A stretch of DNA of 63,811 bases, filler included, from Guillardia theta CCMP2712 (lineage: Eukaryota > Protista > Cryptophyta): NCBI RefSeq assembly GCF_000315625.1. It is 6 parts of 6 records of this genome, joined end to end, with 100 filler letters (N's around TTAATTAATTAA, not from the genome) between each part and the next. Parts side by side here need not be neighbours in the genome. Positions count along the whole stretch, not along the records: positions 11,635 to 31,950 come from NW_005434352.1; 5 more parts are not named here. One strand, written 5' to 3'. The position numbers and the translations under genes were made by a program. This document shows, piece after piece, positions 1 through 63,811 of this stretch (position 1 is its first letter; each line of letters opens with the position of its first letter). Under the pieces are notes generated by a model. That model saw only the letters and a program-made list of their open reading frames with translations. It ran no database searches and had not been told where the DNA came from.

Positions 1-315
1 AGACTATCCTAGTGTGCGAAGGAGAGCCTACCATGGCTGAAGTTGGGCTGGTGGGAGTGATGTGGAGGAAGGTGAGCTGGTTGCTGGGACTGCGACAAAG
101 CAATGTGGGGGATGAGAACCTGGAGGATGGAAGGAGGGAATATGGAAAGGGAGATATCATTATGGAGCATGACGAGGAGGAGGAGGAGGAGGAGGAGGAG
201 GAGGAGGAGGAGGAGGAGGAGAAAGAGAACGAGGAGGCGGAGGAGGAGAAACGGGGCTGATATGGGGAGGAGAATGGACGAAGGGGGTTGGGTGTGAAAT
301 AGTTCGTCATTAAAT

Positions 316-3300
316 TCAAAGAGAGCTTGAGAAGGTCAGGAGGGTTGAGAGTAGAGGAGGAGCGTCAGTCGTCGTCGACCTTGATAGAGGAGGAGCCGAG
401 GCAGCAGAGGAAGGAGGTGGGGGGATGCTCGTCGAAGGCATACGACTCGCAGTAGCTGAGAGATCTGTCGCGCTCGCCATTGCGATGGCGATACTTGTTC
501 TTGAGAGAGTAGGCCTTGCGGTTCTTGTTCTCAAACTTCTTGTACGTCTGCGGCGGCAGAATGAGGCCATGGAGCAGAGAGGAGGAAAGGAAACAGGAGC
601 AGGAAACGAGGTGGGAGGTGGTGAAGGACGAGGAAGGAAAGAGAAGGGGCGCGTGGGGAGGGAAGGGGGGAGCGAAGTAACATGTCAGAAGGTAGAGTGA
701 TGAGGACTGCTGGGGGAGAAGACTGTTTGCGAGAATGAGGAAGCCGGGGAGTCAGAAGCCAAGGGCCCAAGCGCCACCTGCTTGAAGAACTTGGTGCGCT
801 TGTTGAGGTAGTAGAACTGGATGCAGTCCCTAGTCGTCTTGTTGGGAAGGAAGCGACTAGTCGGGGACAGTCAGTCAGAAGCAAAGGAAGGGAGGAGGGG
901 GACGAGGAGAGGGGGGGGGGGGGGAGGGGAAGGAAATGGGAAGGAGGAGGAGGAGGATCCAGTAAAGAGCCCCACAAGTTTCTCCTCCTTCGACCCCCCT
1001 GTGACTTGGGATTAAACGACCTGGTCCCACAACGGATCCCTCACCAAACCCGCCCCTCATGTCCAGCAAGGGAGACGAACTTGGTGCAAGAAAAAGTAGA
1101 CGAAGAAAAATTCACGAGATGGCGGAAAGTGACGTTCAGAGAGGGAGATAGAGAGGAGCAAGACATTGCTGTAGCCAAGGGATGATGGAAAGAGGATGGG
1201 GATTGAATAGAATGGAACAAGAGAGATGGAAGGAGGAGAGCAAGCAGGGAGATGGGCTGCGAAGGGAGGAGGGAGGAAAACAAGGAAGGAAGGGAGGGAG
1301 GGAGGGAGACCGTTGTTGCTTCGGAAGATGTAGTTCTGACGCTCGTGGGCGGTGAGAAGCATGTTGGGGACAATTGCAACGCTGCCAAGCACGTCAGAAA
1401 TGTTGACAGGAGCTCCGGCGCCGCCCTGCCTGGGAGCGATCTCCTCCTCCTCCTCCTGAAGCATCGGTGAGCACCAGAGAAGCGAGTAGAATACAACATA
1501 AGGGGAAACAAGGAGGGAAGGAGAGAGGATGGGACAGCAAAAGGGAAGAGAGAAGATAGAGGCCGAAGGGGGAGTTGGGAAGAGGAAGGGAGGGAAAGGA
1601 CCTCTTGTCCTTTGGGTTTCTGCTCGGCTTGTCTCGTTTTTCGGCGGAAAGGATCTTGAAGCTCTACATGAGCAGGTCAACTAGCAGGACGAAAAGACAC
1701 GAGAGGCACCAGGAATCTCAACGACTGGCTTCGGTTTTCTCTCCCTCTTGATGTTGTTGACCTTCATCGTCGCTTTAGCTCCTCCTTCTCCACCTCCTTC
1801 TCTTTTTCCTCCTCCTCCTCCTCCTCCTCCCCTTCCTCCCTTCTGCAACAGATCGAAGGACATCCGTTACCTGGAGCCACTTCTTCATCTCCTGTCGATA
1901 TTGAGCTGGTGAACATGTCACATACATTCCAGCGCATCACTTCTCCTTACCCGCAACCTCCAGCTCTCTTCTCTTCGCCTCCTTCACCTGCATCATCTCT
2001 CAGCCCTCCGCTCCCCTGCCTCTCCGCTCCTCGCAACTCTCCTCCTCCTCCGCTCTCCTCGACTCTCTTGCTCCTCTCCTCTCCTCTGCATCCTCATCAC
2101 AACCTGCGCCTGCACGAAGGTCGCCACGTGCTTCTTGACAACTTGGTGCCGCTCGAGGTTGTAGAAGTAGAATGGCGATTTCTGCGCACAGCCGCCAATC
2201 ATCGTAGAGCGCAGTCAAAGGAGCGCAGTCACCTCCACCGACTGATAGACAGGACTCGCCTCCTCTTCCGTCTTGAACTCAAACGACAAGATGCTCGAAA
2301 TCTCATCGTGCACCTGATCAGAATCCGTGTCAATCGTCGTGCTCCTACTCCCTGATCCTTCCTTCTTTCCTTCCCATGTGAAGCTTCCAGCCTCCGCTGA
2401 TCCCCTCCACTGCTACCACTCTCCTAGCACCACCACGATCCCCTACCTTCTTCACAGTAGCTCGGTTTTTCTCCCACAGCGTGAGGGCGAGCAAGGAAGG
2501 TTTGACTTCCTTGGGTTGAGGAGAGTTCTCAGTCTTGAAGATTTGGGCCTCTCCATGTGACGATTGCGCTATCAGCCCGTTGATCGCATCTTCTGTCGAC
2601 GCAATGGCCTCATCAACAGTCTGTTGAAACCATGCTCAGCTCTCCTCGTTAAAAATTCTTCCAGCTCCTCTCCCTCCTTCTTCCAGCTCCTCGCCCTCCT
2701 TCTTCCAGCTCCGCCCCCTCCCGGCCGCCTTTCCACCTTCGTCCTCGCATTCCCCCTGCCCCGAACTCCTCCTCCTCTCTCTTTCTTCTCCCTCGTTTCC
2801 TTCAAACCTCACCTGGATCTTGGCGAGAATCTCTTCCTGTGTCAGAGACACTTCTGGTTCCTCCACCTTCTCAGCCGCAGCAGCCCCTTGCGCCGCACCC
2901 CCAGCATCGGGCACCTTCTCCTCGTCTCTTGGCATTAGACTTTCTCTTCCAGGAGGCTGATCGTCTTCTTCCATGGGCACATCCTCCTCAGAGTCCGATA
3001 GAGCTTCTAGATGCACGGGGAAAGTCTCTTTCTTTCTCGCCCCCTCCTCCTTCTCCAACACCTCCTCCTTGGGTGGAGCCTCCTTGGGTTGCTCCACTTC
3101 CTTGGGTTGCTCCACTTCCTTGGGTTGCTCCACTTCCTTGGGTTGCTCCACTTCCTTGGGTTGCTCCACTTCCTTGGGTTGTTCCACCTTCTCGTCTTTC
3201 CTGTCTTCAATTTGCTTCTTCTCTTCTTCTTTAACTTCAACCTCTCTGGCCCGATCCGCTTCTCTTGGCTTGTCAGCATGAGCTTCCTTCACTTCCACCT

Positions 3301-4519
3301 TCAGCTCTTCTGTTCCATTTGTCCCCTGATCCTTCTCGGTCGCAACTTCTTTTTTCTCGGATGTCTCTTGCCAGCTTTCCTTCACGTCATGGTTTGACGA
3401 GCCATAGTCTTCGCCGTTTGCCTTGGGCTCTGTACAGACAGAAAAAGTTTTACAAGAAAATCGAGCGACCGCATCATCATCATCATCATCACCATCACCA
3501 TCATCATCATCATCATCATCATCATATTCATCATCATATAAGCAACAACAACAACCATCATCGGCATCGGCATGTCACGTTGTCATGGCAGGCTCACCGT
3601 CTTCTGGCTTGACAACTTTCTCCACAGACCTCAGCCCGAACCCGAACGTCAGCCTGGGCTTCTTCGACGCGGGTGTCGAGTAGGAGGAGGGGCTGTTGAC
3701 ACTCGCTGCGCCCTCTGACGACTCCACTGGGCTCTTCTGCCGCTTCAAGCCAGTGCCATTGCTGCCGGCAGAGATGTCGCTGATACCTCGCTTTTTTGTC
3801 TCGGTGTCGTTGACTTCATCAGTTGCCGGCACTTCATGTGCCTTTGCGCCTTCGGGGAGCATGTCGTCCTGGGGTACCGTAAGACCTCCCGTGAAGCACT
3901 GGTAAGAGCACTAGAGCACAGGAAGGCGACAGGATGAGGAGAGGAGAGGAGAGGGCAACGAGTCAAGTGCGAAGCAGAGACAGCAGAAGAATTGACTCGC
4001 TTCACCTTCACGGGTGTCGAGATAGTTGTCGGCAGCTCTTTTTCCATTCCTGACTAGAATGTCAGTATGACATGTTGAGAAAACCGAAGGGGCACCTGCG
4101 TCATGCGGTTGTTTCTTCTCATTCTGTGTGCTTGCAGCGTGCTCTTGTTCCAGCACCTGGAGGACAATGTCAAAGGCAAGACAGTGCATGATTATGTGCG
4201 AGAGGCGGGCGGGGGGGTCACGAGCAGGTCTGCTCGCGGGCGGTTCGCCCACGTCTGGAGGGCGCGATGGTCGTGCGCTCGGCTCTAGCATGCAGGTATG
4301 CACAGCAAATAGACAAAGACATAATGCGAAGTGAGACATGCGCATGAGCAGAGAGAGAATAGGGAGGCGGTGGGCGGACGGGAAGGAGCATGGAGGATTG
4401 AACATTACCGGCAACTCGTCGTCTTGCGCCCTAGACGGGCTGTACTCTTCTCCAGAATCCGACAGGGGCTCATGGAACTGCTGGTTTGACGTCCCGGGAA
4501 ACTTCTCTTGAGCAGCCAT
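316..4519 (-). CDS. Multi-exon N-CoR/Snt1/POWERDRESS-like SANT-domain corepressor protein (boundaries approximate)
   Basis: Manually spliced minus-strand exons read IVPNMLLTAHERQNYIFRSNNG (~1310-1380), GLVRDPLWDQ (~1020-1050) and RFLPNKTTRDCIQFYYLNKRTKFFKQ (~778-856). These match the pre-SANT segment and SANT1 helix of the N-CoR/Snt1 family. Long acidic low-complexity exons lie upstream (2636-3385, 3575-3862). The W-x-x-E-E-K segment reads GSKEEKLV near 975-1000, a possible sequence error. Confidence 0.65.
3082..3189 (-). repeat. Coding 18-bp tandem repeat (PKEVEQ)n, about 6 copies
   Basis: CCTTGGGTTGCTCCACTT repeated on the + strand; translated as EQPKEV repeats in ORF 2636..3385. Confidence 0.9.
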
Positions 4520-5948
4520 GGCTGCCAGTGTTGGGATAGAGGAAGAGCAAGACGCGCTCCGGCGAACTTAGCTCGCGCCTGTCAGCTCGGCCCGCAAGTA
4601 TCAAGCTCTCCCCGTCCACGACCACCAGGTTTTCATAATGCTGATCACGCAAAGCGCTCTAGAGCCAAGATCATTCACTTCCTTGACTTCTTCCTTCCTC
4701 CTCCTCTTCTGCCTCCTCCTCCTCCTCCTCCTGCAGCTCCTTCTCCTCTTTCTTGTACCCCCACCAGCCCCGCCATGCTTACGCGCTTCGAAACTGCCGT
4801 GTTTGAAAAGATTCTCTCAAGTTTCAAATCAGATCTCATCTTTTCCGGATTTGTGCAAATTTCAGTGGTTGATACCAAAATTCAAGACGGGCCGCCCGGT
4901 CTCCCGGGGCCCGGCCGGTCAGTGCCTTTACTCACTGAGCCACTCACTGAAATGGTCATGAGGGCGATGATTCATACGAGTACAGATGGAGCTCGGCAAG
5001 CCGATGATCGAGCTTGTCATCTACCATGGGTGGGGTGCCTTTTATATCCAGGGGGGTAGGGTGGACCTCAATGGACTCAAGTGGTCGGGTCAGGGGTGAT
5101 AGCCCCTGGAATCGGTCTTGGATTCTAGGGGTGGGTCATCTCCTGCACACATCATCGAGGGGTCCCTGCTGCTTTTGAGGGTGGGGGAATATTACGGCGA
5201 GTTTGGACAGGGGTGGGGGTACTTCGATCCCAACGTCGATCGTTTCATATTATTATTATTAGCAGGGTAGGTAGGGAGTTGATATTAGGGGTAGTCGATG
5301 TAAGGGGTACGAAAATTGCACGGGTACTAAAATCAGTGCCTGTCAGGGGTGTAGTCTAGATGAGGGGTACTTAAGGACAAAGTGAGGGTGATATTTTCTT
5401 GATGGTACCCATTGTGGATTGATCGACAAACGAGATGATCGGGGGGTACTCTAATAAGTACCCGTCCAGTTGACACAGGACACGAGGGGGTAGGTCCCTC
5501 TAAGTGGTGGTTTAAAAGATGGTTTTAAGAGCAACCTGTACCCCTCCTTTGACAGAGAAAGTTGGGGGTAAGTGGCAGAGTGGTGGCCAGGATCATGCGA
5601 GTGGGAGGATTGATCGAGGCGAGAGAAGTGGGAGGAGGAGGAGGAGGAGGAGGAGGAGGAGGAGGAGGAGGGAGGAGTGGGCGAACGAGGACGAGGATTC
5701 TGGACGAGGGTCTTGCTGCATGGAAGAGAATTGGAATCAGTTTGTAGAGGTCAAGGTAGAAAGATCAGACGTGAATGTTGAGGGAAGGGCTAGAACACAA
5801 TGAAGTCCCCGACCATTCCACTTCCCATCAGCTGACTGACTTTTGTGGGCAGGTGCTAAGAGGATGTAACATGTGCCGAAAGATGATATCATACTGAGAG
5901 AAATCCTCCCCCGCCTGATATCTCCGTGATCTTGTGGAGATCTTTCAA

Positions 5949-9234
<3,286 letters not shown>

Positions 9235-9477
9235 CAGGGCGACATCGACGTGTAATCGTCGGTTGTCATGATATACTTTCTTCGCTTTTCTGCCTCTTGC
9301 TGCATGCCTGAGGTTTTTTATAATTGTTGTGATGTATTCTTTCGTGATTATTCTCGTTATTCATTAAATTCTTTTACACCATCCTCCCTTCTTCGCTCCA
9401 TCTCCTCCATCTCCTCCTCATTCTTTCAGCTCTTGTGTCGTTTCACTGTTAATCTTTCAGCTGTTCAAGAAGCAGTT

Positions 9478-11310
9478 TCCTCGCAATTTCTGTGTGATCT
9501 GCATGACAACCATCAGCCTTTTGGGTACAAGATGGAAACGGACGAGGATGAAAGGATGAGAACGAGCAAACGCTGAAGAGCAGGAGGAGGTGAAGGAGGA
9601 GGAGCGGGAGGAGCAAAAGTATCGTTATCACCTGATGGCACGTCCTCTAATTCCTTGCACCTGCGAAGAAGTTGGTGAGGGGAGAAAGCCAAGAGCAGGT
9701 TCACAAAGGAGCAAGCGAGAGAAAAGAAGGGGGGGAAGGGAATGTTGGAGGGGATGGAAAGAAGGAAGGAGAGAGAGCAGGAAGGGACGGAGAGGAGGAA
9801 GGAGAGAGAGCAGGAAGGGACGGAGAGGAGGAGGCAAGGGAGTTGGCAGACCATGTTTTTGCGATTTCACATCTTGACTCGAGCAACTGAGAGAACATCA
9901 ACATGAGAAAACCCAAGGGTCTGGACTCCTCCTCCCTCCTTTCATTCATCCCGTTGCTCCTCGTTCTCCTCGCTCGTCCTAAGTCTCCTCCCTCCCTCCC
10001 TCCCTCCTTTCCACTCTTTTCCACCTTCTTGCCCCGTAGCTTTCTCTTCACTTTCTCCTTTCTTCCCTCAGTGTTTCTCGCTCCCTCTCTCCCTCTCGCT
10101 CCCTCCATCCCTCTCGCTCCTCAGTCTCTCCTCACCTGCTCGACCACAGCGACAGGATCCACGAGCGCCTGCCCGCCAAGTCACCTCCAGCCCTCAGCCT
10201 CTCCTCCTATCACCAGGCTCTCATCGTTTGCGTTACGAACGAAACTCGGCGACTGATTGAGCAGCATCTGCATGAAGCTACAAGAGCAATTTCAGCGCAG
10301 GCAAGGTCAGCGAGAGGAGATGGTGGTGGGAAGGCGAGAAAAACGTGGAGGAGGAGGAGGAGGAGGAGGAGGAGGAGGAGGTCGAGGGTGTAGTTGGGAT
10401 AACAACAAAAACACTAGAGGAAGCTCCTACTTGCGATCGACATCATAACCAGCGTCTCCTTCAAAATCTGTCCCATGCACCTGCATCACCACAACTCATC
10501 GTCACCATTTCATACTTCTCCTCATCCTCCCTCTCTTTCTCCCTCCCTTTTCTTCCCTTCCCGCCTCCTCCTCTCCTCTACCTTTCCAAATTTTCCACCG
10601 ACTCCCTTCTCTACCCCCTCCCCCCCATCCCTTCCTCCTCCCTCCTCTCATTTTGGAATTTTACCATTAGCATACGATCGAGCCAATCAGCACTGGTTTG
10701 CTCGTTCTTGTTCCCCCGCTTCTTCTCGGCAATGAATTTCTTGGAATCGCCATCACGAAAATTCAACACACAGAGGAGAATTTCACCTTGATCGCAAGAA
10801 AAGTTGACAACCGCTTCAGCAGATCGTAGTTCCCTCCCCTGTAGTTCGTCCCACAGTTGCCTGATCGTCTCTTTATTTGCCATGTATTGTTGGTAGTCAA
10901 GTCTTACTGTCTGACACGTCGTGGGCAAAGACTGGGAACTGAACGAGTTTCGTGAGAACGTGAAGAAATGGAGAGGAGCAAGTGAGAGAAGAGAAGAAGA
11001 CAAGACGACAAGACGACAAGAAGACAAGAAGACAAGAAGACAAGGAAGATGAGGACACGAAAGGAGGAGCGCAGGAGCGGCGGAGTAAGAACGTGGAACA
11101 AAAGAAGCAACGCGCAGACACACATCAACTGTCAACGAGAAACTCTGAAGACACCTGCATGTGAGCGTTCTTGTCCTCTTTCTCTCTCACTCTCTCGAGG
11201 TATCCTCGCCAGATCTCGTTCGACTCCTTGTCGAACAGCATCAGATCTTCCCGCCACTCGTTGGAGATCTCCTCTCTCAGCTTCCTGAGACGCCGGGCCC
11301 CGATCAGCAT
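9478..11310 (-). CDS. Partial multi-exon hypothetical protein (5' end lost in gap)
   Basis: Coding-like exons RRLRKLREEISNEWREDLMLFDKESNEIWRGYLERVREKEDKNAHMQ and TVRLDYQQYMANKETIRQLWDELQGRELRSAEAVVNFSCDQGEILLCVLNFRDGD, flanked by GT/AG and SSR-rich introns. No family recognised. Confidence 0.5.
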
Positions 11311-11534
11311 CAAAGGCAGTGGATGTAGAGGGGGGAGAGAGAGGGACAGAGGGAGGGGGGGAGGGAGGGAGGGAGGGAGGGAGGGAGGAAAGATGGATTG
11401 GGAGGGAGAGAGAGGAGAGAGGAGAGGAGGAAGGAGGGAGAAGAGATGAGAGATAGGAGGGCCATGGGGCAGAAAGAGCCGGCAGGGAAAGGCAGAAACA
11501 ACGAAAAGGTGCCAACCCAAATTTTTGGGTACAA

Positions 11535-11634
11535 NNNNNNNNNNNNNNNNNNNNNNNNNNNNNNNNNNNNNNNNNNNNTTAATTAATTAANNNNNNNNNN
11601 NNNNNNNNNNNNNNNNNNNNNNNNNNNNNNNNNN
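11535..11634. other. Assembly spacer (N run with TTAATTAATTAA all-frame stop linker)
   Basis: 100 nt of N with central TTAATTAATTAA; the same construct recurs four more times. Confidence 0.97.
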
Positions 11635-11899
11635 GATGGTTGAGTATAAACAGAGAAGTAGGGCTGCACCCCAGAAGTTGCACTGAGATCATGGGGTAGT
11701 CTACTAACTAATTTGTAGAGCCTTCTTATGGTACAATTTTATAAACAAGTTTGAACGACCTCTCTACACGCCATGAGCCTCCCCTTGTTCGGGGCACGTC
11801 GCACCGCTCTGTACTGCCCTAACCATGGCTCGCAAACAGCGAGCCCGCGGCAGCGTGTGCAGACATCAGATGTTCACCGAACCTCCTCATGGGAAATTC

Positions 11900-13600
11900 C
11901 TGAGGTGTAGAGATGATGATCCTTGAGGAGTGCTTCGTACAGTGCGTGGATCTCACGAAAAATCGTTTGGTGAGCGAAGAGCATCAATAATACAAGTGAA
12001 AATCACCATCACAGGGATACGTTGCAATCGAAACCGGGTTGTGAAATACCCTAAGCTATCTGCGATGCATGACAGGGAAACTGAGTTGGAGTAGATGGAT
12101 GGAGATTACACACAAGACGACAGGGAATCATCATCCGACGGTGACTGGATTCTTCAAAAGCCGTACAGTCACCAGTGAGCTCAAGAACACATGTCTTCAC
12201 GATGATGGCTGATTTGCTCGCAAGAAATACAGTGCATTTTAGCAGTGAGCTGCTCGATTGCTTGAAACCACGATGATCCACAGCACTATCGAATGATAAC
12301 AAGCAAGTCCAGTGGTTCGTGAAGGATTCTTCATCCGGTTTTCAAGGATGTGTTGGAACGATGAAACATGTTGCAAATCACCAAGGTCTATGCCATTTGA
12401 TCACATGATGCATCATCTAAATATTACTGGTGTGAACTTGCATCAGATCGTGTGTCCATCAATGAGCCCCCCCAAGCAGATGATACGGTCACAGCAAACA
12501 CGAGCACTTTGAAGATGCTGATATTCCAGGCCGTACAGCATTTATGATGTGGCTACATGTCACATGCTTCTTGGTTAACACAGAAATAACTTCGCCAGGC
12601 AAAAGATGGAACGTCGTCAGGATTACAAGGAGGTCGGTTGTGCTTTTACCCAGATTGAAACGCTTGTAATAAAGATATGATCACCTGAATGTGGAATTCT
12701 GTTTATTGATTCACAGTGTTTGTGGTTCGTTTACAATCATCGAGTGCTTGCTCTGTTGAACAAGGCACCCCCCGGAGAGCCAAATGCAACAAGAACTCTA
12801 CTGTTGCATGGTAGCATTGCGAACTGTCCAAACAAGGCAGGATTGATTCGAAGAACATCTCATTTATTGATATCAGATTCATCTGCACATTGTTTCATTT
12901 CTAACTAGGTTTCTGCAGCGTTGTGGAAATGTCATGACAGAGGAAGAACTTAGTTGCAGTGCAGAAAAATCATCAAACGTCATGAAACATGGAAATGCAA
13001 TTGTCAATGCACTTGATCATGGGTATAGTGATTCATGATCAACAACGATGATTCAAAGTCATCTATCCTGGCAGGTAAAGAAATCCTTTGTGCAAACGTC
13101 TCTTCATGCATCATTGAACGGTTGAGCATGTAAAGCTTTCTCTATAGAAAAGTGAGGTGCATGAATCCTGACCGTAAGACTAGAAGAATTGAAAGTGAGT
13201 GATGACATGAGAACACATATCTAGACAGCAAAGTCGCTTAAGGTACAGTTTGATACAAATTTCTCACAAATCATGCATTTGAGCTCAACGTTCAACCTAC
13301 GGCCATTTGAAAGAAGGGTCAATCAGAGTTGATTCTGTTCAATGGTGAATCTATCATTAGTTGCTTAGCTGTTCATGAAAATTTCATCTTGTCTTCGAAG
13401 AATATTTTCAAGTACACACGTGGATTGTTTGTACCTAGGGTGCATATTCCAGTACATGATGGATGATTCAAACCTTGGCCCAACCTGCAGAGTTGAGAAA
13501 GAAGCTCGATCATCTCTTACAGGTATGATATGAGATCTTCATCTCATTTCTATCTCAGTTGGGTTAGATTCGAAGTCTCTCAATATCAAGGTTCATCCTC
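11900..13600 (+). pseudogene. Decayed KDZ (Kyakuja/Dileera/Zisupton)-like transposase remnant
   Basis: Stop- and frameshift-ridden fragments: NHRVLALLNKAPPGE (~12735-12780; cf. KDZ CxH...PGE), AIVNALDHGYS (~12997-13030; cf. FHAYxH), and an SSELLD-like stretch near 12240 (cf. CxC-domain AFSxELLD). Confidence 0.45.
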
Positions 13601-14108
13601 GCGAGTCAGGAAGGCACCATTTCATCGCCTCTTGCTCGTCCAGGGAGAGGGGGCTTGGGGAATGAGAAATGGGGGCTACCCCCCACCCCCTATCACAGAG
13701 TTTCAAACTGGATCAAAGGTGGGTAGTTGAGGGTGCTCCATACCCACCCCACCCCCCAACGAAAGTCAAACGGAGGGGTTCTCGGAAGTCGAAGTTCCGA
13801 CCAGTTTGGCCCTCGTTTTGTACCATATAAACGCTGCAATATTAAGTTGGTACCACAGATACTTCTAAAATTCGTACTTTTACTTTGGTTTGGCGTGGTG
13901 AGGTGTCCAAGCAACCAAATTCAAATCACCCTACCCCTCTTTGGCCCTGCGCAGCAACGATTTTCCTAAGAGCGAGTACCCTCCTACACGCCTTCTCAAA
14001 GTAGGGTACTCCCACATGGCATGAAATGAAGGGACCCCACAGGCCCTTCGAAAAAAAAAAATCTTGCCAATTTTTCCTATGAGCGCCCGGCCGGAAAAGC
14101 AACGCTAT

Positions 14109-14600
14109 GGGCCTCCATCTAGACTGATCTGATACCTCCTTGTGTCATCCGACTCATATATATACTGAGGCGGGCCCGCAGGGCCCGCCTTAGAAAAAAA
14201 AATGGAGAAAACTCACGTTGGGAGCCCCACCGCAAACATACCCCCAGATCCCCTCCCCCAGATCCCCTCCCACCTTCCATCTGAGGGCATGGAAAGGCTC
14301 ATTGGCCTCCATCTAGACTGATCTGAAGGCTCCTCGTATCATCCGACTCACATATATACTGAGACGGGCCCACAGGGCCCGCCTTAGTAAAATCTCACGT
14401 CGGGATTTCCGATCAATTAGTACATGAACTGGTTTATAGGTAGAAAAACCCTGGATTCTCAACTCAATTTCCAGTTGAGTTTCGACCTCGAAAAAAATCC
14501 TATACGTATAAATACGTTGCAAGTTTTTTCTTCCCGGTTCTCTCCCATATCATTTTATACCTCCCCGCGACCCCTCGGCTGAGGCGGGCCCGCAGGGCCC
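14109..14600. repeat. ~85-bp direct repeat (2 copies plus 1 partial) ending in a GC-rich hairpin
   Basis: GGCCTCCATCTAGACTGATCTGA...CTGAGGCGGGCCCGCAGGGCCCGCCTTAG at ~14110-14193 and ~14304-14387; hairpin core again at ~14579-14600. Confidence 0.85.
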
Positions 14601-14629
14601 CTTTTTTTTGAAGCGACCTTTTTAAAGCG

Positions 14630-14969
14630 CCAGCACGTGCGCTTGGTGCTAAGTTTTTTTTAGGAGTGTCATCATGTGTGCTTGGTGCTAAGTCTTTTTT
14701 TTGAAGCGACCTTTTTAAAGGGCCAGCACGTGCGCTTGGTGCTAAGTTTTTTTTAGGGGATCAGAACGTGCGCTTGGTGCTAAGTTTTTTTTGAAGTGTC
14801 ATCTTTTTTTAGGGGATCAGCACGTGCGCTTGGTGCTAAGTTTTTTTTTGAAGTGTCATCATGTGCGCTTGGTGCAAAGTCTTTTTTTGAAGGAACTTTT
14901 TGAAGGGCCAGCACGTGCTTGGTGCTAAGTCTTTTTTTTGAAGGGCCAGCACGTGCGCTTGGTGCTAAG
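14630..14969. repeat. Tandem array of GCACGTGCGCTTGGTGCTAAG(T)n-based units
   Basis: About 8 imperfect copies with T-rich linkers, directly visible. Confidence 0.9.
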
Positions 14970-15133
14970 ACCAAAAGTCACGATACCGTAGACCAAAGTC
15001 ACGATACCAAGGTCATGATACCGAAAGTCACGATACCAAGGTCATGATACCGAAAGTCACGATACCAAGGTCATGATACCAAAAGTCACGATACCAAAGT
15101 CACGATACCAGGGTCACGGTTCCAAAGTCACGG
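14970..15133. repeat. Tandem array of 14-15-bp AA(A/G)GTCA(C/T)GATACC units
   Basis: About 11 copies, directly visible. Confidence 0.9.
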
Positions 15134-15467
15134 CCGTGTGTAACGTGATGCGGTAACGTGACCTTCACTTGCGCGCCTTTGAAAAAATCTGACCCCGGGG
15201 GGGTGTCTATTTGGTACCATACCCCTGGGGTAGTGGAACAGGGTTATGCGATCATATCACTCAATAGCTTTCAAATCAACAATGATTCGAGATATGCCCG
15301 CGACGAGTTTGTGGGCGGGGCATGTCACGCCAGTCAGCACCTTGCTAATCCCCTGGGCGACCTTAACAGGGGATTAGCCCTCGTTTTGACTAAAACATTT
15401 GTACCAGGAGCTAATCCTAAGGTCTAAGGTTGTGGCGCCAAAATAAGCCCCCTACTTAATTCATCCT

Positions 15468-16760
15468 ATGACATTCCATGCGTTGATAGTATCAATTGCA
15501 TATTGTATATCAGGGAGTGCATTGACTCTTTTAAACCGATTCGCAATTCGGACTTTTCCATTTTCACATTGTATTCTCCTTATACAATGCTCGAGCACTA
15601 TTCTCTCTATTGGATTCATTTCCCAATTCTGCCATGTCAACATGGAACCTGCAGACCGTTTACAGGTTATGCATTGATTGTATTTGAGTATTGATGACAT
15701 CGATCAGTGGAAGAAGGTCAAGTTATGGCTTCCTATAACCGCAGCATTTGCTGCCACTCTTCTGACCAGCCTGCAAGCTCTTCAGTTCGTTACATCGTCG
15801 ACCCTGACTGTCCTCCGCCACTCCTCGATCATACTCACTGCGGTAATTAAATGTTCCAAATCAGAGCAATCTGACAGAGAAACAGTTCATTGAATATCAT
15901 ATCATGCATACTCAATTTGATCTTGCAGCAGTATTATGTCTTCTTGGAATCTGTCTAGGGGCCCTGGTGTATGGTTTGGCTGATTTGAGCTTCTCCATTT
16001 CAGGATATGTATGGTTAACTATGAACGTGATTGCTATATCTTGGTAAGTATGTTTCTTTACATTTGCGAGTTTGACTGTCTTTACATTTGCGAGTTTGAC
16101 TGTCTATTTAGGTATCAGGTAATGATGAAGAACATTGCCTCACAAAAATTGTTGAATACCCTGGGAATGACACTGTATAACAATGTGTTGTCTGTCCCAC
16201 TGTTCATGTTGCAGACAATCATAAACAAAGAAGGTGATATCTTCTCAAAGCTGAAATCACTTACCAACTACTTCTCTAGACTTGAGAGACGCTTCATTGT
16301 CATCATCCGCTCTCGGAATTTTAGTGGCATCAGCTGTGTGTGGAACAATTCTCAGCATCACTGCAGTAGCGATGAACCAGTATATGACAGCAACTTCGCT
16401 AATGGTTCTAAATCATGTATTTTGATTTACTGTTGTAAATTTTCTGAGCTATTTTTCTTTGTATATCAGGTTAACAAGTTTTGTTTAATTCTTCTCGAGC
16501 ATTTCTTGATTGAACCCACGTTAACATGGATCTCCTTCGCTGGAACATTACAAGTAAGGTTTTTATCAATTTGGCAACTCAAATGAGTGATAGCTGTATT
16601 TAAGGTTATTATGTTTGGATTTCTATATGGAGAATCTCGTATGTCTTCGAGAATTCTTCCAGTCATGTACGCTGAACTGACAACATACCTGTTGTTTGGA
16701 AGTACACTTTCATTCCTTGCTTACAATGTCATCAAGGTGTAATACCAGTAAGAGGCCGTC
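15468..16760 (+). CDS. Nucleotide-sugar transporter (GDP-mannose/GDP-fucose GONST/TPT-like), short introns; 3' end approximate
   Basis: Exons AYCISGSALTLLNRFAIRTFPF, KLWLPITAAFAATLLTSLQALQFVTSSTLTVLRHSSIILTA, DLSFSISGYVW, GMTLYNNVLSVP and TATSLMV/VNKFCLILL match the multi-TM NST pattern. Confidence 0.8.
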
Positions 16761-17099
16761 TCGGCATTTGATTGCTCAATGTGCTTTCTTATTTGAAAAT
16801 AAATTCGTTTACTCAGGTTGTTGCAAAAAGATCTTGTTTTTTCTAGCTTCGAGCCCCTCACAGCTCGCTCCACTTTCTCTTTGATCGGCAGATGCTTTCA
16901 CTGAGGGAAATTCAGATGTCTTCTATGCTTTTTCTCGACACCTTTCTAGCAAACCTTGCGCGCGCGGACTCCCTAGGGGTTAATCTTGATGTGCCGCCTC
17001 AGTCCCCGTACCCGGTAGAAAATCGTGCTTTTCAAGGTCAGCACGGCCTCGGAAAGGGGTCCGGGGACTTAGGCGTTTTCGGGAGGCTTGGAGAGGCCA

Positions 17100-17741
17100 G
17101 ATGGCTGCAGGATCCTTCAGACCAGCCGTCTGGCAGACTTGGAAGAAAGATTGACTAAGGCTCGACACCCTGACCAAGACTCAGTGACTTACAAGCGTCC
17201 AAACTTGGAAAAAACTCTTGTCTGTAAGATACCAGGGTTACTTCGACTTGAGCTGTATAACTTTTTTTCCTTCTCCTCGTACGCCTCTGCCAGGCTTCAA
17301 ACCGCCCTGAATCCTTCACACACCTTTAGAAAAACTTGAGAAATACCCCCCCACACCTCCATGTCGAAATCGGCTAAGGTTGGAGTCGGCACTTTGTTGG
17401 AACCCGACGGCTTTGGCGTAACATAAGGTGGTGTTGAAGAGGTCGGATCAGACAATTCGCTGCAAGATCCTGCAGACTAGCTGTCTGACAGACTTGGGAG
17501 AAAGATTGACCAAGGCTCGACACCTTTACGCTGACTTACAAGCGTCCAAACATGGGCACTTCGTCTCCACTCGACGACTTTGGACTTGTAAAAAAGTGTG
17601 TTGACACAGTCAGATCAGACAGATGGCTGCAGGATCCTTCAGACCAGCCGTCTGGCAGACTTGGAAGAAAGATTGACTAAGGCTCGACACCCTGACCAAG
17701 ACTTACAAGCGTCCAAACTTACAAGCGTCCAAACTTGGAAA
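17100..17741. repeat. Dispersed ~80-110-bp direct repeat, 3 copies
   Basis: GATGGCTGCAGGATCCTTCAGACCAGCCGTCTGGCAGACTTGGAAGAAAGATTGACTAAGGCTCGACACCCTGACCAAGACT at ~17100 and ~17620, with a degenerate copy at ~17458; each is followed by ACTTACAAGCGTCCAAA. Confidence 0.85.
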
Positions 17742-18685
17742 AGTGGCCAGCCATCTCTGGGGAACTCGAGGAGGTGGCCGGGTTGTGTAGCAAACTCTCT
17801 CTCGCCGACCGCCTCAACCCAACACTGTCGTTTAGCATTCGGACCCGCCTCAGAGTGATATGAAGCTGCTAGCATGACTGCGGCGGCAAGTATGGCAAGT
17901 TGGTAGTGGAGTCTTTTTAAGGGCCACCCATTCATCGAGCAACTAATGAAACAACAAATGAACACCTGAGCTATGTGTCACAAAGAGATGTTATTGTGCA
18001 ATGTAGGAAAGAAGAAGTCGCAACAAAATTCATCCATTTCAACATTTTTGTCTCATGCGAACTCTAACAATCTCTCAGATAATTCCCTCACTGTTATGGT
18101 GCCAGAAAATTTTTCACATCACAATGGTGAGAAAGTTTTTGAGAATTGACAGAAATCCTCATGAGACAAACATCTGAGACTGTGAAATTTGAGCGAAGCG
18201 AGAATTGCAAGCAGAATGATGTGAAATAAAAAGATATGAGTGTGTCCCCAGAGCACTTGTGGCTGCCAGCGAAGACCCTTCATTCAGAAATTCGTCAAGT
18301 AGTATATGCCTTCGAACAAACAGCGCAGGATGACGCAGTATCAATGTTTCCGGGTCGCACAGTGGGAGCGATTTGGTATACAGGACCTGAGACTCACACC
18401 GCACACCGAAAAGCACGTGTAGGGGAAATCTCTAACGAAACAAAATGGAAGGTTATGCGTGCCTCATCTTGTACTTACAAAGCGGAAATATTTTCGGGAC
18501 ATTGCTTGAGAGGATCTGGAGGAAAATGACGTCCTGAAGGACTTCGTTACCAATTCACAAGCTCATGAATATTCCACTGTCAAATTCTTCGAGGAACCTG
18601 AAGCAGTTGTTACGTAACTTTGCTGCTTTGATGGAAGAAAAAGTTGCTTGGGGTAGTCCATCTCGACAATTGAAGGTCTGCTTGC

Positions 18686-19771
18686 TCATGGTCTTCTACC
18701 TGCATCTCTGAACGTCGCCAAAACACCGGTAAGAGTTTTATTCCAAGGTTTGCAAGTAATCATATCATCCTCCAGAAACCAATGTCCCCATTGCCTTGCT
18801 CGATTCACTTTGGGTTGCGTGCCTACGAGAAAATTGTTGTTCAGTATCACAGGTAATTTACCCCTACATGATTCGAAATATTTTGAATTTTTGTTGTACC
18901 ACAATCCAGAAGCAAACAAGCACCTGTCCAAGTTCACAAATTTCACTGTTTTGTCTCGCTTCAAGAACTCATGAAATACTTCTTGTTCGTGCAAAACCTG
19001 ATGGGGTCCAATTGTAACAGTATCACGTTGAGTCGTATACTGACTGATTTCGCGTATCATTCTAGCATACACCTCTTCCCACATTCGTGAACCAGGTGAA
19101 GAAGATTTGATGTACATGAATCCAGCCCCTACTGCTGGCTCCAAAGCTGGTTCACCATCACGATATAGCAAAAGGTCACAATGCATCATTGACTCAGAAA
19201 TAACAGGAATGACACTACGAGTCCAAACACAATCTGTCTCAAACATTAACACATTGCGATTTTTGAGAATTCGAATCAGATAATGCACTCGTAGAATTGT
19301 CAATTTCCTGTAACCCAGACTGTAAAATCCATGTGAGACTGCTCTCTCCTGGACAACAAACACTTTGACATCCAAAGCATGGTTTCGGATTGAGTTTTGC
19401 ATCTCAGTTGTGGTCACGGCCAGCAGAGTGCGTCGGTGTACGTCTGGCATGTGTGCAGTGTTACAGAGCCAATGCAAGATGAAAGGGAGATGATCTGCAT
19501 TACCAAACGCGTACATGATGAAATCACCTGGCATCCCACTGACCACCATGTCTAAGTCATCCAAACTACTTCCATTGGACGTAAGAGCAGATCGAGAAAT
19601 GTTCACTCTGTTGTACTCGAACAGATAAAAGTTGAAATTCAACCTTTGAACTAACAAAAAGTTCGATCGTAATTTAACAAAGATCAAACACATCACAAAA
19701 GCGAGTACGAAGCAGGAAATCCTTGTTACCGCTGAGGTTACGAATGTGGACTGTAAACAAATCTTTACCAT
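18686..19771 (-). CDS. Nucleotide-diphospho-sugar transferase (GT77 / Nucleotid_trans-like), type II membrane, intronless, 361 aa
   Basis: N-terminal TM, then FILHWLCN, VLMFETDCVW (DxD-like), VGAGFMYIKS, HEQ, LDRCLFASGLWY and ILNNNFLVG..KV.RARQWGHWFL, which are family-typical motifs. Confidence 0.82.
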   Translation of the reverse strand: MVKICLQSTFVTSAVTRISCFVLAFVMCLIFVKLRSNFLLVQRLNFNFYLFEYNRVNISRSALTSNGSSLDDLDMVVSGMPGDFIMYAFGNADHLPFILHWLCNTAHMPDVHRRTLLAVTTTEMQNSIRNHALDVKVFVVQERAVSHGFYSLGYRKLTILRVHYLIRILKNRNVLMFETDCVWTRSVIPVISESMMHCDLLLYRDGEPALEPAVGAGFMYIKSSSPGSRMWEEVYARMIREISQYTTQRDTVTIGPHQVLHEQEVFHEFLKRDKTVKFVNLDRCLFASGLWYNKNSKYFESCRGKLPVILNNNFLVGTQPKVNRARQWGHWFLEDDMITCKPWNKTLTGVLATFRDAGRRP

Positions 19772-19953
19772 GATCTCGGTTGTGAAGGCAACCCGTATTG
19801 TAACGGTTAGTTTGATTTGAAGTTACAAGGGAGGATGGGGTGGTCTTTGTGGGCTCGCCTCAGAGTTGAAGTTTGAGGTTAAGTTCAAGTTTAAGTTCAA
19901 GTTCAAGTTCAAGTTCAAAGTTCAAAGTTAATCTAGTGATTAAGGTTTAGGGT

Positions 19954-22067
19954 CATTCTGGGGTCAAACCGCGTTGGTTTTCGTCCCATATCTTCAAGGG
20001 GGTGGTGCATGGGAAACTGGGGGTACACGGCGTGTGATTCGCGCAGGTTGAAATTCTGTACTGTTGAAATTCAAACCATATTCAAAACCGTGATTAAAAG
20101 TGATTTTGGAAGTTTAGCTTATCGTTTCTTGGTACTTTCTAAAATGTTTTAATTCTACACGCCTTCACCCACTACCCCAGCGCGTCTCCCCTCACCATTC
20201 TGCTCTCATGTCGCGAAGCTCTTCTCTTCCGATCCTTGTCTTCCGTGTTTGAGTTTTGTGCGAGCATGTGCCCAATTTGCAGTCACTCGCAGCAGGTGAG
20301 CCTCATCAATATTTCTCTTCGTCAAACCCGCTGTGCCGGTTGGTGAAAATGTTATTGTGCATAATCTGTTTCAAAGTCTGGATTGTGGAACGCATCCATG
20401 GAAGGGGACGAGTATACCACGAACACACACGAGCATGAAGAGACTCCAAAGTATTTTGTGAGAGGAGAAGGTGCAAATGAACTCGTTCCATCACACAGGT
20501 ATGGAGTTCTTCTGTGGATTGTTCTTTTGCTAATCGTTGTGAACAGGTAGCAAAAGCCTGGCGATGTTGAGAACTAGATTCTGCATGGTTACAGCTGAAG
20601 CGTATTACAAGATTCCAAGACCTTTATTCCATGAAGACCTTCATCTTCATGTACTGGATGGAATTTCATATTTATGAGAGATTCTTCACTGTGCCACATG
20701 ACTTGTTCACATCATGTTTGAACTTCTCCGCCTTTGAATGATGCATCTCTTGTTGCATGACTTAAAAACACTTTATGAAGATGCATAGTCTTGTATTTAT
20801 CCATGTCCACATGCTCAAAGCCTTGCCACTTTGTGACAAACAAGATTGAAACCTCTTGAAGACAGCAAACCCAACGGCACGGTGTTGGATGGCAGTGCAC
20901 CTACAGCATGTGCTTCCATTCTGTTGTGCGCGCACCATATGCTATTGTAGTTGTCATTATCATTGACTGGGAGTCCGTGTCAATTTGCTGGTAGTTCGAC
21001 ATCCTGAGATAAATGCTTCGAATGAATAATAAATGTCAAATCAGATATCATCTCCAACCTTGATTCTACTTTCATGTCAGTCTGATTGCAACGCACAATG
21101 GATTCTTGCATGCAAGCTTACAAGCTCGAGTCTTTATCCCTGATATGATCTGAGGCTTAATTGGACGTCAACAGCTCCGCCATTAGGGAAGCAAAGCAAA
21201 GTTCATGCATTTCACCAAATGTGCAAACATGCAAAGGACTTGAGTGAGGAGAGTTTGGAGAGGAGGGGAGATACTTCAACAAGAGCTTCGTGAGAGTCAA
21301 GTAATTGGCATTTTTCAAAGAATCAAATATCATCAAACTTTTTCTGAAGATGTGAAGCAACGACGTAACGAAGCGTACAGAATAGATGACGAGGAGGGAG
21401 TCAAGTGAGATGTTATTGTGCCTTAATGAATGTGGACTCGTCATGATCTTACAGATATTATTATTCAGTTGTCTTTTCAGATAAAGTACATTACTCTGAG
21501 AGCCCAGAATTCTTGAAGAGAAAATTGATGATACGATTGACTTGGTCGTCGGAAATGTAGGATGGCGAACTCATGCAGATTGATCCACTCCTGCAAGTTC
21601 ACCAAGTAAGAATTTATGCTGGATTCTTGATGCCAAGTGTACCTTGCGATCATCTTCTTACTCGGCAGTCCTTCACCTGTGCTCATGGTGGCAGCTCGCT
21701 GACCTTGCTGCTGTGCTCGCCCGGCGGCTCAGCATGACGGTGTGCGATTTGTCGATGGGAATGATGGGGAGTGTTTCCCCACCCTCATCGACAGGGTGGG
21801 TCATCAAAATTGTTTTAGATGGTACAAATCAGCAGTTATGAACCGTTACTCAGTACAACTGTTTGTACCACGGATTCGAATAAACAATTCATTGCCGTTA
21901 AAACAAATGGACACGCCAGTTCAAAATTTGAAGCACCCCTACCACTGATCTTACCGAGCAACACCCCTCAAAAACCATGGGGTACACTACCACCGGTATC
22001 CTATGAGAACAGCATACGCATTCCTCTTTTGCGTTAATAAAGACCAACGCGGTTTGACCCCAGAATG
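19954..22067 (+). mobile_element. 2.1-kb TIR DNA transposon with decayed KDZ-like transposase
   Basis: Perfect 25-bp inverted repeats CATTCTGGGGTCAAACCGCGTTGGT (19954-19978 / 22043-22067), with GT on both flanks. Internal frameshifted fragments read CAHHMLL..SLTG, ILACKL and SPNVQTCKGLE*GE../SLERR../YFNK (cf. KDZ CxH, YDIACKL, GLxDGExxERxW). Confidence 0.7.
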
Positions 22068-22216
22068 GTATCGGAAACAGTCACTGAGTCGAATGAGTTT
22101 TCGTTGAAGTCAAGTTTATTGAAGATCAAAGAGATTTTTAAAGTCAAAGTTAAGGCCTGACATATGCGGACGAACGATATGTTCGTTGATCAGCAAGAAG
22201 AGGAACTTATAGAGAC

Positions 22217-25200
22217 TGAAATTCCAGGATTACTGATTAGCGCTTTTAATGACCGGTACTTTTGACTGCTCATATACGGGTACTTGCCCTCGCACAGAAG
22301 CACCCTTTTACCCCCATTATCATCTGGTAATAGGGGGTGGGGTATTTGAATTGTCATGGGCGGTAACCTTCAAGACCACCCCGGGCCACCCCGGGCAGTT
22401 TCCCACCGCTCACGGTACCATATTCGTAAATCATGAATTGGGGTACCTTGTTTGATGGGGGTGGGCAGTCGGGTTCGAATTTTTGTACCAGAAATAATAT
22501 TTGAGTAATTACATAAAAGTTGTTTTTGAGAGATTTTAGGATGTATATATGGTACAAAAGCTCCTGGTAACCCCTCTGGTTGACCCGGATCCTCACCACC
22601 CCCTCCCTCCCCCCTTAAATCAAGTTGTGCTAGCCGTGTTCCCCTTCCTTCCCCGCCCTGCAACCATCATGCCCCTTCCTCCCTGCCGCGCCATCTCACG
22701 GTGACCATCCCTTCCCCTCCACGCCCCTCCAACCATCCGGCCTTCCCCTCTCCCCCCCTCCAACCATCCGGCCTTCCCCTCTCCGCCCCTCCAACCATCC
22801 GGCCTTCCTCTCCTCGCCCCTCCAACCATCCGGACTTCCCTTCCCCGCCACTCCAACCATCCCCTCCCCACCCCTCCAACCACCGGGGCCTTCCTTCTCG
22901 CACAGGCTCCCGACGACCATCCCTTCCCCTCCCCGCCCCTCCAACCATCCCACCTCCCAGTTGTTGTTCCTCCCGATGAGTTGCCGCCCAAGATGGGAGT
23001 ACCTCAATTGATCAAAATCCCTTTTTCTTCTCTCGGGATGTTATTCCAGCAAGACACTGGCGCTCCTCAACTTGTGCTTCGTGAGGTAGTTGAGAGTCGC
23101 AAACGCGTGACTTTCTAAAACCCAAGTATGGGAATCTCGTTCTTGGACGGTGACTCAAACAAACAACTCGGGCATGGTATAAGACAAAAAGTAATCGAGA
23201 GTCATGTAGATGTTTACATTCTTTACACCAAGGATATCTTCAGACAACTGCAAGCCAATGTCTTGAGTGGAGTCGTTCAACTTAGCAATACCGTTGAACT
23301 TCACTGGCAATTGGAATTTAAACAATGGTGGCTGCAGCTGAGAGGAAAACCAAAGACTCGTTGTCTTGCTGCCGCAGAAGAAGCTCCTTTGAGATTGAAT
23401 GTGGAGATACAGGATACGTGCAATGCTGTTTTGTTTCTATCTGAGATCATGCAAACTGATTGGGCCCAATAAAGGTAGTAGCCATTTCTAAGAACCTCTG
23501 TTGTGCAAATGTAATTGAACATACCCTTTCATGATTCACAACTGCGCTTCGCGGCCACGAGGGACTGGTAGTATGGGCCATTGACAATCAGCTTGTGAAG
23601 ACAGAAACTGCCGCTAACGAGGTTGGATGGCTGATTTTCAGATTTGCCAAGATCTAGCGTTATGGCTAGACTGGAAAAAATATCTGGACCCAAATAGTTC
23701 CTGTTAAGCCGGCTTACCAAGGCCATTTCAGCTTACAAGCTCATCCGCGCCAAAGATAGCAAATAAAACTTTTAGGTTAAATTTATGTATTCAAAATCAT
23801 TTGTAATTCTCTTGCTTTGCCGCGGTTCCACATTGAGGGCCAACTCACCATGCTCAGCAAGTTTCTGGGGACGACTTCATCAACGGCTCATGTTTTCTTT
23901 CCTCTCTTCGACGTTTTCCTGAAACAAAAATGGAAATGGTGACTTCAGTTGCCTTCTTAGGATTGCCAGTTGATAATGTCATTGTTGCACAGTCATAGCC
24001 TCCATTGATCGTGACAACAAGCCGTTGTGTTTCCCGTGAAGGTTGAAGATATCAATCCACTCTTCGACAAGTTGAAGAAGGCCGAGACCATGAGTCCCAC
24101 CATCCACTCTTACCTGTGATATTTTTGGCAAAGGAACAAAGCAGCCAGCCATGCTATCGTTTGCACGACAGAATCCTTGGTACTGCGATTTCGTTATACC
24201 GTTTGCTGTGAGGGCAACTGCTGCTTCCCGTGGGGTAGCCATCATTTGTCTGACCACAGGTTTCAGGCAGTTTTGAAGCTCCTTATTCGTGGCAAGTTCA
24301 TTCTTTAAGAAGAACGTAAGGCTATCGTATTTCGAAGTTTTGCACTTCGGAAGTTCTGCTTTCGCGGCCCCTCGACCGCTTCCTCTCCCCCGGCAGAGTC
24401 TTCCTCATTGTAGCGGTGTAATAGATCAGCAAAATGTCCCCATTTCACTCGAAAATTGGCCTTGTGTGATGCAAATTGCCGATCTACCTTCTTCGTGACC
24501 ACATCTAGAAGGTCCGAGGCTCATCAGTGTCACCCTGGATCTTCGTCAGAATCGCTGTTTTCACTTTTGGATCTTTGATAGCATCGTAACAAGCCGGGTT
24601 TGGTTCATCGGAGTCAGGGGAAATAATCGCTTCGCGCATGGCTTCATCCACATGATCACTAAAACCTCCATGCTCCTCAGACTCTAGTAAGATTCGAAGC
24701 AACAACTCAGGAGATCTACCTGCATCCCAGGTGTTACAAAGATTTGAATTTTACAAATGATCTCTTTTCAAACCTATGGCCTTCTCCTTGTTTATAGAGG
24801 AAGCCCTCTCGTCTTGCCAGAAACTCCCAGGTGAGTTGATTGAATTCATCATCATCCAGCCTGGCAGGGTGATGGTTTGCGACGTCTGCACGAACTTCCT
24901 TGCAAAAGGTGGGGATGACGGATTTGATATATTTGGTCCTGACATGATTAATCAATGTTTCAATGTTCAAACTATATTGGTAAATTTCAAGATCCCACTG
25001 ACATGTCTCTCAACCAGAGCCGTGGCAATTGGCCTCTAGGAAACATTTAAATCCCTGAAATAGGGATGGGTGGGGTGGGATCAGGGGAACAGGGGGGACT
25101 ACCCTACCCCCTATTTGTCAAAGCACTAGCAGAGAAGGACCCGGTGGCTTCATTCTTGTACCAAAACCAGAAACACAGTACACCATGAATTTGAATCAGG

Positions 25201-25491
25201 TACAAAATACCTTCGAACATTTGTATTGTGTTTCCAATTTATATTTGTTTTATGATTATCCGTATCCTTCTAAAAAGTTTTCGCAGCCTTAAAACATGTC
25301 GTCTGTTAAAAGTTTCGAGGGGAGTGGGGTGGTCTTGAAGGTTACCGCCCATGACAATTCAAATACCCCACCCCCTATTACTAGATGATAATGGGGGTAA
25401 AAGGGTGCTTCTGTGCGAGGGCAAGTACCCGTATATGGGCAGTCAAAAGTACCGGTCATTAAAAGCGCTAATCAGTAATCCTGGAATTTCA
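22217..25491 (-). mobile_element. 3.3-kb DNA transposon with 166-bp TIRs and a decayed RAG1/Transib-like transposase
   Basis: Inverted repeats 22217-22382 and 25326-25491 (two mismatches by eye). The minus-strand pseudogene has ordered motifs P..SQY..R..G.F.PL, LVVTINGGYD, KVLFAIFGADE, CLHKLIVN and NVNIYM..PEL. The TIR call is firm; the family call is moderate. Confidence 0.7.
22703..22953. repeat. C-rich ~29-bp subterminal tandem repeat (CCCCTCCAACCATCCGGCCTTCCC...)
   Basis: About 8 imperfect copies inside the 166-bp-TIR element. Confidence 0.85.
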
Positions 25492-25669
25492 TATACCAGT
25501 GCAGCCCCCTGAATCCCAATATAGTGCGATATAAAAAAGTCTTGTCTCGGTCACGTGATGTGTCACGTGACCGGTCAGGTGAGCCTGTCAGCCGGGTCAC
25601 GGCCCCTGTCAGCCGGCTGACATGTCACGGGCCTGCTGACACGGTCCGCTGACCGGTCACGGCCGCCCG

Positions 25670-25861
25670 GAGACATCAGGCCCCCGGCCAATCTCCGGAC
25701 ACTTAGCCTCCTGGCGGGCCTCCAGGGGGTCTGAGGCGGGGCTGAAGGCTGCAGTCGGTCTACTGACCGGCCCGGCCGGCAGTCGGTCTACTGGCAGTCG
25801 GTCTACTGAGACATCAGGCCCCCGGCCAATCTCCGGACACTTAGCCTCCTGGCGGGCCTCC
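25670..25861. repeat. 54-bp GC-rich direct repeat, 2 copies
   Basis: GAGACATCAGGCCCCCGGCCAATCTCCGGACACTTAGCCTCCTGGCGGGCCTCC at 25670 and 25808. Confidence 0.85.
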
Positions 25862-26299
25862 CATTCTGGGGTCTTTTGTGGAAGTCGTTTCTTAACAAAT
25901 CGACGATATTTGTATTTCGTTTCTCAGGGGAGGGGTGGATACCGACCCCTCCGTTTTTGCGGGGTATTAAGCTGGTTTTTGGTCGGTGGGGGTACTTGTA
26001 GAATTCCCGGGTCACCTCGAACTTGAGCTAGCACTGGGTAAGTCGAAAAGACTCCTCTTAGATTACCGTTACGATTCAATTTGAAGTAACGAGTGGTCAA
26101 AAAGTACCCCACCCCACATCTTACAATGCATGAAGGGGGTTCAGAGCCCAAATTTCGAATCATTGTTATTTGACCTGAATCACTACCCCCTACCCCCAAT
26201 CCAGATGAAATCGCTGGAAAAAATAAGGTAGAGGTGGTCTTATTCCTCTACTCCACAGGGCGACACCACAGGCCAGGGCAAGAGGCGATGGGGAAGGCA

Positions 26300-27330
26300 C
26301 CTTACCAACGCGCTAGATACGATTATGCAAGCTTAGAGACTTCGAATCTTGATGTAGTCTAACATGATTGAAAGCAGAACTATGAAAGTGTTGCCATCTG
26401 GCATGCATGCCTCGATTTACGGACAGCCGATATCCCTCACTCTGGTGATAAAACCATTCAGCGTGTGGTGGATACAAAATTACGTTGCAAAGGCGTGCTG
26501 CAACTTGCTGCATTGCTTGATAGTACATATGCGTTCGACTCGATGACGATAGAGCGATTCAAAACCATCATGATTCTGTGGATAGTTCGACAGATTGATC
26601 ACTTCTTGGATACACAGCAGAGCTGGCTTTTCGCATCCTTGTTCAAAATCCTTGTTCAAATCAGTCTCCCACAGAGCGGCCTTTAGGTAAGATAGCCCTA
26701 CAACTTGCATCATCGGACTATCGCTTTCTTCCGAAGTCCAGGCTCTTCCTGCCCCGCGTGAACTTAATGCCGACGTCGTGTTGGGCGACACTTCAAGTTT
26801 CACATGGATACGCCATGTTCTCGCCAAAGTGCTAATGAAGACTTACAAATGCTTTGCGATGTTCCATCTCGTTCATTCTTACTGAAATATACCACCTTGA
26901 AGTGTGCTTGTGCTTGTGTTGTTCTACATCCTGCACCATGCGCTTGCAGCACTGGGTTGAATTGAATACATCAACTGTCATTTCTCATGTCTACACCTGA
27001 GTGTATGCATGCGTGCATATCATGGAAAGAAACATGTCATCTTACGATTTCCAAATAGTGATGCATGTTAGCGTTGTAAATGCTAATGCTAAACATCACT
27101 GGTTTTGCTTGTCAATGACAACTTGAGCAAATCACAAGAGGTTTTCACAATTACAAGAAGCATGCATACATGATGCGGTTGACTTGACAAGAAATTCACA
27201 CAAACATTTGTTGGTTCATTTATGTGCATGTCTCCTTTATGTATGGAACGCATCATTAGGACTCTAAGCTTACGGTTGAACATGATTGCAATGAAAGAAA
27301 CCTTAATGAAACGATGAAAGAATCCTGAAA
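26300..27330 (-). pseudogene. Decayed KDZ-like transposase, catalytic half
   Basis: Minus-strand fragments FGENMAYP and VAQHDVGIKF (~26755-26830; cf. GExxAYP, YDIGCKF), then LQHAFA and VRDIGC..IEAC (~26405-26505). Confidence 0.5.
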
Positions 27331-37532: not shown

Positions 37533-38542
37533 ACGCAGTCAGCAGCCATCGGGTCACGTCGCTTTCTGCAGCCATGGCGAGCTCAGGGTAGAGGACGGGA
37601 AGATCCGATCGCCCATGACTGACGAGCATGTCGCCTCCAGGAAGGAGTTTCTCTGCAGCGGCTCCTTCTCCGGAGCACTCGGGCACGTTCCTGTTGCCTC
37701 GCCCTCCTCCTCCTGACCGCCTTCTCGCAGCATGTGGAGCGTTGGAGAGGACGGAGAGATCGCGCTGGAGTCTTGTGCTGCCTCGGAGAGAATAACAGCA
37801 TGAGCGCTACTAAAGTAAAAGTCATCGCACAACTTGCGGAAGCTTCAGCTGGCGGCAGGGAAACTTGCGGGCCGGGGCCGGGAGCCCTCGAGCTCGGTCA
37901 GGCTCGGCTGAGCCTCGGGGCCTCGGCTGGCGGCCGACTCGGCCTAAGAGTCAGTCCCGGATCGGAGTCCGACGGCGACTGATCGACCGGACCGGGGGCT
38001 CCGACTCTTTTCCCGAGTCACTGGGCCCGGCCCACTCGCCAGTCCGCGCTCCGTGGTACCGTGCTGCGGCTGCCGGGGCCAACTCAGACAGGCCCTCCAC
38101 GAGCACTGAGACGGCCTCAAGGCCCAACCGGGCACCGGGCCCGGCCGGGCCCCGGCCATCCGGCCACCGTGACCGGCGTCAGTCTGAGGATTCCCCGGGA
38201 TCCCCATGAGCGGGGATATCCACATCCCCGCTCATGACCATTCTTCTCTTACAAGCAGCACTGCAAGCAGCCAGCCCGTACAAGCGCTCTGGCTCAAGAC
38301 CGAAACTTGCCTCCTCCTCCTCCTCCTCCTCCTCCTCCTCCTCCTCCTTCATCTTGTCATCTTCTTGATCTACTAGTTGGCTCAACACCTCTCGCTTCTC
38401 CCCGTCCCGTAACTCGCCTTCGTTCCTTTCTCTTCTTTCACACGTATCAGACTTCGATTCCCCGTCTCCTCCTCTTGTGAAAACAGATCAACTTTCATCG
38501 TTCAAGCTTCCCGTGCGTTACGATGGCAGGAGGACTGGAGGG

Positions 38543-38808
38543 GATGAAGGCGAAGGCTCTCATCGTCGGAGGGCTGGCGGGCACTGCTGCAGCTGCCTTT
38601 TACGTCACGGTGATCTTGCCAAGTCAGTACAAGAACACACCCATGTGAGTTGAGCCTGACAGTGAAAGAGTCATGCATGCTTGCTCTTGTACTGATGTCT
38701 ACCAGGCCCTCGGATGTGTACAAGGAGGGCAGACCGTCGTCCTCCAAGAGCATGTGGAAGAACATGGCGCCGAGAGCAAAGAAGCTTGATACCGACGAGG
38801 ACGACTGA
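38543..38808 (+). CDS. Two-exon single-TM microprotein, SMIM20/MITRAC7-like
   Basis: Intron 38645-38705 (GTGAGT...CAG). The product is MKAKALIVGGLAGTAAAAFYVTVILPSQYKNTPMPSDVYKEGRPSSSKSMWKNMAPRAKKLDTDEDD; ALIxGG....AAFY...P resembles SMIM20. Confidence 0.6.
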
Positions 38809-38893
38809 GCGAGCACGTCATGGTTGGCTTTACATTCATTAAAGAATCTTTGAGGAGCAGCACGCGCCATGTCGGCGCATGGCGTCGTGGGCC

Positions 38894-40889
38894 TCATATT
38901 CTACATCTGTTCTTCCCGTCGTGACGAGTGATGTACACGAGCGTGAAGGACATGGCGGCGAGGAGGGGGAGGTGCACATAGCGTCCGTAGAACTCCCGCA
39001 GATTGTTGACCCACTCGCTGCGCTGCTTGCCCGTTCTCAACCACTTGTGGAGCTGGTACCTGCCGCAGGCCTCAGCAGAACTCTCAACGAGCACAAGGGC
39101 CGACCTGGTCTGCTCCACCCCGTCTTTGATGTCTGCCGTACAGCAGGACTCGAAGATAATCTCATCGACATTCTGGAAGAGAAATATCAGAAGGAGCAGG
39201 AGCAGGGGCAGGGGCAGGGGCAGGGGCAGGGGCAGGAGCAGGAGCAGCAGGAGCAGGAGCATTAGGGAAAGGAGGAGGCATCAGGTTCAGACGCAGCAGC
39301 TGGGCTGCTCTCGGCCTCACCTGCACGAACATGATGGCGACTGTGGATCTGATGACAAGGTCGACGGAGACCGAGGTCAAGATCCAGCAGACCCCCGCCA
39401 CGAGGATCCCCGACCAGGTAAACACCTCGGTCAGGACGGCGAAGATAAACACTAAGACCCGGATGAACCAGTGGGTCCGAACAGTGTCCACAGCCTCGTC
39501 GACCCAACACACTGGGCTGAGGAGGGAGATATTGGCTGCCTTCATCATGCTGGGCACGTTGTTGAGCATCAGAGTCATGAAGACCATGATGGCGGAGAAC
39601 TGAAGGTCCATGGGGATGTGGCAGATGTTGGCCTCGTCCAGCGGCGGGAGCGAGCTCCACAGCTCGTACGCGAAGGCGATCTGGATGAGAACGGACGCGA
39701 TGACCATGAGGCCGCAGTTGAGGAAGGCGTGTCCGATGGAGTCGCGCAAGGCCATGTGGATGAAGGCTCCTGCTCAACGCGTCAACGCCGCCTCCTCCCC
39801 TCGTCAAGAGGACTCGGACCGTAGGCGTTTTCAGCGCAGTTGACCCAGTTCTCCTCCAGGTCGTCGGGGGTGTTGTCGTCGGCTGCCTCAAGTCGTCAGC
39901 AGCAGTCGCAGTTGCTGGTCTTTCGCTCACGTTTCGTCGGTTTCTGACCGTTGGGACCGTCGGAGTTCATGATGGGGAACAGCTGCAGGCACGTCAGCCC
40001 CTCCCTCGCCTCCGGTTGACGCGCTCACAGAGTCTCCTGGGGACAGCAGCGCTCCTGGGTATCCTGCATGCGAACCAAAGTCAGGGGAGGCGCGCAATGT
40101 TGACTCGCTGCTTACGGTCATGCTGTGACATGTTCGAGTCGGCAACATGTGCTGAGAGGTCGGAGCTTGACGCATGGAACTCTGACATGATGGGAGGGAT
40201 CTCTTTGCGGACGATCTCGTGCAAGGTTTCCATGTCCACGCTGCTGGTTCTCCAACCTGCTCACAAGCTCCGTCAGCGTCTCTCTGCTTGGCAGGAGAAG
40301 TTACCGTTGTAGAAGGCGTGCGGCAGCGGCTTCATCCCCTGAGAGCAGTGAGCAGGGGCATTGTGCAAGGCAGGGGAGGACTACAGCGTACCTTCATCAC
40401 CCGACTTGACCGTCGCTGGTCGGACTGAGGAGAAGGGTTGGTGTTGGGCTCCCGCTGAGTGAAGCTCTCCTCTGAGTTCACCGACCCGGGCAGGTCGTCA
40501 CCGCAGCTGTTGGAGGAGATGAACTTGTCGAGGTCGGGGAACTGAAACATGATCCTGCTCTTGATGTCATTCAGCTCGCGCAGAATCCCAACGATGTCCT
40601 CCATGTCCAGAGGACGTCTCTCCTGCCCTGTGCGGCTCGACCTCCCCCGCTTCCTCCCCTTGGCCGCCTCCTGCAACTTGAGGTCGTTATCCAGCGAGTC
40701 TTCAGTCATGCTCAACATCTCGGGTTGCACGGATCTTGTTCGTTTCAGCATTTCGGGCGCAGGAGCATGATGGGAGGATGTGCTGGCCTTCTTGCCCACG
40801 ATCGCTTCTTCCATCCTGTCATTGACAAGCAAATCAGCTCCAACCCCTGAGAAGGATCGACACGTCCCCTTCGAACCAATCTCTGTCAT
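38894..40889 (-). CDS. Multi-exon multi-pass membrane protein with long soluble N-terminus
   Basis: ORFs 40332-40889, 39162-39755 (several TMs; LVIRSTVAIMFVQ spliced to NVDEIIF) and 38894-39172 join via GT/AG introns. Family not identified. Confidence 0.65.
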
Positions 40890-43091
40890 TACTCATCTCC
40901 TCCTTGGTCTCCCCTCAATCACCCTTCTCTATCCCCACACTCCTCCACTGGTGATTTTCTCTGTGGTTGGACCTTACTCTGATTTCTGGTTTCACTTCCT
41001 TCTCTCTCCTGTGTTTCGGAATCCTCGTATCAAAAGGCCGAATCCACAGTTCAGCATGACCGCAGCAATCACGATGCTTCTATCACATCAGCCTGCAACC
41101 TTGCCTGCCTACTCCTCTCTTGCACTCACTTTGAGAGGAGCTGCTGTCCTCGTCAGCTCCTCTCCTCCTCTCCACCTCCCTCCCCCTGTCATCGCTCGCT
41201 CCGCTGCATTCCCGTTCATGTACCTCCACCTCCTAATCTCCCGGCCAGCCCCTGGTCTCTCAGTCCCCTGGACTACCCTACCCCATCTCCCGGCCTATCC
41301 CACCCTAGAATCATGACAGCTACGATTACAGTACCCCCATCGACACCACTGGATCCTCTTCTACCACCCGGTCATTCAGCCAACGGCCCTATCATATCCA
41401 TGTCTACAAAGCAGTCACTCTCTGACGCACCCCACCCCACCCTACCCCACCCTCCCCTACCCTACTCTACCCCTTCACTTGTATCCGGAAGTAGGGGGCG
41501 TCCTATCCCTGACCAGCGGCTTGCATTCCTTCTACCAGACCACCGGTGCCTTCTCTGTTACCGACGAGGGTAGGGGTGCTGAATGACTGTACCGTGATTA
41601 GCCTCACGGGTGGGGTCCCAAAGAGACGGGTAGGGTTTGTTGGCGGTTGAGCGGAGAAGGTGACTATGGGGGGTGGGTCCTCTAAGTTGAGGGTCCCCCT
41701 TCACCTGGTACTACCGGCGGCCCATGGATGATAAAATGAACCTGGTATCCAAACTTTTGAAGGTCAGGGGGTGGGGGGAGGGGGGGTAGTCTATCAACTT
41801 AGGGTGGGGTTAGTTCCGGTCAAGGTGGTACCTACCCGACCCTTTAAGGGACTTGGCATGTATCCCAGGGGGGTACTGGGATACGTTTCATGCCCCACCG
41901 CCAGGCTTCGGACCTACGCGTTGAAAGCCTTTTTAAGACCAAGGGTAGGGGTATTTTCGCCTATTTCGTTGCCCCGTTGACCATCCATGACTCCTGAGGC
42001 TCCATAGGCTAGTAGAGAAATTCTGGGTCAACAGATATACCACCCCCTTGAGTCATGTGGGTGCAGCAGGGGACCCCCCGGAAAATCATTTATATTCACT
42101 AAAAAATTGAAAAATCTTTTGGTGCCCTAAAATGATTTTAGTCGCCATCACTCTGATGAGAGAAACTTCACCCTCTTGCCGGACCCCCACCCATTCATTC
42201 CAGGCCCCGGGTACCCCTCTATCGTCTACTTTCAGCCAGTTCTAAGGTGGGGTCCACTGGCGACCCGGTTTCAACTTGACTTTACTACAAGTCACATGTA
42301 AAAAGGCTTTTACGTTTAAAACGAGTAGTAAAGGAGCAACACCCCACCCCCTGTGGCCGGCCTCGAGCTGGTTGGTGATCTGGTTGCGAGGGCCAACTCT
42401 GTCCTCCGGGTGGGGTGGGGTACTGACCTGATCATTCCAATACCCGTGATGTATTGGTAAATCATAGGGGTAGTCTCTGAGCAAGCTATAGCCTGAGGGG
42501 GTCCGTGAGCCAGGGGGGATCGGATCTAATCCGAGGCTCGTGACTTCAGCGTCAGCAGGCTCAGCCCACCACTATGCAAGAATCCTGATGACGACTTTAT
42601 AGAAAACGTCCAGGTGGAGGGGGTCACGTACGCTCCGAGCCTCGCAACTTCACCGTCACTGAGCCTGGACTCTTGTAAAGGCCTTCTACCGGCGTGACGT
42701 GACGTCGCTAATCGGCTAAACCGACCTCTTCAGGGCCCGGCCCGGCCCGGCCCTGGGCCGCCGGGCAGCCCCCTTGACTCCCGATCAGCGCGCCGGGCCC
42801 CGCCGCCGCGCGGCGGCTACCAGTAGGCGGCGGCCCGTGACGGTGGCCGCCCCCGGGCGCTGAGCGCGCTGACTCCCGGAGTCCGGGCGGCCTTGAAGGC
42901 CGAAGTCCGGCCCCCCCGGGCCCCGGGACCGTGACGGGTCCGAGTCACTGCTAGTGACTGAGTTCGAGGCGGCCGCTTACACTGAGACACTGCAGACTCA
43001 GAATCTGGGAACTTGGTTCTTCCGGGCGAAGCCTTCAACGGACGGTCAAGTTTGACCCGCGCACTCACTGCCGGCTCTCTCAACGGTCATC

Positions 43092-45120
43092 ATGGCAGCA
43101 ACGGCGGGGGTGAGGGACTCGAGGAAGACTGAGGTTCGAAGGAAGGAGGAGGGAGAGGGAGGGAAGGGGAAGGGGGAGGGGGAGAGGGAGAGGGAGGCAA
43201 CCCAGACTGTAGATGTCGATGGGAGAGTCAGGGAGCTGCTGGAGAGTCGGAGCGAGCATGGCGACATAGACGAGCTGCTGCGAGACGCATCGAGCATGGT
43301 GACGTCTCTCGGGGACGTTGACCCTCATGCTGTTGAGGAGCTCATCAGGGACCTCGTCAACGCTCAGAACCCGCTCGGAGCATGCATCAGGAAGAGGGTA
43401 GAAGAAGCCTCAGGCAAGATGGAGGGAGGGCGGCATGGTGAGGGCAGGGAGGAGGAGGCAGTCCGATGGGAGCAGGTGGAGCGGTGGTGGAGCATGCATG
43501 GAGAAGGCAGGCTGCGTGCTCTGATACGGGAAGAGCTTCAGTGTTACACAGAGACGCACAAGAAGCTCGAGAAGCGGCTCAAGGAAGCGAGCTCTCTGCT
43601 GAGGAGGGTAGCGAGCGTCAGCAACAAAGTTTTGCTGGCAAGCAGCCAGCGCAGGGCGAGCAACGAGCCCAAGGAAGGAAGCTTGCTGAACGTGAGCGAG
43701 CATGGCACAGACAGGAAGCTGTCAAGGCAAGAGGCGGGCCAAGGCCATATCAACAGCACAAGGCCTGCTGGTACTCCGTGGGTACAGGTTTATGGGAGGA
43801 GGAGCTTGAGGACAGAGACGGAGAGCGAGAGGAGGAGCGTCAAGGCAAGTTCCTTCTGTTGCTGCTCTTGACTAGCATGAGGGGTGGGTGACGGTCCTTC
43901 TGCTCCCCCAGGCTCCAACGAGCTTCCGCCTGCCTTTCGAGATCAGCCTGGAGGATATCGGGGAGGACAGCGACTGGAAGTTGGAGGAGGGAAGGGATTT
44001 CACTCCTGCGAGGGATCGGATTCAAGGAAGGAAGAGCAAGAGACGAGTCAAGTCAGCAGATCCTTCCGCTGCTCGCAGACGAGGTTACCTCCTGCCTCCT
44101 CCCGCTCCCCTGCTCTCCCCATCCCTGTGTTTGCTCCTCCATGTTTCTTCCTCTTCTTCCTGCCGTTACCTACTCCTCTCCTCTCCTCTCCTCTCCTCTC
44201 CTCTTCTCTCCTCTCCTCTCCTCTCCTCTCCTCTCCTCACGTCTGAGGAGCATTCTCCAGCCTTCGTCCTCCCTCCCCTCTTGTTCTCACTTGCTGTTCT
44301 TGCTAGACGCTGCTAGGGCAGCGGAGGCACGATGGGGCTCGGGGCGGGAGACAGGAGGGCCTCTGAGTCAGAGCCTGACGTCCCTCGACTCGTTCCGGTC
44401 AGCGTTTGAGAAGGAGCTGCAGAGGAGGATGGAGGAGGTGAGACTGCTGGTGGCGCTGGGAGAGGAGGGAGGGGGCTGATGGGATGAGCAGAGGGAGCTG
44501 CCCAAGGACGAGGTAGAGAGAAGGAGGGGGAAGACGTCGATCAGCATGAGGAAGAAATTGAATTTTGATGAGGCGATGGGACAGGGGAGACCCTCTGGTA
44601 GAGTCTGATGAAGAGATTCGAAGCTCTTGCTGTGTGAGGAAGAGGAGAAGAGGGGAAAGGAGGAGAGGACAGGGGTAGCAGGAGAGGACAAGGGGTAGTA
44701 GGAGGAGAGGGACGGTGACTGTGGGAGGGGGAAGGAGAAGGCTGAGGGGAGAATTGTGGGAGGAGGAGAGAGGTATTAGTTTTCCTCATCACAGACAGAG
44801 AGAAAATTCAGAAGATCAAGCAGAGTTAAGAGACGGACGACGCCAATGCTTGCATCTGCGAGGAGATCAAGGAAAAGACAAGAGAGTGTTGCGAGGAGAG
44901 GACAGGGAAGAGAAGAGGAGAAGAGATGAAGCGGAGAGGAGGAAGAGGCAGAAGCGGATGAGAAGAAGTGGCGAAGAGGTAGAGGAGGAGGAGAAGGAGA
45001 AGGAGAAGGAGGAGGACGAGGAGAACGACGAGGACGAGGACGCTGCGGAGAAGGTTGGGGACGAGCGTGAAGAACCTCCAAGAGCTGTTGGTTTAAGGTT
45101 GAGATTCGCTGCTTGACAGC
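43092..45120 (+). CDS. Multi-exon hypothetical protein
   Basis: 259-aa first ORF with coiled-coil-like segments downstream of a CCGG-rich island; further exon-like pieces (PTSFRLPFEISLEDIGEDSDW, SLDSFRSAFEKELQRRMEE). Confidence 0.45.
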
Positions 45121-45346
45121 TTCGCTGGTCAGCGGAAGTTTGCTTGCTGGACTCATGGCAGGCTGTGAAGGCGTGAGATGGGGAGAACAAGGAGGAAGAG
45201 GAAGAGGAAGAGGAAAGGGACGCGAACGGGGCAGGGGGAAGGGAACGGGATGGGGGAAGGGATGGGGAGGGAGGGGAGGGAGGGGAATGGAAAAGGGGAG
45301 GTAAGGTGAGGGGAGGGAGGGAGGGGAGGGAGGAGGGAGGTACCGA

Positions 45347-45446
45347 NNNNNNNNNNNNNNNNNNNNNNNNNNNNNNNNNNNNNNNNNNNNTTAATTAATT
45401 AANNNNNNNNNNNNNNNNNNNNNNNNNNNNNNNNNNNNNNNNNNNN
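45347..45446. other. Assembly spacer
   Basis: N run with TTAATTAATTAA. Confidence 0.97.
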
Positions 45447-46071
45447 CTTCGTCCTTGCAGATCATACTTGACCAGTTCCAACCTCCGCACTCCCTCCCCT
45501 CCCTCGGTCACGGCCCGAGGGAGGGAGGGAGGGAGGGAGGGAGAGGACGAGGCAACCTTGACTTTCCCCGCGATCGTGAAGCCTTTAGCGAGTTCCTTGC
45601 CGAGGAAGAGCTTGACTTTGTTGTCCTGTGAGTCTTCAGCTTGATTGAGACAGACGAGAAGTGGCCACGAGGAAGTGGAACAGCGGCAGAGACTAGGAGA
45701 AGAGAAGGGAGGAAGATAGACTAGGAGAAGAGAAGGGAGGTATGAAGTTTATAGTGGGAGTAGGGAAAGGAAAAGGAGATTGGAGGATGTGGCAGAAGAA
45801 AGGATGAGGGATGACGGCGGGCAAGTGGGAAGGCGGAGGGAGGGAGGAGGAGGAATGTGGGTGGAGACGGGAAAAGAGGAAAGAACAACACCTGTAAGCA
45901 GTATGGTAGAACTCCGGATCCGATGAAATCTCCCACATCTATCAAGTATTGAGCCTCCTCCAACAGGCAAGGGCGAGGCGAGTGATGGAAACCTTCGCTG
46001 TCTTCCTCTCTCTTCTCATGCTCCTCCTGCTCCTCCTCTTCCCCGCGTCCGCTAGAGTGGATGTCCTCCAT
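45447..46071 (-). CDS. 5' part of a multi-exon hypothetical gene
   Basis: Exon-like pieces WEISSDPEFYHTAY and DNKVKLFLGKELAKGFTIAGKVK bounded by AG/GT. Confidence 0.35.
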
Positions 46072-47397
46072 TCTTCTCTTTACCGCCGCCGACTAGTCCA
46101 TCCTGCTTCACCTCTTGTCAGCTCATCGGGTCTGAATCCAAGAAGCAGGCAACTGAGAAGGGAAATCAAGGCATGAGGTCTGCTCTAACTAACGTCAAAG
46201 TACTGATCTTCCCAAGTTACCATTGATTGACACTGCCATTGTTGCATTGCATGTCTACTCCTTGCTTCTCTCTTCTTCATTCTCATCTTGTCCTTCTTGT
46301 GCAGTCTTTGTCTTGTCTTGTCTTGTCTTGTCTTGTCTTGTCTTGTCTTGTCTTGTCTTGTCTTGTCTTGTCTTGTCTTGGCCTACTCTGTGCTACTCTA
46401 CCCTAACCTGTGTTTGTGCCGCAACACTCCATGGTCCGTCTGTAACTTTGTACCCCAGCTCGCCTCAAGGAATCAATTAGTGAACAAACCAAGGACAGCA
46501 ACTTAAACATAGACAGGTATTTACTCTTTGAACCGTTTGGCAGCAGCTCGGTCGTAGGATGTAGGGCTGGAGACAACTACTTTAGCTAATTTTATTTTTA
46601 TTTGTTTAGCTTACCTTGTTTTTCTTTAAGACTTCTCGTTCAGGGGAATCGTCTTTTCCCCCACTACCCCCCATCACTACCCCCACCCTTAGATTGAAGT
46701 CAAAAGTACCCCTACCCATACTACCCCACCCCACAGACATCTATTTCTGCAACTTGCCCGAATAGTTCCGATTTCCACCCCCTTGTACCAGCCTACCCCT
46801 ACCCCTCTCACTATCTACCCCCTTTCTGACACACGTTGCAGGTCAACCACACGGGTGATCAGCTGACTTTATAGCAGGTAGGGGTAGAGACGGTACCATG
46901 GAATAAAGACTGACAAAACCGTAAATTTGGGGGTGGTGTGGTATGGTAGGGGGTAGGGTAGTACCTTTTGATCATCACATTCCTTGAGGTTTGAAGCGTT
47001 TCGTTTGAAATGTGAGGAAGAGTGGGCGAAATGGGGGTGGGAGGTGAAGAAAAGGGGTAGCATTTATTTATGGGTGGGTGATGGTAGTCAAACAAAAGGG
47101 CATATCCTTTGAAAAATCTGATTTAGGTAGGTAGGGTACCAAGATATGGGGGTGTAGATGAGCACAAAGGGGTGTGCTTGGTAATGGGGTGGTAAAGTAG
47201 TACATCTGATTGAGGGTGTAGCATGGGATGCAGGAAATGAGAGGAGAGTAGGAGGACAGGAGGAGGAGAGGAGAAGAGAGACGAGGAAACTCTCAGACTG
47301 TGAGAGACGTGTCAACGTGCTTGTAGGCGACGATTGTTGAACTTGAGCAGTGAAGAACCTGGCTAGTACGAGCGCAAGAAGCGACGTCATTAGGATC

Positions 47398-48987
47398 ATG
47401 AAGTTTGGTAAGCGGATTCATTCAGTGGCACTCCAGCATCAAGAGTACTCGAGCTACTTTCTGGATTACAAGGCCTTGAAAAGGCTGCTGAAGCCAATCA
47501 CCCATCGCAATGATCGGAACGAGGCGCTGGACAACCTGGACAGTCACGATTCGTTCGACTTCCCAGTGTTCGCTCGCTCGCAGTCGGAGATCTCGGATGC
47601 TGAAGAGCGCTTCGTGCTGGCGCTGGAGAGCGAGATCGCCAAGGTCGAGTCATTCTTCAGGACGAAGGTGGCTGAGATGACTCCGACCTTCCGCAAGCTG
47701 TGCCGCCGGGTGACGAGGGTGGAAGAGAGGGACAGGAGTTTGCAGGAATGTACCAACCTGATGCAGCTGAAGCAGCAGCTGGCAGGGCTGCCCGAGGCCT
47801 GTCTGATTGAGGAGCTGCTCAAGTTCTCGTCCGACGTTGACCTTCTCAGGGCCTTCGTCATGACTAACGCCCAGGCCATCGTTAAGATATGCAAGAAGCA
47901 CGACAAGAACTCCACGGTCGCCATCCGAGACCATTACATCGGCGTTCTGCACCGCTGCACCTTCTATTCTTCTAGGGAGTTCGGCGTCTTGATCGCTGAC
48001 ATCGAAGTCCTGGCGCTGCAGCTCATCGAGCGACTGACCGGCAACAAGCCTTCCCCCGACGTGTTCCAATGCCCTGTCTGCATGCACGTCTTGAACAACC
48101 CTCTCGTGCTCTCCTGTGGCCATCGGTTCTGCAACTCATGCGTATCAGCAGCGGCTTACTTCGGGCAGCACTCATGCCCTGTCTGCCGCAAGGAGTGCGT
48201 GCTCAACGATGACAACATCAAGATCGAGACGCTCCTGGGGCGTTTCTTACAGAACCACTTCGAGTTGTCGCCACGCAAGTCCGGCTCCTTCGACTTGGAG
48301 CAGCTCGGCGAGTCGCAGGCGTCTGCTACCCGATCGGGCACCTGCGTCCTGCAGTCACCCTGTGAGTTCTGCCGGAAGAAACGAGACGAGCGCCTTCCGT
48401 CGCGCCTGTCGCAGATCGCGGAGGAGAATGAGGCGCGGGGGATGTCAAGTACGAGCGGTCAGGACCATGCGTCTTCACACCCACGACCCTTGTCGGGGAG
48501 CAGGTTCAGAGCATGCTCCGAGATATTCTCCTCTCAGACGATCCTCTCGGACTCTCGGGCCACCAGGTACATCACTGCCCTTCTCCTCTACGTCGTCTCG
48601 TTGGCTGCTGACCTAGCGACGGGGATGGTGGCGCTGCTGGGCGAGCATCTCGACCCTCGCCTGCAAGACGTGCTGGCTCAGCTCTGCTCTGTGGGCCAGC
48701 GCAACGAGACGGCGAGGCGCCTGAGAAGTCTCGTGAAGTACCTCTGCATCGCCTCGCTCGTGCTGGTGCTGGTGCTGGGCGCGGCAGCCTGGTACGGTGA
48801 CGTGGGTTCTTGGTGGACAGTGGAGCAGACAAACGAGACCTGCGCGTCGAGCGAGGCCTCCAGGGGGAAGGAGCGGCAGGGAGAGAGCTCAGTGAACCTC
48901 CGCCATGTGCTGGAGCTGCAGGAGAAGAGGACCAAGTCCCTTCATCGAGCGCTAGACAAGATGTTGATGCATTCGACTAAGAAATAA
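47398..48987 (+). CDS. SPX domain + C3HC4 RING E3 ligase (NLA/BAH1-like) with C-terminal hydrophobic segments, intronless
   Basis: MKFGKRI..FLDYKALKRLLK and NAQAIVKICKKHDK (SPX); CPVC..LSCGHRFCNSC..CPVCR (RING); YLCIASLVLVLVLGAAAWY (TM). Confidence 0.9.
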   Translation: MKFGKRIHSVALQHQEYSSYFLDYKALKRLLKPITHRNDRNEALDNLDSHDSFDFPVFARSQSEISDAEERFVLALESEIAKVESFFRTKVAEMTPTFRKLCRRVTRVEERDRSLQECTNLMQLKQQLAGLPEACLIEELLKFSSDVDLLRAFVMTNAQAIVKICKKHDKNSTVAIRDHYIGVLHRCTFYSSREFGVLIADIEVLALQLIERLTGNKPSPDVFQCPVCMHVLNNPLVLSCGHRFCNSCVSAAAYFGQHSCPVCRKECVLNDDNIKIETLLGRFLQNHFELSPRKSGSFDLEQLGESQASATRSGTCVLQSPCEFCRKKRDERLPSRLSQIAEENEARGMSSTSGQDHASSHPRPLSGSRFRACSEIFSSQTILSDSRATRYITALLLYVVSLAADLATGMVALLGEHLDPRLQDVLAQLCSVGQRNETARRLRSLVKYLCIASLVLVLVLGAAAWYGDVGSWWTVEQTNETCASSEASRGKERQGESSVNLRHVLELQEKRTKSLHRALDKMLMHSTKK

Positions 48988-49050
48988 CAAACATGTGCGT
49001 TTGCCAGTCGTTGGTTGGAGTGTTTCTCCTCTTGCCTTTTACCTTTCACT

Positions 49051-49116
<66 letters not shown>

Positions 49117-49364
49117 CCCCCTCTGCCCCCACCTCCCAACTTCTTTCCAGCATCTCTGCATTTGTAGACTACTGCCTCCATGCAGCAAGATGGAGAGCCG
49201 GCGCTCGGGCGGCTGCGGCAGGTTAAGAGGCGTCGGGTTGACTTTACAAGGAGCAAGTGACAAGAATGGACAGACATAGCTCGAGGATGGAGAAGGTAGT
49301 GGAACACGAGAAGGTGGGAGAGATGGCGAGGAGGAGCATACGGATAGCTACGAGCTGCTCCCTC

Positions 49365-51120
49365 TCAAGGCTTCTCGCTGACGGATGTCTGCATGCTGTC
49401 CAGCTGAGAGGCAAAGAACCTGTCTCTGAGAGGACATGACATCAGTCCCTCCTCCTCCTCCCCACCTCACTCTCACTGCATCGGTCGCATGAACGGAAAG
49501 AGTAGAGAGCCGACCAGGCCGGAGCCTGCCGAGACCGATCTCCAGCTGAAGGTCAGCTACGACAGGAGACTGCTGGAGTCCACCTGATGGCGAAGTAAAC
49601 TCTTCCCAGCTCTGAGCTGCTGGGATCCTTGCTGGGCTCATACCCATCCCACAAGACCGCCAGGCGCTCTTCTCCCCGGATCAGATGCCCCTGCCTGCTG
49701 CAGCCTAAGCGGACTCAGAGGGAGGGAGGAGGTTACAGCGTCGAGTAGGCGACCTGAACGAGATTAGTGCTGAGGAAAGGAGAGGAGAAGACAAGGCAAG
49801 GCAAGGCAAGGCAAGGCAAGGCAAGACAAGAGCAGGAGAGGAGAGGAGAGGAGAGGAGAGGAGAGGAGAGGAGAGGAGAGGAGAGGAGAGGAGAGGAGAG
49901 GAGAGGAGAGGAGAGGAGAGGAGAGGAGAGGAGAGGAGAGTATCGATGAGGATGGGCGCGTAGCACCTGCGACAGTCTCGCGCTAGGTGAGAGCTGATTG
50001 AAGAAGCAGTCGGCATCGCGAGCCCGGTGCTTAAGCGGCACATCCACGTCCTCGTACACTTGCCTTGTGCTCGTCAGGTCGTGCTGAGGGGGTCGCGGCT
50101 CACCTGCAAGGGTTTCTGACCCACATGAGACCTCCGTAGCATCTGGCAGATACAAGCGTTAGAGGAGGAGGAGGAGAGAGAGGAGGAGGAGAGGGAGAGG
50201 GGAGGAAAGGAAGGATGAACGGTGCGATAAAGAAGAGAGGGAGGAGAAGGAGGAGGAGGAGGAGGAGAGGAGGAGGAGAGAGGGAGGGAGGGAGTGGAGC
50301 AGCAGCAGCAGGCATAAGAGGAGCGTTCTCTGACTTCGCATATGTCACCACAGGACTCTCTTTCTCCTCGTTCTTCTTCGCAGGCGACAAGACGCCAGCC
50401 CATGCCACCTGCAGCCGCGTGACTTTCTCGCCCTGCCCCTCCATCCCTCACGTTGTCCATCACCCTCCAGCGCGTCAGTAGCGCTCGTGCCCTCTCATAC
50501 GCTTCTCGTCCTCGTCCCACACACGTCGAGCGACTGATGACCGTCCATCCCTTCGGGCTTGACATGCAAGCATCCTGCCGGATTCCCGGTTGAGAGGAGG
50601 AGGAGGAGGAGGAGGAGGAGGAGGAGGAGGAGGAGGAGGAGGAGGAGGAGGAGGAGAGGAGAGGGAGAGGAGAGGGAGAGGAGAGGAGAGGACAGGAGAG
50701 GACAGGAGAGGGAGAGGGAGAGGGAGAGGGAGAGGAGAGGAGAGGAGTCAACGAGGTTGAGATCAAGACGAATCGAAGAGGGGAAGGAGAAGGTAAGGAT
50801 GGTAATGGAGTGGGTGAGGAGGAGGAGTTTACATTGAAACTTTGGCTCCTCGTGACGCCGGGTTGCTCATGGTTGAAGGCTGGAGGGGCTCTCAGACGTC
50901 GAGCTCGCCCCTCCCTCCCTCACCTCTGCCCGACAGCGAGGAAGCAAACATCCCCAGCTCCTCCCCCGTCTGCTGCTGCGTCAGCGCGTGCAGCTGAGGA
51001 GCTCAGGCTCACAGGTTTCGTCAAGGAGAAGACGGTGAGGAGAGCAGCCGACGCTCCTCCCGCCCCGTCCAGCCGCCCCGCCATGGCCACCGCCACCCAC
51101 ACCCACCAGGAAAGCCGCAT
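49365..51120 (-). CDS. DUF1990-family protein, multi-exon, with signal-peptide-like start
   Basis: Exons [61 protein letters not shown] and PFMRPMQ/DRFF match DUF1990. Confidence 0.8.
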
Positions 51121-53350
51121 CGCCTTGCCTCAGGAGCGATGCAATGCCAGGAACAAAGGGAGGGGGAGGCGTAGGGGGGGGAGGAGGGAGGGGGAGGGGG
51201 AGGTGGGGCTCGGGGAGGGAGGAGGAGGAGGAGGAGGAGGAGAGGAGGGACATCAGTTCGTGCAGGCAGCGGAGGAGAACGACTTCGTCGCTCTACGGCA
51301 TTTGATGTCCTCGCACGTCGACGTCAATGTCAAGGACAGGAGCGGCAGGACCGCCATGCACGCGGCGGCCGCGGCAGGGAACGTGCAGGTCGTGAAGTTT
51401 CTGCTCAAGGAGAGTGCGTCGTTGGAGGAGCGAGACGGGTACGGGAAGACGGCGGTAGAGGAGGCCGAGCGATGCAGGAGGCAGGAGGTGGCGGAGCTGC
51501 TGCGGGATCACAAGTTTCAGTCGTCATGCGATGCCTCTGATGACGCGAACATCGTGGAGATAGGACATGGAGGACGACACAAGTCGTGGAGGATGCGGAC
51601 AGCGAGGAGGAAGGCAGGCGGGGAGGGGAAGACGGAGAAGATGCCGACGACTAGGAGGGAGGATTCCCAGTACCTGACCACCCTCGAGTCACATCCCAGC
51701 AAGTGGGTTCCTCAGGAGCAGGACGAGCAGCAGCAGCAGCAGCAGCAGCAGCGAGCAGCGAGGAGAGAAGCGAAGGAGGTAGATCAGAGCATGTTGCAAG
51801 GATGTGGCTGTAACTCCATGGGTGAGCTCGGGCTCGGGCACCGGAGCCCCTTCGTGTTCGGCGCGAAGACCGTCCTCCTCCCTCGCCTGCTCCTCGGGCG
51901 AGTCACTCCGACCATGGCGGCGGCGGGGGAGAGCTTCAGCATCGTGAGCTGCGCGGAGGAGGAGACCATGTCGTGCGGGTCCAACCTGATGGGGCGACTG
52001 GGCCTCGGGGAGGAGGAGGAGAGCAAGGCCGTCTTGTACTTCACTCGCATCCCTGGGCTCAGCAGGGTCGCGCTGCTGAGCCTCTCCTGCGGCTTCAAGC
52101 ACGTGGTATGCTGCACGCGAGAGGCCGAGCAGCGAGTCCTGTCGTGGGGGGGAAACGAGGAGGGGCAGCTCGGGTTGGGGTTTGTGAGCGACAGGCCTTG
52201 CAAGGAGCCGCAGGAGGTGGAGGGGCTGAGGGGAGCAGGAGTGACGGTCGTCTCCTGTGGTAGACTTCACTCGCTCCTGCTGAGCTCCTTGTGGGGCCTC
52301 GTCGCCTTCGGGAGCAACTCGCACGGTCAGCTGGGGATAGGAGGGAGCGACAGCTGCTGCAGCTCCCCCACCCCCCTCGAGCTGCCGGACGGGCCCCCGT
52401 CCTCGGTCTCCTGCGGCTCCCATCACACTGCAGTGGTCATGGCCGACGGCTCCATCCTCTCCTTCGGAAACAACTCCAACGGTCAGCTCGGCGTCGGCAC
52501 TCACGACAGCCCCGTCCTCTCGCCTCGCCGCATGCTCCTCCCTCCTCTCTCCCGCGCGCTCTCCTGCTCCTGCGGAGGTCTGCACTCGGTGGTGGTGGCG
52601 GAGAGCGAGGAGAGGACGAGAACTGTCTTCGCGTGCGGAGCAGGCAAGTTGCTGCACCTGCTTTCTCCCTTTGACTGGCGCGGCAGGCGGGTGCGGACAG
52701 CAGGGGACGAGCGGGGCGCAGGAGAACAGCTTCGTGCCTCATGAGGTCGCGACGCTGAGGGGGAAGCGAGTCGTGTCGGTTACATGCGGGATGTTCCACA
52801 CGTTAGGTGAGAGGGAGGGAGGGAGGGAGGGAGAGGAGAGGAGAGGTGAGGTGAGGAGGGGAGAGGGAGAGGAGAGGAGAGGAGAGGAGAGGAGAGGAGA
52901 GGAGAGGATGGAAAGGGAAGAGGGAGGGAGCGCAAGGATGCATGAGTCTGACAAGCTGAGGCAGCGCTGGTGGTGGAGGATGGGCCTCGAACGGTACTTT
53001 ACAGCTGGGGCATGGATCAGTTTGGCGGGGGGAGGAGGACGGGCTCGCATCTCAACAGCTCGCACGCGGAGGATGGAGTGCCGCGGGTTGTGATGCGCGA
53101 GGAGGAGGAAGGAGTCGCCATCACCAGTATCGCAAGCAGCGCGAGCAGCAACCACTCGCTCCTCCTCCTCCGTCGGCGCCTCTCGTGGGAGCGGGAGCGT
53201 ATCCTGTGGATCGGCTTCCTCAAGGGCGACCCTCGTTCGTGCTTGATCGCTCGCTTGCCTTGCGACGGCTCCTCCTCAACCTCCTCCTCCACCACCTCCT
53301 TCTCCTCTCGCATTCTCAGGACAATCCTGGACTACTCTGCCCTCCTATGA
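51083..53350 (+). CDS. Ankyrin-repeat + RCC1-repeat protein (start uncertain)
   Basis: [29 protein letters not shown] (ankyrin); multiple G.N..GQLG.G / VSCG..H RCC1 blades; last exon ends TGA at 53350. Confidence 0.85.
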
Positions 53351-53589
53351 CCAGCGTGAGGGGAACTATCAGGCTCGATAAGTTCCTCATATTCATTCAG
53401 TTGCCTCCAGGCGCCAAACATTCTTGTCATCCTTCTGCTCTTGTCGTCAGTCCTCCTCCTCCTTCCTCCTTCATCTGGCTCACCTGTAGAAGATGCTTCA
53501 TGGATGGTGTTTCTGGTGCTTTGCCTTGGTTCACGCGCACCTGCTGTCTGCTCAGAGTCCTCCTCCTCCTCCTCCTCCTCCTCCTCCTC

Positions 53590-53689
53590 NNNNNNNNNNN
53601 NNNNNNNNNNNNNNNNNNNNNNNNNNNNNNNNNNNNNNNNNNNNNNNNNNNNNNNNNNNNNNNNNNNNNNNNNNNNNNNNNNNNNNNNN
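53590..53689. other. Scaffold gap (100 N, no linker)
   Basis: Plain N run, distinct from the inter-contig spacers. Confidence 0.95.
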
Positions 53690-54244
53690 GGGGGTACTCG
53701 GGTAGGCAAACCGGGGGGTGGTAAGACCTTTATAAGGAAAGCGAGGCGAGCCCGTGCCCAAAGCCGCTGACCGCCAAGTTACTAGTTAGCTGGCCCGGCC
53801 CGGACGTTCACGGTTGATGCACTGCACACGAACGTAACACTGCCGGGAAGGATCCGATGATCTGAGCCTGAGTGAAACACAAGCATCCAGACATGCTGAG
53901 AGGACCTTAGCAAGACGGCTAGGAAGGCCGGCCGCGGCTCTTCCGACGGTCAAACGTACCGTACTAGGCTAACTTGATTGTCGCAGTAGCCGCGGCGGCC
54001 CCCCCCCCCCCCGTCGCACAGTAAGTAACTCGGAACTTTCCATACGGTACGGTAGCCTTGCTAGCCCAGGCTACGGTACGGTACCCGCCGGGCCGGGCCG
54101 GGCCGCCTTCACTGATTGAAGCGGCCCGGCAGGGCCCCGCACGTGCAGTTTCAAAACGTTTAAATATTTCAGTCAAATATTGAAATCTTGGCACTGTATT
54201 TGGGCATCGATCAGGAAGGATTTCCCCACCAAAAGTAGCATGGT

Positions 54245-55137
54245 ATGAGGGAAACAGGAATGACAAGTGAGGAGAGGAGAGAAGAGAAGGGGATGAAGAG
54301 GAAGAATGCTCATCGGAGCGAAGAGCAAGAAGATGCAGAAGTGGATCAAGATGCCTTGGAGAGGCTTGAAAGGATGCAAAGAGAGCGAATCATGGAGATG
54401 TTCGGTTATGATGCGGAAGAAGAGAACGCGATCCTGAGAGCCAAGTCAGAGTCAAAGAGCACCAAGGTTCAGCCGAAGCAAGCACAGCCCCTCAGCAGCA
54501 AGAAGCCGAAGGTTCAGAGCTCCAGCAGTGTGAGGGTGTCGGGGCCCTCTGAGCCGGTTCGAAATGAGTTGCCCAAGTTCGATGGAAAGGGGTCACGTCC
54601 TTCACGTCCTGTGAAGGTCAGCAGGGAGAGCGAGGCGACGACCTCGAGGCCGAAGGCGTCAGAGAATTTCATGTCCTCGAAAGTCTCAAAAGTACATGGG
54701 GGCGAGGAGAAGGCTTCAAGCGGCGTGATCAAAGGAAGGACGCTGAAGCGGAAGACCGGGGATGATGAGTTCATATCCACTGCCAGGATTGTAGAGGAGC
54801 TAGGTGCTTCGATGTTTGCAGGCAGGAAGAGAAGAGCGTGGGAAGCGAAGAGGCTGAAGGAGATGGGAGCCAAGGGGCCCAAGAACCAGAAAGTCCCCTA
54901 CGACATTCTGATGCGGCGGAAGAAGAAGATGGCGTGAGTGAAGGAGAGAGGGAGCCCTTGACGCTGACATGCTGCAGGAAACTGGACGAGCGGCAAGAGA
55001 AGATGGAGGTCGAGTCAGGGATGAAGCTCAAGGCCACGAAGAAGAAGAAGAAGGGCAAGACCATCCACTCCCTCAACACTGTTGGTGTCATGACAGTGAA
55101 GCCGTTAGAGCAGAAAAAACGAGGAAGAGGGAGATAG
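54245..55137 (+). CDS. Faf1/DUF4602 (C1orf131)-like small-subunit biogenesis factor, 2 exons
   Basis: ELGASMFAGRKRRAWEAKRLKEMGAKGPKNQKVPYDILM; intron ~54934-54978. Confidence 0.65.
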
Positions 55138-55202
55138 CGCCAGACCTGTTCTTTCATATCAAAACTTTACTGACAGATATTACAAGCTTTCAGTCGCACT
55201 TG

Positions 55203-58200
55203 CTAGAACAGCGCCGAGATCCTCCGGTTCCCTGCCACTGAAAGTCGCGTGTCCTCGTTCTGCCCCGTAGCCGGGGGGTTCCGCTGCTTCGCCTCCACGT
55301 TCCACTTGGCGACGAAGGGATGACGGAGGAGGCGGCGAGCAGAAGGTCGTTCTTGCTGCAGAAAACGTCAGCTCCTCCTCCTCCTCTTCCTTCCCTGCTC
55401 TCTCACCGGGTCTCTGCGGAAGCACAGGGCACAGAAGTCTTGGCACTCTTGGGAGAGGGTGGGAGGGAGAACAGGAGGCGCGACAGTCCGCACGATGTGC
55501 CAGAAGAGAGCAGCAACGTTGGAGAACTGATTGGCGAAGGGAGGCTTCGACGTGCACATCTCTACGACGCAGCAGCCGAGAGACCATCTGCAGTATCATG
55601 AGGAGGAAGATGAAGAAGAAGAAGAAGATGAAGCAGAAGAATGGGACGAGGAAGAGTGGCAGAGAACGAGAGGGGGAGAGGGGAAAGGGAGAGATTGAAG
55701 AGGATCGCATACAAGTCAGACTGTCTCCCGATGTGACTCTGCTTGATAACCTCAGGAGCCATGAAGAAAGGTGTTCCCTTCATAGACATCTGCGCTGCCT
55801 CCCCTGCCATCCAATCACTCCTCCTCCTCCCTCCTCCCTCCTCACCATTGATGGAGGACAGGTTCCGTGAGGCTCCGAAGTCAGCGACTTTCACGTTCCC
55901 GTCGGCGTCAAGCAGCACGTTAGCGCACTTCACGTCGCGATGGAGGATGCAGTGCTTGTGAAGGTAGTCCAGCCCGAGCAGGATCTGCCGCGTGTAGGAT
56001 CGAACCTACTTGAGCTCAGCGATCTCCTCCCTCTCCTCCCTCTCCTCCCCCTCACCACTTGCTCGTTCAGCGCCCCGAAGGTCGCGATGACGGAGGCGAT
56101 GGATCCTCCCGCGCAGTACTCGACGAGCACGGAGATTCCTTTGTCTCGCTGCACCCCATAGTAGGCGACGATGTTGGGGTGCCGCAGCTGCTGCAGCAGT
56201 TTGATCTCAGCCTCCAGCTCAGCGATCGCCGACTCTCCGGCCTTAGAGCAGTCCACCTCCTTCACTGCAAGCAGCTCCCCCGTCGCCTCGTTCAACCCCA
56301 GGAATACCTGCTTCCTCGTCAGCCCTCCCCCCGCCCACCTCCTCCTCCTCCCCTCCGCCTGTGCTCCCTTCCTCACCTGCCCAAAGGATCCCGCGCCCAG
56401 CAGCTCTCCCTTCTTGAACTTGATGTTGCTCTTCGCCATGGCCTTGAGCTCGTCCTGTCGCTCCTCCATCTCCTTCATCACCTCCCTCCGAACCTCTGCG
56501 TGCTCCTCAGGGGTGTAGTAGTTGTCGCCAAGATAGTCCCAGTAGTGCACCGACAGCCGTTTCTCCTCCACCTCCTGCGTCTCTTGCTCTTGGACGGTGA
56601 CAGAGGAGGAGAGGGAGGAGGAGGCGGAGGAGGAGGCCGCGCTCTCCTCCTCCGCTACCACCGGCAGCGTGCTCGGACGAGGCTTCGGAGGCTTCATGGG
56701 GCTCATGAATTCAACTGACGGGGCGCCAAGGGCCGCGAGCTCAGAGGGTGAGGGAGCTTGAGGAGGAGGGGCAGAGGAGGGAAGCGCCGGAGGATCTTCA
56801 GGGTCCTGTAGCATCCTGTCGGAGGAGAGGTCCAGGTCCAAGTTGGAGCAGATGCCTTCCACATCCTGAGACTCCGAGAGCTGATGGAAGGACAGCTCGC
56901 TCCTCTCGCTCTTCTCCGGCGACTTGAAGCTGCTCGAGTTGACCTCCTCCATCATCGAAATCTCCTTCCTCTCCTCCTGCTTGCTGCTTTCGCTCTGCCG
57001 AGGTGAGAGATCGTCGGCCGAGTTCACGCGCATGTGCCTGGAGGTAGCGGACTGCCCATGGTTCTCCTTGTCCGAGAAGGAGGAGGAGGATTCTTTGGCT
57101 GGGAACACAAGAGACTTCGGCATCGTCTTGGTCAACGGGCTCCGTTGCGGCACCGTGGCGAAATTAGCTTTCCTCTGAGCCGAATTGGGGAGTCGAGGAG
57201 AGGCTTTCACGGCCATGCAGGGGCTCGAGGCAGCCGGGCAAGCAGCAGAGGAATGAGATGAAGCTCGAGCAGCCTTGAGGCGCTGACGCTCCTCCTCTCT
57301 CCTCAGCTTCTCCTCGTCTCGCTCTCGTTCCTCCCTCTCCCTCTCCTCATCCATGATCTCCAGGAACCTCCTCCCAAGCAGCAGGAACTGCTCCCCCTCG
57401 TTCTCCTCCCACTCGTTCACCATCTTCATCAGCTTCTCTGTCACCTTCGGCAGCTCCTTGCTCACCATGTTTCTCCTCCGCTCCTCCTGTTGTCGCACTC
57501 TGAATGAATTCGCTCCCCTGTCCAGCAGCCTCGACGGGTCAGTCGCCGCGTTCCGCAGCTCCGCCGCCTCCTTCAGGATCGCCTCTCGTCGTTCGATCTG
57601 CTTCAGCACTGCCTGACGTTTCGACAGCCGCTCGTTGAGCCGCTCTTCCTCTCCCTTGAGCCTCTTGAGCTCCTGAGCACAAGCGTCAGGCCCGCCAGAC
57701 CTTCCCCGTCCATCTCACCTCGACCGAAGGCCCCCTCCTCTCCTCTGCCTGATCCACTGCCTCCTCCTTCAGCTCTGCCTTGATGGCCGCCAGCTTCTCG
57801 CTGGCCTCCTCGCACAACTCAGGAAGCATTCGATTCAGCTTCACTCGGAGCTGAGAGCCTCAAGTCAAAACTCTCGCAAGGGCAACGGCAACGATTCACC
57901 TCATCGATCGACCTCTCGTTCTTCGCGATCATTTGCGCATAGCAGCTGTCGGAGGGATGCGAGACGTAGGCCTCTTGCTCTGCTGGAGCTGTCCTGGTGA
58001 CCTCCAGGAGCTGTTTGATCTCGTCCTGCTGCGCATTCAGCTGACCCTCCATTTGACCCCTGACTTGTTGCAGCATGTCCAGCCTCGTGCAGGTTCTCTT
58101 GACCAAGTTTCCTGTCTCCTTCAGGGACTCTGTGTTCAAATCCATCTGCATGTCCCAAAGTGAGGCAGACAGAAGCATTCACCCTACTTTACCTGACACA

Positions 58201-58889
58201 TCTCGTCTACGTCTTTCCAGTCCTTGTCCCCTGGCGAGTTTCCAACCAGCTCGATGAGTTCTCTGATGCCAGCGAGCGATCTCTGCAGCTCTTCTATTCT
58301 CTGCTCCCTCAGTTGTTGCTTCTCAAACACGATTTGACGAATGTCTTCCTCGTGCTGTGGAGAAAGATTCATTTCGATGTTTGCCTACCAAAATGTTACT
58401 GCAATGAACACATGTATGTTCAAGCGTCACCGTTGTCTGCTCCTCCTGTTCTTGGCTCAGAATACAAAACTCATCACAGTAAAGGAACTTCAATTCCTCC
58501 AGCAGATTTGTCATGACCACATATCTCTCGTCTCGAAGCGTTTCTGTTCGGGATAAGATTGCCTCCAAAGTCTCCATCTTCTCTTTCAGCGCGACTTGCT
58601 GCCCTTGCCCATGTGTTGAATCATTCTGAGCTTGTTCCCCTAGCTGGTTCTTCATGGAGCTCAGTCTGACCTCCAACAGGCGAATCTTCAGATTCATCGT
58701 TGCTTTCTCCTCCTTCGCCTCATTGACCTTGGCTTGCAGGATCCTCTCGAATTCGTTTGAAATTTCCTTCTGAACCGCACTGCGATCATCCTCGGCTATT
58801 CCGATCTCATTCCAAAGACTTTCCAACGAGATGAAGTGATCTCTGGCCTTCTGAGCAAGATCTTCTGCGATCACATCCATCGACTTCAT
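55203..58889 (-). CDS. MAP65/Ase1/PRC1 microtubule-bundling domain fused to an NPK1/MEKK-like MAP3K kinase domain
   Basis: N-terminal LESLWNEIG coiled coil; conserved motif DPSRLLDRG...QEERRR..VSKELPK..EKL..V.EWEE.EG.QFL..G; kinase FKKGELLGAGSFGQV, LAVKEV, LRHPNIV, HRDVKCANVL, VADFGAS, MKGTPFFMAPEV, RPSARRLLRHPF; stop at 55203. Confidence 0.88.
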
Positions 58890-59631
58890 CGCTGCTGCGC
58901 CGCCTATTCGCTCCTGAGTGGACAGCGGGTTGAAAGAGCTCCTACTGTAGATGCGAGAGGCGCAAGACGACTGGTGGCTGCGAGTGAGAGCTTACGTTCT
59001 TCTCACTGTGACACTGGCAAGCGCTCTCCTCCCCTCTCTCTCCTCAGCTTCTCCTCCTCCCCTCCCTCTTGGCCAGCATGCCGCGATGCTAGGCGTGTAG
59101 ATTTGAAATGTTGAGTAAAGCTTTCCAACCGACACACATATGAGGGGTGGGGTGAATATTGTCGAGGGTGGGTACTATTGGTACCAGTACAGGGGGACTT
59201 GGGGTGATGTGATGAGTTTGAAAGCAAACAGAAGGGTAGGGTAGGGTAGGGTAGGGTAGGGTAGGGTAGTTTGAATAGGGGTGGGGTCAGAGAAGTATTG
59301 GAAATGGTGGACTGCAGAGCAATGATGCAGAGAGGAGAGGAGAGCAGAGCAGAGCAGAGCAGAGCAGAGTGGGTATGGGGGTATGGGAGAGAATTGAGGA
59401 GATAGATGAAAACATTATTCAGAGACGGTATAGCTGATGACAGACGAGTGCACACCACGAGACGAGCAACTTTGAAGGCGCAAATGGCTCAATGAAGGAA
59501 AGTCAGAGCAAGAGAATGAGAATGGAGGGAGGTGGGTGGAGAGAGAGGATGTAAGATTAATTTCTTTCCTGCAGAGCTGAAAAAACCTTCCTCTGTTTGA
59601 TTCTCTGCCCTTCTCTTGATCCTCCATCGCC

Positions 59632-62105
<2,474 letters not shown>

Positions 62106-62205
62106 NNNNNNNNNNNNNNNNNNNNNNNNNNNNNNNNNNNNNNNNNNNNTTAATTAATTAANNNNNNNNNNNNNNNNNNNNNNNNNNNNNNNNNNNNNNN
62201 NNNNN
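62106..62205. other. Assembly spacer
   Basis: N run with TTAATTAATTAA. Confidence 0.97.
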
Positions 62206-62424
62206 GGGTAGTTTAGTACACCCCACCCCCAACTACTGCAAACTCTAGTTGCAACCGCCTCATATTACAGTACCGCCTCATATTACAGTTTTAGTACAGG
62301 GTGAAACTAATACTCTCGACGCCCATTACAACAAAAGGAACGACGGCTGAAGAGAAAGACAAGTTTGTATCTTGATTTTTCATCAACGAAGACGAGGAAA
62401 TATGAGGCGCAAGAGAAAGTGGGA

Positions 62425-62522
62425 ATGATTGCAATTTGCTCCTGAGACAGCAGTGACACTGAAGGACATCGATATGATTGCAATTTGCTCCTGGAACAGC
62501 AGTGACACTGAAGGACATCGAT
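62425..62522. repeat. 49-bp tandem duplication
   Basis: ATGATTGCAATTTGCTCCTG..CAGCAGTGACACTGAAGGACATCGAT, 2 copies. Confidence 0.85.
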
Positions 62523-62642
62523 ACTCGACTAGTATCTATTCACGGATTACTCATAGCAAGCTACACAGTTGCAACCCGCTTGCTGGTCCATGCAAGGGGT
62601 CACAACGGACGATCAGTGGCGGGGTTCGTGTCGTCGAGCTTC

Positions 62643-63413
62643 TCACTGCGAGATCGGTTCCTTGTCGAGCTGCTGATTCTTCATCAGTCTTGCCCTCCGG
62701 TCTGAGTACCAGGAATAGGCGTACTTGCCTGTCCTGTAGCTCCCGTACGCCGCCGTACCGACGACAGCCGCACCGACGCATGCTACAGCAGCTGTTGTGG
62801 ACAGTCCCAACATGCCGGTTGCTCCAATGCTCTGAAGCGTCGCTACCATTCCCCCTGATGCCATGGACGCGACTCCTCCTCCAGAAGCGACGGCTGAGGC
62901 TGACATCATAGACGCTGCCGTGCTGCCTGCGGCGATGCCAGTGCTGGTGAAACCAATCGCTTGCACTCCAGCCACAGCAGCGGCAGGAGCAAGCATCGCA
63001 CCGCCCAGAGCCCCTCCTCCTGCAGCTGCCGCTCCTGATGAGATCCAAGGGCCTCCACGTCTAGCACTCTCAGTTGCCTCCTTTAGATCTGTGTCTTCCC
63101 ACTGCACGATCCATTCAGCCGGAAGCTCCTCCACCCGTCTCAGCACCGCCTCCCCGTCAGACCCATCCAGACAAGTCAGAGGTTTCTTCTGATCAGCGTC
63201 AGCATAGAAGATCGGTCCGTTGTCAAGCTTCTGATCCTTGGCAAAAACGCGAACAAACTGTTGGTCTTTGACCTTGAATGCAAACGAACCATCGACCTCA
63301 ACATTGAAGGACTCCATCGCTTCCTCTGGCAGCGGAACAGTATCCTCAGCAGCAGCAGATGTTTCTGGTGGGTTCATCGCACTTTCACCTTTGTCGGTGC
63401 TCGTTGGCGCCAT
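62643..63413 (-). CDS. IFI6/IFI27 (ISG12)-domain protein with acidic N-terminal extension, intronless
   Basis: [48 protein letters not shown] is the ISG12 motif. Confidence 0.85.
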
Positions 63414-63811
63414 GCCTTTCCCTGTTGCGGCTTTTCTTTACTCAAAGTTAAGTTAAAAATCAGTACGAGGCCCGTGACCGGGCCGGCGGGCCGCGGCCGG
63501 GGCCCAGTTCAGTTCAAGTAGTCAAGCCTAGTCATAAGTTAGGTTAAAAATCAGTACGAGTTTCACTGAAAGTCAGTAGTGAGTTTACAGTACTGAAAGA
63601 GTAGAGGAGGCTTGTCGGACCCTGAAAAGGCTGTCGCACATCATGGCATGCCATAGTGGCGAGAAGTGATTAGGTATACCCCCAAACTGCGGCGAGAAGA
63701 GAAAAGACAGCGAGAACCGACCCTCATCATCCTGCCCACTGATGTCCCGGCCGGGCCGCGAGAGTCCCGGCGCCGGTCCGCCGGTGACCGTCGGAGAATA
63801 TCTTTTAGGCC

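Follow-up and report, generated by a model that had tools for sequence, protein, structure and literature searches.

Positions 22391-25523 of a 63,811-nucleotide stretch of DNA from the cryptophyte Guillardia theta CCMP2712 (the whole stretch is referred to here as the window) are, with good probability, a decayed and non-autonomous remnant of a family of two-gene cut-and-paste DNA transposons of G. theta and close relatives, which encodes a RAG1/Transib-like DDE transposase of the CMCT clade. As a fragment, the copy in the window is ordinary and dead: frameshifts and stops interrupt it, ~1.26 kb of its core is deleted, ORF2 is broken and the 3' terminus has been replaced (Table 1). It does not combine an intact transposase ORF with both termini, as an autonomous element would. 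Intact copies are found elsewhere, with an enzyme that most resembles RAG1/Transib but with DNA ends and an insertion footprint unlike those of classical Transib.

Intact members of the family measure 4.6-4.65 kb and carry a single-exon transposase gene of 767-838 aa together with a conserved convergent ORF2 of ~387 aa. They include L006 (4651 bp, with the 838-aa transposase P0016) and L010 from the G. theta genome (4612 bp). Proteins of G. theta CCMP2712 share 90% protein clusters with the family, including the intact P0016 and P0012, which bears out the cryptophyte host presumed in the initial annotation of the locus. The family has a high copy number in two organisms, with a divergence of 9-19% among copies, while between two subfamilies the transposases are ~45% and the ORF2 products 52% identical. 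Some copies are apparently active, judging from intact ORFs in copies that are 99.87% identical yet sited differently; additionally, MMETSP transcripts exist for a related subfamily. A metagenome scan matched two contigs only, and a word-based protein search with P0004 and alignment A2 returned only family members and one MMETSP fragment. The reading frame of the window pseudogene was restored by closer copies (P0002/L001, P0003/L003 and P0004/L002).

Table 1. Parts of the window copy and of its immediate surroundings, with positions counted along the window.
Feature	Position	Strand	Basis and remarks
Left arm	22217..22382	+	Inverted copy of 25326-25491 (5' subterminal segment) minus the outermost 32 nt; beyond the canonical 3' end
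Junction of left arm and 3' subterminal DNA	22383..22390	.	Direct reading against the L006 end
Element 3' subterminal region	22391..22610	+	87% identity to L006 7594-7377
Expanded C-rich tandem array, ~31-nt units	22620..22990	.	Pro-rich when translated; upstream or N-terminal part of ORF2
ORF2 remnant	22951..23708	+	tblastn; residues ~65-171 and 263-432 of L006 ORF2 kept
Spacer between convergent gene ends	23709..23785	.	Includes fragment 4 of the initial annotation
Transposase pseudogene	23786..24945	-	P0016 residues 1-366 and 783-838 kept; several frameshifts, one stop
Deletion breakpoint, ~1.26 kb lost	23922..23937	.	Comparison with L006; absent segment is L006 4633-5896
5' leader, subterminal segment to transposase start	24946..25325	-	Homology to L006 and L003
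Right arm, original 5' subterminal segment	25326..25491	-	91% conserved in L003, L006 and L015
True 5' terminal 32 nt	25492..25523	-	Begins TATATTGGGATTC read inward (CATATTGGGATT in L006); contains an internal CACTG

The kinship with RAG1/Transib that had been proposed for the locus is supported at the level of the family, where these are the nearest annotated and solved relatives of the intact transposase. By ESM-Atlas features, its neighbours are RAG1_RNase_H clusters (score 0.96, with 192 features in common) and chordate RAG1 (0.94), where a shuffled protein attains 0.95 in roughly one case out of 100; the annotated neighbours are RAG1_RNase_H, RAG1_ZnC2 and RAG1_ZnH2 clusters, and 18 of the 40 neighbours have no Pfam family. 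The AF2 models, made from alignments of 9 sequences for the transposase and 3 for ORF2, are poor. With the transposase model (pLDDT 41.5), Foldseek ranks 1-21 are all RAG1 (E 0.007-0.18, TM ~0.1), and HzTransib is the best structural neighbour in structure searches on this poor model; an Atlas shape search with the same model gave only LysM-type rows. Pfam scans of the window pieces, P0002-P0004, P0010, P0016, ten sub-domains and ORF2 found no relevant family in a local Pfam from which DUF8422 and the most recent models of RAG1 sub-domains may be absent, and neither phmmer nor profile searches against PDB recovered RAG1 or Transib, even with E as high as 10. Sequence searches are negative, while the language-model and structure neighbours are all RAG1/Transib, short of formal significance. 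All three subfamilies conserve the candidate catalytic and zinc residues, whose roles are read from the order and spacing of the motifs (D264, D378, C399-x2-C402, H655-x5-H661 and E686 in P0004 numbering). The corresponding RAG1 residues are D600-D708-C727/C730-H937/H942-E962, and the spacing, compared by motif and without alignment to the RAG1 sequence, is 114 / 21 / 253 / 25 in the family versus 108 / 19 / 207 / 20 in RAG1. As part of the explanation as a whole, we regard the transposase as a likely DDE/RNase-H-type enzyme of the RAG1/Transib-like group.

To our knowledge, no structures of the CMCT clade other than those of RAG1 and Transib have been solved, and for this reason an EnSpm- or Chapaev-like enzyme would likewise bring them up first. 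It is conceivable, if rather unlikely, that the transposase comes from a different lineage within this broad clade (EnSpm/CACTA, Mirage, Chapaev, Plavaka, ESTA or Lanisha) or from a new sister lineage, and that RAG1/Transib surface only as the sole solved or well-annotated members. C(2)C, H(3-4)H and CA..TG ends are common to all CMCT lineages, and HHpred gives RAG1 for ESTA also (PMC12730594). The neighbours without a Pfam family, the failure of HMMER to find RAG1, and CAT rather than CAC termini with a target-site duplication (TSD) of <=1 bp rather than 5 fit such an origin as well. Against it, no EnSpm-type Pfam domain (Transposase_21/24 and the like) appeared in the scans or among the Atlas neighbours, the annotated neighbours are the three kinds of RAG1 cluster, and the TSD is also outside the 2-5 bp of the other CMCT lineages.

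We consider it improbable that the resemblance arises artificially, from a poor model together with language-model noise, with a transposase of an unrelated or unknown class behind it. The low pLDDT, Foldseek E values of 0.007 and above at TM ~0.1, the LysM-type rows and the uniformly negative HMMER searches would all be expected in that case, but three differently built searches agree on one family among thousands, the shuffled protein reaches the Atlas score only rarely, seven conserved catalytic or zinc-type residues stand in RAG1-like order and spacing, and the equally poor ORF2 model shows no such convergence. With that model, which serves as an internal control, Foldseek gave only scattered matches and no RAG2 or kelch.

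The convergent ORF2, overlooked in the initial annotation, is present in all full-length loci (L006-L014). It has no Pfam match, no PDB sequence match and low Atlas recognition, and it is not recognisably RAG2-like: no RAG2, kelch or PHD signal was detected, although its AF2 model (pLDDT 33.7, mixed helix and strand) is too poor to exclude RAG2-likeness. The ORF2 product may act as a putative cofactor of the transposase. In the window, the remnant of this gene is damaged by in-frame stops, frameshifts and the loss of residues ~172-262, and an array related to the C-rich one, though shorter, lies in L003 at 3959-4068.

Element boundaries were drawn from independent insertions with unrelated flanks. 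At the right end, the homology shared with two independent copies, L003 and L006, as well as with a metagenome contig, extends to 25520-25523, a contig of run X1 departs after 25521, and a different repeat starts at 25525. The true end, which reads (C/T)ATATTGGG, consequently lies 22 nt outside the CACTG at 25501 that had been taken for the terminus, and this CACTG is internal. The ends of the family are 5' CATATTGG... / ...CCGGTATG 3', or CATATTGG and CATA(C/T)CGG as the ends read, with only ~9-10 nt inverted-repeated, imperfectly. CAT...ATG is found at both ends in both subfamilies, in agreement with the 5'-CA...TG-3' termini of the CMCT clade.

Both the ends and the TSD are defined by four complete independent insertions only (L006, L010, L011 and L012), as L015, L016 and L017 added none owing to gaps, truncation or a duplicate flank. 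The CAC termini and 5-bp TSDs expected of a Transib were absent from these intact copies: the ends read CAT, with no CACAATG-like heptamer and nonamer-like block, and none of the four has a 5-bp TSD. The flanking base is identical in three of them (L006, L010 and L012, not L011), and the duplication is <=1 bp. The L006 copy splits a Ty3/gypsy integrase ORF between GLT and PFEIIYGRE, and because the frame is restored once the element and one T are removed, one base at most was duplicated there. None of the loci examined held the host retrotransposon of L006 in uninterrupted form, and a search within the window for a TSD via the continuation of the adjacent high-copy repeat found none. With <=1 bp, the TSD falls short of the 2-5 bp of the CMCT lineages. 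The transposase would bind the short imperfect ends, excise the element and then reinsert it with a duplication of <=1 bp.

In the window copy, a minus-strand pseudogene between the repeats does exist, as had been annotated, and the deletion has removed P0016 residues ~367-782 (~420 catalytic-core residues), among them the second Asp, CxxC, CxxH, HxxxxxH and Glu; a loose end at 23927 in run X2 falls within its breakpoint. Both catalytic Asp had been read in this copy, but only one candidate, the first (codon at 23992-23994), is present, as the second lay within the deleted 1.26 kb. Of the six protein fragments that had been read as RAG1-core motifs in order, fragments 1 (PREAAVALTANGITKSQYQGF..., P0016 residues ~253-287) and 2 (LVVTINGGYDCATM...TISIF, ~335-365) are genuine transposase, while the other four are chance matches to non-homologous sequence. 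Fragment 3 (SSPETC) belongs to the C-terminal tail (P0016 ~805), since the deletion joins residue ~366 to ~783; fragment 4 (23720-23782) is spacer between the gene ends, and fragments 5 (23578-23606) and 6 (23161-23232) run antisense to what is left of ORF2. We also considered, and rejected, a tiny GT-AG intron separating pseudogene pieces D and E; other copies carry frame-restoring indels there.

The 166-nt inverted repeat that flanks the locus (22217-22382 / 25326-25491) is real, with arms ~99% complementary and a 27-mer that occurs only twice, once in each arm, where shuffles expect 0. As TIRs of the family, however, these arms are refuted by full-length L006, which has a single copy of the segment, and the left arm is not an element end, as the canonical 3' end known from L006 falls at ~22391, exactly where the homology of one metagenome contig begins. 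At the junction, CATAC, the canonical terminus of L006, is missing and CCACCCCGGG stands in tandem repeat. The left arm is probably a copy-specific inverted duplication of the element's own 5' subterminal 166 nt; such a local event would have replaced the 3' terminus of the window copy and would account for its apparent TIRs. No independent contig was seen bridging the junction at 22382/22391, for which reason an assembly artefact is possible at this point.

Derivative elements sometimes have long TIRs made from one end, and the arms, 99% identical against the difference of 9-19% among copies, could on these grounds be a functional TIR, belonging to a derivative subfamily that is non-autonomous and mobilised in trans. 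We hold this to be very improbable, since the outermost 32 nt, which bear the conserved terminus, are missing from the left arm, there is no TSD, none of the other loci examined has the same arrangement, and depth over the left arm in run X2 is very low, although contigs of both arms were possibly placed on the right arm only. Hardly credible is a bona fide Transib with 166-bp TIRs, a CAC (CACTG) end at 25501 and a pseudogene that keeps the RAG1-core motifs in their order, both catalytic Asp among them: the inverted repeat, the first two fragments and the RAG1/Transib kinship of the family agree with it, but homology with independent copies runs 22 nt past 25501, L006 has no second 166-nt copy and its 3' end maps to 22391, fragments 3-6 lie outside homologous coding sequence, the second Asp fell within the deletion, and the ends of intact copies read CAT, with no 5-bp TSD beside them.

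Compared with the Transib superfamily, e.g. HzTransib (Kapitonov and Jurka 2005, PMC1131882), the Guillardia family is alike in its single-ORF transposase (~700-840 aa), in an element size of 3-5 kb, in its structural and RAG1_RNase_H neighbours and, as far as the protein sequence indicates, in the candidate catalytic and zinc residues (D, D, CxxC, His pair, E). It differs in CAT termini instead of the invariant CAC heptamer, in TIRs of ~9-10 nt that are imperfect and have no identified nonamer-like second block, in <=1 bp duplicated instead of a 5-bp TSD, in the conserved convergent second gene, in a His pair of H-x5-H instead of H(3-4)H and in the absence of similarity at the HMMER level. 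In RAGL transposons, for instance ProtoRAG or AanRAGL from the pelagophyte alga Aureococcus, the TIRs begin CAC... and contain two conserved blocks, and the TSDs are of 5 bp (Tao et al. 2022, PMC9435367). With these the family shares two genes, a RAG1-like transposase and a partner, which are convergent as in ProtoRAG, and, with AanRAGL, a unicellular algal host, but it lacks the CAC TIRs and 5-bp TSDs, and in its ORF2, on a poor model, no sign of RAG2, kelch or PHD was detected. The hosts named in the text and available supplements of PMC9435367 do not include Guillardia. The CMCT clade comprises EnSpm/CACTA, Mirage, Chapaev and Transib as well as Plavaka, ESTA and Lanisha, with TSDs of 2-5 bp in all described lineages (Kojima 2025, PMC12730594). 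The 5'-CA...TG-3' termini are common ground, whereas the shorter TSD, the lack of EnSpm-type Pfam domains and an ORF2 unrelated, as far as tested, to accessory genes such as TnpA-like or TET/JBP set the Guillardia family apart.

The long "TIRs" of the window copy are an example of how a local inverted duplication can imitate transposon ends. RAG1 descends from Transib/RAGL transposons, and the reach of its lineage into unicellular eukaryotes is an active question, the RAGL element of Aureococcus having been reported only in 2022 (PMC9435367). Speculatively, cryptophytes may harbour an undescribed deep RAG1/Transib-like lineage, in which a RAG1-like DDE transposase is paired with a convergent non-kelch ORF2 (a RAG2-like accessory role by convergence), CAT ends and a near-blunt stagger of <=1 bp, and which would represent a 'RAG1 plus partner' origin independent of animals and pelagophytes. 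The apparently active copies, with their intact ORFs, are open to direct testing, and if RAG1-like catalysis, a convergent partner, non-CAC ends and almost no target duplication are indeed combined, the cryptophyte family would broaden the mechanistic range of the RAG1-like clade.

The initial annotation had read a RAG1/Transib-like transposon here, an observation that is partly confirmed and an interpretation that is partly supported: the window copy is dead, non-functional in every respect tested, and its family is probably RAG1/Transib-like in a broad sense. Protein-like pieces without stops follow one another on the minus strand between the inverted arms, in changing frames. None of them matched Pfam, and a PDB sequence search with the two pieces carrying the annotation's best motifs stayed empty up to E 10. 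A word search with a 141-aa window piece led to a 220-aa ORF (P0002) on metagenome contig L001, which reads three window pieces in a single frame (87% DNA identity to 24001-24971); the window copy is thus frameshifted, and the proposed minus-strand pseudogene is borne out by relatives that rejoin its pieces into one gene. An exhaustive HMMER search with P0002 added just two clusters, P0003 (520 aa, locus L003) and P0004 (767 aa, locus L002; one uninterrupted ORF, 41% identity). Exact cluster look-up placed the Guillardia theta CCMP2712 hypothetical proteins GUITHDRAFT_110778, GUITHDRAFT_114463 and GUITHDRAFT_122885 in the same 90% clusters, together with the intact P0016 (838 aa), P0012 (744 aa) and P0014, as well as P0009 with MMETSP transcripts. 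This shared clustering indicates that the host is G. theta or a close relative, in agreement with the earlier "probable cryptophyte". The element occurs at high depth in public runs of two organisms and in several aquatic metagenomes, pointing to a multi-copy family, and loci L011 and L012 carry intact ORFs in 99.87% identical copies at different sites.

Subfamily 1, the window's own, includes loci L006-L009, and subfamily 2 includes L010-L014, L016 and L002, with G. theta scaffold JH993011.1 among them. At every sufficiently long locus, a second ORF (ORF2, ~387 aa counted from a conserved Met) comes after the transposase gene, tail to tail with it and on the opposite strand. It is a real gene under constraint, as it is 52% identical between subfamilies where the transposases reach only ~45%. 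Element boundaries, set by independent insertions with unrelated flanks, reveal imperfect terminal inverted repeats (TIRs) of only ~9-10 nt and a 5'/3' end difference (TT versus CC) kept across both subfamilies. The CAC termini and the target site duplications (TSDs) of 5 bp expected of intact copies were both absent: the ends read CAT, and a 5-bp direct repeat flanked none of four complete insertions (L006, L010, L011, L012), three of which have a single equal flanking base on both sides. The L006 copy provides a natural empty-site test, as it interrupts a Ty3/gypsy integrase ORF (flanking retrotransposon at 2314-2947 and 7599-10319, with chromodomain and SH3_Tf2-1 on one side and the RT-integrase ORF on the other); the reading frame ...SGLT-PFEIIYGRE... 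returns once the element and one T are deleted, which limits the duplication to a single base at most. The transposase would be a DDE enzyme cutting and pasting at short CAT...ATG ends, with near-blunt integration.

Features of the window copy and of two intact relatives (window positions unless a locus or protein is named)
Feature	Position	Strand	Remarks
L010 element	L010 5483-10094		subfamily 2; 4612 bp; 5' end CATATTGGTC; 3' end, reverse complement, CATA(C/T)CGGTC
L006 element	L006 2948-7598		subfamily 1; 4651 bp; 5' end CATATTGGGATT; 3' end, reverse complement, CATACCGGGCAG
5' terminus of window copy	25523		mapped on L006; reads TATATTGGG inward; first base unlike L006
3' end of window copy	~22391		canonical 3' subterminal DNA stops here; terminal CATAC absent
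Left arm	22217-22382		inverted copy of element positions 33-198, without the outer 32 nt bearing the terminus
Transposase remnant	24945-23786	minus	mapped on P0016: residues 1-366, then jump to 783-838
Deletion, 1.26 kb	L006 4633-5896; breakpoint ~23922-23937		loose end 23927; loses residues ~367-782
ORF2 remnant	22951-23708	plus	stops present; residues ~172-262 gone
Tandem array	22620-22990		31-nt Pro-rich units; expanded; upstream of ORF2 remnant
Fragment 1	P0016 253-287		genuine transposase
Fragment 2	P0016 335-365		genuine; includes first candidate Asp at 23992-23994
Fragment 3			C-terminal tail, beyond the deletion
Fragment 4			77-nt spacer separating two stop codons
Fragment 5			antisense to ORF2
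Fragment 6			antisense to ORF2

Within residues 1-366, the transposase remnant bears several frameshifts, one stop and small deletions. Six ordered RAG1-core fragments had been described in it; mapped onto P0016 and ORF2, only the first two are genuine. Since fragments 3-6 fall in tail, spacer and antisense ORF2, chance explains the supposed second Asp and the matches resembling DALHC and YFHKTLAH, and the true family counterparts, including that of the second catalytic Asp thought to be kept, all lie in the deleted segment.

Pfam and phmmer/profile-versus-PDB searches of the family transposase gave no RAG1/Transib match. The nearest ESM-Atlas clusters of P0004 are arthropod RAG1_RNase_H proteins (0.96 and 0.95, with 192 and 187 shared features; a shuffled protein reaches 0.95 about once per 100), followed at 0.91-0.94 by chordate RAG1 clusters that carry the RNase_H, ZnC2 and ZnH2 domains. 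For P0002, the N-terminal 220 aa, every Atlas neighbour is an arthropod or rotifer cluster of DUF8422 (PF28514), at 0.91 with few shared features. The AF2 model of the transposase is poor (pLDDT 41.5); its Foldseek PDB matches 1-21 are all RAG1 (E 0.007-0.18), HzTransib is also among the matches, and VIA-align places model residues 168-674 collinearly onto RAG1 460-952, with 535-673 onto 822-951 at 4.5 A over 129 residues. These three lines, each weak in score alone, agree in suggesting RAG1/Transib, and the equally poor ORF2 model, yielding only scattered unrelated Foldseek matches, argues against a generic artefact. The motifs INYD(G/C)AT, RSDxQG, FCxxC, CxxH, YFHSLxVGH and SN(V/G)ENRHR are kept in all three subfamilies. 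Compared by spacing rather than alignment, the candidate residues D264, D378, C399/C402, H655/H661 and E686 (spacings 114, 21, 253, 25) resemble D600, D708, C727/C730, H937/H942 and E962 of mouse RAG1 (108, 19, 207, 20).

The convergent gene arrangement recalls ProtoRAG. For ORF2, neither Pfam nor PDB sequence searches gave a match, recognition in the Atlas was low, and Foldseek matches of its AF2 model (pLDDT 33.7, helices and strands mixed) included no RAG2 or kelch protein; its conservation within the element makes it a putative transposition cofactor. A RAG1L+RAG2L element with CAC... TIRs and 5-bp TSDs is known from the alga Aureococcus (Tao et al. 2022, PMC9435367), a study whose text and examined supplements do not mention Guillardia.

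The 166-nt inverted repeat of the window copy exists (22217-22382 / 25326-25491, 99% complementary, 2 mismatches), and a 27-mer from it occurs in the window only at these two arm sites and never in shuffles. It had been taken for the TIRs; the full-length L006 element lacks such a left arm, and the arms are ~99% identical to each other while different copies diverge by 9-19%, so the left arm has the appearance of a local inverted duplication of recent date, or of a repair/template-switch event, rather than of a family TIR. It replaces the terminal CATAC across an 8-nt junction with tandem CCACCCCGGG. The junction at 22382/22391 may instead be an assembly artefact, as no independent contig among those listed spans it. 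The CACTG at 25501, previously regarded as the right end, is internal to the element: the terminus lies 22 nt further out, and an independent metagenome contig and L003 keep homology up to 25520-25521.

In run X22, the RNA-seq reads from organism A are confined to 24224-24931, and 160 of 170 fit only partly; first mates are nearly all on the minus strand, their sense relative to the transposase depending on library chemistry. The reads contain a 35-nt segment missing from the window copy at 24784/5 and thus probably derive from other copies. MMETSP transcripts exist for a related subfamily.

To the right, another, extremely abundant repeat starts at 25525 (noted range 25524-25700), in which GTCACGTGAC-type palindromes abound (inverted repeats I2, I7). 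It has a 54-nt unit directly repeated at 25670 and 25808 and a summed contig depth in run X2 of ~1.28 million versus 10^2-10^3 for the transposon. The same upstream continuation of this repeat recurs in 69 contigs, which suggests that the transposon landed in or beside it. An AT-rich block at 27100-31100 (26-36% GC versus 40-50% around) holds a 676-aa ORF (28349-30379, plus) that contains 33-nt tandem units (SNILY-type repeats) and matches nothing in Pfam. Another ORF in it, of 186 aa (30480-31040, minus), resembles SLATT_5 weakly, at an E of 1.4e-4 that falls short of the cutoff. A virus or polinton-like element may have inserted here; polinton-like virus expansions are reported from cryptophytes (PMC12220804). 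A probable host gene is the 361-aa ORF at 18686-19771 (minus), whose Nucleotid_trans (PF03407) glycosyltransferase domain is clear (E 4.9e-16). This part of the window is rich in repeats overall, with several tandem/dispersed arrays at 14107-15123 and 17098-17733 (units of 35, 29, 92 and 114-167 nt).

In the CMCT clade, most elements end in CA..TG and make TSDs of 2-5 bp, and HHpred returns RAG1 even for the EnSpm-like ESTA (Kojima 2025, PMC12730594), so RAG1/Transib PDB matches denote CMCT rather than Transib membership. Transib is defined by 5-bp TSDs and TIRs with invariant first bases CAC (Kapitonov and Jurka 2005, PMC1131882), whereas the intact Guillardia copies tested have neither. The proposed kinship therefore holds in a broad sense: Transib/RAG1 is nearest among annotated families by Atlas, Foldseek and VIA-align, yet CAT ends, a duplication of at most 1 bp, H-x5-H and an extra conserved gene set this family apart as a distinct variant. 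G. theta repeats may already sit in Repbase, and the cryptophyte family is apparently an undescribed RAG1/Transib-like variant.

Follow-up and report, generated by a model that had tools for sequence, protein, structure and literature searches.

The window analyzed here, a stretch of 63,811 nucleotides (filler included) from Guillardia theta CCMP2712, harbors a gene that encodes a MAP65/Ase1/PRC1-type microtubule cross-linker fused to a C-terminal MAP3K. It was confirmed that this gene is real, that it is transcribed as a single spliced RNA and that it is conserved. The most probable reading, to which we assign a likelihood of about 60%, is that the fusion ties a MAP3K directly to the overlaps of antiparallel microtubules and that the APC/C removes the protein.

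The fusion gene lies on the minus strand, runs from the ATG at 58889 to the stop codon at 55203 and comprises 10 exons encoding 1053 aa (CDS 55203..58889, translated from the model based on RNA contigs X1 and X2). These two boundaries agree exactly with the RNA-supported model, whose stop codon ends at 55203 and whose start codon lies at 58889. The whole gene was covered without mismatches by X1 record 1 (3403 nt) and X2 record 2 (2985 nt), which stem from independent runs of different years and contain an identical spliced contig. The spliced contigs of both runs span 59000-55149, and removal of nine GT..AG introns results in the 1053-aa ORF. The transcript thus extends from at least 55149 to past 59000, with a 5' UTR continuing upstream of 59000, and additional shorter isoforms or molecules that are not full length remain compatible with these contigs. 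A further run of raw reads (X14) yielded 10 reads only, mostly over repeats, and was uninformative on strand and on the 5' and 3' ends. A joint at 56356/56614 with high depth was rejected as an intron; it is a low-complexity chimera of a kind attracted by the GGA repeats in the gene.

The following exons were assigned, all on the minus strand. Exon 1 (58431..58889, aa 1-153) encodes the dimerisation hairpin at the N-terminus together with the first part of the MAP65 rod and matches positions 2-152 of the Pfam MAP65_ASE1 profile. The rod continues in exon 2 (58193..58384, aa 154-217; RNA joint 58383/58430, collinear with the relatives), exon 3 (57900..58145, aa 218-299) and exon 4 (57719..57850, aa 300-343), the latter two being placed by RNA joints and by alignment to relatives. 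Exon 5 (56377..57672, aa 344-775) contains the fusion junction, as it runs from the spectrin-fold domain through the entire linker and the pre-kinase motif into kinase subdomain I; it is present as an unbroken piece (56375-57671) in the X1 and X2 contigs. Exon 6 (56056..56307, aa 776-859), exon 7 (55846..56005) and exon 9 (55407..55587) were defined by RNA joints, and exon 8 (55713..55803, 91 nt) was deduced from the positions in the X1 record and the GT..AG rule. Exon 10 (55149..55355, RNA joints) completes the CDS with the stop codon at 55203-55205 and adds a 3' UTR of at least 54 nt.

The initial annotation placed the MAP65 motif in the same uninterrupted reading frame as kinase subdomain I, so that the fusion does not depend on a splice model. 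Indeed, the minus-strand ORF 55930..57609 (559 aa) is present and holds both domains in the same frame, with matches to PF03999 MAP65_ASE1 (E 6e-18, 65.3 bits, profile 344-451 of 477) and to PF00069 Pkinase (E 7.9e-14, residues 434-520). The end of MAP65, the linker and kinase subdomain I hence occupy one exon and one ORF. The MAP65 N-terminus was found in ORF 58323..58889, corresponding to exon 1 (PF03999 E 1.3e-7, 31.1 bits, profile 2-152); the scores of both ORFs exceed the PF03999 gathering cut-off of 26.9 bits. Kinase subdomains VIb-VIII are located in ORF 55562..55933 (Pkinase E 2.6e-12). Transcripts ending between the domains had been named as an observation that would speak against a fusion; one spliced RNA in the X1 and X2 contigs carries both domains.

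At least five relatives from metagenomes, all of them divergent, show the same architecture, including P0015 (1126 aa), P0016 (1107 aa), P0018 (1198 aa) and L001. In P0018 the protein is encoded by a single 1198-aa ORF in genomic DNA (63.6-kb contig), in one relative the region from MAP65 through kinase subdomain VIII forms a single ORF, and one relative is identical in 12 contigs from at least six assemblies. The close relative L002 (93.5% identical) shows 95.5% identity in exons and 86.0% in introns, and the sole indel in the CDS is an in-frame change of 6 nt. The ratios of synonymous to nonsynonymous differences between the two were 35:26 for MAP65, 21:13 for the linker and 16:1 for the kinase, which indicates purifying selection on the fusion gene, linker included. 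Outside this family no MAP65-MAP3K fusion was found in an exhaustive HMMER search; matches of that search comprising several stretches were tandem kinases and were rejected as distant fusions. A description of such a fusion was not found in the searchable literature, no named orthologue in Eimeria or other annotated taxa was among the protein matches, in a protein atlas only generic kinase and LRR clusters were matched, and exact look-ups of two window ORFs gave no match.

Proteins of the MAP65/Ase1/PRC1 family homodimerise and cross-link antiparallel microtubules. The N-terminal 477 aa of the fusion protein match PF03999 over almost the entire profile, and the scores of full-length relatives reach 100-122 bits across profile positions 2-456 of 477 (E 1.9e-30 for 6-456). 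The microtubule-binding domain of the PRC1-type spectrin fold was assigned to aa 344-477 (57271..57672, minus strand) by an AF2 model and Foldseek. The modelled region (aa 344-490) reached a pLDDT of 88, and its top 8 matches in the PDB were all PRC1 (3nrx, 3nry, 5kmg, 4l6y, 4l3i), with an E-value of 6.8e-4 for 3nrx and TM scores of 0.61/0.68 for 5kmg. In a phmmer search of the PDB, PRC1 alone appeared among the matches, and in structural alignments human PRC1 shares ~20-27% sequence identity with the module. For the N-terminus a homodimer with an interface at residues 2-65 was predicted with an ipSAE of 0.63, compared to 0.01 for the best control, a score that may have been carried over from PRC1 structures already known to the model. 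In the calibration of the ipSAE mark, 21 of 30 solved homodimers and none of 23 monomers passed; the predicted contacts agreed by at least 93% between runs, with a partner pLDDT of at least 80. The module is complete, with N-terminal dimerisation hairpin, helical rod and spectrin-fold domain, and the fusion protein would be expected to bind microtubules. It resembles MAP65/Ase1/PRC1 in having a PRC1-like hairpin, a spectrin-fold domain and a disordered tail thereafter, but its tail is longer and ends in a MAP3K. To our knowledge, no member of the family with an enzyme domain has been described.

The linker (aa 478-719, 56545..57270, minus strand) is predicted to be disordered, as judged from its composition and site counts. 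It is ~240 aa long, aligns poorly among the relatives and is Ser/Pro-rich as annotated initially (22% Ser, 11% Pro); the many SP sites ascribed to it do not exceed chance, since 7 S/T-P sites were observed compared to 6.4 ± 2.1 in composition shuffles. VPxxSP and SSP sites beside the spectrin domain are partially conserved among relatives. In layout the linker matches the C-terminal regulatory tail of MAP65 in extended form, occupying the place where MAP65/PRC1 proteins have their phospho-regulated C-terminal tail. Exactly one KEN tripeptide (aa 545-547, 57061..57069, minus strand) occurs per linker in all six lineages of the family, while the linker is otherwise variable; the chance occurrence is 2-6% per linker. 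We therefore regard the conserved KEN as a candidate APC/C degron, a KEN tripeptide alone being a weak degron predictor.

The linker is followed by a conserved pre-kinase segment (aa 720-757, 56431..56544), an invariant alignment block consisting of WDYLGDNYYTPEE and subsequent helices that reach pLDDT values of 75-89 in the AF2 model of P0016. The protein kinase domain (aa 758-1018, 55311..56430), which is split by introns 5-9, was assigned by its catalytic motifs and its 74-85% identity to the kinases of the fusion family. All catalytic motifs are present (GAGSFGQV, AVK, HRDVKCAN, DFG and GTPFFMAPEV with its APE), so that the catalytic core is complete and probably competent. The Pfam Pkinase profile matched P0016 with an E-value of 1.8e-65 and was covered from 2-263 of 263 positions in the relatives. 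The C-terminal tail (aa 1019-1053, 55206..55310; all three segments on the minus strand) was delimited by alignment to relatives and has a conserved RRISALF end; the window protein, P0016, P0015 and P0005 share the terminus R(R)[TI]SALF-COOH.

The kinase had been annotated as an NPK1-like MAP3K. Its best solved match was MAP3K2 (9p6a, 222 bits), compared to at most 177 bits for STE20-type chains, and its named best matches were MAPKKKs. By sequence it groups as a STE11/MEKK-type MAP3K, nearer to MAP3Ks than to STE20/MAP4K, and this part of the assignment stands; a specific kinship to NPK1/ANP is not supported. In a maximum likelihood tree of 71 kinases, from which named Cdc15, Cdc7(SIN) and MAP3K-epsilon members were left out, the fusion kinases formed their own clade (100/99) with cryptophyte kinases as sister group (98/86), and the STE20-type outgroup was set apart at 100/99. 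No Cdc15, Cdc7(SIN) or MAP3K-epsilon member was among the named top matches listed for the kinase. The ANP/NPK1 clade, including Hordeum NPK1-like and Selaginella MAPKKK2, was supported at 100/100 and had chlorophyte kinases as its sister (98/92). A tree constrained to unite the fusion kinases with ANP, the grouping taking in the chlorophyte sister group of ANP, was 35.6 lnL units worse (AU p = 0.053) and is thus disfavoured, though not formally rejected. Membership of the NPK1/ANP subfamily is disfavoured by the tree placement together with the reversed domain order and the DxYYTxEE motif. The kinase occupies aa 758-1018 of 1053 with only 35 residues after it, whereas in ANP-like matches it starts at residue 11-101; NPK1/ANP proteins carry a C-terminal kinesin-binding region, which the fusion protein does not have. 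The pre-kinase motif DxYYTxEE is common to 22 other protist kinases and was missing in the ANP-like, MAPKKK3 and MEKK2/3 proteins examined. Kinases with DxYYTxE[ED], for instance from Cryptomonas paramaecium (P0155), Norrisiella (P0138) and many environmental samples, share 43-50% kinase identity with the fusion, and the cryptophyte ones make up its sister group in the tree, but none has a MAP65 module and all are uncharacterised. MEKK2/MEKK3 (MAP3K2/3) also have a C-terminal kinase, MAP3K2 being ~44-48% identical, but contain an N-terminal PB1 domain and form a separate clade (100/99). Since the nearest kinases are uncharacterised protist kinases, orthology gives no reason to assume a role in cytokinesis.

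Plant MAP65 is phosphorylated by the terminal MAPK of the NACK-PQR pathway. In animals, Plk1 docks on phosphorylated PRC1 at the midzone. Plant cytokinesis is under the control of a MAPK cascade acting via ANP MAPKKKs (PMC2951530). Like the NACK-PQR pathway (NACK1/HINKEL, NPK1/ANP, MKK6, MPK4, MAP65), in which a MEKK-type MAP3K and MAP65 act at antiparallel overlaps in plant cytokinesis (PMC2951530), the fusion combines both components, and the motifs GTPxxMAPEV and DFGAS are common to both kinases. The plant MAP3K and MAP65 are, however, separate and linked via a kinesin and two further kinases. Alpha-Aurora is reported to dock on MAP65-3 at the midzone in Arabidopsis (PMC11074315). In this arrangement and in the Plk1-PRC1 pair the overlap cross-linker serves as a platform concentrating a kinase at the midzone, but the association is non-covalent, regulated and involves Polo or Aurora kinases, whereas the fusion is covalent and involves a MAP3K.

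We infer localization, substrates, mode of activation and degradation of the fusion protein as follows. The MAP65 module would most likely place the kinase on antiparallel overlaps, for example at the spindle midzone or its equivalent, where the kinase domains might activate one another in trans as dimers crowd together. The overlaps would in this way become the very sites at which the kinase emits a MAPK-type signal or directly phosphorylates overlap proteins, its own tail among them, and the APC/C might remove the protein via the KEN box at mitotic exit. It is a reasonable inference that the fusion may replace kinesin-mediated kinase delivery. A midzone cross-linker and a MAP3K, which cooperate in plant cytokinesis via several intermediaries, are here joined covalently, providing independent evolutionary evidence for a functional MAP3K-MAP65 link outside plants and pointing to a eukaryotic lineage with an unusual division toolkit. 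The fusion also offers a simple system to ask if a kinase cascade can be turned on directly by overlapping microtubules, and a template for engineered midzone-targeted kinases. A stricter version, in which midzone geometry itself is the input of a MAPK cascade, replaces the NACK step and is reset by KEN and the APC/C in each cycle, seems unlikely to us; if true, the gene would be a natural Rosetta-stone fusion, showing that the coupling of MAP3K and MAP65 predates the plant phragmoplast and extends beyond it.

Control of MAP65/PRC1 by phosphorylation is exerted by external CDK, MAPK and Aurora kinases. The fused kinase might instead tune its own Ser-rich tail or neighbouring MAP65 molecules in cis or trans and head no MAPK cascade, making the protein a bundler that regulates itself. 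The ~240-aa tail with its 22% Ser and purifying selection (21:13), its location where the phospho-regulated tail of MAP65/PRC1 sits and the partly conserved VPxxSP and SSP sites by the spectrin domain agree with this, but MAP3Ks of the MEKK type, of which the kinase is a typical example, have MAP2K activation loops as their known substrates, and we consider such self-regulation somewhat unlikely. A function outside division, with MAP65 targeting the MAP3K to interphase bundles (cortical, flagellar-root or other) for stress or morphogenesis signalling, appears distinctly less probable. Plant MAP65 paralogues do bundle interphase cortical microtubules as well, and the fusion and cryptophyte clade joins fungal SSK2-type stress MAP3Ks weakly (86/83); yet the deep nodes of the 71-kinase tree are not resolved, and the conserved KEN and the PRC1-like module fit a cell-cycle-regulated midzone protein better.

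That the two domains belong to separate genes, joined by mis-assembly or read-through or with transcripts ending between them, is very improbable and has largely been refuted. From contigs it does not follow that all transcript molecules extend over the full length, and the low-complexity GGA repeats attract chimeric joints such as 56356/56614. Against an artefact stand the location of the junction within one exon and one ORF, the recovery of the same spliced contig in two runs of different years, the frame kept in L002 and the at least five divergent relatives with the same domain order, one of them a 1198-aa genomic ORF.

With respect to the neighbourhood of the fusion gene, no Rfam matches were obtained in the analyzed 16.6-kb piece of the window or in seven related loci, and a Blastocystis-type TGTTTGTT motif was absent. 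As described initially, the fusion gene has a head-to-head neighbour, which begins ~740 bases away on the opposite strand. It encodes LRR_6 repeats of a generic kind and, after them, a stretch resembling coiled coil, so that this neighbour, initially labelled LRRC45-like, is at most a candidate for that assignment. Within the divergent intergenic region between the two genes (58890..59631), a (TAGGG)n repeat occupies positions 59237-59266.

A single conserved, expressed polypeptide in which a PRC1-like cross-linker module is joined to an intact MEKK-type kinase is encoded on the minus strand of the window at 55203-58889. The piece in which the gene lies (45447-62105) is 57% G+C and contains a single 100-N gap at 53590-53689. 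As the initial annotation had proposed, both domains are found in one frame of the minus-strand ORF 55930..57609 (559 aa), with Pfam matches to MAP65_ASE1 (E 6e-18, profile positions 344-451 of 477) and Pkinase (E 7.9e-14). Of the two flanking ORFs, the upstream one (58323..58889) corresponds to the N-terminal third of MAP65_ASE1 and the downstream one (55562..55933) to kinase subdomains VIb-VIII.

None of the sequencing runs listed as containing this stretch is recorded as RNA. Two runs with different organism labels, X1 (2018) and X2 (2014), each hold one contig (3403 nt and 2985 nt, respectively) in which all introns are spliced out and which has 0 mismatches to the window, that of X1 extending from beyond 59000 to 55149. 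Exon borders were derived from the contig joints and the GT..AG rule, giving ten exons, nine introns of 42-125 nt and a 1053-aa coding sequence that begins with the ATG at 58889 and whose TAG stop ends at 55203. Exon 5 (56377-57672) alone holds the last part of the MAP65 module, the whole linker, the pre-kinase segment and the kinase glycine loop, and the spliced contigs span it; thus transcripts ending between the domains were not encountered, as judged from assembled contigs, with which shorter isoforms are compatible. The X2 contig extends unspliced for a few bases into intron 8 (55695-55712), which may reflect intron retention or merely the contig end. The joined 1053-aa model was used for alignment, local BLAST against the collected proteins and trees, while database searches were run with exon or ORF sequences and the relatives' proteins as queries.

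Residues 1-477 constitute a full MAP65/Ase1/PRC1 module. For the exon-1 product (aa 1-153), structure prediction gave a symmetric homodimer with interface residues 2-65 (pLDDT at least 80, runs agreeing in at least 93% of contacts). Its score of 0.63, compared with 0.01 for the best control, passes a mark that 21 of 30 solved homodimers but none of 23 monomers attained, a pass possibly due to the predictor's memory of PRC1. Modelling of aa 344-490 with AF2 (pLDDT 88) gave a fold whose eight best PDB matches were all the spectrin-fold microtubule-binding domain of PRC1, including the microtubule-bound 5kmg. When the PDB was searched by sequence with the MAP65 part of the relatives, PRC1 was the only match. 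Its E-values were weak (about 0.004); the PRC1 assignment is carried by the fold match and Pfam.

The kinase (aa 758-1018) retains every catalytic motif and is directly preceded in sequence by helices, ahead of which stands the invariant block WDYLGDNYYTxEE (together aa 720-757). Among solved structures MAP3K2 matches it best (222 bits), ahead of STE20-type kinases at no more than 177 bits, and its named sequence matches (44-53% identity) are MAPKKKs of several kinds: green-algal proteins, Selaginella 'MAPKKK2', barley 'NPK1-like', plant MAPKKK3 and animal MAP3K2/3. In a maximum-likelihood tree of 71 kinase domains, Cdc15, SIN-Cdc7 and MAP3K-epsilon kinases not being among them, the fusion kinases form one clade (100/99) with two cryptophyte kinases as sister (98/86). 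The ANP/NPK1 clade (100/100) has chlorophyte and environmental kinases as sister (98/92), and the deep backbone is without resolution. A tree constrained to unite the fusion kinases with the ANP and chlorophyte groups was 35.6 lnL units worse (AU p = 0.053), so that this grouping is disfavoured, short of formal rejection. ANP membership is further argued against by the reversed domain order, by the lack of a long C-terminal regulatory region and by the pre-kinase motif DxYYTxE[ED], which none of the examined ANP-like, MAPKKK3, MEKK2/3 and Myrmecia proteins carries; it also occurs in 22 other protist kinases. The protein belongs to the MAP65 family and to the MEKK-type MAP3Ks. Of the 'NPK1-like MAP3K' first proposed, the MAP3K assignment stands and the kinship with NPK1 is not supported; by the sequence tests run, in a comparison without the three kinase groups named, the kinase appears to be no ANP orthologue. 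At the C-terminus stands a conserved RRxSALF; in the form R(R)[TI]SALF this extreme end is kept across the family (window 55206-55226 and the relatives' proteins P0015, P0016 and P0005) and looks like a phospho-acceptor site of basophilic, PKA/Aurora-type kinases.

The linker (aa 478-719) is 22% Ser and 11% Pro. Many SP sites had been noted in it; the seven S/T-P sites present are no more than its composition predicts (6.4 +/- 2.1). In this otherwise poorly alignable stretch a KEN tripeptide occurs once and only once in each family member, mostly in the form (D/G)KEN, with a chance of 2-6% per linker, and this is a candidate APC/C degron. Ase1 has a known APC/C degron.

Word-index searches recovered full-length metagenomic relatives with both Pfam domains, namely P0015 (1126 aa), P0016 (1107 aa) and P0017/P0018 (1141/1198 aa), as well as the ORF pair of the fusion at locus L001 and several fragments. 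On the 63.6-kb contig L003 a single ORF runs from MAP65 through kinase subdomain VIII. The P0015 gene is intron-poor, with N-terminal exons just upstream, and 12 contigs spread over at least six assemblies encode its product in identical form. The window kinase is 74-85% identical to those of these relatives, with no other kinase compared exceeding 52%. A contig 93.5% identical to the window (L002) keeps all exon-intron boundaries, with exons 95.5% and introns 86.0% identical and a single coding indel of 6 nt. Synonymous to nonsynonymous changes number 35:26 in MAP65, 21:13 in the linker and 16:1 in the kinase; these counts and the kept boundaries therefore indicate purifying selection on all three as one reading frame. 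Metagenome assembly ERZ24794615 holds two family members, L001 and L004, with kinases about 70% identical; these come from two related organisms or else are a pair of paralogues.

The combination of MAP65 with a MEKK-type MAP3K is a new domain architecture. Among the matches listed by an exhaustive HMMER search with P0016 against 1.84 billion cluster representatives, no protein outside the family carried both domains, and no description of such a fusion was found in the literature searched. Multi-stretch matches, considered as distant fusions, proved to be tandem kinases.

In its proposed working the protein resembles the plant NACK-PQR module (PMC2951530) and kinase docking on PRC1 or MAP65-3 (PMC11074315). 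In contrast to both, its kinase link is covalent, and by the tests described its kinase, unlike that of NACK-PQR, is not orthologous to ANP. Judging by its family, the MAP65 part would dimerise and bind antiparallel overlaps, and the kinase would therefore be concentrated there. There it may either activate a MAP2K or act by phosphorylation on overlap proteins, its own tail included; trans-activation could follow dense packing on overlaps, and the KEN box would allow APC/C-dependent removal. Alternatively, the protein might be a purely self-regulating bundler, or a signalling protein on non-mitotic microtubule bundles. That the fusion is an artefact is very unlikely, being opposed by the junction within a single ORF, the spliced contigs of two runs and the conserved fusion in relatives.

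Tail-to-tail with the fusion gene lies an FSAF1-domain gene (PF15375, E 5.9e-10; 54245-54937, plus strand). In the distant relatives L004 (7533-8791, minus strand), L005, L007 and L008 the FSAF1 gene is also the immediate neighbour, in head-to-head orientation, which suggests a conserved adjacency with one gene inverted. The divergent gene (59632-62000, plus strand) encodes LRR_6 repeats (E 7e-17) and then coiled-coil-like sequence; microsatellite-encoded runs, such as (EQ)n at about 60340-60480, interrupt it. This architecture is compatible with the LRRC45-like identity initially given, which stays a candidate one, the clusters matched being generic LRR clusters only. Pentanucleotide microsatellites of (GGAGA)n type are frequent in introns and intergenic DNA across the piece, and a (TAGGG)n run (59237-59266) lies in the promoter region common to the two divergent genes. 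As ORFs the microsatellites would encode SPLLS or EERRG repeats, and they draw very deep, chimeric RNA contigs, e.g. at 56541-56671. Elsewhere on the plus strand, a single 545-aa ORF (47350-48987) pairs SPX and RING with a hydrophobic C-terminal part, recalling plant NLA-type E3 ligases in the SPX and RING pairing, and a gene for ankyrin repeats followed by an RCC1-like beta-propeller (50810-53100; RCC1 E 3.1e-40) continues as far as the 100-N gap. In L004, close to its fusion gene, a gene at 19119-23035 and beyond has a called product of 6981 aa with Calx-beta, discoidin, Kelch, EPTP, fn2 and laminin-G-type domains; the product has the look of a giant adhesion-type protein of the extracellular kind, and it may help to place the lineage.
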